DNA from: Octopus sinensis
Lineage: Eukaryota
Direction of reading: 5' to 3'
Assembly (NCBI RefSeq): GCF_006345805.1
Contig: NC_042999.1
Location: 23,684,001 to 23,748,000 of the forward strand
Length of the DNA: 64,000 nt
Shown here: positions 1-64,000 of the stretch, piece by piece
Layout of the letters: the number at the start of each line of letters is the position of its first letter
Numbering within the stretch: the stretch's first letter is position 1
The notes under the pieces: generated by a model
What the model was told of the DNA's origin: nothing
Databases searched by the model: none
The model's input: the letters and a program-made list of their open reading frames with translations, nothing else
Program-made: the position numbers and the translations under genes

Positions 1-84
1 AAAACGGAGGAAAATGTGTGAATTTATGGAAGGATTTCAAGTGTATTTGTGATTCAGGCTTCCGAGGAAAACGTTGCGAAATAG
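1..84 (+). CDS. Gene A exon, EGF-like domain (5'-truncated by window edge)
   Basis: NGGKCVNLWKDFKCICDSGFRGKRCEI, followed by a phase-1 donor G|GTAAT. Confidence 0.85.
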
Positions 85-470
85 GTAATTTTTGGGAAGC
101 ATATTATTTACATGGTTGTTTGATACGCTCCCCACACTCTCTTTCCCTCTTACACACAGACATACACACACGTACCTTCGAAACACGGAGTAGACGAAAT
201 GGAGGCGGCTGAAAAAGGGGAATTTTCCTTGTGTTGTATGTCTTGCACCCTGTTTTTTCGTTGTTTAAAAAAAATGTCAGTTTCCATGGTTCTGTTTTTA
301 TGTTTTCGTTTCTCATTGTGTTGGACGTTTTTTTTTGTTGTCCTGTACCCATATATGCATGTATATATACATATAGATGTAGGTACGTACATATATGTAT
401 GTATATATGCATATGTTTTATTTATTATTTTGTTATATATATATATATCTTTGTTCATTTATTCACACAG

Positions 471-581
471 TTGATCCTTGCAGTAGTTCTCCATGTAAAA
501 ACAATGGAACTTGTATAAACGAAGGTTACGAGTTTAGATGCCAATGTCGAAGCGGCTTTCGAGGAGATCTCTGTTCTATAG
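471..581 (+). CDS. Gene A exon, EGF-like domain
   Basis: cacag|..|gtatg, 111 nt, phase 1-1; VDPCSSSPCKNNGTCINEGYEFRCQCRSGFRGDLCSI. Confidence 0.92.
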
Positions 582-956
582 GTATGTATAAATATCATCA
601 TCCTAAATTGATTAAACGACATCCATTATATCGTATGATCTATTTTAAATAATTTAATTAATGTATCCGTTCATTATAATACTTTCTGGGAGATTCACCG
701 TTAATATCCGGTCTGTGCTTGTTTTTGATCTTCGAAGAAGTGTTCTAAACACTTTTGGCTCATCAGTTTAAGAGGACTTCCTGCTAACGCATTGTTTCGG
801 CCTCGTTATGTGTCTCATCAGACGAAGCTACCACACGGCCGGGCCACTGAATGTCACAAGAGCATGAGCGTTTATTTATAGTAAATAGCTAACAAATTAT
901 TCATCTCTTATGTATATACGTACATATACACATTTATCTATTTTTTAAAAATATAG

Positions 957-1067
957 TTGATCCCTGCAGTAGTTCCCCCTGTAAAAACAATGGAATCTGT
1001 AAAAACAATGGATACGAGTTTAGTTGTCAGTGTCGAGACGGATTCAGAGGCGATGTCTGTAATATAG
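957..1067 (+). CDS. Gene A exon, EGF-like domain
   Basis: tatag|..|gtaag, 111 nt, phase 1-1; VDPCSSSPCKNNGICKNNGYEFSCQCRDGFRGDVCNI. Confidence 0.92.
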   Translation: MIPAVVPPVKTMESVKTMDTSLVVSVETDSEAMSVI

Positions 1068-1713
1068 GTAAGTATAAAAAGCATCACCGGAAATTATTTA
1101 AATGATTTATTGATTATATTGATGATAGAAAATTATCCTAAAATATTAACCATATCTTTTGCAGTTAATATTTATTGATTGTTGCATTTAGGAAAAATCA
1201 TAAACGACAAAGCTTATAAAACACACACCTGATATTTTTTATTCACTTATTTTTTTAAAGATGAGTTAACTGAAGACAATTGCCAGTGTTTTCGAAAGAT
1301 TTAGATTCTAGTTAAATGCAATAGCATTAGTTTCAGGACTTGGTTCATATAAAAATTCTTGTAAAACACATTGAAAATGTAAAACTCTTTATTTCAATAA
1401 TATATCTATTCATTCTTAATCCTTTCTGGCATCTTCGGACGTGAATATCGAATCCGCAATTGTTTTTCGTCACCGGAGGATGCTTCCTTCCTCTAGGTGA
1501 TGTGTATTCATAACAAACCTGATTCACCTGTTCACCGTTGTGAGAGGACTTCGAAACACTGTGGTGTTTCGACCTCGTTGAATGTCTGCTTGGTGAATGA
1601 TAGCCTACAGCCGGAATCGATTAATCTAGTAAAAGTGCGAGCTCTTGTTAATAGGAATCAGCAATGAAATAGTTCCCTGAAGCCTACACTAGTAATATCT
1701 TTTATATTTACTC

Positions 1714-2280
1714 GTAGGAGTGGCTGTGTGGTAAATAGCTTGCTTACCAACCACATGGTTCCCGGCTCAGTCCCACTGCGTGGCACCTTGGGCAAGTGTC
1801 TTCTACTATAGCCTCGGGTCGACCAAAGCCTTGTGAGTGGATTTGGTAGGCGGAAACTGAAAGAAGCCCGCCGTATATATGTATATATATATATGTATGT
1901 GTGTGCATATATTTGGGTGTCTGTGTTTGTCTCCCTCCCAACATCGCTTGATGCTGGTGTGTATACATCCCCGTAACTTAGCGGTTCGGCAAAAGAGACC
2001 GATAAAATAAGTACTGGGCTTAGAAAGAAAAGTCCTTGGGTCGATTTGCTCGTCTAAAGGCGGTGTTCCAGCATGGCCACAGTCACATGACTGAAATAAA
2101 TAAAAGACGATGCTGGTGTGTTTACGTCCCTGTAACTTAGCGGTTCGGCAAAAGAGACCGATAGAATAAGTACTAGGCTTAATGCATACAAAGAATAAGT
2201 CGTGGGGTCGATTTGCTCGACTAAAGGTAGTGCTTCAGCATGGCCACAGTCACATGACTGAAACAAGTAAAAGAGTAAAG
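1714..2280 (+). mobile_element. tRNA-derived CORE-like SINE (other copies: 7119, 21738-22172, 41940, 50066, 58022, 63016, 63522)
   Basis: tRNA-like head with A/B boxes, CORE-like ccttgggcaagt; 3' part tandemly duplicated in this copy. Confidence 0.8.
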
Positions 2281-2460
2281 GCTCAAAGGTAAAATTGTCT
2301 ACGGAGGGATTTGAACTAAGAATTTAAGGAGTTGGGGTTGAACTCAGAATGTTGTTTCAGGTTGAAGGGTAAAAACATAGAATAATAGATTACTGTCAAA
2401 TATTTTCTTCTGTATTAGTCATTATTTCTAACTCATGATTTCACTGAAATTCTTTTCCAG

Positions 2461-2571
2461 AACCACCTTGCTCGAGCAGTCCCTGTCAAAACGGAGGAAC
2501 ATGCACTAATGAAAATGACGATTTCAATTGTCAATGTCCACCTGTCTACAGAGGAAAAGACTGTTCCATAG
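2461..2571 (+). CDS. Gene A exon, EGF-like domain
   Basis: ttccag|..|gtaca, 111 nt; EPPCSSSPCQNGGTCTNENDDFNCQCPPVYRGKDCSI. Confidence 0.92.
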   Translation, partial: NHLARAVPVKTEEHALMKMTISIVNVHLSTEEKTVP

Positions 2572-3235
2572 GTACATCTAATCACATTTACATTTTCGGA
2601 CACATATGGAAGCTACTCATGCCCAGCTATGCACAACACCTAACGTGTTATAGATAGGGTGAAGTTATTCCATATAATTTATATTCACTTTTTTATGATT
2701 TTAAATTTTTCTGATGACACAATGTCGCCTATAATCTGTGAATGATATAGAGTAGATTACTATAGTTACTGATTTCTAATAACGAATCTAGGCAACAATG
2801 TAGTGTTTTTTTTTTATATGAAACACATATAATCTAGATTTACAACCATCCAAAGCATCCAGTGATGTACTATATATGTATTCATTAAGTGAAAAATGTA
2901 TTGTTTAGCTCAGTCCAGCTCCCTTTAAGCAGACTTATGATCAAGAACAACGCACCGACAATATCAGTGTCATAATTGTTTTTAGACATGATTTACATAG
3001 GACTGCATTATTTGATATTTTGTTCCTTATTTATAAAAGTAATGTATGATTTGAGGGAAATATAGGTGATATTTTAAGCAACGCACTTACATACACATAT
3101 ATATGTATACGAGCAAAACTCCCCCCGTCCAATGGACGGTGCTGAGTTGTCAAACATTTAAACCAAGTTTTCTCAAAACAACTTGTCCGACCGTCCCATA
3201 GGCCTCCCCTTTGAGAAACACTGATTTAACCTAAA

Positions 3236-3510
3236 TTTGAGACACCAGGAAAAGAAGAAATAACGATAGACATCTTTCGCGTACGCGTAGTATTGATCGC
3301 AACAGCTGATGTACTTGCGCGTACAAATGCACGTTCCCAGGGCTTTATCGATACATTCTCACCTGGAATCGATGTTTTGTAATTTTTTCAAGACTTATAC
3401 ACGCCCCGATACCGTCGGTATCTACATATCAAATTTGAGCGCAATCGGATGGAGGATGCCCGAGATCCTACAAGACACACACATAGACAGACAGAACGGA
3501 TTTTATATAA
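3236..3510 (+). mobile_element. Helentron/HINE-like non-autonomous element remnant
   Basis: caaatttgagcgcaatcggatg..acacacatagacagacag..ttttatata end pattern; recognised by pattern only. Confidence 0.4.
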
Positions 3511-3588
<78 letters not shown>

Positions 3589-3712
3589 CACATACACACA
3601 AAATAGTTTCTGTTAATAGAATAATTTGTGTTAGGTGTAAATTCAGAAATACATTTCGTTATTTCTAAGATTCGTGATCTATAAGTACTTTCACTTCCTT
3701 TGTCTTCTACAG

Positions 3713-3823
3713 TTGATCCCTGTCACATCAGACCTTGTAAAAATAATGGCAGCTGTATAAATAATGGAACATCTTACACCTGTGAATGTACTCCTTATTT
3801 TATTGGAAAAAGCTGCGATAAAG
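3713..3823 (+). CDS. Gene A exon, EGF-like domain
   Basis: ctacag|..|gtaaa, 111 nt; VDPCHIRPCKNNGSCINNGTSYTCECTPYFIGKSCDK. Confidence 0.92.
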
Positions 3824-4560
3824 GTAAACTTTGTCTTTTTATAAGCTAGTAAATGAAGTTAATTTTAATATTCTGTCACTTTCATTTTCCTCCTGCCATA
3901 TTCATGTAATAATGGTTTCGGATTTACGGGAGAGGAAATCGATACAATGAAACTTGTATTTGACTGGTACTTTATTATAGTGACAACGAATAAAAATGAA
4001 GCACAGCTGACCTCAGCGGGAATTGAACGTAAAGAACCACAGTAAATACCACAAAGTATTTTGTCTGACACTCAAACACTTCTGCCAAACCACCGCAGCA
4101 ACAACAATTTTTTATTTTTGATTTAGGTAATAAGCCAGTATTTTTTCTGGACATTTGACTGGCGTTTATTTAATCGATTCTGGAGGGATGAAAAATCAAG
4201 TCGGCCCGGTGGGATCCTAACTCAGAACGTATAGCACCCTAAATAAATGTCGCAAAGCATTTTGTTCGTCTCTTTAATGATTCTGCCAAACCACTGTTTT
4301 TAATAACAATGGCTTCTGATTTAGGTACTGGGCCAATGATTTTAGAGGGTAAGGTGTTATCCTGGAGTAATGAAAGGCAAAAAAGATCTCAATAGGATTT
4401 GAGCTCAGAACCTAAAGAATCGAGAGAACTACCACAAGGCATTTCGTCCGACGCTCTCACGATTCTGCTAGTTCGCCGCACTTGTAACAAAAGAAAAAAA
4501 ACCCCAATAGAAATCACAACAAAAACAATATTAATAACAATAAACTTGAATGATACCAGC

Positions 4561-4617
<57 letters not shown>

Positions 4618-4618
<1 letters not shown>

Positions 4619-5174
4619 GCCCTGATGCAGTACCAGACAGTGGCTCTCATGGCCTCTGATCTTAACTGATTGCAAGTGTTATCATGTACATTGTTTTGTC
4701 TTGGTATAAAGGATGGGCTACAGCAAATATTCTACTCAATACCACAGATTTGCTTGTCAGTTGTTTGACCTTAACCAGTTGAGCATGTCTCTTAGTGGCT
4801 GACGATATGTGCATCTCTGATCACAAGCAGAATTAGTGTGAGAGCATCATAGCCATGCGTTGACAGGGATTCTTTGGGGTTTGAATAATTCACCTCTGGA
4901 AACATGGGTGTTCCGTTCAACATATTTAAACAACCCTTATTCAGGGATCTTTTGAACGGGATGGGTTAATCGACTTGAAGAAAATTCTAACTGGGCCCCA
5001 CCTGCAAGGCCATGCGCTGTTTATCTTGATGAGATCACCATGTTGCGCACATATTGTTGTGATGCATGTGCCTAGTGTACCCTTATCAGACGGGTAGTCA
5101 TGGTGGGCATACTGGGCTTCGTATATTTAACCCCAGTGTCACTTTGATGGCATGCACTGCCCTCTCACTCACTC
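4618..5174. mobile_element. About 560 bp element embedded in an (AAT)n microsatellite
   Basis: GC-richer non-coding block flanked on both sides by (AAT)n runs (about 4558-4617 and 5175-5245). Confidence 0.6.
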
Positions 5175-5207
<33 letters not shown>

Positions 5208-5536
5208 TATAATAATAACAATAATAATAATAATAATAATAATAATGACTTTCTCTTAAAGGCACAAGGCCTGAAATCTTGAGGGAAGGTGTTAGTCGAT
5301 AACTCCGATCCCAATGCTCAACTGGTACTTATTTTATCGACCCCGAAAAGATGAAAGGCAAAGATAGTCTGGGCGGTATTTGAACCTGGGACGTAAAGCC
5401 AGATGGAATACTACTTAGAATTTTGCTCTGACATTCTAACGATTCTGCTAGCTCCCCCGCATTAACAACAACATTAGTTAAATGGAATAAATAATCTGTT
5501 TATAATCTATTATTTTCATTTTTCTGTCTTCAACAG

Positions 5537-5787
5537 CGAAACCAGACTGCTCTTGCATGACGTTTGGCAAAATGTTTTACCGGACATTCGATGACCAAAT
5601 GTTAAAGTTTAATGGTTCTTGCAGTGAAACTTTGGTGAAATCCTTGCCTGGAACCAACTATACAGGCTTTATAGTTAAAGTAATAAAAACAAAGGAGTAC
5701 TCTACTTCAGAGCCCACTGTCACTCGTATAGTGGAAACGAAGTTAGAAAACACCACCATTCGACTTTTGCCTTTCAATACAATATTG
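5537..5787 (+). CDS. Gene A exon, VWD domain N-terminal half (GDPH replaced by GKMF)
   Basis: caacag|..|gtaat, phase 1-0; AKPDCSCMTFGKMFYRTFDDQMLKFNGSCSETLVK...TIRLLPFNTIL; aligns with the gene B VWD exon. Confidence 0.88.
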
Positions 5788-5984
5788 GTAATATTATTCA
5801 TTTTCTTTGTTGTTGCTTTTAAAATCTGGATACTTATTTGATTATCTCCCTTCCTTTTATCACTGCCCGATATGTGTCGCTTTGTGTCTTTGCCTTTCTT
5901 ACTCCTTATATGGCCATTGTTACATGACACACATGACATTCAGGCGATACAAATTATGAAATATTTAAGCTGTAAATCTCGAAC

Positions 5985-6418
5985 ACTTTTGTAGTTTGTC
6001 CGTCGATGCGACGAAGACCGTCTAGTCATCCTGGGGTGGGGTGGGGTTGTTTTGTGAGTCCGCAGATGGCTAGTGGGGCCAATCTGCGCCCGAAAGAGTC
6101 TTTGACTGTGTAGACAGGGAATGGTAGCGCCTGCTACAGGGTTGTTAGCTCTGTTCTTCCTGGCTTTTCTGCGGTCTTCTGCAGCAGCGATCCTATTGGT
6201 CTCGCATGTGTTGGCACCCTTGTGGACAGCTGATTACCACCTTTCTGTGTCTAGAGCAGACTGGTCCCAAGTGTCATGGTCAATGTTGAAGGCTTTCAGA
6301 GAAGCTTTCAGTGTGTCCTTAAAGCGCTTCTTCTGGCCGCCTTGTGAGCGCTTTCCCTTTTGCAGCTCGCCAAAGAGCAATCTTTTTGGTAATCGATCGT
6401 CTGACATGCGAGCTACGT

Positions 6419-6420
<2 letters not shown>
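5985..6420 (-). mobile_element. RTE-clade LINE 3' fragment
   Basis: MSDDRLPKRLLFGEL..GKRSQGGQKKRFKDTLKASLK..IDHDTW.. plus a C-terminal zinc-finger-like remnant FRAQIGPTSHLRTH. Confidence 0.85.
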
Positions 6421-6464
<44 letters not shown>

Positions 6465-6688
6465 GTGTTTGTCCTCCCAGAACAGCTTGAAAGTTGGTAT
6501 TGGTGTGTTTCTGTCCCTGCAACCTAGCAGTTCGACAAAAGACACATACTAAAAGAAATAACTACTGTGGTGAATTTGTTCGATTAAAATTCTTCAAAGC
6601 GGTGCCTCCAGCATGGCCGTAGTCTAACGACTGAATCGAGTGAAAGATAGAAAGATCTAATCATGTCATATTTATTGATTTATTTCAG

Positions 6689-6957
6689 ATAAATTCTGAG
6701 GAAAGATCATTACCGTTAATAACCAAAGACTTCACAGTTCGATTATCTGTTGGCTGGATATCACTAACCACAGACTGGGGATTGACGGTAATGTACGATG
6801 GTGTACACCAAGCATACATCAAACTTCCAATATCATTTGCTGAAAAAGTAGAAGGCAATTGCGGAAACTGTAATGGAAAGAAAGATGATTTGCCGTCAAC
6901 ACCAAATGGTATAATTAAGGTTTACAGAAAAGGACTTCAAGTGCAGCCCAGAACTAC
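6689..6957 (+). CDS. Gene A exon, VWD domain C-terminal half
   Basis: tttcag|..|gtatgt, phase 0-2; INSEERSLP...TDWGLTVMYDG...VEGNCGNCNGKKDD. Confidence 0.9.
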
Positions 6958-7749
6958 GTATGTAACAAACTTGTTGTTTAATTATTTAATTTTGTCTTTC
7001 TCTCTCTCTTTCTCTTTGTCCTTCTATCAACCATTGCCACCCTCCCAACATCATCATCTCACCCCATTTTATATATATGTGTGTGTATAAGTTTCTTTGA
7101 ATGCATGTATATATACATAGGCGTAGAAGTGGCTGTGTGGTAAGTAGCTTGCTTACCAACCACATGATTCTGGGTTCAGTCCCAATGCGTGGCACCTTGG
7201 GCAAGTGTCTTCTACTATAGCTTTTTGGTGATGGCGCTTGTAAGAAGTGTTGAATTTGTGGAAGCGTTTATTTGGTAAATGTTCTTTGTTTCGTCTGCGA
7301 GGAGGTGTATGTTGGGTGATGTTTTAAGGATTTAGGGCAGCGAGTTGGCAGAAAAGGTAGCACGCTGGGCGAAATGCTTAACGGTATTTCGTCTGCCGTT
7401 ACGTTCTGAGTTCAAATTTCGCCGAGGTTGACTTTGCCTTTCATCCTTTCAGGGTCGATAAATTAAGTACCAGTTACGCACTGGGGTCGATGTAATCGAC
7501 TTAATCCGTTTGTCTGTCCTTGTTTGTCCCCTCTGTGTTTAGCCCCTTGTGGGTAGTAAAGAAATAGGTATTTCGTCTGCAGCTACGTTCTGAGTTCAAA
7601 TTCTGCCGAGATCGACTTTGCCTTTCATCCTTTCGGGGTCGATTAAATATGTACCAGTTACGCACTGGGGTCGATGTAATCGACTTAATCCATTTGTCTA
7701 CCCTTCTTCGTCCCCTCTTGTTTAGTCCATTGTGGGTAGTAAAGAAATA

Positions 7750-8700
7750 GGTTTAAGGATTTAAGGAAGGGATTGGAATAATACCCAAACCTTATCTTCC
7801 TTACAATGTTCCTTGAGCCAGTCTCAAAGTTCTGAAGGCCTTTCATATTTGGGGCGCACTTTCGGGATTTGAAACCGAATTTATCCGTAGTCGTAGTGGC
7901 GGATGAATTCTCGTAGCGTCCCAGTACATGCGCTTGATGGCACTTTCTGTCTTCTCCGTAAGTCGCATCAAATATGTGCGTACATGTGTATGCATGTGTG
8001 TGTGCGCGCATGTACGTGTGTGTGCGCGCACGCATGTCCGTTCATAGTGGCGTGCGTGCCCATATACAGATGCGTACGCTCGCAATAATACTGGCATGCA
8101 CGCAAAACTATATGAACGCGTCTACACGACCACATATACTAAATACATGCACATACCACCACTTCCTACTCCCCACAATAATCCGACCGATTTAAAGGAA
8201 CAGAATCAACAAAGCAAATAAATATAAAAGTATCCTACATATGTTTCAATCCGGTCATTAAATTCAGATCATCACCATTCAAGCGATGTTGGATGTAAAA
8301 TAACTCCATTTTATGTCCGGGTATCATCAGGGAGGATGTTTACTTTCCGGTGATGAGCAACGAAATAAATAAGATGAGGACCGTATTTTCAAACATTCAA
8401 ATAAATAACGTAAACAATAATTTATTAGGACGCCGAAATCGTGTGTGGAGATATTTTCTGACGAAATCTTGCTAAAAATAGTATAATGTATTTGAAAAAT
8501 AGGCTTATAAGTGTGAAGGGACATAAAGTAGTCCTTTGATTAGAATATGGGCTGTTATGGGCTGTTAAAAGTATTGGAGACAAATTGAGAGATGAAATAG
8601 ATTTTTGAGGGGGTAAAAATCAAGGGAGGGTCATCTTGTAGAGCACTATTTCATTCTGTTTCCAAATCTTCAACATGATATAAGTAGGAGAGATGCTTCA
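7750..8700 (-). mobile_element. Penelope-like element 5' fragment (pLTR + ORF start)
   Basis: Minus-strand translation LTEKTESAIKRM..KFGFKSRK..LQNFE..NIVRKIRF resembles PLE N-termini as recalled (not searched); hammerhead motif upstream. Confidence 0.6.
8233..8333 (-). ncRNA. Type I hammerhead ribozyme motif with extended stem II
   Basis: UCC-CUGAUGA-[76 nt branched stem II closed by CCGG/CCGG]-GAAAC-AUAU-GUA-GGA. Confidence 0.55.
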
Positions 8701-8961
8701 GTAAAATTAAGGAGGAAATTAATTACAATATGGCGGAAATTCATGGAATGCTTGTTTTTGTTTATGGAACGTTGCTAGTTTAAGAATTGATAAAAAGAGG
8801 AACTTTTCAGTGCTTACATACAATATAATAGCCCTTTCCAGAAAAATTCTTCTCTCTGAAAATGTTTTAAAGTAGTAGTCATTTGTTTACTATAAACAAT
8901 TGTATGTATCAAACGGTATTTCTGTATAATGGTTCATTTAGTTTTTGCTGTCTATTTTCAG

Positions 8962-9224
8962 CTGTAAGTCCGAAGCATTGACTGTGGAATGCAGTCAACC
9001 ATTGCAATGTGATACCATCTTTAAAAAACCAGAGTTTCAAAAATGTGTTCAAACTCTTGGTGAAGAAAATGTTGCTAAATTGCAAAAATCTTGTCGAGCC
9101 AGTCTATGTTCAGCGAAAAATAAAGAAGACGAGGCAGATAAACTTTGTGAAATACTTGAAGCCTTTTCAAGCGTTTGCGGAAAAGCAAGCATTGTTGTCA
9201 AATGGAGATCCGCAACATTTTGCC
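8962..9224 (+). CDS. Gene A exon, C8 domain
   Basis: tttcag|..|gtaag, phase 2-1; 9 Cys, ends in the VKWRSATFC motif. Confidence 0.9.
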
Positions 9225-9304
9225 GTAAGTTTCATACACACACACAACACACACACACACACACACACACACCACACACAAACGCACACACATATATAAA
9301 TATA

Positions 9305-9523
9305 CGAGAGGGTGCTGAAAGGTTCCTGCTTTTAAGGGTATCGCGAAAGGCTGTGTTGCGGGCCCAAACTTCAGAGTTCTTTTGCAGAGCTTAGAAAAAC
9401 TGAAGGACCACTGAAATAAGTGTGTGAATCTGAGAGGGGAATATACTGGATAGAATCATAATTAACTGATCCTTCTGTATTTTCTTTTACCCAAAGCCAG
9501 GAACTTTTCAGCACCCCCTCTTG
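9305..9523. mobile_element. Mariner-type MITE
   Basis: Imperfect TIRs of about 25 bp (cgagagggtgctgaaaggttcctg / caggaacttttcagcaccccctcttg) flanked by TA. Confidence 0.75.
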
Positions 9524-9554
9524 TATATATATATATATATATATAGCACTATCT

Positions 9555-10250
9555 CCTACAGGCACTTGATGTAGGCTTCCATGTTGAGTCTAAGGTCGTG
9601 TGGAAAGATGAATGGAGCCATAACTTCGCTGTCACTAAAGATCACTCCAAATACCATGATGTTGACTTCATGTTTGATTTTTATCACTCTCGGTACATGT
9701 TTTGGGGACACGGCAAGCCAACGCTTGTTCTTTGTGTTCACCATTTGACCCTAGCAGAAATTTTTGTCGTCTGAGAAAAATCAAAGCATGTTCAGTTGGA
9801 GGGGACACTTGAGTTTGTTCAAAAGCTTCGTAGCACAGTCTTTCCTCTTGTTCTTGATGGCTTGGGATATAAATTGGCCCTTTCTCATCAAGCACTACCT
9901 GCTTGATAAGAAACTCAGACACTCTGGTGTCGCTGGCGATGGACCAGATCGACTTGGATGGATCGTGGTCTGGATTTCACCAACAAATTCAGGAGTTCTT
10001 TTCTCATCAGAACGATCAGAGTAAATCTTCCGAGCTGCCGTATCTTCGTAATCACCATTAGGCTCCTCCAACTCTTTCCGAAATCCTCTGCACTGTCCTT
10101 AAATTGGCACGCAAACACTCTGAAATGTTCGTATTTTTTGGCTGAGTGAATTGCGTCATGGTGCTTTTTTTTCTCACATACGGTGCCCAACAAAATCAAA
10201 AACAAACAATGCACATATGCGAAATTTAAAATATAAAATGACGACAATTT
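9555..10250 (-). mobile_element. Decayed Tc1/mariner (maT/DD37D-like) transposase
   Basis: VPRVIKIKHEVNIMVFGVIFSDSEVMAPFIFPHDLRLNMEAYIKCL; fragmented frames. Confidence 0.7.
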
Positions 10251-10546
10251 ACCCATCGCACCCACCATGATAGATCGTTAGCCACTACACACATTTTTTT
10301 CTGTTCTTTTTTCTCTCCTTGTTTTTTCTGTGTCCCTTTCTGTAGAAGAGCGTAGGTTCGAAACGTAAAAGACTTTTTATATTCCCGAGCGTTATACTAA
10401 TACATCTGTTTGTTTTGTACACCATCTGTCTTCGTCTTTTGTTTTTTTTCGTAAACTCTCCCTATATATATATATATATATATAAGATAAAACTTACTTG
10501 GAACGGATGCGGGGCGTTCAATCATATAATAATATAAATAATATAT

Positions 10547-10589
<43 letters not shown>

Positions 10590-10616
10590 ATATATATATT
10601 TATTTATTTATTTATT

Positions 10617-11099
10617 TGTAAAAAGAAATTTGAAAACGCCACTGTATAAAATAAATTTTTATTTTCTTCGAGATTTTACATTTTTCGGTTCTTCCTAAAA
10701 AAACGAACCTTATCAAAAATATTTTAAAAAGTTAATTGTAATAAAAATGTTCATAATCATTTCTTACTAGTCTCAACAGAATCCACGTCTTGGTGTTATG
10801 CGGGAGGGGGAGCATAACGGCTGTCTTGTGCGTTGACTAGAATCGTTGGCTGTAATCGTGAAAGTGACCGTTGGTTGTAAAGCACTACCATTATGCTCCC
10901 TACCCCACCACAAAACACCACAACGGGCACTCTTTTGAGACAAGTAAGAAACAATTATGAACTTTTTTATTACACTTAACTTTTTAAAATATTTTTGCTA
11001 AGGTTCGTTTTTTTAAGAAGAACCGAAACGTAAAATCTCGAAGAAAATTAAAATTTATCTTATATATTGGCGTTTTCAAACTTCCTTTTTTATAAATAT
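10617..11099. mobile_element. Fold-back MITE with about 210 bp imperfect inverted arms
   Basis: 10617-10830 is the reverse complement of about 10885-11099; flanked by TA-rich repeats. Confidence 0.8.
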
Positions 11100-11132
11100 A
11101 TACCCATTCGTATTCCACCTACAATTGTATAA

Positions 11133-11178
<46 letters not shown>

Positions 11179-11271
11179 TTAGAGACAAAACCACTATTAT
11201 GCAAATCAAACAAAGAAAGACTTAATCCAATACATAAAAATGTTTATATAAATTAAATAAAATTAAGTTAT

Positions 11272-11317
11272 CCACTACAATTGTTTCTTGTCACTTCTAA
11301 GGACATTCATCAGGTGG
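11272..11317 (-). ncRNA. Minimal type I hammerhead ribozyme motif
   Basis: CCAC-CUGAUGA-A UGUC(loop)GACA A-GAAAC-AAUU-GUA-GUGG: stems I, II and III and the GUA site all present. Confidence 0.7.
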
Positions 11318-11933
11318 TTTTCAGACCTTCTATTCAATTTTAAATTATATATATATATATATATATATATCACCGTGATCACTGTGACCGACCAGGCTAT
11401 CAGATGTTGCTACACATCGCTGGTCACAATGCGCTTCGCATTGTTTTAGCCTTCAAATGACACCACCCCGCTGGCTAAGCGAGCAGGCCAACAGAAGAAA
11501 GAGTGAGAGAAAGTTGTGGCGAAAGAGTACAGCAGGGATCGTCACCACCCCATGCCGGAGCGTCGTGAAGCTTTGGGTGTTTTCGTTCAATAAACACTCA
11601 CAACGCCCGGTCTGGGAATCGAAACCGCGAGTCCGCTGCCGAAACCACTGGGCCATTGCGCCCCCATATAATTTTTATAATTTTTATAATTTTTTATAAG
11701 TTTTTATATATATATACATATATTTTTGACCTTTTTGTTTATCGCTCGAAGATTGACCGTTTTTTTCTAAAGGGCCAATCAAACAAGTCCATTTCTTTTT
11801 AAAGGTGTAGCGTTTGTAAGAGTATAGATTGAATTGATATATCAGTTCCATTCTAACAAAAACTGTCTGATGAACGGCAACGAGAAACTCAGAGTAACAG
11901 ATTTTGTTGAATTTTCTGCTGCTTAAAATAAAG

Positions 11934-12009
<76 letters not shown>

Positions 12010-12194
12010 GTATAAACATACATACATACACACATACACACACGCATACACGCACACAGAATACAAATAAATATCTTCATTTCAAAGTGAATAGAAATTA
12101 ATAACTAGATTGCAGATGATGAAAATTGTATTTCCTTCTGCTTTGTTTTCCTTTTATACAAAATTCCAGTATAAAACCGATTTTATCATTCCAG

Positions 12195-12385
12195 CGAAAT
12201 TTTGTCCTAACAATCAAGAATACAAGAGCAAAGTCTTAAGATGTCAGCCATCTTGTATTAATAAGACCCCCAACTGTACGAGGTACACAGAAGGTTGTGT
12301 GTGTAAACCCGGATTTTTTCTTAGTGGAGAAGAATGTGTTTCGGCATCAGAATGTGGTTGTTTCAAAAACGGCATTTATATGAAG
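12195..12385 (+). CDS. Gene A exon, TIL domain
   Basis: ttccag|..|gtaag, phase 1-0; PKFCPNNQEY...CQPSC...GCVCKPGFFLSGEECVSASECGC. Confidence 0.92.
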
Positions 12386-13182
12386 GTAAGTGATTATAAC
12401 ATATCTCTCGGTTTCTTTAAAGTTTACCCATTTATGCTTACGAGAAAAATTAAACTGATTATGTATTATAGGATTGTCATGAAAAAGAAGCGACAGCTTT
12501 TGATTAATTGTTGTTGTTGTTGCTGTTTGTTTGTTTGTTGAGCGAAGCGGTCTTCGTCTTTGGGAGAAGTCCGAAACGTGGTCCTTTGCTATTCGTAAGA
12601 CCCGCAGAAGAGAAAGCAGGTCAACTCCCCGACACCGAGAGCATCGACGGATGGATGAATGCGCGTCCAGGCTCAGCGGTTGCGTAGGAAGTCGGGGGCA
12701 AGAAACAGGAAGAAAGAGTAAGCGAAAGTTGGAGCGAAAGAGTACAACAGAGGTCGCCACCACCCACTGCCGAAGCCTCGTGGAGCTTTTGGTGTTTTCG
12801 CTCAATAAACACACACAACGTCCAGTCTGGGAATCGAAATCGCGATCCTCCGACCGCGAGTCCGCTGCCCTAACTACTGGGCCATTGCGCCTCCACTATT
12901 GTTGCTGTGTAGCTCCGGGTCAGTCCTAATCAAACAAACAAAAGTTTGATCTCAGCTGCTGTCTTTTTTTTTCTGAAATTCCATTATATTGATGACAGTG
13001 TGATTTGATCGCAATTCAGTTGACATTTGTAGCAGGTTGAGCGACTAAATTGAAACTCTCTTGTTACTGAGCGGGGTTTGGAATTCGATAGAATAAGTAG
13101 AAGACTTTAATAAAAATAATAAGTACTAGGTTCAATTTTACTCAGTGACTGAAACAAAAAAATGATTTGCTCTTTTTATTAG

Positions 13183-13366
13183 CTCCACGAAGAAATATAT
13201 TCCGTTGATTGTCTTACAAAATCAATATGTCGCAAAGGTGGAAAAGTTGAGATAATAAAAACCGGTCCATGCCAAGCAAACAGTGAATGCAGGATCATAC
13301 ATAGGAAACGTTCATGCGTGTGTAACGAAGGATATTCTCTTTACAAAGGCAATTGCGATAATCTAG
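13183..13366 (+). CDS. Gene A exon, TILa/EGF-like domain
   Basis: tattag|..|gtaag, 184 nt, phase 0-1; LHEEIYSVDCLTKSICRKGG...CQANSECRIIHRKRSCVCNEGYSLYKGNCDNL. Not in the ORF track; found by translation. Confidence 0.9.
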
Positions 13367-13455
13367 GTAAGATGCATATTTTGTAACATTGGTATTTTGA
13401 AACAAAATAGGTTCTTCTCCATCATTCTGTACAAGTAATATATCAATTATATCAT

Positions 13456-14455
13456 GGCGGCGAGCTGGCAAAAATGTTAGCACGCCGGGCGAAATGCTTA
13501 GCGGTATTTCGTCTGCGTTACGTTGTGAGTTCAAATTCCGCCGAGGTCGACTTTGCCTTTCATCCTTTCGGGGTCGATAAATTAAGTACCAGTTACGCAC
13601 TGGGGTCGATGTAATCGACTTAATACCTATGTCTGTCCTCTCTGTGTTTAGCCCCTTGTGGGTAATAAAGAAATAGAAATAGGTATTTCGTCTGTCGTTA
13701 CGTTGTGAGTTCAAATTCCGCCGAGGTCGACTTTGCCTTTCATCCTTTCGGGGTCGATAAATTAAGTACCGGTTACGCACTGGGGTCGATGTAATCGACT
13801 TAATACCTATGTCTGTCCTTGTTTGTCCCCTCTATGTTTAGCCCCTTGTGGGTAATAAAGAAATAGGTATTTCGTCTGCCGCTCATTCTGAGTTCAAATT
13901 CCGTCGAGGTCGACTTTGCCTTTCATCCTTTCGGGATTGATGAAATAAATACTAGTTATGTACTGAGGTCGATGTAATCGACTATCTCCTCCCCCAACGT
14001 TTCAGGCCTTGTGCCTACAATTATTTTAAGGTGGCGAGCTGGCAGAAACGTTAGTACGCCGGGCGAAATGGTTAGCGGTATTTCGTCTGCCGTTACGTTC
14101 TGAGTTCAAATTCCGCCCAGGTCGACTTCGCCTTTCATCCTTTCGGGGTCGATTAAATAACTACCAGTTACGCACTGGAGTCGATATAATCGACTTAATC
14201 CGTTTGTCTGTCATTGTTTGTTTCCTCTGTGTGTAACCCCTTGTGGGCAGTAAAGAAAAACATTAGCATGCTGGGCGAAATGCTTAGCGTTATTTCGTTT
14301 GTTTTTACGTTCTGTGTTCAAATTCCGCCGAGGTCAACTTTGCCTTTCATCCTTTCGTGGTCGATAAATTTAGCACCAGTTACGCACTGGGTCGATCTAA
14401 TCGACTGGTCCCTTTCCCCAAAACATTTTGGGCCTTGTGCATAGAGTACAAAAGA
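13456..14455 (+). mobile_element. Tandem cluster of about 5 full or partial copies of a second tRNA-SINE (other copies: 7335-7750, 17839-18040, 20145-20390, 28889, 42505, 50625, 58585)
   Basis: Repeating gttctgagttcaaattccgccgaggtcgactttgcctttcatcctttcggggtcgat unit. Confidence 0.85.
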
Positions 14456-14599
14456 ATATATCTAATATATCAGGTGTTTCTGATAAGCAGCTAAGAAGTA
14501 TCAATAATGAATGTATTTGAATTTGCCTACAAAATTAGCGTAGTAATGATGTGACGTAGAAGGGCTATTAAAGCACCGAATAAAATATCTGTGTTTTGA

Positions 14600-14770
14600 T
14601 TCCAAATCGCATCGCTGACTTATATGATGGTATATGCATATTCTTGCCCATCTCAAGCAACCCTATCCGGCTAATTATATCTACACTTGTCAGAAGTTTT
14701 GATGGGAATGTCCCACCAGTATTCCTTATATTGATGTGTGTGAATGTCTTCAATAACAGGGGGATTCTCT
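14600..14770 (-). mobile_element. RLE-type (R4/Dong/NeSL-like) LINE fragment
   Basis: Minus-strand translation EYWWDIPIKTSDKCRYN*PD resembles the restriction-like endonuclease region. Confidence 0.5.
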
Positions 14771-14923
14771 ATATTTATTTCAAGTCAGTCTTTTTTCTTA
14801 TTGGCATTGTGTATTATTTTAGCAACAGCATCATGTTGCATAAGGAGGTAGTATCTTGGCAGCAAGGCCGCCGAGGGGAGCATCTTGCTTTGTTCGTCAA
14901 CCGTTTTGCATATATCTTTTCAG

Positions 14924-15160
14924 GCTTTGGAAAATTTATCCGTGTCCAGCAAGCATTACTTCAAATAAGTCCCTTCTACATTTACCTCGCTGCACACCCA
15001 AACAACTGCGCAAAGAAATGTCAGCAAATCAAGGAATGCTTAGCATTCAACTATGACAATAAAAATGATATATGTAGCCTGTTATCTGAAGATGCCTCTA
15101 CAAACAACACTTTGAAATCAGAAGATTGTGAACACACAGACTACTATCAATTGAAGAAAA
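14924..15160 (+). CDS. Gene A exon, PAN/Apple domain 1
   Basis: tttcag|..|gtatgt, 237 nt, phase 1-1; NCAKKCQQIKECLAFNYDNKNDICSLLSED...TDYYQLKK. Confidence 0.88.
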
Positions 15161-15188
15161 GTATGTAATATTAGGAGTACTGGTAGTA

Positions 15189-15755
15189 TTGGGTTGTCCG
15201 GAAAGTTCGTGCCGATTTTTAAAGGAAAGAAAAAGGTCAATAAATATTTGCCATTACATTTTTTAATCAACCAAATATGAACCATTTTGTTGCACAAAGC
15301 GTCTCCATCTTTCCTTTAACTTGAAAATACCCTCTTCCCAGAATTGAGGTGGTTTCATGGCAAAGAATTCATCAAAATATCTTTTTACGTCATCCAAGGA
15401 ATTGAAATTTTTACCAGTAAGACTATTCTGCAGAGAGCTGAATAAGTGAAAATCCGAAGGAGCAATATCTGGTGGTTATGGAGTGTGGGGTAACACATCC
15501 CAGCCGAGCTTCAGCAATCTTTGTCTGGTTCCCAAAGCATCAAGTGTCGAAAATGAACTTTCTTATCTTCCATTTTAAAAGGTTACAGAATTAACACAGG
15601 TTATAGGAACAAAACCCTTCTTCCGCGAAAAGATAGCTTAAACTATGCTCTAAATGGAGGTGTAGTCAAATCTTATTTTATGGACGCAACCATGATCTAA
15701 AATAAGTCGAAAGGTAAACTACTATAAATCGGCACGAACTTTCCGGACAACCCAA
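15189..15755 (-). mobile_element. Internally deleted mariner element
   Basis: Perfect 29-bp TIRs (ttgggttgtccggaaagttcgtgccgatt), TA on the left; transposase C-terminus PDIAPSDFHLF..LKERW. Confidence 0.9.
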
Positions 15756-15819
15756 AAATTAGATTTCCGTTTCCTCCATTCTTATTTCATTTCTCTCTCA
15801 CTCACTCTCTGTCTCTATG

Positions 15820-16003
<184 letters not shown>

Positions 16004-16028
16004 AATATATATATGATATTAGTTTCAG

Positions 16029-16241
16029 GTGCAAGGAATGTAATTAAAGGAGCGGCACTGAGCACCTGCGACGAAAAAAAATTGGTTAACGACAATTACT
16101 CAAAACCGGAATGTGAGAAGACTTGTTTGGCCGTGAAGTGTAGTGCACTCGATTATTCAGCTACTAAAAAGCAATGTCATATCTTCGAACATGATATAAA
16201 GCATCATGGTTTGTATGGAGACGAAGACACAGTATACGTTG
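16029..16241 (+). CDS. Gene A exon, PAN/Apple domain 2
   Basis: tttcag|..|gtaag, 213 nt, phase 1-1; [27 protein letters not shown]. Confidence 0.82.
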
Positions 16242-16933
16242 GTAAGTTTACTCTCGATATTATTGGATATTCGTGAAATCAAGTTCCACCGAGGCTGCAT
16301 TTGCCTTTCGGTGGCTTACAGAATATGTATCAGCTGTAATCATCTAGTCCCTCCCTCAACATTTCAGACATTTTACCTTTAGCAGAAAGGATGTTATTTG
16401 ACATTCGAAAGTGGCAAACCGGTATAATGTTTAGCAGCATTTTTTCTTCCTTACGTTCTGAGTTCAAATTCCACCGAGATCGACTTTACCTTTTATCCAT
16501 TCGGGGTCGATGAAATAACAACCAGTTGCGCACCGGCGTCGATGAAATAACAAATAGTTGAGTACTAAGGTTAATGTAATCGACTTGTCCCTTGTATCCC
16601 AAATTATAGGCCTTGTGCTCCAAGTAGAATGGATTATTATTGGTCAGCCGTATTTCTATTGTGAATTCTGAGACGGACTTTACACGCTGCACACAGTGAA
16701 GACAATTAAAAAAATCAAGTTAAATATTAATAGTTTTGTATAAATTAGTTAATCATATAACAATTGCTTTAATTATATAATAGTTGCATTGTTCTTAATC
16801 GCAATTCCCTCGACTGAGTGGACTTGTGATCGAAGGTGTTCTAACGATCACCACCTCCTCGTCGAGCCGAGCTAATCATCATAGTTTTTATCTTTCAAGG
16901 ATCTTTAGGAATAAAATGTAGATATCTGTCTGC

Positions 16934-16999
<66 letters not shown>

Positions 17000-17225
17000 C
17001 TATCTATCTATCTATCTATCTAATTTGATTCACATTGTTTATTTCTCAGCTTGCTTGTTTCCCTGTGTTTGAATTGAAGTAATTCTACTTGTTGCGATTT
17101 TAATAATTATACTTAGATCTACTAATTCATCGTTGAAGTAAATAAATACTGATTATGGAACAGAAGCAGTTCTAAAATATTTAACACCCGGGAAGAATCC
17201 CTATAAATGTATTGCGTTAAAAGTG

Positions 17226-17607
17226 TAGGCGCAATGGCCCAGTGGTTAGGGCAGCGGACTCGCGGTCGTAGGATCGCGGTTTCGATTCCCAGACCGGGCG
17301 TTGTGAGTGTTTATTGAGCGAAAACACCTAAAGCTCCACGAGTCTCCGGGAAGGGATGGTGGTGATCCCTGCTGTACTCTTTCATCACAACTTTCTCTCA
17401 CTCTTACTTCCTGTTTCTGTTGTACCTGTATTTCAAAGGGCCGGCCTTGTCACTCTCTGTGTCACGCTGAATATCCCCGAGAACTACGTTAAGGGTACAC
17501 GTGTCTGTGGAGTGCCCAGCCACTTACACGTTAATTTCACGAGCAGGCTGTTCCGTTGATTCGGACCAACCAGAACCCTCGTCGTCGTAACCGACGGAGT
17601 GCTTCCA
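17226..17607 (+). mobile_element. Third tRNA-SINE family (same head at 11370-11662 -, 12520-12893 -, 18277-18645 -, 33905-34275 +, 35510-35795 +)
   Basis: ggcgcaatggcccagtggttagggcagcggactcgcgg..ggtttcgattccc head with different 3' tails. Confidence 0.8.
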
Positions 17608-18109
17608 ACCAACAACATTGTCACATACTTGTGTCACTTCCGAAATGAGTTGAAATTGGCCAGTCTGAAGTATACAGAAACTTATAACTAATATACCGAT
17701 TTGCGATGACACCGTACAAGCAATAAAATTCAAATTGTGCAATAGAAGCAGGTCTAGCGTAAAATATTTATCTGTATAACACACTTAAATCTCTTCATAA
17801 AGGGATATTACCTGGAATACGTTATGTATATTATATAGAGGCGGCATGCTTAGCGGTATTTCGTCTGCCGTTACGTTCTGAGTTCAAATTCCGCCGAGGT
17901 CGACTTTGCCTTTCATCCTTTCGGGCTCGATAAATAAAGTACTAGTTTCGCACTGGGTCGATGTAATCGACTTAATCCCCTTTTTTTGTCTGTCCTTGTT
18001 TGTCCCCCTCTATGTTAAGCCCCTTGTGGGCAGTAAAGAAATATATATAGATTAATATTGATGTGTTTTAAAGATATCTAAAGTTTTTTCATTTTTCATT
18101 ATTTTGCAG

Positions 18110-18123
18110 GTTTTTCTGAATGA
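18110..18123 (+). CDS. Gene A terminal coding micro-exon (G-F-S-E-stop)
   Basis: polypyrimidine tract + ttgcag|GT TTT TCT GAA TGA, in frame with the phase-1 PAN2 donor; AATAAA 48 nt downstream; conserved in the inverted copy. Confidence 0.65.
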
Positions 18124-18170
18124 CCTATATCCTAAATTACGTCAAGTAAACCATTATATGTATAAGCACA

Positions 18171-18176
18171 AATAAA
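18171..18176 (+). terminator. Polyadenylation signal AATAAA, gene A
   Basis: AATAAA downstream of the TGA at 18121-18123. Confidence 0.55.
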
Positions 18177-19347
18177 GAGTCTAAATATCTATTTAAAAAA
18201 ATTCTTAGTCTTTCTTTAAATTCTTCTTTTTAAAAATTTTTCGTTGTTAAAATCTTCTTGCGGTTATTAGAAATTGCTGCTGCTGTTTGTTTGTTGGTTG
18301 AGCGAAGCAGGCTTCGCCCTTGGGAGAAGTCCGAAACGTGGTCCTTCGCTATTCGTAAGACCCCCAGAAGAGAAAGCAGGTCGACGCCCGACACCGAGAG
18401 CATCGACGGATGGATGAATGCGCGTCCAGGCTCAGCGGTTGCGTAGGAAGTCGGGGACAAGAAACAGGAAGAAAGAGTAAGCGAAAGTTGGAGCAAAAGA
18501 GTACAACAGGGGTTGCCACCACCCCTGCTGGATCCTCGTGGAGCTTTAGGTGTTTTCGCTCAATAAACACACACAACGCCCGCTCTGGGAATCGAAACCG
18601 CGATCCTCCGACCGTGAGCCCGCTGCCCTAACCACTGGGCCATTTTAGTCCATTCCCACTCTTTAGACTTTTGTAGATCTGATCACTGTAGCTCAGCGGA
18701 TTTAGAGAGCTGCGGTTATCATTAGGTTGTAGTTTTTATATAGGAATTGCCTTCTCTTAGGCGAATTGCCTTATAGGCTGGAGTGCTCCACCTGCTCTGG
18801 AGTTGCCAGAAGGGTGTCAAAGAGGATACTGAATTGCTTCGGGAACTCTGCTCCTTGATCTGTTAGCAAAGTTGACTCCCTAGTCTTTCCCTTTCCCAAA
18901 GCACTCATAAGACAGTGAGGCATTGTGCCTGAAGTTTTTCCGTGATATGCTAATTGCTTTATAGCTGGAATCATGATAGGTGCTACTATTCCGGCTTCGA
19001 ATAATAGTGGGGAACAATAGTGACTAGTAGGTGGTGTATGTATTGACTTATGTATATATATATATACAACGACCTCGAACCCACAAGAGTAAAAAAGAGA
19101 GACAGAGACAGGCAGAAACAAGGTAAATGCTCCTTGTATTTGAACACTATGCAAATATTCTTTTTACAAAACCTTTGTTTTTATTTTTCCAAAATTTAAT
19201 TGTTTTTCATACATACAGTTGAAAAAGTCTCAATGACTGAAACCGGTACTGAAATGTTTTTTTTTATTAAATTACTTTAGAATTTTCGCATTTTCTACCT
19301 TGACTTTTTTTCCCATAAATATCAACTCGTGTGTTCCTTTTCAACCT

Positions 19348-19421
<74 letters not shown>

Positions 19422-19987
19422 AAGAGAGAGAGATAGAGAGAGAGGAGAGAGAGAGAGATAATTATGAGTTAGAGGCTTTGCAACCGTCTAAGGGATAACT
19501 GTATCCGTAGGCACATCTGGTGTATTACCTCAAAATGTATAGGCCTTTGTATAAGGTTAACAGTAGTTGGTAATTTTAATGGTAAACTGTGGTTTAATAT
19601 ATTCAGATAAGAAAACAAATGGACCAACTATTAACAATTAGAAGTTGATCATTGGTATTAAATGGTCACAGTTTAATTATAGCTAAAATAAATGTACACA
19701 CACGAGCAACCTATAGAGGAAACAAAAATGTAAGTCTAAAGACTTAACGAACTTTTTTCCCTTTTTCTTTTTTCTTTTCCTTTTTCCTTTCTCCTTCTGT
19801 CAATATTCCTCTGACAAACTCCAAATCATTCTGACAATGTTTGTTATATAGAACGAGATAAATGCAAATTTACCTCAAAAATAACAAACTGAAACAGCTG
19901 TAAGTGTTATTTTAGCTATAATTAAACTATGACCATTTAATACAAATGCTCAACGTCTAATTGTTAATTGTTGTTCCATTTCTTTTC

Positions 19988-20019
<32 letters not shown>

Positions 20020-20020
20020 A

Positions 20021-20071
<51 letters not shown>

Positions 20072-20699
20072 TATCTATATCTATCTATCTATCTATTTAT
20101 CTATCTCTCTCTATATATATATATATGGAGGTCGAATTTGGCTTTTGATCCTTTCGGGGTCGATTAAATAAGTACCAGTTACGCACTGGGGTCGATGTAA
20201 TCGACTTAATCTGTTTGTCTGCCCTTGTTTGTCCCCTCTGTGTGTAGCCCTTTGTGGACAGTAAAGAAATAAGAATCGTTAGCACGCCGGGCGAAATGCT
20301 TAGCGCTATTTTGTATGTGCTTACGTTCTGAGTTCAAATTCCGCCGAGGTCGATTTTTCCTTTTGAGGTGGATAAAATAAGTACCAGTTGAGTAACGTTA
20401 CTCATGGATATGAGTATAACAGCTGCACACCTCTGCCAAGCCATGGCAATCCAATGTGCCAGAATACGATCATCAAACCAGTATGTTCTCAAGTTCAAAT
20501 TCACGTCCTCCACATCAGACCGTGGTTGTTGGAGTGAACATGCTGAGGCCTCCGTCCTTCGTATGGACTGAACATGGCCAAAGAAAAAAAACAGAAAGAA
20601 TATGATTTATCAGTGAAAGCTTAAGCATCCGATCGTCATTTTAGCAAGATCGATAGAACAAGAGAATCGATGACCCAACTCCCCTATCACTAAAAGGGT

Positions 20700-20962
20700 A
20701 AAGACCCCTTTCTGTCATAAATGACCATGGGATTGTACCTACAAAGTTACTCACCGAGGCACAAGTCCGGACAAGGTTTTTATGGAAGACTAACAGTCGC
20801 CCATGCATACCAGCCTCCTCCTCTCCACATTGCTACAGCTGAGTGAACTGGAGCAACATGAAATAAAGTGTCTTGCTCAAGAGCACAACACAGCCCTAGT
20901 CAGGAATCGAACTCACTACTTCATGATTGTGAGTCCGATGCTCTAACCATTGACCCATGCGC
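20700..20962 (-). mobile_element. tRNA-derived CORE/V-like SINE
   Basis: Minus strand: tggttagagcatcggactc..gttcgattcc..cttgagcaagacacttta. Confidence 0.6.
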
Positions 20963-21191
20963 TGCAACAATAAGCAATATATTATGGACAACTAAGGATT
21001 AAGTACTTACGAGCTGTTACGTGAAAAACAATACAAAATCTAGGTAAATATATAAAAACACGAAACAACAAATTATTTGTTGCGTGATTATAAATCGATA
21101 TTTATCGGAAATAAACAATCTGCCGGAATGCAAAACACAAGTTTTATATAAATATATATATATTTGCGCACGCATGTGTGTTTGTGCGTGC

Positions 21192-21224
<33 letters not shown>

Positions 21225-21925
21225 TGTGAGTGTGTAAATAGGGAACAGCTTTTCTTTTGCGCATGTAATATTCAAAAACACAACTATGTTCATGTTTGAT
21301 GTTTTTTGTGTATATATATGTATATATGTTCATGTTTGATGTTTTTTTTATGGTTTTTGTTTGTGTACATATGTCGTAAATCTTTATGAGTTCTTTATGT
21401 TTGGTCTGGAACAACAGCGATTGTTAATCCTATAGTTTGATACTCCGAGTCTTTTTTATCGTCTTAATCTTAAAAGAAACAATTGTAATGGCGCGTTGTC
21501 CGTATGTTCTGCATAAAGTTGCAAAACGTCTTGGCAATAATTTTATAACTGATAAAATTACTAACTCCGGATTTAAAATTATACACCGTTAAATCCAGAT
21601 AGATTTCAAGATATGATTTTTTTAAACACTTTTTTTATTTTTTTTCATTATATATTTTAAGTGTTAAGCATTTGTGTGCTTAATTTATTGAGTATTTCGC
21701 TATTTTTATTCTTTTTTACTTTTACTCTTTTATTTGTTTCAGTCACTTGACTGCGGCCATGCTGGAGCACCAGCTTTAGTCGAGCAAATCGACCCCAGGA
21801 CTTATTCTTTGTAAGCCTAGTACTTATTCTATCAGTGTCTCTTGCCGAACCGCTAAGTTACGGGGACGTAAACACACCAGAATCAGTTGTCAAGTGAGGT
21901 TGGGGGGACAAACACAGACACATAA

Positions 21926-22009
<84 letters not shown>

Positions 22010-22559
22010 GACGGGCTTCTTTCAGTTTCCGTCTACCAAATCTACTCACAAGGCTTTGGTCGGCTCGAGGCTATAGTAGAAGACACTTGCTCAATGTGCC
22101 ACGCAGTCGGACTAACCCGGAACTATGTGGTTGGTAAGCAAGCTACTTACCAAATAGTCACTCCTGCGCTCTTATTAGTAAATTTGCTGCAATTATTCTT
22201 ATTTATTGCGGAATTCGATATAAAAATTTATGTGCTGTGAACTAACAGACAACTTTATAATGAGTTGAAATGGTTCCTTGTTGTAAATTTTTGATCTAGC
22301 AGCAGGAAGCATCGCCCTTGTTTGTCTGACGTAGGCATATGACTTATGTAAATTACATCTTTGGTCCCCTTGAAGTCCTCACACCGGCGAACAAAAAGAA
22401 AGCTGAGAGACATAACCATGTAATAAGATGCAGAGGTCTTGCAAGGACAATTCTGCATGGAAACGAAGAGTTAGAAGAAAGGAAGACAAAGGTAAAAATG
22501 AAAGGAAAACTTCAAGGAATGGATAGACGAATCATGCACGGCAGATGCATGGGCTACAT

Positions 22560-22640
22560 AATGCAAAATCTTTACTTTTCAAAAATTCCCATTCTAAAGG
22601 GTCGAAACAAACCCGAGCAACGCCGGGCGATACTGCTAGT
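22560..22640 (+). mobile_element. Helitron 3' terminus
   Basis: cccg..cggg hairpin followed by CTAG|T at 22636-22640. Confidence 0.55.
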
Positions 22641-23949
22641 TTTACATATATTTACAATTCAAAATCGTCTCCTTTGCTTTCACTATAGCCCTTAACTATT
22701 TATACTTGCCATTTTCACTTTGCAGTGAAACGTACACCTAACAAGAAAAATTAGAAACATAAATATCTCCAATTCTGTGTGAACATTTACATTTTGTCGT
22801 CTCTCATGACTATAAGAATGTGTAAAATTGCCTTTTAAATTATCTTTTATTGTAACAACACAATTAAATGCACGATAAAAAGTTATGGAATTAAGCACCT
22901 ACTACTATATACATACAACTGAATTCAGAAATTTGAAAAATATATACATAACATTGAACTCAGAAAGTTATTTTAAAAAAAAATCATCGTGGAGAGAAAG
23001 AAAAGAGAAAGGAAAAAAAAATGTAAACAGGTTTGACCTTTTACTGACCATTAACGTCTTTTGTCTCCACCATCTGCCCTGTCTATTTATAGACTCAAAG
23101 AACATGAATTCTTTAACCAACCATTCTCCCACACAATGGAGTGTTGATGGTGGCTGTGGCTACACATAAAACAATGTCATTGATGATGATGATGGTGATG
23201 GTGGTGAAGATGATAGTAATAACAATAATAACTGACAGATCCCGTCTTTTTCCCTTTCTTTTCGTTTCCTTTTCTGTATTTTATTCTCATTATTTCGAAC
23301 TAATACATACAGAGTGAGCCTTGAAGAAAGGAAGAGGAGGAAAAAGAGAAGAAAAAAAAAATAAATAATAAAATAAAATGTTCGGAGATAAAACTATCAA
23401 CAAAAAATACAGACGAATATAGATCAGCTAGTCTTAAAAAGCTGCGCTATGAGCAATGCTTAAAACCCTCAGCCCTCCCTCCAACGTATAATTTACTTTA
23501 AAAAGAAATACTTTAAAAGGGAAAAACGTGAGAAAAAAAAAAAAAGAAGAAATTAATAATCTAAATTAACGATAGTCAAAAACATGTGCCTTCTCGCACA
23601 TAAACACATTATTCACACATATACAAACATGCGCAGATGCAATTATTGAAGTACTAAATGGCACGTCAAATGATATTTAATCGAGTGGAACATTTTGCAT
23701 GCATATCAATATTCTAAAGTTGGACATACTATCCCTTATCCTAAAGCTGCTTCAGACAATTAGGAAGGGTTCCCGACTCGTTGCACCGTCTGCTTTCAAT
23801 CTTGGATTGTGATTCGGCTCAGCCCAAACTCTCTCAGATGTTGTCTGCTGTTGCCTACTCCTACAAGGATTGCACCTGTTTTTTGTTCCTGATTTAACTC
23901 CGATTTGTCCTAGAGCCCATAGAAGATTGTTTTTAGTCAACCATCCATC

Positions 23950-25409
23950 ATGTCAGTTCCCTACGGATCGAAACTGAGATCTGCAAGAAGGGCTTCTCAT
24001 CAAGATGATGGTCCTACCAATAGTCAGCTCAACGAGCAGTTGCTGTTGTTCAAACAAGAGGTCGAGCACCTAAAGTCTGTTGTTGCTCTCTTACTGAATA
24101 AACAGTCTCCTGTTGACGCAGAGTCACCCTTGATTTCTTCCCTGGAGACGTCCAAACCGAAGGGAACAAAATCGAAGCGGCCAAAGAAGGCGAAAGAACC
24201 GGCGGTCGTTTCTGCACATGATCGTTCCTGTGCGGATTCTTCCCCATCTGCCTTTTCGGTCCCGGAGGTTCCCCAACCGAATTTGAGGAGCGTAGACTCA
24301 AACCCACCTGAAGACCGTTGTTCTCCCCAAAAGAAGAAACGTCGTCAAAACTCCCATGGGGCGGATTTAGCTATGAAACCTGACCACGATAAACAGTCTC
24401 CTGTTGACGCAGAGTCACCCTTGATTTCTTCCCTGGAGACGTCCAAACCGAAGGGAACAAAATCGAAGCGGCCAAAGAAGGCGAAGGAACCGGCGGTCGT
24501 TTCTGCACATGATCGTTCCTGTGCGGATTCTTCCTCATCTGCCTTTTCGGTCCCGGAGGTTCCCCAACCTAATTTGAGGAGCGTAGACTCAAACCCTCCT
24601 GAAGACCGTTGTTCTCCCCCAAAGAAGAAACGTAGTCAAAATTCCAGAGGGGCAGATTTGGCTATGAAACCTGATCACGATAAAATCCGTTTGGATTCTC
24701 CCTCACCTGTCCTTCCCATTAATGCCATTGCTCAACCAATTCTGAACGATCTCGATGTGAGTTCATCTGGGGAGTGGCGCTCCCCCAAACCGAAGAAGAG
24801 GCAGTGCAGTTCCAAACCAGGCGGGAAAATTATGACCACTAAACCCATTCCGATCGACCCCACAGGCCGACATAAGTCCGATGGCTATGAAACCACCCTT
24901 TCGAAATCCTCCAATGAAGAATCGAATACCACAGCTCATAGTAGAGAACATTTTGCCCACTCAAGATCAGCAATAATTTACGGTAAAGCTGAATCCACCC
25001 GTGATACAGGCATAAATCGCCTAAAAGATGACATTAATTTTGTTTCCATTTTAGTTGGAAAATTGTTCTCTGTGAACGAAAATGTCAGTGTCCATAAGGT
25101 CGCTCGGCTAGGAAGATTCCAAGCGAAACCAACCTCAGATACTAGACCACGCCCAATAAGGGTAATCTTCTCTTCCGATCGGGAGGCTTCAGTCTTTCTG
25201 AACAGAGCTCAGACGCATGCCTGGGATGACCCCAATATGGTTTTCGCGAGGAATACTCACTAAGAGAGAGAATTCGCCGGAGAAACCTAATATCCGAACT
25301 AAAGATGAGGAAACAAATGGGAGAGAAGGGTTTACGAATCCAAGATGGACAGATAATCAAGTCCTACCTCTGGTCCCATGCTGTAGTGCTGACAGGGAAA
25401 GTGATGTGA
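23950..25409 (+). CDS. LINE ORF1 with internal 291-bp duplication and one frameshift near 25260
   Basis: 437 aa open to the TAA at 25261; a -1 shift continues LRERIRRRNLISELKMRKQMGEKGLRIQDGQII to TGA at 25407-25409; CR1-type RLG..RPRP motif. Confidence 0.8.
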
Positions 25410-28294
25410 GGGCAAATCGAAGTGAAGTTGATACCCCCGTCAACGATGCTATCTCTGATACCCCTTATTCTGCTTGTTCCCCAACTCCCGCCCCTCAGAC
25501 TTCACAGCTCAGCATCGTCTACACCAACTCGTGCTCCTTATTCCCAAAGTTCAGTGAACTATTTACACTGGCCATACGTGACTCCCCTGATGTGATAGCT
25601 ATCACCGAGACTTGGCTGACTCCAGCAGTAAAGGACTCAGAAATCTACCTGTAGGGCTACGTCCTTTTCAGATGTGACAGAGGAAAAAGGCGAGGTGGAG
25701 GTCTTGCTGTGTATGTTAAGTCTGAGCACAAACCGTCCAGCGGTATTCTACCCACTAATGCTCAGCCTACAACAAAATTCGATGCCGTCTATTGCAAGCT
25801 GAGCCTATCTGAGTTTTGCCTGCCCGTGTTGGCTGTCTACAGGCCGCCTCTTGCCGACCCCCAGGACGATGCTCATTTACTCGAAGCGATAAGATTCGTT
25901 TCAGCTTCGCATGACTGTTTGGTACTAGGCGACTTCAACGCTCCCACGATCGATTGGCCCGCATCAATTTGTACAACATCTTCCCGGTTCGGCCAGGCCC
26001 TTCTTGACGTGGCTGAAGATTGTTTTCTATCGCAACATGTTGAATATCCGACAAGGCATCGGTCTGGGCAGCAGCCATCTATGCTAGATCTGGTATTCTC
26101 CCGCTATCCAAGATCAGTGTCAGACGTATCTGTGTGCGCCCCTCTTGCCAAGAGTGATCATGCGGTCCTGAAGTTCGTCATGCACACAACTTTTTCTGCG
26201 CCCACGACTACTTCGCTGCCACGTAGAGTCTTCTCTGCAATTAATCTTGAAATTCTAACCGAGGCTTCCGCGCTTCTGGACTGGCGATCCCTGATGACGT
26301 TGTCCTCAGTTGACGAACTATGGTCATCCCTCAAAGCATATGTAATCTGTTTGACTGACCAGGCAGTTCCCGTTGGGCTTCCCAAGAGGAAGAAACACAA
26401 GCCCTGGGTGACGAAGAGGGTTAAACGAGAACGTCGACTCAGAGATATTGCTTGGGCTGAATTAAAAAATCTGGATTCGACTGCAGCTTTTGAGGTGTAC
26501 AAAACACAACGAGACCGAGCCGTGAAAATCGAAAAGAAAGAACGCTTCAGTTATGAATACAAAATCGCGGCAAATGCCAGTAGCAATCCAAAAACCTTCT
26601 TTGCCCATGTCCAGCGGAATTCCCGCTTGAACAACCAGATTGCAACGTTGGTAGACTCAACAGGCGTATCGATTGAGGACCCTTATCAACAGAGTCAATT
26701 ATTTGCCGAGGCTTTTTCAACTATTTTCAAACAAGATGATGGTCGTGAACCCCCTCCATTTGATAGATCGGTACCTCCAATGCTTCGATTGGTCATCACA
26801 CGGGACGAAGTCAAACGAGTTATTCAAGGCCTCGATGTCAACAAGGGTCACGGCCCTGACGGCATACACCCACGGGTTATCAAAGCGTTGGCTCCGGTCA
26901 TCTGCGAGCCCTTAACGCGACTATTCAATATGTCATTGGCGACGGGTGTTATACCTGCAGACTGGAGAACAGCGATAATCTGCCCAATTTTCAAGAAAGG
27001 GAGCCGCGAAGATCCGCTTAACTACCGACCGGTTTCCCTTACATCAATAATCAGCAAGATGTTCGAAATCATCCTTAAGAAAAGTATGATGCTCCACCTC
27101 CTAAACACAGCCTCTATCTCTGATTCCCAACACGGCTTCGTGCCGAAGAGATCATGCTTGACCAACTTACTAGTAATGGAAGAATTGGTGACGCGCATCC
27201 TCGATGATAGTGATGCTGTTGACATCGTTTTACTGGACTTTGCCAAAGCTTTTGACTCGGTAAACCACCGCCTATTACTTGTCAAGCTTCAAGCATATAG
27301 TTTCCATCCGGATATTGTACGATGGGTTGGTGCCTTCCTCTCAGATCGCTCCTTCCAAGTCCAAGTTAATGGTTCGCGGTCCGACGTCTCCAGTGCGAGC
27401 AGTGGCGTGCCTCAAGGTTCAGTGCTTGGGCCCTTGTTGTTCTTAGTCTTCATAAATGACTTGCCCGACGACCTCACGCAACACACCCTTCTATTTGCCG
27501 ACGATATCAAACTGGTCGCTCCTCGCGGTAATATAGAGGATCTTCGTCGATGCCTCCACCAAATTTGGAAGTGGTCTAACGATTGGGACCTGTGTCTGAA
27601 CGTGTCAAAGTGCTGTCATCTGCCTGTCGGCTCTACTCCTGCAACTCAACTTGATTTCGAGCCGGGTCGTCTGCTGCTGGAGAGGACCGATCAGGTAAAG
27701 GACCTAGGTATCTTGGTGGATTCCTCCTTTTCGCCTTCGGCCCAGTGCGTTCATGCTGCCAACAAAGCACGCGGAATTCTGTTCTTGATTCGACGGTCAT
27801 TCGGAATGCTCACAGCAGCCACATTCCTACCGCTCTATGTCACGCTGGTGAGACCCATATTGGAGTATGGGATTCAAGCCTCTTCTCCTTATCTCCTCAA
27901 AGACATACAGCATCTCGAAAGAGTCCAGAAGCTGGCTACCCGCATGGTTCATGGTCTCAAAAATTTGTCCTACGAAGAAAGGCTGAGGACGCTCGACCTT
28001 TATTCTCTTGAAAAACGCCGCCGCCGTAGTGATCTCATTCTCGCCCACAACATCATAAGCGGAAAGTGTAACCTCTCGAAAGAGCTGTTCTTCACTCCTG
28101 CTCCAGAGCGTCGGCTGCGGGGTCATTCCGAAAAGCTCTACCTGCGACGATTTCATCTCAATCGAAGGAGAGGAGCTTTCTCCGTCCGGGTTGCGGATCC
28201 GTGGAACAAGCTGCCAGACGAGATGGTGAAGATGCCGACGACCGCTTTGTTCAAAGCCTCCCTGGACCTCAAGTGGCCTGAACTCTTTACATGA
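25410..28294 (+). CDS. LINE ORF2 (AP endonuclease + reverse transcriptase) with a single in-frame TAG at 25652-25654; start approximate
   Basis: APE motifs YTN, AITETW, GDFN, LDL, SDH; RT motifs YRPVSLTS, QHGF, DFAKAFD, GVPQGSVLGP, LFADD; CR1-type C-terminus RGHSEKL..FSVRV..WNKLP. Confidence 0.93.
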
Positions 28295-29009
28295 ACACCA
28301 CCCTGTACTTAACTCCATGTCCCCCTACATGGCCTTGCTATTTGCTTTTGAGCCAAATTAACTAACTAACTAACTAACTAACAGTCCTTTATCCCAGCCA
28401 TTTTCAATGCTACAATTTGTTCACATGTTGTATGAGCCACCATATTTAATTAAGGGCGAACAATAAAACAAAAGAACGTTAACAAACGCTATGCAACATC
28501 TGCAACTATGTTTACAAATAAGACTGCTTTGATTTATGTTTGAATAATGAATAATTAATTGTTTACATAATGGGTAAATGTATATGACACACCCAGTGTA
28601 TTCTATTCTCAGTGGGTCAATCTTTATGAGATCTTTGCTCTCTTCTGCCAGCAGATCACCGAATGGGGATCGATAAAATAAGACTCTGCCATCACACCGG
28701 GGTTCGAATTGATAAATAATATAATATGCTCTGCATGATATTTGAGATTGAAAAAAGAACATTGAGTGCAAAGAAATTTGAACAAGTTGGATACACAAGT
28801 AGCAAGTACAGAAGAACTGAAACCAACAATGATAGACAGGTGGAAAGAGACAATGGTTGGAATGATGTTAAAATTGAATATTCATAAGGCGGCGCGCTGG
28901 CAGAAACGTTAGCACGCCGGGCGAGATGCTTATCGGTATTTAGTCTGCCGTTACGTTCTGAGTTCAAATTCCGCCGATGTTGACTTTGCCTTTCATCCTT
29001 TCGGGCATT

Positions 29010-30830
29010 TCTTCTTCTTCTTGTTGTGTTGGCAGCCAGAAGATCTATTATTAAATTTGATGATAAGTTGTGGGCCCGTAAAGACACACCAGATAGTTTC
29101 GATATACCAATGGGAAGTTCTGATTCAGCACAGATAGCTGATTTGGTCTGTATATATATTCTTTTTGAAATGGCTGAAGAGTTCCCTAGCATTTATGGAG
29201 GTCTATATCGTGATGATTGTTTACTTAACCTCCAAAATGTTTCCAACCAAAAGGTACAAAAAGTTAAGAATAGTTTAGTTAATTTTCTCACTAGAATGGG
29301 TTAAAAATCGTTTTTGATGACGATATGACGAAGGCCAACTTTTTAGATATTACGCTTAATTTACACAGTGATTCTTACTTCCCATATCGTAAACCGTTGA
29401 CCAATCTAAAGTACATTAGCAAATTTAGTAATCATCCTGGAGCAATTACTTAGAACTTAGTTAAGAATATTTCATTTAGATTATCTAAATTATCTGCTAA
29501 TGTTGATATGTTCAATAATAACGCTGAATTCTATAACTCTGCCTTAATTAAAGCAGGTTATACAGAGAAAAGTTTCTACATTGATTCTGCTCAGTCTAAT
29601 TGTAAATTCAATAATGTAGATAAGATTTCTAGTCGTAAAAGAATTATTGATAACAAACATAACTTACGCACCGATACAAAGCGAATGAAGGCAGATAACC
29701 CTTATTTAATCCCCTATTATCGATCTAAAAGTAAATATAACACCTTCAAAAGTAATTACGCTATGAATACTAGTAAAAATATTTGGTTAATAATTCCTTA
29801 CGGGAGACAAATTAAATCTAATCTCCCACTGCTGTTTCGTCAAGCTATTGCTAGGAATTTTCCAAACAATTCTAGATATTACTCTATTATCAATTCACAT
29901 ATGGTTAGGATAGGTTTTTCAAACACAAAAATATCTTGCAAATTATCTCTTCACATAATAACAAGCTGTTAAATATTAATACATTTACTAATACTAACAT
30001 TAATTTAGCTAATACTATCCAACCCTCTAGAAATATTAATAACAAGGTTATTGTATCTGAAATCAATTCCAATAGAATTAAAATTTATGTCAAGTAACTC
30101 TAAGATTAAAAATTCTATATACCAGTGTATAATCAGTACTCGTAATAAAGTACAATTTTACATTGGAAGCACATCGTTAGAGTTATCTAAAAGAATTTCT
30201 ATCCATTACTCAACATTTAGGGATAGAAATAAACGTAATAGTACCGGTCTCAGCAAATTGATTTGGGATTTAAAAGACCACAATGAAAAATTTCATTTAG
30301 AATAGTTGATTCTCTCAATTTCGATACCATATGACAAAGGCAAGGAATTCTGTCTTCTCTGCAATTCTGAGTTATTTTTCATTATTTTTTCTAAAAATTA
30401 CTCTAGTAAACACGGTTATAGGGCAACCATACAGATGTAAGCATTGGCAAAAACATACATTTAGTGAATATAAGTAGCCTCTATCATTATATATAATTGA
30501 AACTTTAATTTCCTTTATATTTAACATTCACTATTAATATCCCTACTCTTTCTGTTAGCTACTTATGACGTTATATCATATAACGTTTTTTTTTAAACAA
30601 TATTAATAGCGTTCTGTCTATCGCTATACAAATCCATCATTTTTTGCTAAAATGTCTTATTGACGAGTTCCGCTTTTTTCACTTTCCTGAGAAGATTGCA
30701 TTGTTTATACCATTTATTCTTTGAATAGTATCAGTGGAATTTTCGAAACATGTGTCGAAAATAAAAATATTTGATTACACCTGCGTTAAACTCCATTTAT
30801 TTATTCATTATTATTCAAAATATTCCACGT
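29010..30830 (+). mobile_element. Decayed Penelope-like element: RT core, C-terminal GIY-YIG endonuclease, 3' pLTR
   Basis: FDIPMGSSDSAQIADLV, GLYRDD, NFLDITLNL; IYQC..FYIGST..KRISIH..CLLC; several stops and frameshifts; hammerhead-like motif at 30683-30760. Confidence 0.85.
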
Positions 30831-32593
30831 AAACACGAAGTTTCTACCTTTATAAACAAGGAGTTACAACATCTTTACTTGTGAGATTTTTGCTACCCTG
30901 GTAACTATTTATTTATTTTTTCCGTGTTAATTGTTAACAAGGTAAAATACAACATCTTTTTTATATATATAATATATGTATATATATGTGTATGTATGTT
31001 AAGGTGAAAAGGAACACACGAGTTGATATATATGGGAAAAAAGTCAAAGTAGAACATTCGAAAATCCTAAAGTAATTTTATAAAAAACATTTCAGTACCG
31101 GTTCCAGTCATTGAGACTTTTTCAACTGTAAGTATGGAAAACAATTAAATTTTGGAAAAATTAAAAGAAAAGTTTTTTAAATGAATATTTGCATAGTATT
31201 CAAATACAAGGGGCATTTTCCTTGTTTCTGCCTGTCTCTGTCTCTCTTGTTTACTATTGTGGTTTCGAAAGAAAAAAGCAACAAAAATGGATCAATATTT
31301 CGGTACAATTGTTTCGTACGAAGACCACCTTTATTAAGGCTGCAAATATTGCAGCAAAAACACGTGACCCGTACTCATCAGCCGAAAAAACATCTGAGTT
31401 CTCAAAACATCTAAGGGGTTGAGGCTACACTCATGAAACATTCGGGATAGTTCTATAAAAATCAGATTTAGATAATAAACGAACTTCCAAAGTTCTTTAA
31501 TGTTGCACTATCAAATAACAGGCTTTAAAAAAGTATTAAAAAAACCTCTTAGTTTCACAGAAATTGAAAATGTAAATCCATCCATAATAATGAAGTATGT
31601 TTGAATTCTGGAGATATGAGGAGAGATTTCATAATCACAGACGATGTATTTATCCATAATTAGTTCATAATAAAGTGGGTTTCCTGATGTATGATTGTAA
31701 GCTGGTTGCATTTCTGATCATTTCTCAAAACTGCTATGTTAGAATTTGTTGAATGAAATTTAGTGGAGCGTATAGACAATCACTCACAAAGGGTATAAAG
31801 GGTTAACTGAGAAGAAATGGTGTTGTAAATATCCACTCACGCAGAATAGTTTATCTCAGTGGAGACAAGCTGACTGGATCAGAATTTGTAAGAATCTAAG
31901 AGTTTTAAAAAAAGGAAAGCTAATCTTGACCAGTATTCCGTTGTTAATTGCTATATAAAGAGGACAAGGGAAGTTAAAGGCGGGTCAAAAGGTTATCACT
32001 ATAGGAAAAAGTATTAGCAGATTTCAGTGCAACACTAGAAAGGAGGTCATTCAATTAATTTCTTTATTTATTAATGTTACTACTTATACAGTGGCAGACT
32101 TTGGGACTGCATTTAGGGGTCAAAAGAAAGAATTGGGAGTATTGTTTTTCATAATGAAAAATCGTTATATTATTTCTATGGGATTAGCTTTAATTTACTT
32201 ATAGTATATAAAAGAATTACGAAGTTTTATTAACTTATTTGCTTTAAGTTGGTTTCCCTAAATTAGAAAAAATTTAGATGAAATTAATTTAAATTATCTA
32301 TATGGTCTATTAGAATGAAAGTTTTTTAGCAGCTGATTTATTTCTTTATATTCCAAATCTGGTACATTTAGAGAGAAAATAACCATAGCTTATGAACTTG
32401 CAGCTGTCTATTTAAAATAAAAATATAAGAGTATTGCTATATTATTATAATAAGCAAGAAAGACAAATCACCAAATGGTTTTTATATACGGTTGTCATTT
32501 AAATTTATAATACCATATAGATTTCTGGTGCATCTAAGTTAAGTATCTCATTCATGTGAATTCAACAGAACTCACTTGAATCTTAATTGCTTT

Positions 32594-32637
<44 letters not shown>

Positions 32638-33149
32638 GTAAGTCAATACATACACCACCTACGATTCACTATTGTTCCCCACTATTATTCGAAGCCGGAA
32701 TAGTAGCACCTATTCCCAGCTATAAAACGATAAGCATATCACGGATAAATTTCAGGCACAAAGCTTCACTGTCTTATGAGTGCTTTGGGAAAGGGAAAGA
32801 CTAGGGAGTCAGCTTTGCTAACAGATCAAGGAGTAGAGTCTCCGAAGCAGTTCAGTATCCTCTTTGACACCCTTCCGGCAATTCCAGGGCAGGTGGAGCA
32901 CTCCAGCCTATAAGGCAATTCACCTAAGAGAAGGCAGTTCCTATATAAAATCTACAACCTAATGATAACCGCAGCTCTCTAAATCCACTGAGCTGCAGTG
33001 ATCAGATCTACAAAAGTCTAAATAGTGGGAAAGGACTGATTCCCACTTTAAAACTACTAAGTGCAGGAATGAAGAAATGATGAGCAGTACTGAAGATCGG
33101 TTTACTTAGCTACATGAAGGCGTGTTGCTCTTACTCAATCTCCGGACAC

Positions 33150-33270
33150 GAAAGAGCCACCATCATCAAATATGCCTCTCCCGTCTTCTCTCCAGGGAGT
33201 AGAGTCTTAGCTGTTTCAACCTTTCCCAGTAGCTGAGCTGTTGCAAAGAGACATTCTTTTTTGTGAATCT
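33150..33270 (-). mobile_element. CR1/L2 RT C-terminal fragment
   Basis: LSYWERLKQLRLYSLERRRER. Confidence 0.65.
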
Positions 33271-34378
33271 TGCAGTTTGTTTGATATTTCATTTTTAAAC
33301 AAGTTTTACCGATTTTTCTAGGGTATCTTCAGTCTCTCTTAAACTGTATTTCCTTACTATTGACAAGCAAAACATTGTTGAAACCGGTATGGTATTATAA
33401 TACATTTGCTTAAAAAATTAAAAACTACAATTCGTTTTCAACGCAGATACATTTCCAACCCTACATTTGTTCCTGTGTGGGAATATATCTATTTTCTTCA
33501 AATATTTTTATGTATGTATGTATATATGTATGTATATATTTGTATGTGAATGAGTGTGTGCGTGCATGTATGTTTGTATGTTTATGTTTATATATACACA
33601 CGTATCTGTCTATATCATTGTATATAACTTACACATAATTATGTCTATGTATATCTACACATGCAAGAATACAAGACACTTTTATTATCATGGAGTTTTT
33701 AGTTAAATTATACCAAGAAATTTACAGAGCTCAGAGTGAGGCCGGTTGGATGATTGTCGTAGATATATTTAATAAGAACATTCAAATAGTTTTATAACAA
33801 AGTTAAGAATAAGGTATGGCAAACAAATATTTTCAAATGCGTCAATTAATTATTAGAAACAATTTAACTGCAAAAGCAAGACATCAACAGCAGTAGCAAG
33901 TGGAGGAGCAATGGCACAATGGTTAGGGCAGCGGACTCGAGGTCGGAGGATCGCGGTTTCGATTCCCAGAGCGGGCGTTGTGTGTGTTTATTGAGCGAAA
34001 ACACCTAAAGCTCCACGAGGCTCCAGCAGGGCGTGGTGGCGACCCCTGTTGTACTCTTTCGCCCCAACTTTCTCTCACTCTTTCTTCCTGTTTCTTGTCC
34101 CCGACTTCCTACGCAACCGCTGAGCCTGGACGCGCATTCATCCATCCGTCGATGCTCTCGGTGTCGGGGGTTGACCTGCTTTCTCTTCTGCGGGTCTTAC
34201 GAATAGCAAAGGATTACGTTTCGGACTTCTCCCAAGGACGAAGACCGCTTCGCTCAACAAACAAACAAACAGCAGCAGCAATTTCTAATAACCACAACAA
34301 GATTTTAAAGACGAAACATATTTAAAAGAAGAATTTAAAGAAAGACTAAGAATTCTTTTTTAATAGATATTTAGACTC

Positions 34379-34384
34379 TTTATT
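34379..34384 (-). terminator. Polyadenylation signal AATAAA, inverted copy
   Basis: tttatt on the + strand, same spacing from the stop codon as in gene A. Confidence 0.45.
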
Positions 34385-34431
34385 TGTGCTTGTACATATA
34401 ATGGTTTACTTGACGTAATTTAGGATATAGG

Positions 34432-34445
34432 TCATTCAGAAAAAC
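34432..34445 (-). CDS. Inverted copy of the GFSE* terminal exon; candidate terminal exon of gene B
   Basis: tgcag|GT TTT TCT GAA TGA intact on the minus strand, AATAAA at 34384-34379; phase 1 matches the donor at 37962. Confidence 0.45.
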
Positions 34446-34608
34446 CTGCAAAGTATTGAAAAATGAAAAAACTTTAGAAATCTTTAAAACATATCAATAT
34501 TTATCTATATAATATACAATGTCTTCAATTCAAATACAGGGAAGCAAGCAAGCGGAGAACTAAACAAAGTGAAGCAAATTTGATAGATAGATAGATAGAT
34601 AGATAGAG

Positions 34609-34662
<54 letters not shown>

Positions 34663-35364
34663 CCAAACACAGACAGATAACTACATTTTACTCTTAAAGA
34701 ACCTTAAAAGATAAGAAATATAATGGTTAGCTCGGCTCTACGAGGAGGTGGTGATCGTTAGAACACCTTCGATCACAAGTCCACTCAGTCGAGTGAATTG
34801 CGATTAAGAAGAACAATGCAACTGTTAAATAATTAATGCAATTGTTATATGAATAACTAATTTATTCACAAACTAATAATATCTAACGTGATTTTTTTAA
34901 TTGTCTTCAATGTGTGCAGCGTGTAAAGTCCGTCTCAGAATTCACAATAGAAATACGGCTCCCTAATAATAATCCATTCTACTAGAAGCACAAGGCCTGT
35001 AATTTGGGATATACGGAACTAGTCGATTACATCAACCCTTGTACTCAACTATTTGTTATTTCATCGACCCCGGTGCGCAACTGGTTGTTATTTCATCGAC
35101 CCCGAATGGATAAAAGGTAAAGTCGATCTCGGCGGAATTTGAACTCAGAACGTAAGGAAGAAAAAATGCTGCTAAACATTATACCAGTTTGCCACTTCCG
35201 AATGTCAAATAACATCCTTTCTGCTAAAGGTAAAATGTCTGAAACGTTGAGGGAGGGACTAGATGATTACAGCTGATGCATATTCTGTAAACCACCGAAA
35301 GGCAAATGCAGCCTCGGTGGAACTTGATTTCATGAATGTCCAATAATATCGAGAGTAAACTTAC

Positions 35365-35442
35365 CAACGTATACTGTGTCTTCGTCACCATACAAACCAT
35401 GATGCTTTATTGCATGTTCGAAGATATGACATTGCTATTTAG
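35365..35442 (-). pseudogene. Truncated, stop-containing copy of the PAN2 exon 3' part
   Basis: Reverse complement matches about 16165-16241; AAG changed to TAG in frame; 5' part and acceptor absent; donor retained. Confidence 0.8.
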
Positions 35443-35795
35443 GAGCCTCTCCTGATGGTTACCGCACGCACACACACATATGTGTGTGTGTGTGTGTGTG
35501 CAATCACATGTCCTCGTCATTAGAGCAGGAGACTCGCGGTCTAGGGATCGAAGATTCGAATCTCCGAACGGGCGATGTGTGTGTTTATGAAGGAAACTCA
35601 TCAGTTCCACGCGGCCCCTGCAGTAGATAATGGCGAACTACAACCGACTCTTTCAACTCAACTTTCTCTCAGTTTTTCTTCTGGCATCTAGCAGCTCACC
35701 TGCGACGGACCGATGTCCCTGCCGGATGGGGAACCTACTCCAATGAAACCGGGGAACCGGCCCTTATGAGCCAGGCATGGATCGAGAAGGAACGA

Positions 35796-35877
<82 letters not shown>

Positions 35878-35878
<1 letters not shown>

Positions 35879-36033
35879 GGAGTGGTTGGCGTTAGGAAGG
35901 GCATCCAGCCGTAGAAACACTGCCAGATTTGACTGGGCCTGATGAAGCCTTCTGGCTTCACAGACCCCAGTAGAACCGTCCAACCATGCTAGCATGGAAA
36001 ACGGACGCTAAATGATGATGATGATGATGATGA

Positions 36034-36037
<4 letters not shown>
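35878..36037 (+). mobile_element. RTE-type 3' UTR/SINE tail ending in (GAT)n
   Basis: ggttggcgttaggaagggcatccagccgtagaaac..ggacgctaaatgatgatg. Confidence 0.6.
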
Positions 36038-36080
<43 letters not shown>

Positions 36081-36210
36081 ATATACACTTAGAAAAGAAT
36101 GCGTGGCGTTCGATCATATATTAATATAAATGATATAAAATATATGCATATTTACATACATATATGTATATACCTAATTATTCTTCTCTTTTTCACTGTG
36201 CTCTCTTTCC

Positions 36211-36257
<47 letters not shown>

Positions 36258-36789
36258 CCTCCTTGACTCTCTCGTTGCTGACACATGACGAAAGGGAATC
36301 TATCTTTCTTTCCATTTCTCTCCTAAAGTCAGAACTGTCTCCTCTCAAAGCTCGTCCTCCTAGCGTTCATAATAATTTTTCTATCATCTTGGCTCAACAG
36401 CCTTCACCGTTTGTTTTTACTGTCTTGTTTTCACTGTCCTGTTCTTGTTACCACTTTCACCCTCCGCAAAAAATCCCAAAATTTATTTGATTTACTTTTC
36501 GGGAAGTACTGTTACAACGAAGTCGCGTATTGTCCTTGCCTTCGCGGAGCAGTGTAGATGAAACAGGGACAACTAATGAAGGGGAATATTCTTTATGTTG
36601 CATATCTCGTTTCTCTGTATTTTTCGATGTTCGAAAAATAGTACGTTTTCTAAATTTTCGTTTTTATGTTTTCGTTTCTTATTGTGTTTAACGTTTTTTT
36701 GATGTCCATAAGCAGGTATGCATGTATATATACATATATATGTAGGTATGTATTTATATGTATGTATATATGCATATATTATACATATT

Positions 36790-36871
<82 letters not shown>

Positions 36872-37961
36872 ATATATGTGTATATATATATATACATACA
36901 TGTATAAATATACATTTATATATATGCATATATATAATTTTTGTATATGCTTATATCTATATACGTATATATACATACATACATATGTATGTATGTATAT
37001 ATATATATACGAGAAAAAAGCAACAAGAATGGATTAGTTTTTTTGTACAATTGTTTCATACAAAGACAGGGTTTATTAAAAGCTGCAAATATTGCAGCAA
37101 ATACAAGTGTCCCGTACTCATCAGCTAAAACACATATGAGTTCTCCAAACATCTTAGTGGGTGAGGCTACACTCATGAAGTATCGGAGATAATTTTATAA
37201 AAAGCAAATTCAGGTTGTAAGCGGACTTCCAAAGTTCTTTAATGATGATGCACAGTCTTATCACAGTTTTTAAAAAAGCTTATTAGCTTCACAGAGAAGA
37301 TGAATCAATCCATAATGTAGGTGCAAATTTCCAGAGATATGAGGAGATATTTCATACTCACAGACGAGGAATCTATCCATGATTAATCCACAATGAGGTG
37401 GGTATAATTTCATGCTGTATGATAAGATACTTGTCACACTACTGTTCCCTGCACAAAACTGCTATGTTAGAATTTCTAAAAGCTGAAGGAATTTTGTGGA
37501 GCAAAGAAAAAAAAAGAAAAGAAAGAAAGAAAAAGAAAGAAGAAGAGGAGGAAAAAACTGTTGAGCACTTAGGCTGACGTAATCCACTTTCCTTCCACAA
37601 AATTTGTGGCGATCTGCCAAAATTTGTAACCATTATTATAAAAATTAAGCCAGAGAGCTGGTTCAATCGTTTCTTCACTGGAAGCAATGCTTAGCAGAAT
37701 TTCGTCCATAGTGGCATATTGGATCCAGATTCCGCGCAGATCTACTTTGCTTTTCATTCTTATCGAATCGATAAAACAAGTACTACTTGAAGACTGGTCT
37801 CCATTTTGTCAACTTACCATGTCACTTCAAATTATTGGGTTTCGACAAAAATTTCAAACGTGTATTACAATTATACTTGAAAACAACGAAGAACAAATTA
37901 TTTGTCTAAAATTACCAGTTCAGTGAAAATAGATTAATGATAATTGTAAAATTTTACTCAC

Positions 37962-38145
37962 CAGCGTGAACACACTTTTCGTCCTGAAGAATGAAATTTT
38001 CCTTACAAACACAGGCATATTTCCCTCTTTCAATTCCGCAGTGGCTATTTTCACCACAAGGAGTGATATTTTCTGTTACGACTTCGTTTCCAGGTTTACA
38101 TATTTTCTTTGTTTTACAATCTGCTGATATAATTTCCTCATTAAC
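37962..38145 (-). CDS. Gene B exon, TILa/EGF-like (block I, last in array)
   Basis: ctacag|..|gtgagt, 184 nt; VNEEIISADCKTKKICKPG...CGENSHCGIERGKYACVCKENFILQDEKCVHA. Confidence 0.9.
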
Positions 38146-38599
38146 CTGTAGGTAAAATTCAATAAATTAGAACCTTATTATACCATTGTATATTTATGGA
38201 CTGAACATTTGATGAAACTTTAAAATATTCAAGTAGAATATTGAGGGTATTTCTAAGACTGAAGCTCAAAGCCTTGTTTTATCACGGACGGTAGTACATT
38301 AGAATACGCTATCACTGATATTCCTAGTTTAATTTATTTTAGTAGAAGACAGAGAGTTTTTATGTAAGGGAAGTATACGTCGTGACCTGATGATCGGTTC
38401 GAAAGTTAACATCCACAAAAATATCCAGTAATCTATTAAGACTCAGCTATCTATATGTTTTATGCCAAATGTTGTTATATACAGATCACATGTGCGTCTG
38501 TGTGTGTGTGCGTATGTGTTCGAGCGTGTATGTGTGTGTAGATATGTGTGAGTGTGTGTATGTTTATCTATGTATACAAACTTGTATATAGTACTTTAC

Positions 38600-38790
38600 C
38601 TTCATATATATCTTGTTGTCGATACAACCGCATTGTGTTTCAGGTACACACTGTTCACCACTCAGAATAAAGCCTTGTCTACAAACACAACCTTGACTGG
38701 AACCTGTGCAATTCGGTGACTTATCAGCGCACGAAGGTTGGCAGCTGCTAGTCTTGTGTTGAAATTCTTCATTTTCTTTGCATTTCATCG
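38600..38790 (-). CDS. Gene B exon, TIL (block I)
   Basis: 191 nt, phase 1-0; PMKCKENEEFQHKTSSCQPSCADKSPNC...CVCRQGFILSGEQCVPETQCGC. Confidence 0.92.
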
Positions 38791-39221
38791 CTGGAATAAA
38801 ATACAATAGAGAATCAGTAGAGAATCACAGCAAACAGGCATATCCTTATAAGTAACAAATATTCATGAGGAACACAGTAACTATGTCAATAATAGATAAA
38901 GCTTCCTCTGTTCATATTCTGCTGAAATATATCACTACAGTGCAGTATTTTGCAAATCAATCAAAATATCAAATATTTGTCTGAAAATTTATGTATAAAC
39001 AAGAAACAGGGATGGGTCTAATTCGAAAGTAATAATCAACTTAAATACTAATAAATTCATATTAAATCTAATCTACCAAGTCTCTACAATATATCGAGGA
39101 AGAATTGTGTCGCGGGTTCAGTAAGGTTTGTTAAAAATAAAGGCTGAAATCTATTCGCAAATTTCTTAAGCAATGCACTTGGAGGCATTTCAGAATTCTA
39201 TGCTTCGTTATATATACATAC

Positions 39222-39555
39222 AGAAATATGAGGTCTGATCACTAAGTATCCGAGCTGTTGCGACAGTAACGAAGCTAAACCACGTAGACTGAAGCCGCTC
39301 GGCAGGAATTCACCTTGGACTCGGTTGTGCGAGCGCATGAAGATTTAAAGTTCTAGCTCACTTCTGCTGTTTACAGTAGTTCTCGGAATGGACGCGTGTA
39401 ACATATGATTGTCGCATTGACCATGCCAGAGAAAGTTGTCATAGTGATACCAGGTCAGAGGTCGACGGAAAGTTGCAGAAAGTGTACGGACTGCGCAAAA
39501 ACGTATGAGTGGTCCAGATATTTGCTTTGGCTTCGTTACTATAGCATCAAAATGT
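39222..39555. mobile_element. Mariner-like MITE remnant (copies at about 46263 and 54385)
   Basis: Starts TA(c/t)gaggtctgatca; inner inverted repeat tagtaacgaagc / gcttcgttacta. Confidence 0.55.
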
Positions 39556-39608
39556 AATACACCATATATCCTGTTCTTAGAGGAACGTAAAGAAACAGTA
39601 AATCTTAC

Positions 39609-39877
39609 GGCATTGTGATATTTCTCTCCAATTAACGAAAATTCCTACAGTTTCGCATTCTGTAGCAAAACCTTCAATGATTCGACAGAAAACAGAGTAA
39701 CTGTTCGTAGGATCATTGTGATAACTACAGACATCGATTCTACAAGACTCCAAGTATTCTTCTAGATGCGAAGCTCCGATCTTTTCAATGCAGGCGTCAA
39801 AGATTTTGTCATTCATGAAATCACATTCTTTTGTCTGTTCCTTTGAACAAGTCAAATTAACATCATTCACTTTGCAT
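39609..39877 (-). CDS. Gene B exon, C8 (block I)
   Basis: 269 nt, phase 2-1, 9 Cys, VNWREISQC. Confidence 0.9.
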
Positions 39878-40410
39878 CTGAAAATGAAAATAGAAAGCGA
39901 AATGATGAAGTTAAGAATAAATTGTTATGATTTATGATTTCTCATTTGCTAACTAGAAACCATGCATATTTTCTGAGTAAAATCTTACTGGTGAGTTAAT
40001 GAAATATGATTCACATCTCTCTACTTTCGTTAGCGTCTGATGTAGAACAAAATTCCAGATGTCAAATATTCCCTTCATCTAAAATGTTACCAAATCATCT
40101 TAGATTCTTAACTCATTTCTTGCCTTATATATAAAAACAACAACAACAACAACAACAACAAAAATACCTTCGGAATGAGAACCCAGGGTTCACAATTCTA
40201 CGGAAATGTTGTGGTAACAACAAACAAAATCAGGAAACGTATCCGTCTAATGTAAATAATGTGAATAATCACAGATTAACGTGAAAACAGTTAAATCTTG
40301 ATAATAAAACATAATACTGTGGCATATTCATTGCGCCATTTGATATACTATCAACAATTTGCATATTTTTATTCACGATTTTAGAGTTTGAGAAAGAAAA
40401 TAATCATTAC

Positions 40411-40717
40411 TTTGTTTCGGGTTTATCACTGTCATCTTCAACTTGGTAACTGGCACCAATTAAAGAAAATTTATTTGCTTTTTGAGAAACATTTTCACCA
40501 GATTTCGTACGAAAGTCATCTTTTTCTCCGTTACAATCTCCACAGATTCCAGTCAGTTGATCGGCAAATATTGGTGGTAATGTAACAGTGACTCTGTGTC
40601 TACCATCAAACATCACCTTCAAACCCCATTCAGTGGTAACTGTAATCCACCCGACAGAGTACGTGGCTGAAAACTCTTTATAATTTTTACGGGTAACGAT
40701 TTCTCTTCTGAATTTAT
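40411..40717 (-). CDS. Gene B exon, VWD C-half (block I; 1-bp deletion near 40685)
   Basis: 307 nt vs 308 in block III; EWGLKVMFDG...LTGICGDCNGEKDD. Confidence 0.82.
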
Positions 40718-41606
40718 CTGAAAATTAAATTTAAGAAAATAGGACAGGTATGCAAATCAAGTTATTGTCTTTATATATAAATCATGGATTATTTTCAAAA
40801 TTTTACTTGTTTCAGTCATTGGACTTGGCCATGCTGGGGCACCACCGTCAAGAGATTACTAGAGTAAGTCCACCAACGTGTATTTTTCATTTTACATCCA
40901 GTACTTACCCTATCGCCTCCTTTTGCCGAACCGCTAAGTTACGTAGACGTAAACTCATCTGAACAGAATAAATATATCACTTCTATAATACATTTGGCTC
41001 TCTTTATAATTTGGTCACTTTAGAATATACTTAAGAGGATGGAAATTATAATGCAATTGACACGCGCTCGCTCCTTTCATTAATGAATATAACATATCAA
41101 CATCTTCTGAAAGCCAAATATCTATGAATTACTCACACTGTCTTGTGGAAGCGATGATTATTGGAAATAAGAGGCCGTTTTGTCAGCTAGTGACGTGCTT
41201 ACATACGACATACTGGAAAACTTTATGTTAGCATCTCGCGGTCTCTTATGATCATTGTTTGGCAATGGCTAAAATCCGTCATTAATCATATTGTTTTAAC
41301 GAGGATTAATTTCACATTTTATGAATGACTTCATATCTAATTTAATACGTCAATATCTTCAGTATTTTGTTATTGATTCGAGACGTTAAACATTACGATT
41401 ACGTCTTTCATTTAGTTCCATTTTCAATTTTTTTCTAAGTCTACGATTTAAATTTGTTTCATTGCATTATATCTTCGTTTCGTTTCTTGGTTTCAGTTAT
41501 TAGAAGCTTGGCATTCGAAAATACAACTCGACCTGCAAAATAATACTGTGGATGATTATTACACATTTACACAAGTATAGAGTGAAGAGAGACAAAACGT
41601 ACGTAC

Positions 41607-41852
41607 CAAGATTTTGTTAGCTGGCAACAGACGAATTGTGAAATCAGTGAGTTTGACATCCACTAAACGTGTGCAAGATATACGGTATTCCCTCGGTGTT
41701 CGTTCTTTACTTCAACAGAAAAGTAGGTATTATTCGGTCCCTTCTTAATAGTAGCCAGTGTATATTGCATGTGCCCATGAAATGTATCATTTGTCCATCG
41801 AACGCTCTGTAGTGAGGGTCACCAGACACTTTACATATACATGGTTTCAAAG
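41607..41852 (-). CDS. Gene B exon, VWD N-half with GDPH (block I; two 1-bp deletions near 41686 and 41765)
   Basis: 246 nt vs 248 in the other blocks; ALKPCICKVSGDPHYRAFDGQMIHFMGTC. Confidence 0.82.
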
Positions 41853-42989
41853 CTGAAAATATTCATTACATAAACTTGTAAACAATATATTATAAGCGCC
41901 TGAATAATGCTTAGAAAGTAAAACCATATTCTTGTATTTCATTCAGTCATAAGACGGCGGCCACGCTGGAGCACCGCCTTTAGTCGGACATATCGACACG
42001 AGGACTTATTCTTTGCAAGCCTAGTACTTACTCTATCGGTGTCTTCTGCAGAACCGCTAGGTTTCGAGAACGTAAACACACCAACATTGGTCATCAAGCG
42101 ATAGTGTGTGTGGGGGCGGGGAGACAAACACAGACATACAAACATATACAAATATATGCATTTATATATACGACGGTCTTCTCTCAGTTTCCGTCTACCA
42201 AATCCACTCACAAGGATTTGGTCGGCCAGAGTCTATAGTAGAAGACAATTACCCAAGGTGCCACGCACTGGGACTGAACCCGAAACCATGCTGTTGGTTA
42301 TCAAGCTACTTACCACGTAGCCTTTCCTGCGCCTCTGTGAAATTTATATTCGAAATATTCGTCTATTACCATCATCAGCGTCGTTACCCCCACCACCAAC
42401 ATCATTCTCATACGCATTATCATAATTATTATCATGCTCATCAGGTAACATGTTCGTATTATTATTATTATTGTTATTATTATTATTATTATTTTTATTA
42501 AGGCTAGGAGTTGGAAAAATCGTTAGCACGCTGGACGAAATGTCTAGAGGTATTTCGTCTGCCGATACGGTCTGAGTTCAAATTTCGCCAAGGTCGACTT
42601 TACCTTTCATCCTTTCGGGGTCGATTAAGTATGTACCAGTTAGGCACAGGAGTCCATATAATCGACTTAATCCGTTTGTCTGTCCTTGCTTGTCCTCTCT
42701 GTGTTTAGCCCCTTATGGGTAGTAAAGAAATAGAAATAGGCATTTCGCCCGTCGCTACGTTCTGAGTTCAAATTCCTCCAAGTTCGACTTCGCCTTTCAT
42801 AATTTCGGGGCCAATTAAATAAGCACTCGATACGTACTGGGATCGATGTAATCGACTTAATCCCTCCCCCACATTTGAGGCCTCGTAATTCCACTAAAAT
42901 GCATTATTATTAATATTATTACTACTATTTTTATTATTCATTCGTAACATAGTTTAGGTAAAAATTGCACTGGAATCGTTAGTAATCTG

Positions 42990-43990
42990 TGAAGTCACAA
43001 GTAGGACCTCAGACAGATATTACTTTCGTTAAGATGTGCCCTGTGCCCAATAAACCTGCAAGACATCAATCTTGCGTGGGACTTCCAGTTACCTTAATAT
43101 GTTTTGAAGTTTCAATGGGATTGACCCCAGCGATCCGATCACCACTCGTATCACTTTCACATTACCCTCCCGCACTCCATAAAGTCTTGCCATTTCCACT
43201 TTCTATTCGAAGTACTTGGTGATATTTTCCACTTCTTTACTCACAACATTCATGTCATTTGGTATGGCTTCTTCAATGATCTGACAGTATTTGTCTCCCT
43301 TATTCAATATGACGATATCCGGACGACGGTGTTCGATTACACGATCCAACTGAAAATCAGAATCTCAGAGTATCGTTACTTTTTCATCTCCCGCATAACC
43401 TTATTTCATACAAACTTATACTAGTTCTCTGTTACTTCAGTTTGGTATTGACAGCATGAAAGTCAATGAAGATACACACACGCGTTATCGTGGAGGCCCT
43501 TGTATTCTTTTTGTGCAAGGCTCTCATATCCACTTACCAAGTGAGTCATATTTTCCACACTCTTTCCACAGAGTCTGCATTTCTGGGCATCAGAAGTTTT
43601 ACAGATGCTATACTTCACTGAATTGGTAGCGAGAGCCTGGTCTTGTGCACCAATGATCAGGCTTTCGGTGGTACGCTTCGAATCATCTCGCTCAATCCAT
43701 TCCCACGATGCTGTATAATAATACGTCTTATGTATTCCTTTCAAACTGTCCATACATTCTCATTTCAGGAAGGTCATCTTTTCTCTTCTCAGTTCTTTGG
43801 TTAAACTCTTCCTTGCCCATCATTTCATCTGCATTTACACCCATATATCTTCGCCTCATATTGCAGCAGGTCTTCATCACTATTTATCAAATACTCGGCA
43901 AGCGTTCTCCTTTCACTCCTTATACCCACACCCCGTCGGGTTCACCCATAGACTCTCCTGATGGTAACAGCACGCACAAACATATATGCG
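42990..43990 (-). mobile_element. R4/Dong-type RLE LINE 3' fragment (copies at about 51110-52120 and 59070-60070)
   Basis: IIGAQDQALAT..CRLC..HLVSG..LAQKEY..HD, then FQLDRVIEHRRPDIV; present once per block. Confidence 0.8.
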
Positions 43991-45000
43991 TGTGTCTCAG
44001 TGTGTCTCAGTGTGTGTGTGTGTGTGTGTGTGTGCGTGCTTGAGTAATGCTTTGCAGCATTTCGTCTGCATCTAGGTTCTCAGTTCAAATTCCGCCGAGG
44101 TTGTCTTGTCTTTCACCCTTTCCGGGTCGATTAAACAAGTGCCAGTTACCCACTGGGGTTGATGTAATCAACATAATCCCGTTCCCCAAATTTCAGGTTT
44201 TGTGCTAAAAGGATAATTTCAAATACATAACTATTGAGTGCCATGTAGAAAAATCGATCTTTGAGGAATTAATGTTTCAGTTTTATTAAAATCAAATTGT
44301 TTCATAGGAGTTACAGGCGATTGTTCTCATATTCAAAATTGATCATTATTTTGTAAAGTTTAACTATGCGTTAAAATATTCAACTTTCTATTCTTCATAT
44401 CTCACCGACAATCATCGCCTTATTCTGTTCAAAGAGATTTTAACCCAATATTTGCATTCTGTTATTTATATCTGATGCTCAGGCAACGAACTTGCAAAAT
44501 TGTTACTTCGCCGGGCGGAATCGTTACTGCGCTGAGTTCAAATTCTGCAGTGGTTGAATTTGGCTTTCATTCTCTCAGAGCTGATGAAAAAAGTACCAGT
44601 TGAGCACTTGGGCTGACGTTATCCACTTTCCTCCACAAAATTTGTGGCGATCTGCCAAAATTTGTAACCATTATTATAAAAATTAAGCCGGAGAGCTGGT
44701 TCAATCGTTTCTTCACTGGAAGCAATGCTTAGCAGAATTTCGTCCATAGTGGCATTTTGGATCCAGATTCCGCGCAGATCAACTTTGCTTTTCATTCTTA
44801 TCGAATCAATAAAACAAGTACTACCTGAAGACTGGTCTCCATTTTATCAACTTACCATGTCACTTTAAATTATTGGGTTTCGACAGAAATTTCAAAAGTG
44901 TATTACAATTATACTTGAAAACAATGAAGAAGAAAATATTTGTCTAAAATTACCAGTTCAGTGAAAATAGATTAATGATAATTGTAAAAACTTTACTCAC

Positions 45001-45184
45001 CAGCGTGAACACATTCTTCCTTCTGAAGAATGAAATTTTCGTTACAAACACATGCATATTTTCCTCTTTGAATTCCGCAATGGCTATTTTCACCACAAGG
45101 AGTGATATTTTCTGTTACGATTTCGTTACCAGGTTTACATATTTTCTTTGTTTTACAATCTGCTGATATAATTTCCTCATTAAC
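45001..45184 (-). CDS. Gene B exon, TILa/EGF-like (block II)
   Basis: 184 nt, open frame, canonical splice sites. Confidence 0.9.
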
Positions 45185-45640
45185 CTGTAGGTAAAATTCA
45201 ATAAATTAGAACCTTATTATACCAGTGTATATTTATGGACTGAACATTTGATGAAACTTTAAAATATTCCAGTAGAATATTGATGGTGTTTCTAAGACTG
45301 AAGCTCAAAGCCTTATTTTATCACGGATGGTAATACATTAGAATACGCTATCACTGATATTCCTAGTTTAATTTCTGTTAGTAGAACACAGAGAGCTTTT
45401 ATATAAGGGAAATATACGTCGTGACCAGATGATCGGTTCGAAAGTAAACACCAACAAAAATGTCCAGTAATCAATTCAATAAACAATAACCTATCTATAT
45501 CTTTTATGCATAATGGTATTTATTATACAGCCCAAAGTCTGTCTGAGTCTGTGTATATGTGTGTGTTATGGTGTGTGCGTGCGCGCGTGTATTAGTATCT
45601 ATTTTTATCTATGTATACAAATTTTCATACAGTATTTTAC

Positions 45641-45831
45641 CTTCATATATATCTTGTTGTCGATACAGCCGCATTCTGTTTCAGGTACACACTGTTCACC
45701 ACTCAGAATAAAGCCTTGTCTACAAACACAACCTTGACTTGAACCTGTGCACATCGGTGATCTATTAGCGCACGAAGGTTGGCAGCTGCTAGTCTTGTGT
45801 TGAAATTCTTCATTTTCCTTGCATTTCATCG
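45641..45831 (-). CDS. Gene B exon, TIL (block II)
   Basis: 191 nt, open frame, canonical splice sites. Confidence 0.92.
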
Positions 45832-46643
45832 CTGAAATAAAATACAATGGAGAATCAATAGAGAATCACAGCAAACAGGCATATCCTTGTAAGTAACAAA
45901 TATTCATGAGGAACACAGTAACTATGTCAATAATAGATAAAGCTTCCTCTGTTCATATTCTGCTGAAATATATCACTTCAGTGCAGTATTTTGCAAATCA
46001 ATCAAAATATCAAATATTTGTCTGAAAATTTATGTATAAACAAGAAACAGGGATGGGTCTAATTCGAAAGTAATAATCAACTTAAATACTAATAAATACA
46101 TATTAAATCTACCAAGTCTCTACAATATATCGAGGAAGAATTGTGTCGCGAGTTCAGTAAGGTTTGTTAAAAATAAAGGCTGAAATCTATTCGCAAATTT
46201 CTTAAGCAATGCACTTGGAGGCATTTCAGAATTCTATGCTTCGTTATATATACATACAGAAATACGAGGTCTGATCACTAAGTATCCGGGCTGTTGCGAC
46301 AGTTACGAAGCTAAACCACGTAGACTGAAGCCGCTTGGCAGAAATTCACCTCGGACTCGGTTGTGCAAGCGCATGAAGATTTAAAGTTCTAGCTCACTTC
46401 TGCTGTTTACAGTAGTTCTCGGAATGGACGCGTGTAACATATGATTGTCGCATTGACCATGCCAGAGAAAGTTGTCATAGTGATACCAGGTCAGAGGTCG
46501 ACGGAAAGTTGCAGAAAGTGTACGGACTGCGGAAAAACGTACGAGTGGTCCAGATATTTGCTTTGGCTTCGTTACTATAGCATCAGATGTAATGCGCCAT
46601 TTATCATGTTCTTAGAGGAATGTAAAGAAACAGTAAATCTTAC

Positions 46644-46912
46644 GGCATTGTGATATTTCTCTCCAATTAACGAAAATTCCCACAGTTTCGCATTCTGTAG
46701 CAAAACCTTCAATGATTTGACAGAAAACAGAGTGGTGGTTCGTAGGATCATTGTGATAACTACAGACATCGATTCTACAAGACTCCAAGTATTCTTCTAG
46801 ATGCGAAGCTCCGATCTTTTCAATGCAGGCTTCAAAGATTTTGTCATTCATTAAATCACATTCTTTTGTCTGCTCCTTTGAACAAGTCGAATTAACATCA
46901 TTCACTTTGCAT
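46644..46912 (-). CDS. Gene B exon, C8 (block II)
   Basis: 269 nt, open frame. Confidence 0.9.
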
Positions 46913-47967
46913 CTGAAAATAAAAATAGAAAGCGAAATGATGACGTTAAGAATAATGTTATGATTTATGATTTCTCATTTGCTAACTAGAAACCATGTGT
47001 ATTTTCTGAGTAAAACCTTACTGGGAGAGTTAATCAATTATAATTCACATCTCTCTACTTTCGTTAGCGTCTGATGTAGAACAAAATTCCAGATGTCAAA
47101 TATTCCCTTCATCTAAAATGTTACCAAATCATCTAAGATTGTTAACTCATTTCTTGCCTTATATATAAAAACAGAAACAGATAAACAAACCATATGCAAA
47201 TCACACATGCGCGCATTCTTTGGTCGTAGGTCAGCTCGATCAGAACAATCTATTTTTTCACTACACTAGGCACAAGGCACGAAATTTTTGGACAAGGGGC
47301 CAGTCGATTAGATCGACCCCATTATGCAACTGGTACTTAATGTATCGACCCTGAAAGGATGAAAAGCAAAGTCGACCTTGGCGGAAATTCCGTAACACAT
47401 TTCCTCCGCTTTAAGTGAAAACTTTCAAAGTTAAAACATAAATAATTCTTTCTACGACAAACACAAAATCTGAGGTTTGAGAGGATGGAGTAAGTCGGTT
47501 TCATCTCGATTTCTACTTCCTTTATCGAGTCTGCACGGATGAAAAGCAAATATGTCTTCGTCAACGTTTCAACGCAGAACGCAAAAAGCCAACAGAAATA
47601 ATACTAAACATTTTGATGTGTGCCGTAACGGAAACTATTTTTATTTATGGCTCACCACCTTAAATAACCATACTTCAAAATTTCAGCACAATACCAGCAG
47701 TTTATCGGTATGGGGGCTAATCGATAACATCGACCTAGTATTTGACTGATAATTTTATCGACCCCGAAATCAGAACGTAAGGAACCCAAGGGAATGCCGC
47801 TAATCATTTTTGCCACGCTCTAAACATTCTGCCAGCTCACTCATTAACTGTTCTATATTAGTTTTATAACCCTAAAACTGACTCAATAACTGCCCATGGG
47901 CATATAGCGTAATAGTTAAGAGCGCGGGCTTCTAATTCAAGTTGCGAATTCAATTCCTTTGAATATG

Positions 47968-48250
47968 GAAGAAGAAGAAGAAGAAGAAGAAGAAGAAGAC
48001 AGAAGAAGAAGAAGAAGAAGAAGAAGAAGAAGAAGAAGAGATAAGAAAGAAGAAGAAGAAGAGAGAAGAGAAGAAGAAGAAAGAAGAAGAAGAGAAGAAG
48101 AAGAAGAAGAAGAAGAAGAAGAAGACGAAGAGAAAGAGAAGAAGAAGAAGAAGAAGAAGAAGAAACGAAGAGAAAGAAAGAAAGAAAGAAGAAGAAGAAG
48201 AAGAGAAGAAGACAGAAGAAGAAGAAACAAAGAGAAGAAGAAGAAGAGAA
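47968..48250 (+). repeat. Long imperfect (GAA)n tract (paralogous tract 56095-56221)
   Basis: Direct reading of the sequence. Confidence 0.95.
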
Positions 48251-48541
48251 GGAACAACAACAACAAACATCACAACAAAAAAATCAGCAAAAAAATCCCT
48301 CGGAATGAGAACCCAGGGTTCAAAATTCTACGAAAACGTTGTGGTAACAACAAACAAAATCAGGACACATATCCGTCTAATGTAAATAATGTGAATAATC
48401 ACAGATTAACGTGAAAACAGCTAAATCTTGATAATAAAACATAATACTGTGGCATATTCATTGCGCCATTTGATATACTATCAACAATTTGCATATTTTT
48501 TATTCACGATTTTAGAGTTTGAGAAAGAAAATAATCATTAC

Positions 48542-48847
48542 TTTGTTTCGGGTTTATCACTGTCGTCTTCAACTTGGTAACTGGCACCAATTGAAGAAAA
48601 TTTATTTGCTTTCTGAGAAACATCTTCACCAGATTTCGTACGGAGTCGTTCTTTTTCTCCGTTACAATCTCCACAGATTCCAGTCAGTTGATCGGCAAAT
48701 ATTGGTGGATGTAACAGTGACTCTGTGTCTACCATCAAACATGACCTTCAAACCCCATTCAGTGGTAACTGTAATCCACCCGACAGAGTACGTGGCTGAA
48801 AACTCTTTATAATTTCTTACGGGTAACGATTTCTCTTCTGAATTTAT
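48542..48847 (-). CDS. Gene B exon, VWD C-half (block II; -2, +1 and -1 indels)
   Basis: 306 nt vs 308; indels near 48708, 48650 and 48644 relative to block III. Confidence 0.8.
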
Positions 48848-49730
48848 CTGAAAATTAAATTTAAGAAAATAGGACAGGTATGCAAATCAAGTTATTGTCT
48901 TTATATATAAATCATGGATTATTTTCAAAATTTTACTTGTTTCAGTCATTGGACTTGGCCATGCTGGGGCACCACCTTCAAGAGTTTACTAGAGTAAGTC
49001 CACCAACGTGTATTTTTCATTTATATCCAGTACTTACCCTATCCCCTCCTTTTGCCGAACCACTAAGTTACGTAGACGTAAACTCATCTGAACAGAATAT
49101 ATCACTCTATAATACATTTGGCTCTCTTTATAATTTGGTCACATTAGTATATACTTAAGAGGATGGAAATTATAATGCAATTGACAAGCCCTCGCTCCTT
49201 TCATTAAAAAATATAACATATCAACATCTTCTGAAAGCCAAATATCTATGAATTACTCACACTGTCTTGTGGAAGCGATGATTTTGAAAAAAAGAGGCCG
49301 TTTTGTCAGCTAGTGAGTGCTTTATACGACCCGTGAAAACTTTTGTTAGCATCTCGATTGGAGGGTCTCTTATGATCATTGTTTGGCAAACGCTAAAATC
49401 CGTCATTAATCATATTGTATTAACGAGGATTAATTTCACATTTTATGAATGACTTCATATCTAATTTAATACGTCAATATCTTCAGTATTTTGTTATTGA
49501 TTCGAGACGTTAAACATTACGATTACGTCTTTCATTTAGTTCCATTTTCAATTTTTTTCTAAGTCTACGATTTAAATTTGTTTCATTGCATTATATCTTC
49601 GTTTCGTTTCTTGGTTTCAGTTATTAGAAGCTTGGCATTCGAAAATACAACTCGACCTGCAAAATAATACTGTGGATGATTATTACACATTTACACAAGT
49701 ATAGAGTGAAGAGAGACAAAACGTACGTAC

Positions 49731-49978
49731 CAAGATTTTGTTAGCTGGCAACAGACGAATTGTGAAATCAGTGAGTTTGACATCCACTAAACGTGTGCAA
49801 GATATACGGTTATTCCCTCGGTGTTCGTTCTTTACTTCAACAGAAAAGTAGGTATTATTCGGTCCCTTCTTAATAGTAGCCAGTGTATATTTGCATGTGC
49901 CCATGAAATGTATCATTTGTCCATCGAACGCTCTGTAGTGAGGGTCACCAGACACTTTACATATACATGGTTTCAAAG
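49731..49978 (-). CDS. Gene B exon, VWD N-half with GDPH (block II)
   Basis: 248 nt, open; CKVSGDPHYRAFDG...VEVKNEHRGNNRISCTRLVDVK...LLPANKIL. Confidence 0.92.
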
Positions 49979-52133
49979 CTGAAAATATTCATTACATAAA
50001 CTTGTAAACAATATATTATAAGCGCCTGAATAATGCTTAGAAAGTAAAACCATATTCTTGTATTTCATTCAGTCATAAGACGGCGGCCACGCTGGAGCAC
50101 CGCCTTAGTCGGACATATCGACACGAGGACTTATTCTTTGCAAGCCTAGTACTTACTCTATCGGTGTCTTCTGCAGAACCGCTAGGTTTCGAGAACGTAA
50201 AACACCAACATTGGTCATCAAGCGATAGTGGTGTGGGGGCGGGGGAGACAAACACAGACATACAAACATATACAAATATATGCATTTATATATACGACGG
50301 TCTTCTCTCAGTTTCCGTCTACCAAATCCACTCACAAGGATTTGGTCGGCCAGAGTCTATAGTAGAAGACAATTACCCAAGGTGCCACGCACTGGGACTG
50401 AACCCGAAACCATGCTGTTGGTTATCAAGCTACTTACCACGTAGCCTTTCCTGCGCCTCTGTGAAATTTATATTCGAAATATTCGTCTATTACCATCATC
50501 AGCGTCGTTACCCCCACCACCAACATCATTCTCATACGCATTATCATAATTATTATCATGCTCATCAGGTAACATGTTCGTATTATTATTATTATTGTTT
50601 ATTATTATTATTATTTTTATTAAGGCTAGGAGTTGGAAAAATCGTTAGCACGCTGGACGAAATGTCTAGCGGTATTTCGTCTGCCGATACGGTCTGAGTT
50701 CAAATTTCGCAAGGTCGACTTTACCTTTCATCCTTTCGGGGTCGATTAAGTATGTACCAGTTACGCACAGGAGTCCATATAATCGACTTAATCCGTTTGT
50801 CTGTCTTGCTTGTCCTCTCTGTGTTTAGCCCCTTATGGGTAGTAAAGAAATAGAAATAGGCATTTCGCCCGTCGCTACGTTCTGAGTTCAAATTCCTCCA
50901 AGTTCGACTTCGCCTTTCATAATTTCGGGGCCAATTAAATAAGCACTCGATACGTACTGGGATCGATGTAATCGACTTAATCCCTCCCCCACATTTGAGG
51001 CCTCGTAATTCCACTAAAATGCATTATTATTATTAATATTATTACTACTATTTTTATTATTCATTCGTAACATAGTTTAGGTAAAAATTGCACTGGAATC
51101 GTTAGTAATCTGTGAAGTCACAAGTAGGACCTCAGACAGATATTACTTCGTTAAGATGTGCCCTGTGCCCAATAAACCTGCAAGACATCAATCTTGCGTG
51201 GGACTTCCAGTTACCTTAATATGTTTTGAAGTTTCAATGGGATTGACCCCAGCGATCCGATCACCACTCGTATCACTTTCACATTACCCTCCCGCACTCC
51301 ATAAAGTCTTGCCATTTCCACTTTCTATTCGAAGTACTTGGTGATATTTTCCACTTCTTTACTCACAACATTCATGTCATTTGGTATGGCTTCTTCAATG
51401 ATCTGACAGTATTTGTCTCCCTTATTCAATATGACGATATCCGGACGACGGTGTTCGATTACACGATCCAACTGAAAATCAGAATCTCAGAGTATCGTTA
51501 CTTTTTCATCCTCCCGCATAACCTTATTTCATACAAACTTATACTAGTTCTCTGTTACTTCAGTTTGGTATTGACAGCATGAAAGTCAATGAAGATACAC
51601 ACACGCGTTATCGTGGAGGCCCTTGTATTCTTTTTGTGCAAGGCTCTCATATCCACTTACCAAGTGAGTCATATTTTCCACACACTTTCCACAGAGTCTG
51701 CATTTCTGGGCATCAGAAGTTTTACAGATGCTATACTTCACTGAATTGGTAGCGAGAGCCTGGTCTTGTGCACCAATGATCAGGCTTTCGGTGGTACGCT
51801 TCGAATCATCTCGCTCAATCCATTCCCACGATGCTGTATAATAATACGTCTTATGTATTCCTTTCAAACTGTCCATACATTCTCATTTCAGGAAGGTCAT
51901 CTTTTCTCTTCTCAGTTCTTTGGTTAAACTCTTCCTTGCCCATCATTTCATCTGCATTTACACCCATATATCTTTCGCCTCATATTGCAGCAGGTCTTCA
52001 TCACTATTTATCAAATACTCGGCAAGCGTTCTCCTTTCACTCCTTATACCCACACCCCGTCGGGTTCACCCATAGACTCTCCTGATGGTAACAGCACGCA
52101 CAAACATATATGCGTGTGTCTCAGTGTGTCTCA

Positions 52134-52164
<31 letters not shown>

Positions 52165-53129
52165 CTTGAGTAATGCTTTGCAGCATTTCGTCTGCATCTA
52201 GGTTCTCAGTTCAAATTCCGCCGAGGTTGTCTTTGTCTTTCACCCTTTCCGGGTCGATTAAACAAGTGCCAGTTACCCACTGGGGTTGATGTAATCAACA
52301 TAATCCCGTTCCCCAAATTTCAGGTTTTGTGCTAAAAGGATAATTTCAAATACATAACTATTGAGTGCCATGTAGAAAGAATCGATCTTTGAGGAATTAA
52401 TGTTTCAGTTTTATTAAAATCAAATTGTTTCATAGGAGTTACAGGCGATTGTTCTCATATTCAAAATTGATCATTATTTTGTAAAGTTTAAACTATGCGT
52501 TAAAATATTCAACTTTCTATTCTTCATATCTCACCGACAATCATCGCCTTATTCTGTTCAAAGAGATTTTAACCCAATATTTGCATTCTGTTATTTATAT
52601 CTGATGCTCAGGCAACGAACTTGCAAAATTGTTACTTCGCCGGGCGGAATCGTTACTGCGCTGAGTTCAAATTCTGCAGTGGTTGAATTTGGCTTTCATT
52701 CTCTCAGAGCTGATGAAAAAAGTACCAGTTGAGCACTTGGGCTGACGTTATCCACTTTCCTCCCACAAAATTTGTGGCGATCTGCCAAAATTTGTAACCA
52801 TTATTATAAAAATTAAGCCGGAGAGCTGGTTCAATCGTTTCTTCACTGGAAGCAATGCTTAGCAGAATTTCGTCCATAGTGGCATTTTGGATCCAGATTC
52901 CGCGCAGATCAACTTTGCTTTTCATTCTTATCGAATCAATAAAACAAGTACTACCTGAAGACTGGTCTCCATTTTATCAACTTACCATGTCACTTTAAAT
53001 TATTGGGTTTCGACAGAAATTTCAAAAGTGTATTACAATTATACTTGAAAACAATGAAGAAGAAAATATTTGTCTAAAATTACCAGTTCAGTGAAAATAG
53101 ATTAATGATAATTTAAAAACTTTACTCAC

Positions 53130-53313
53130 CAGTGTGAACACACTTTCCCTTATGAAGAATGAAATTTTCGTTACAAACACAGGCATATTTCCCTCTTTCA
53201 ATTCCGCAGTGGCTGTTTTCACCACAAGGAGTGATATCTTCTGTTACGATTTCGTTACCAGGTTTACATATTTTCTTTGTTTTACAATCTGCTGATATAA
53301 TTTCCTCATTAAC
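53130..53313 (-). CDS. Gene B exon, TILa/EGF-like (block III)
   Basis: 184 nt, open frame. Confidence 0.9.
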
Positions 53314-53761
53314 CTGTAGGTAAAATTCAATAAATTAGAACCTTATTATACCAGTGTATATTTATGGACTGAACGTTTGATGAAACTTTAAAATATTCCA
53401 GTAGAATATTGAGGGTATTTCTAAGACTGAAGCTCAAAGCCTCATTTTATCACGGATGGTAATACATTAGAATACGCTATCATTGATATTCCTACTTTAA
53501 TTTCTGTTAGTGTAACACATACAGAGCTTTTATATAAAGAAAATATACATCGTGACCAGATGGTCGGTTCCAAAGTAAACACGAACAGTAATTAATTTAA
53601 TAAATGATAACCTATCCATATCTTTTATGCCTAATGGTATTTATTATACAGCCCAAAGTCTGTCTGAGTCTGTGTATATGTGTGTCTATGTGTGTGTGCG
53701 TGCGCGCGTGTATTAGTATCTATTTTTATCTATGTATACAAATTTTCATACAGTATTTTAC

Positions 53762-53952
53762 CTTCATATATATCTTGTTGTCGATACAACCGCATTCTGT
53801 TTCAGGTACACACTGTTCACCACTCAGAATAAAGCCTTGTCTACAAACACAACCTTGACTTGAACCTGTGCACATCGGTGATCTATTAGCGCACGAAGGT
53901 TGGCAGCTGCTAGTCTTGTGTTGAAATTCTTCATTTTCCTTGCATTTCATCG
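53762..53952 (-). CDS. Gene B exon, TIL (block III)
   Basis: 191 nt, open frame. Confidence 0.92.
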
Positions 53953-54768
53953 CTGAAATAAAATACAATGGAGAATCAATAGAGAATCACAGCAAACAGG
54001 CATATCCTTGTAAGTAACAAATATTCATGAGGAACACAGTAACTATGTCAATAATAGATAAAGCTTCTCTGTTCATCATATTCTGCTGAAATATATCACT
54101 TCAGTGCAGTATTTTGCAAATCAATCAAAATATCAAATATTTGTCTGAAAATTTATGTATAAGACAAGAAACAGGGATGGATCTAATTCGAAAGTAATAA
54201 TCAACTTAAATACTAATAAATACATATCAAATCTACCAAGTCTCTACAATATATCGAGGAAGAATTGTGTCGCGTATTCAGTAAGGTTTGTTAAAAATAA
54301 AGGCTGAAATCTATTCGCAAATTTCTTAAGCAATGCACTTGGAGGCATTTCAGAATTCTATGCTTCGTTATATATACATACAGAAATACGAGGTCTGATC
54401 ACTAAGTATCCGGGCTGTTGCGATAGTAACGAAGCTAAACCACGTAGACTGAAGCCGCTTGGCAGGAATTCACCTTCGACTCGGTTGTGCATGCGCATGA
54501 AGTTTTAAAGTTCTAGCTCACTTCTGCTGTTTACAGTAGTTCTCGGAATGGACGCGTGTAACATATGATTGTCGCATTGACCATGCCAGAGAAAGTTGTC
54601 ATAGTGATACCAGGTCAGAGGTCGACGGAAAGTTGCAGAAAGTGTACGGACTGCGGAAAAACGTACGATGTGGTCCAGATATTTGCTTTGGCTTCGTTAC
54701 TATAGCATCAGATGTAATGCGCCATTTATCATGTTTCTAGAGGAATGTAAAGAAACAGTAAATCTTAC

Positions 54769-55036
54769 GGCATTGTGATATTTCTCTCCAATTAACGAAA
54801 ATTCCCACAGTTTCGCATTCTGTAGCAAAACCTTCAATGATTTGACAGAAAACAGAGTGGTGGTTCGTAGGATCATGTGATAACTACAGACATCGATTCT
54901 ACAAGACTCCAAGTATTCTTCTAGACGCGAAGCTCCGATCTTTTCAATGCAGGCTTCAAAGATTTTGTCATTCATGAAATCACATTCTTTTGTCTGCTCC
55001 TTTGAACAAGTCGAATTAACATCATTCACTTTGCAT
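54769..55036 (-). CDS. Gene B exon, C8 (block III; 1-bp deletion near 54876)
   Basis: 268 nt vs 269 (gatcatgtg vs gatcattgtg). Confidence 0.82.
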
Positions 55037-56484
55037 CTGAAAATAAAAATAGAAAGCGAAATGATGACGTTAAGAATAATTGTTATGATTTATGATTTCT
55101 CATTTGCTAACTAGAAACCATGCGTATTTTCTGAGTAAAAACTTACTGGTGAGTTAATCAATTATGATTCACATCTCTCTACTTTCGTTAGCGTCTGATG
55201 TACAACAAAATTCCAGATGTCAAATATTCCCTACATCTAAAATGTTACCAAATCATCTAAGATTGTTAACTCATTTCTTGCCTTATATATAAAAACAGAA
55301 ACAGATAAACAAACCATATGTAAATCACACATGCGCGCATTCTTTGATCGTAGGTCAGCTCGATCAGAACAATCGATTTCTTTCTCTACTCTAGGCACAA
55401 GGCCCGAAATTTTTGGACAGGGGCCAATCGATTAGATCAACTCCATTATGCAACTGGTACTTAATGTATCGACCCTGAAAGGATGAAAGGCAAAGTCGAC
55501 CTCGGCGGAAATTCCGTAACACATTTCCTCCGCTTTGACTGAAAACTTTCAAAGTTAAAGCATAAATAATTATTTCTACGACAGACACAAAATCTGAGGT
55601 TTGAGAGGAAGGAGTAAGTCGGTTTCATCTCGATTTCTACTTCCTTTATCGAGTCTGCACGGATGAAAAGCAAATATGTCTTCGTCAACGTTTCAACGCA
55701 GAACGCAAAACGCCGACAGAAATAATACTAAACATTTTGATGTGTGCCGTAACGGAAACTATTTTTATTTATGGCTGACCACCTTAAATAACCATGCTTC
55801 AAAATTTCAGCACAATACCAGCGGTTTATCGGTATGGGTGCTAATCGAAAACATCGACCTAGTTTTGACTGGTAATTTTATCGACCCCAAAATCAGAACG
55901 TATGGAACCCAAGGGAACGCCGCTAATCATTTTTACCACGCTCTAAACATTCTTCCAACTCACTCATTAACTGTTCTCTATTAGTTTTATAACCCATAAA
56001 AGTGACTCAATAACTGCCCATGGGCATATAGCGTAATAGTTAAGAGCGCGGGCTTCTAATTCCAAGTTGCGAATTCAATTCCTTTGAATAATCAGAAGAA
56101 GAAGAAGAAGAAGAAGAAGAAGAAGAAGAAGAAGAAGAAGAAGAAGAAGGAGAAGAAGAAGAAGAAGAAGAAGAAGAAGAAGAAGAAGAAGAAGAAGAAG
56201 AAGAAAAAGATGAAGAAGAAGAGGACAACAACAACAATCACAACAAAAAAATCAGCAAAAAAATCCCTCGGAATGAGAACCCAGGGTTCAAAATTCTACG
56301 AAAACGTTGTGGTAACAACAAACAAAATCAGGACACAATAATCACAGATTAACGTGAAAACAGCTAAATCTTGATAATAAAACATAATACTGTGGCATAT
56401 TCATTGCGCCATTTGATATACTATCAACAATTTGCATATTTTTTATTCACGATTTTAGAGTTTGAGAAAGAAAATAATCATTAC

Positions 56485-56792
56485 TTTGTTTCGGGTTTAT
56501 CACTGTCGTCTTCAACTTGGTAACTGGCACCAATTGAAGAAAATTTATTTGCTTTCTGAGAAACATCTTCACCAGATTTCGTACGGAAGTCGTCTTTTTC
56601 TCCGTTACAATCTCCACAGATTCCAGTCAGTTGATCGGCAAATATTGGTGGTAATGTAACAGTGACTCTGTGTCTACCATCAAACATGACCTTCAAACCC
56701 CATTCAGTGGTAACTGTAATCCACCCGACAGAGTACGTGGCTGAAAACTCTTTATAATTTCTTACGGGTAACGATTTCTCTTCTGAATTTAT
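56485..56792 (-). CDS. Gene B exon, VWD C-half (block III)
   Basis: 308 nt, open, phase 0-2. Confidence 0.92.
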
Positions 56793-57687
56793 CTGAAAAT
56801 TAAATTTAAGAAAATAGGACAGGTATGCAAATCAAGTTATTGTCTTTATATATAAATCATGGATTATTTTCAAAATTTTACTTGTTTCAGTCATTGGACT
56901 TGGCCATGCTGGGGCACCACCTTCAAGAGTTTACTAGAGTAAGTCCACCAACGTGTATTTTTCATTTTATATCCAGTACTTACCCTATCCCCTCCTTTTG
57001 CCGAACCACTAAGTTACGTAGACGTAAACTCATCTGAACAGAAATATCACTTCTATAATACATTTGGCTCTCTTTATAATTTGGTCACATTAGTATATAC
57101 TTAAGAGGATGGAAATTATAATGCAATTGACAAGCCCTCGCTCCTTTCATTAAAAAATATAACATATCAACATCTTCTGAAAGCCAAATATCTATGAATT
57201 ACTCACACTGTCTTGTGGAAGCGACGATTATTGGAAAAAAGAGGCCGTTTTGTCAGCTAGTGAGTGCTTATATCCGACCCGCTGAAAAACAGTTTGTTAG
57301 CATCTCACCGATTGAAGAGGGTCTCTTATGTTCAGTTGTTTGGCAAACGCTAAAATCCGTCATTAATCATATTGTATTAACGAGGATTAATTCCACATTT
57401 TATGAATGATTTTATATCTAATTTAATACGTAAATATCTTCAGTATTATGTTATTGATTCCATATATTAAACATTACGATTACGTCTTTCATTTAGTTCC
57501 ATTTTCAATTTTTTTCTAAGTCTACGATTTAAATTTGTTTCATTGCATTATATCTTCGTTTCGTTTCTTGGTTTCAGTTATTAGAAGCTTGGCATTCGAA
57601 AATACAACTCGACCTGCAAAGTAATACTGTGGATGATTATTACACATTTACACAAGTATAGAGTGAAGAGAGACAAAACGTACGTAC

Positions 57688-57935
57688 CAAGATTTTGTTA
57701 GCTGGCAACAGACGAATTGTGAAATCAGTGAGTTTGACATCCACTAAACGTGTGCAAGATATACGGTTATTCCCTCGGTGTTCGTTCTTTACTTCAACAG
57801 AAAAGTAGGTATTATTCGGTCCCTTCTTAATAGTAGCCAGTGTATATTTGCATGTGCCCATGAAATGTATCATTTGTCCATCGAACGCTCTGTAGTGAGG
57901 GTCACCAGACACTTTACATATACATGGTTTCAAAG
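57688..57935 (-). CDS. Gene B exon, VWD N-half with GDPH (block III)
   Basis: 248 nt, open, phase 1-0. Confidence 0.92.
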
Positions 57936-60900
57936 CTGAAAATATTCATTACATAAACTTGTAAACAATATATTATAAGCGCCTGAATAATGCTTAGAAA
58001 GTAAAACCATATTCTTGTATTTCATTCAGTCATAAGACGGCGGCCACGCTGGAGCACCGCCTTTAGTCGGACATATCGACACGAGGACTTATTCTTTGCA
58101 AGCCTAGTACTTACTCTATCGGTGTCTTCTGCAGAACCGCTAGGTTTCGAGAACGTAAACACACCAACATTGGTCATCAAGCGATAGTGTGTGTGGGGGC
58201 GGGGAGACAAACACAGACATACAAACATATACAAATATATGCATTTATATATACGACGGTCTTCTCTCAGTTTCCGTCTACCAAATCCACTCACAAGGAT
58301 TTGGTCGGCCAGAGTCTATAGTAGAAGACAATTACCCAAGGTGCCACGCACTGGGACTGAACCCGAAACCATGCTGTTGGTTATCAAGCTACTTACCACG
58401 TAGCCTTTCCTGCGCCTCTGTGAAATTTATATTCGAAATATTCGTCTATTACCATCATCAGCGTCGTTACCCCCACCACCAACATCATTCTCATACGCAT
58501 TATCATAATTATTATCATGCTCATCAGGTAACATGTTCGTATTATTATTATTATTGTTATTATTATTATTATTTTTATTAAGGCTAGGAGTTGGAAAAAT
58601 CGTTAGCACGCTGGACGAAATGTCTAGCGGTATTTCGTCTGCCGATACGGTCTGAGTTCAAATTTCGCCAAGGTCGACTTTACCTTTCATCCTTTCGGGG
58701 TCGATTAAGTATGTACCAGTTACGCACAGGAGTCCATATAATCGACTTAATCCGTTTGTCTGTCCTTGCTTGTCCTCTCTGTGTTTAGCCCCTTATGGGT
58801 AGTAAAGAAATAGAAATAGGCATTTCGCCCGTCGCTACGTTCTGAGTTCAAATTCCTCCAAGTTCGACTTCGCCTTTCATAATTTCGGGGCCAATTAAAT
58901 AAGCACTCGATACGTACTGGGATCGATGTAATCGACTTAATCCCTCCCCCACATTTGAGGCCTCGTAATTCCACTAAAATGCATTATTATTATTAATATT
59001 ATTACTACTATTTTTATTATTCATTCGTAACATAGTTTAGGTAAAAATTGCACTGGAATCGTTAGTAATCTGTGAAGTCACAAGTAGGACCTCAGACAGA
59101 TATTACTTTCGTTAAGATGTGCCCTGTGCCCAATAAACCTGCAAGACATCAATCTTGCGTGGGACTTCCAGTTACCTTAATATGTTTTGAAGTTTCAATG
59201 GGATTGACCCCAGCGATCCGATCACCACTCGTATCACTTTCACATTACCCTCCCGCACTCCATAAAGTCTTGCCATTTCCACTTTCTATTCGAAGTACTT
59301 GGTGATATTTTCCACTTCTTTACTCACAACATTCATGTCATTTGGTATGGCTTCATCAATGATCTGACAGTATTTGTCTCCCTTATTCAATATGACGATA
59401 TCCGGACGACGGTGTTCGATTACACGATCCAACTGAAAATCAGAATCTCAGAGTATCGTTACTTTTTCATCCTCCCGCATAACCTTATTTCATACAAACT
59501 TATACTAGTTCTCTGTTACTTCAGTTTGGTATTGACAGCATGAAAGTCAATGAAGATACACACACGCGTTATCGTGGAGGCCTTGTATTCTTTTTGTGCA
59601 AGGCTCTCATATCCACTTACCAAGTGAGTCATATTTTCCACACTCTTTCCACAGAGTCTGCATTTCTGGGCATCAGAAGTTTTACAGATGCTATACTTCA
59701 CTGAATTGGTAGCGAGAGCCTGGTCTTGTGCACCAATGATCAGGCTTTCGGTGGTACGCTTCGAATCATCTCGCTCAATCCATTCCCACGATGCTGTATA
59801 ATAATACGTCTTATGTATTCCTTTCAAACTGTCCATACATTCTCATTTCAGGAAGGTCATCTTTTCTCTTCTCAGTTCTTTGGTTAAACTCTTTCTTGCC
59901 CATCATTTCATCTGCATTTACACAAAGTCTTTAGCGGCTTATGGCAGCAGGTCTTCATCACTATTTATCAAATACTCGGCAAGCGTTCTCCTTTCACTCC
60001 TTATACCCACACCCCGTCGGGTTCACCCATAGACTCTCCTGATGGTAACAGCACGCACAAACATATATGCGTGTGTCTCAGTGTGTCTCAGTGTGTGTGT
60101 GTGTGCGTGTGTGTGCGTGCTTGAGTAATGCTTTGCAGCATTTCGTCTGCATCTAGGTTCTCAGTTCAAATTCCGCCGAGGTTGTCTTTGCCTTTCACCC
60201 TTTCCGGGTCGATTAAACAAGTGCCAGTTACCCACTGGGGTTGATGTAATCAACATAATCCCGTTCCCCAAATTTCAGGTTTTGTGCTAAAAGGATAATT
60301 TCAAATACATAACTATTGAGTGCCATGTAGAAAGAATCGATCTTTGAGGAATTAATGTTTCAGTTTTATTAAAATCAAATTGTTTCATAGGAGTTACAGG
60401 CGATTGTTCTCATATTCAAAATTGATCATTATTTTGTAAAGTTTAAACTATGCGTTAAAATATTCAACTTTCTATTCTTCATATCTCACCGACAATCATC
60501 GCCTTATTCTGTTCAAAGAGATTTTAACCCAATATTTGCATTCTGTTATTTATATCTGAAGCTTGCGCAACGAACTTGCAGATTTGTTACTGCGCCGGGC
60601 AGAATCGTTACTGCGCTGAGTTCAAATGCCGCAGTAGTCGAATTTGACTTTCATTCTTTCAGAGCTGATGAAAAAAGTACCAGTTGAGCACTTGGGCTGA
60701 CGTTATCCTCTTACCTCCTCCCACGAAATTTGTAGTGATCTGCCAAAATTTGTAACCATTATTATAAAAATTAAGCCAGAGAGCTGGTTCAATCGTTTTT
60801 TACCGAAAGAAATGCTTAGCAGAATTTCGTCCATCTTGGCATATTGGATCCAGATTCCGCGCAGATCAACTTTGCTTTTCATTCTTATCGAATCGATAAA

Positions 60901-61087
60901 ACAAGTACTACCTGAAGACTGGTCTCCATTTTATCAACTTACCATGTCACTTCAAATTATTGGGTTTCGACAGAAATTTCAAACGTGTATTATAATTATA
61001 CTTGAAAACAACGAAGAACAAATTATTTGTTTAAAATTACCAGTTCAGTGAAAATGCATTAATGATAATTATAAAACCTTTACTCAC

Positions 61088-61270
61088 CAGCGTGAACACA
61101 CTTTTCGTTCTGAAGAATGAAATTTTCGTTACAAACACATGCATACTTCTCTCTTTGAATTCCGCAATGGCTATTTCACCACAAGGAATGATATTTTCGG
61201 TTACTATTTCGTTACCAGGTTTACATATTTTCTTTGTTTTACAATCTGCTGATACAATTTCCTCATGAAC
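61088..61270 (-). CDS. Gene B exon, TILa/EGF-like (upstream-most; 1-bp deletion near 61175)
   Basis: 183 nt vs 184; gacag|GTT CAT GAG..|gtgagt; upstream intron unrelated to the other blocks. Confidence 0.75.
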
Positions 61271-61580
61271 CTGTCGGTGCATGCATGCATATATGTATGC
61301 ATGTATGTATGTATGTATGTATGCATGTATGCATGTATGTATGCATGTATGTATGTATGTATGTATGTATGCATGTATGCATGTATGTATGTATGCATGC
61401 ATGTATGTATGTATATATGTATATATGTATGTGCATAAATATAAAACTTCAAAATGGCATACTAAAAACATTTTTACTTATGTATGTATGTATGTATTTA
61501 TGTATGTATGTATTTATCTATGTACGTACGTATGCATGTATGTATGTAGGTACCTATGTGAGTATATATGTATGCATGTG

Positions 61581-61658
<78 letters not shown>

Positions 61659-61683
61659 TTTGAGTGTGTACGTAAATATATAT

Positions 61684-61745
<62 letters not shown>

Positions 61746-61899
61746 ACATAAATACATAAATACATACATACATACATACATACATACATACATAATTTAA
61801 AATAATAGGGGTGAAAAATTGGATATTAATCTGATAAACATCAATTTAAAACCAGTGGTTTAGCATATTAAAATCTGAATGTTCAGAAAATTGTATTAC

Positions 61900-62350
61900 A
61901 TATATATGAGAGGTATGAGCACTATGTGGACAACCCTTATGCTAGATATAGATCCATTGTGGTCTTACCACTAAGAAATGTTCTCAAAAAGATTTAGCAA
62001 ACATCAGAAAGTAAGCGAGCAAGACAAAAAAAAGTAACAAAAATATAGAAAAACCATAAAAATGTGATATATAATTTGCAATATATAATATGTAGAATAA
62101 ATTCTTTAGATTTTTTGTTAAACCTTTTACTATTTAATCATTTCCAATGTAATTAGCATTTATACAAAAAATGTTTTTAACACAGTGTTTGTGGTTAATC
62201 TACATTTTGTTTCTTTTCATTTGTCTTGCTCGCTTACGTTCTGGTGTTTGCTCAAGTTTCTTGAGAATATTTCTTAGTGGTAAGACCATACCGGATCTAC
62301 TGCTAGCATAAGGGTTGTCCACACAGCGGTCGTCACTTTCATATGTACAT
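61900..62350. repeat. Imperfect inverted repeat (about 140 bp arms, about 165 bp spacer)
   Basis: gtggacaacccttatgctag..ggtcttaccactaagaaat..gtaagcgagcaagacaaa occurs in both orientations. Confidence 0.8.
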
Positions 62351-62400
62351 ATATATAATATATATATACATATACATACATACACACATATATATATATA

Positions 62401-62673
62401 TACTTAATAATTAGGGTTCAGCCAAGATTTGCTTAACCACATACCGAAGTTTAGAAATAGCAGCCAAAACCTTAGCAATTTCTTCTACTTTAAAAAGGGA
62501 CTCCCAGAGAAACCAAAATACTTGAAAACAATCCATTGTGGATTGTTTTCAAGTATTTTGGTTTCTCTGGGAGTCCCTTTTTAAAGTAGAAGAAATTGCT
62601 AAGGTTTTGGCTGCTATTTCTAAACTTCGGTATGTGGTTAAGCAAATCTTTGCTGAACCCTAATTATTAAGTA
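62401..62673. repeat. 273-bp near-perfect palindrome
   Basis: 135-bp arms (62401-62535 and 62539-62673), 3-nt loop TTG, one mismatch (62423/62651), TA at both ends. Confidence 0.95.
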
Positions 62674-62957
62674 TTACTTAAGTTTTTTTTCATGCCAAAT
62701 TCTACTTGGTGAAATTATTGATTACTTCTTAATTAATTAATTTTACCCTTTGTTATTATATATATATATACAATTGTTTGTTTGTTTCCCACCTGCCTTC
62801 ATCTTTTGTCTATTTTCATAAAGCTTCCCGTTATATATATATATATATATTTTTTTTTTTTTGTAGCTTATTAAAGATGTCCTCGTACGAAACGATCGTA
62901 CCGAGATTTTAATCCATTCTTGTTGCTTTTTTCCTATATATATATATATATATATAG

Positions 62958-63016
<59 letters not shown>

Positions 63017-63415
63017 GGCGCAGGAGTGGCTGTGTTGTAAGTAGCTTGCTAACCAACCACATGGTTCCGGGTTCAGTCCCACTGCGTGGCATCTTGGGCA
63101 AGTGTCTTCTACTTTAGCCCCGGGCCGACCAATGCCTTGTGAGTGGATTTGGTAGACGGAAACTGAAAGAAGCCTGTCGTATATATATGTATGTGTGTGT
63201 GTGTGTGTGTGTGTTTGTGTGTCTGTGTTTGTCCCCCTAGCATTACTTGACAACCGATGCTGGTGTGTTTACGTCCCCGTTACTTAGCGGTTCGGCAAAA
63301 GAGACCGATAGAATAAGTACTGGGCTTACAAAGAATAAGTCCCGGGGTCGATTTGTTCAACTAAAGGCGGTGCTCCAGCATGCCCGCAGTCAAATGACTG
63401 TAACAAGTAAAAGAG

Positions 63416-63478
<63 letters not shown>

Positions 63479-63682
63479 ATTTATTTATATATATATAAAG
63501 ATAGATAGATAGATAGATAGATAGGCGCAGGAGTGGCTGTGTTGTAAGTAGCTTGCTAACCAACCACATGGTTGCGGGTTCAGTCCCACTGCGTGGCATC
63601 TTGGGCAAGTGTCTTCTGCTATAGCCCCAGGCCGACCAATGCCTTGTGAGACGGAAACTGAAAGAAGCCTGTCGTATATATG

Positions 63683-63729
<47 letters not shown>

Positions 63730-63943
63730 TTTTGTCCCCCTAGCATTGCTTGACAACCGATGCTGGTGTGTTTACTTCCCCGTCATTAGCGGTTCGGCAA
63801 AAGAGACCGATAAAATAAGTACTGGGCTTACAAAGAATAAGTCCCGGGGTCGATTTGATCGACTAAAGGCGGTGCTCCAGCATGGCCGCAGTCAAATGAC
63901 TGAAACAAGTAAAAGAGTAAAAGAGTATATATATATATTTATT

Positions 63944-63980
<37 letters not shown>

Positions 63981-64000
63981 TTATATATAGAGGGCATTAT

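Follow-up and report, generated by a model that had tools for sequence, protein, structure and literature searches.

An inverted copy of one gene's 3′ end lies behind a convergent paralogue in Octopus sinensis

Introduction

Structurally heterogeneous gene duplicates, which are partial or chimeric with respect to their parents, are reported to make up 56–86% of the duplicates known from C. elegans and D. melanogaster, and the Drosophila gene Hun is a partial duplicate with recruited flanking sequence (Katju 2012, PMC3449122).

Here we describe a partial copy at a locus of Octopus sinensis, in a window of 64,000 nucleotides (CM016861.1:23,684,001–23,748,000) to which all positions below refer. 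A second, inverted version of the tail of gene A (~3.2 kb of its 3′ end) lies a few kilobases downstream of gene A and next to another gene, gene B. Engineered gene-trap and poly(A)-trap cassettes consist of a splice acceptor, a stop and a poly(A) signal, and a first-pass annotation of the window had proposed that the copied tail may have supplied gene B with its terminal exon and poly(A) site.

Results

Gene A, whose 5′ end lies beyond the window, occupies positions 1–18176 of the forward strand and contains EGF, VWD, C8, TIL, TILa, PAN1, PAN2 and terminal exons; A-type proteins have the architecture VWA/EGF repeats-VWD-C8-TIL-TILa-PAN-PAN. Pfam matches above the curated cut-off were obtained for VWD (75 bits), TIL (27.5 bits) and PAN_1 (44 bits, two stretches), and the C8 domain was detected by alignment only. 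Downstream of the TILa (13183–13370) and PAN1 (14923–15156) exons, the 213-nt PAN2 exon (16029–16241) ends ...GTT G|gtaagt and is followed by a terminal exon with 14 coding nucleotides (18110–18123, cag|GT TTT TCT GAA TGA) and an AATAAA at 18171–18176. In tblastn searches, gene A was colinear with Argonauta hians P0241 without frameshifts, and the full PAN1-PAN2-mini-exon end, with a terminal exon of 2–3 codons, is found both in P0241 and in O. bimaculoides P0003, which ends GFSE. In the O. bimaculoides A-type orthologue A0A0L8GYH4, the protein finishes ..IYVGFSE; that of Argonauta hians, GAB1606482.1, finishes ..IFVGNK, and its terminal exon likewise reads cag|GT..TGA..AATAAA. Judged from these comparisons, gene A is an intact, octopod-conserved gene with a predicted secreted product.

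Gene B lies on the reverse strand as an array of ~2.9 tandem 8.1-kb units (37560–61278), each encoding VWD-C8-TIL-TILa and differing from the others by 2–6% in substitutions. Its signal-peptide exon lies past position 64000, beyond the window, and full-length B-type models read SP-WSC-like-EGFn-VWA-VWD-C8-TIL-TILa. Within a unit, VWD (109 bits), C8 (45 bits) and TIL (30 bits) all exceeded the curated Pfam cut-off, and the strong divergence between the coding domains of A and B described at first pass corresponds to 30–55% protein identity. The 1-bp frameshifts in the array are probable assembly errors: B units carry 0.2–0.3 indel events per substitution, compared with 0.09 in the duplicated arms described below. 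In O. vulgaris, where the comparison covers the locus up to a point inside the B array (the array ends at 25,353,857 of OX597816.1), the exons of four full units are free of frameshifts, save for one in a C8 exon. A reading of gene B as a pseudogene was dropped as unproven, the frameshifts being 1-bp indels, often in homopolymers, in exons without substitutions.

The source arm (16160–19363, forward strand) and the copy (35446–30987, reverse strand) align as four colinear blocks (16160–17079 with 35446–34523, 18041–18644 with 34515–33910, 18647–19066 with 33037–32623, and 19075–19363 with 31268–30987). Together these comprise 2218 aligned nucleotides at 93.4% identity, with 146 substitutions, 13 indel events and a K2P distance of 0.069, a match far above chance level. 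The alignment bears out the close inverted match from mid-PAN2 onward reported in the first-pass annotation, whose outer ends of 16165 and 35442 are within a few nucleotides of those measured here, whereas inwards the arms continue further than it had placed them, to 19363 and 30987. It had also recorded a SINE at matching positions, and two SINE-like elements are in fact shared (16426–16548 with 35180–35058, and 18274–18644 with 34281–33899).

The source arm opens with the final 82 nt of PAN2 and continues through the last intron, the terminal exon and its poly(A) signal into 3′ flank, of which it includes 1.2 kb; the derived arm lies in sense orientation relative to gene B. A 961-nt stretch of gene A's last intron containing two SINE-like elements (17080–18040) is missing from the copy, which has two private insertions (33038–33909 and 31269–32622). 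Microsatellites form the inner arm ends at 19363 and 30987, and both duplication breakpoints border microsatellites. Scans of the window with Rfam and for tRNAs returned no matches.

An inverted repeat could also have been produced by a misjoined or folded-back haplotype in this PacBio-based assembly, and both the repeat-rich locus and the 1-bp indels of the B array, which are probably errors, would be compatible with such an artefact. However, the arms differ by 6.6% substitutions at the low indel-to-substitution ratio given above (0.09), three private TE insertions are distributed across them, and an independent, unplaced O. sinensis scaffold (VCDQ01000533.1) has exactly this junction (..GGAGAG|GCTCCTAAA..) downstream of a B-type gene with one unit. 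We regard an artefact as very unlikely. The O. sinensis assembly contains the module of B plus fragment twice, and the two copies differ by 5.9% overall. The inverted arm represents a genuine, old, one-off partial duplication, of which the derived copy holds only part of the ancestral gene.

The copy begins 131 nt into the 213-nt PAN2 exon, at 35446, where it adjoins a (CA)n/(TG)n tract, and all upstream exons are missing. Its PAN2 remnant (35365–35446, reverse strand) has no acceptor and, in agreement with the earlier description, is truncated and carries an in-frame TAG (35437–35435) where gene A has AAG; the donor G|gtaagt is kept at 35365|35364. This TAG is private to the chromosome copy, since the sister copy on the other scaffold keeps AAG, and its gain in one copy only fits neutral evolution. 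The reported absence of a PAN1 exon also held, in that neither PAN1 nor the 5′ half of PAN2 was found in 35447–38000 by tblastn, even at E=50. The copied terminal exon (34379–34445, reverse strand) differs from that of gene A by one substitution and could be read directly as intact, as had been claimed, with its acceptor (ttgcag|GT, 34446|34445), GFSE, TGA (34434–34432), 3′ UTR and AATAAA (34384–34379). Considered as a gene A duplicate, it was most likely dead on arrival.

Because the left arm is continuous with the intact, octopod-conserved gene A and the right arm is cut mid-exon, the structure of the arms supports copying of gene A's 3′ end to B's side. The O. bimaculoides and Argonauta outgroups fix the ancestral state and bear out this direction, which was also that of the original proposal.

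Inverted repeats a few kilobases apart can undergo gene conversion, and conversion between convergent paralogues had been put forward alongside capture. A and B, which are paralogues lying tail-to-tail, would then be old genes that both possessed PAN and terminal-exon ends, with the end of A having recently overwritten that of B. Several observations speak against this. No diverged PAN1, PAN2 5′ half or intron homology is present on the B side beyond the arm, and outside the arms only SINEs and microsatellites match. The boundary is abrupt, mid-exon and beside a microsatellite, and divergence is uniform along the arms (2–15 substitutions per 100 nt), long identical tracts being absent (longest identical run between the arms 92 nt, against ~70 expected). 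In O. bimaculoides and O. vulgaris, moreover, B-type units precede further units, not PAN exons. We therefore abandoned conversion as highly unlikely and retained the one-off duplication.

The spacer between the arms, which are ~11.6 kb apart, contains a LINE (a non-LTR retrotransposon, 23950–28294, forward strand) with a 437-aa ORF1 and an 861-aa ORF2 that has endonuclease and reverse transcriptase domains; the 22.5–29 kb stretch that includes it has no counterpart at the sister locus on VCDQ01000533.1. A-to-I editing is abundant in octopus, and 3.2-kb arms that are 93% complementary at this distance on one potential transcript could act as a regulatory inverted repeat, in which read-through transcripts of gene A would fold back on their own 3′ end, the resulting dsRNA being a substrate for RNAi or A-to-I editing. 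Such folding would be compatible with the other readings of the locus. In Drosophila, inverted gene fragments are reported to have given rise to hpRNA loci (PMC10317233). In octopus, however, folding back would require >12 kb of read-through beyond gene A's intact poly(A) signal, which makes this role quite improbable.

The last TILa exon of gene B (37962–38145, reverse strand) is followed at a distance of 2.5 kb by the start of the copy, which shares its strand with B. As anticipated at first pass, this exon ends in phase 1 at 37962, with the donor GCT G|gtgagtaa, and its joining to 34445 would produce ..CVHAGFSE*; read-through of the donor gives ..CVHAGE*. The predicted intron would measure 3.5 kb, and the phase-1 donor, the phase-1 acceptor, the stop and the AATAAA are intact in both B-linked copies. 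The donor matches a strong consensus (G|GTGAGT) and is spliced in internal B units and in O. bimaculoides, where the comparison is colinear up to an assembly gap ~250 nt past the TILa exon; there, splicing connects this TILa donor to a VWA exon, and the VWA exons that follow it are missing from the O. sinensis gene B described here. The B array and the copy are separated by a 2.1-kb junction region (35447–37559) that contains microsatellites and SINE fragments, and no exon was recognisable in it or elsewhere between 37962 and 35447. With no other terminal exon recognisable downstream, a genuine terminal exon at a distance of 3.5 kb is a plausible partner for the donor. Poly(A) sites near a strong 5′ splice site that lacks a partner tend to be suppressed. 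Strand, phase and signals thus support a capture geometry that would be mechanically sound, and the copy, which happens to have kept its acceptor, stop codon and poly(A) signal intact and in frame, amounts to a ready-made terminal exon that B could use.

If B does use it, the last TILa donor would be spliced to the A-derived terminal exon, which would act as a natural poly(A) trap; B would have lost, or never had, the ancestral downstream exons, and its proteins would end ..CVHAGFSE, with the 3′ UTR of A. Against this, the three NCBI B-type models, XP_036357535.1 (window positions 40613–37954), XP_036355134.1 and XP_036354931.1, all read through the donor to end ..CVH[AT]GE*; in each, the gene end is the stop codon, and models that lack a 3′ UTR make no statement on where B transcripts really end. 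Four AATAAA/ATTAAA hexamers (37243, 37077, 36794 and 36487) precede the copy. The phase compatibility is a family-wide property and weak evidence by itself, because every junction that is readable in this part of the family is phase 1 (the TILa end, PAN1 start, both PAN2 ends and terminal-exon start of A, and the start of B's VWD exon 1).

The two B-linked copies show 0 differences from the acceptor to ~18 nt past the AATAAA (~100 nt containing the acceptor, GFSE*, 3′ UTR and AATAAA) despite their overall divergence, which would hint at constraint on the copied exon. In a three-way alignment, however, the hint was not significant, with 3 of 119 sites differing between the B-linked copies in the terminal-exon module versus 75 of 1276 elsewhere (p about 0.08), and 40% of equal-sized windows were conserved as much as or more than the module. 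The chimeric 286-aa protein (..CVHAGFSE) was absent from a collection of 15 billion proteins. Protein searches with exon concatenates returned only matches shorter than ~1.75 times the query length, one search being dominated by EGF proteins; if this value reflects a length limit, long proteins of either type would have been missed, and the absence of matches is uninformative.

Taken as a whole, functional capture of the 3′ end is a tenable but tentative reading, which we hold to be less probable than its opposite. Its fullest version, in which B is a 3′-truncated duplicate of a larger ancestral gene rescued by its neighbour's inverted tail, would have B transcripts spliced from 37962 to 34445 and finished with the stop, 3′ UTR and poly(A) site of A, the chimeric module then having been duplicated to give the chromosome copy and that on VCDQ01000533.1. 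A gene end would in that case have arisen through a natural poly(A) trap, and its two parents would still be neighbours. On the present sequence evidence, we consider this version unlikely. We lean instead, with modest confidence, towards a partial-duplication relic that is most likely neutral and carries a ready-made terminal exon whose use by B is possible.

Discussion

At this locus, ~3.2 kb of gene A's 3′ end was copied once, in inverted orientation, a few kilobases downstream, and came to rest on the strand of the convergent paralogue B, 2.5 kb past its last exon. The arms have since diverged evenly by ~6.6% and have each gained insertions of their own, a LINE has entered the spacer, and the module of B plus fragment now exists twice in the assembly. 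From the K2P distance between the arms and the 85–88% identity between O. sinensis and O. bimaculoides in this region, the copy is predicted to be present in O. vulgaris and absent from O. bimaculoides.

Should B use the copied exon, the locus would offer a clean and datable case of a gene with a lost 3′ end gaining the terminator and 3′ UTR of its neighbour, in which donor, recipient and sister copy all remain readable and which belongs to a rapidly evolving cephalopod cluster of secreted adhesion-type genes. If instead B leaves it unused, an outcome no less likely, the copy would be an ordinary dead gene fragment, useful mainly as a marker for dating rearrangements of the cluster. It would also hold a caution for annotators, as the B-type models of this assembly are interrupted by 1-bp changes that are probably assembly errors, and their read-through stop is an unverified end.

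Genes A and B both carry VWD, C8 and TIL domains, as do the mollusc zonadhesin-like and other VWD-C8-TIL multidomain secreted proteins; the labels zonadhesin-like and mua-3-like are automatic NCBI names, and the genes are not orthologous to vertebrate zonadhesin. The copied module resembles a gene-trap cassette in its three elements and their order, and in its position downstream of a strong donor that has no partner. Unlike such cassettes, the octopus module is natural and was not selected for trapping. A further parallel is with partial and chimeric gene duplicates: in both cases, the parent was copied only in part, and here the fragment came to lie beside another gene's truncated end, so that a chimeric transcript is structurally possible. 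The octopus copy differs in that it derives from a 3′ end, is inverted and lies a few kilobases from its source, and in that it would add three codons, a UTR and a poly(A) site. Read in this way, the inverted gene-tail copy is a tidy example of a known and common kind of partial gene duplicate.

The gene A tail and its inverted copy

On the forward strand, the part of gene A within the window comprises EGF, VWD, C8, TIL and TILa exons, followed by a PAN1 exon (14923–15156), a PAN2 exon (16029–16241) and a terminal exon that starts at 18110, codes only for ..G-F-S-E-stop and precedes an AATAAA (18171–18176). A 1583-aa Argonauta hians protein is colinear with gene A with zero frameshifts, and its gene ends in the same layout (PAN2 exon, 2.3-kb intron, tag|GT AAC AAG TGA, AATAAA); the Octopus bimaculoides protein A0A0L8GYH4 has the C-terminus ..DEDTIYVGFSE. 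Gene A is therefore conserved, and its tail, which forms the left arm of the inverted repeat, is its ancestral 3′ end. The domains of gene A and its convergent paralogue, gene B, share 30–55% protein identity.

Scanning for inverted repeats, together with a dot-plot made by BLAST, resolved the two arms into four colinear inverted blocks (16160–17079 with 35446–34523, 18041–18644 with 34515–33910, 18647–19066 with 33037–32623, and 19075–19363 with 31268–30987), in line with the close inverted match described in the first-pass annotation. Global alignment gave 93.4% identity over 2218 aligned nt (K2P 0.069), with 76 transitions, 70 transversions and 13 indel events, and substitutions evenly distributed along the arms at 2–15 per 100 nt. 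Two SINE-like elements occupy matching positions in both arms, where one had been reported. A stretch of 961 nt with two SINE-like elements (17080–18040) is private to the left arm, as are insertions at 33038–33909 and 31269–32622 to the right arm. Microsatellites lie at the inner ends of both arms; on its outer side, the right arm adjoins a SINE fragment as well as a (CA)n/(TG)n tract. A direct repeat (31270–31747 and 37012–37475, 76.6% identical), probably of an unclassified family, has one copy within a right-arm private insertion and its partner between the last gene B exon and the inverted copy.

The copy begins within PAN2 (at 35446), carries an AAG-to-TAG change (35437–35435) and keeps its acceptor (34445), GFSE-TGA and AATAAA (34384–34379) intact, all as first described. 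The PAN2 donor is also retained, and a single base differs from gene A between acceptor and AATAAA. Between the copy and gene B, the PAN1 exon was undetected, as already noted, and a sequence search did not detect the 5′ half of PAN2.

The earlier suggestion of gene conversion between the gene A and gene B tails is disfavoured by the abrupt, mid-exon boundary of the copy, by matches beyond the arms being confined to SINEs and microsatellites, and by the absence of long identical tracts, the longest identical run being 92 nt where ~70 nt is expected by chance. An inverted arm created by misassembly is likewise disfavoured, as the arms are 6.6% apart in substitutions, their indel ratio is normal, each carries private insertions, and the junction is confirmed at a second O. 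sinensis locus. On this evidence, the structure is a real, single and fairly old inverted partial duplication of the gene A tail, with an estimated age of about half the sinensis–bimaculoides distance at the locus (85–88% identity).

A second B-linked copy

When the NCBI model of the last gene B unit was looked up by exact sequence, two further O. sinensis B-type proteins came to light, both on unplaced scaffolds. One of these loci (L005; VCDQ01000533.1:25900–79637, reversed) contains, at 43541–48623, a single-unit B-type gene (XP_036355134.1; SP-WSC-like-EGFn-VWA-VWD-C8-TIL-TILa) with a matching 2-kb junction region behind it and then an A-derived fragment that extends up to window position 33391. 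The breakpoint sequence, ..GGAGAG|GCTCCTAAA.., is identical in L005 and the window. The inverted duplication was a single event predating the split of the two B-linked copies. The L005 fragment is 94–96% identical to the right arm and 93–94% to the left arm. Divergence from the window copy is ~5–6%; L005 may represent either a separate, paralogous locus or a haplotype that has diverged strongly, and the other 26 kb of its scaffold may include a copy of gene A. Three-way alignment over 1514 sites assigned 63 substitutions to the A/ancestor branch, 30 to the window copy and 52 to L005. AAG is preserved in the L005 remnant of PAN2, which makes the TAG a late change private to the window copy.

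Between the arms lies a LINE (23950–28294, plus strand) with an uninterrupted 861-aa ORF2 encoding endonuclease and reverse transcriptase, and a 437-aa ORF1 with an internal 291-nt tandem duplication (24098–24388 and 24394–24684). Its insertion is probably young, since no counterpart of window ~22.5–29 kb was found in L005.

A ~690-nt element in a gene A intron (4561–5246) recurs at 84–91% identity in three other octopus loci: just upstream of B-type genes in O. vulgaris (OX597816.1 locus, 8306–8992) and L005 (7688–8371), and in the O. bimaculoides cluster (CM046603.1 locus, 33347–33921); either a repeat or a shared sequence specific to the cluster may account for it. The O. bimaculoides locus also contains diverged PAN2-like exons (29767–30003, plus; 36408–36181, minus), 26–32% identical to that of gene A, where two convergent VWD/TIL genes face each other with their ends, so that a tail-to-tail arrangement with PAN ends seems to recur in this gene cluster.

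Integrity of the gene B array

Gene B (37560–61278, minus strand; signal-peptide exon outside the window) consists of ~2.9 tandem 8.1-kb units, each VWD-C8-TIL-TILa, with 2.1–2.5% substitution differences between units and 5.8% for the last, partial one. A 26-kb locus on O. sinensis chromosome CM016861.1 (GCA_006345805.1), reached through a protein that matches gene B exons, is 100% identical to window 56851–30714, which puts the window at CM016861.1:23,684,001–23,748,000. Every unit is frameshifted in the O. sinensis assembly, which explains why NCBI splits the gene into three models, truncated and named 'zonadhesin-like'. All these frameshifts stem from 1-bp indels, frequently in short homopolymers (for example at ~41782 and ~41687 in VWD exon 1, and at 54877 in a C8 exon); within 300 nt, the last unit's VWD exon 1 has two 1-bp deletions and 0 substitutions. 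Indel events per substitution reach 0.2–0.3 between units versus 0.09 between the arms, and the exons of four full O. vulgaris units are free of frameshifts, bar one in a C8 exon. Together, these observations suggest that most of the frameshifts are errors of the long-read assembly and not signs of decay, and gene B is probably functional.

The O. vulgaris B-type gene (31854–45809 and 52536–88641 of its locus) has EGF exons every ~1.26 kb (12 evenly spaced matches) and at least four VWD-C8-TIL-TILa units, running on into another 2245-aa model past the locus. This array is much larger than the three O. sinensis chromosome units, pointing to a copy-number difference or collapse. Upstream of the gene B array, amid SINEs and microsatellites, lies a near-perfect palindrome (62400–62674; 136-nt arms, 99% complementary, 3-nt spacer).

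Use of the copied exon by gene B

The last TILa exon of gene B ends in phase 1, as previously read (GCT G|gtgagtaa at 37962), and its donor is a strong consensus of the kind used within the array. Splicing from 37962 to 34445 would be in frame, onto a module that has, by sequence, everything a terminal exon needs and that both B-linked copies keep intact. In O. bimaculoides XP_052822700.1 the corresponding donor is spliced to a VWA exon (..CVHT|VCNKPIDL..); counterparts of its downstream VWA exons were found neither in the window nor in L005, so gene B lacks a native 3′ end here.

Other observations speak against such a capture or are neutral. XP_036357535.1 (last unit, 284 aa, 40613–37954) reads through the donor to end ..CVHAGE*, and the same kind of ending (..CVHTGE*) is seen in the O. 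vulgaris model and in two models from O. sinensis scaffolds; a look-up of the protein collection returned no ..CVHAGFSE version, and four AATAAA/ATTAAA hexamers lie ahead of the copy. In the three models with locus compared, the gene range stops exactly at the stop codon, and the models thus carry no transcript information on the 3′ end, either way. The phase match is a family property: every readable junction in both genes is phase 1 (gene A TILa exon end, PAN1 start, both PAN2 ends and terminal exon start; gene B VWD exon 1 start).

Over a module set in advance (acceptor −20 to AATAAA +30), the B-linked copies differ at 3/119 sites versus 75/1276 elsewhere (one-sided p ~0.08; low power), and 40% of same-sized windows are at least as conserved; constraint is not demonstrable in this low-power comparison of two copies. 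We consider 3′-end capture a plausible but rather doubtful candidate role for the copied exon, with a neutral gene fragment as the default reading. Animal genomes commonly contain partial and chimeric duplicates (PMC3449122), and this case therefore belongs to an already known kind.
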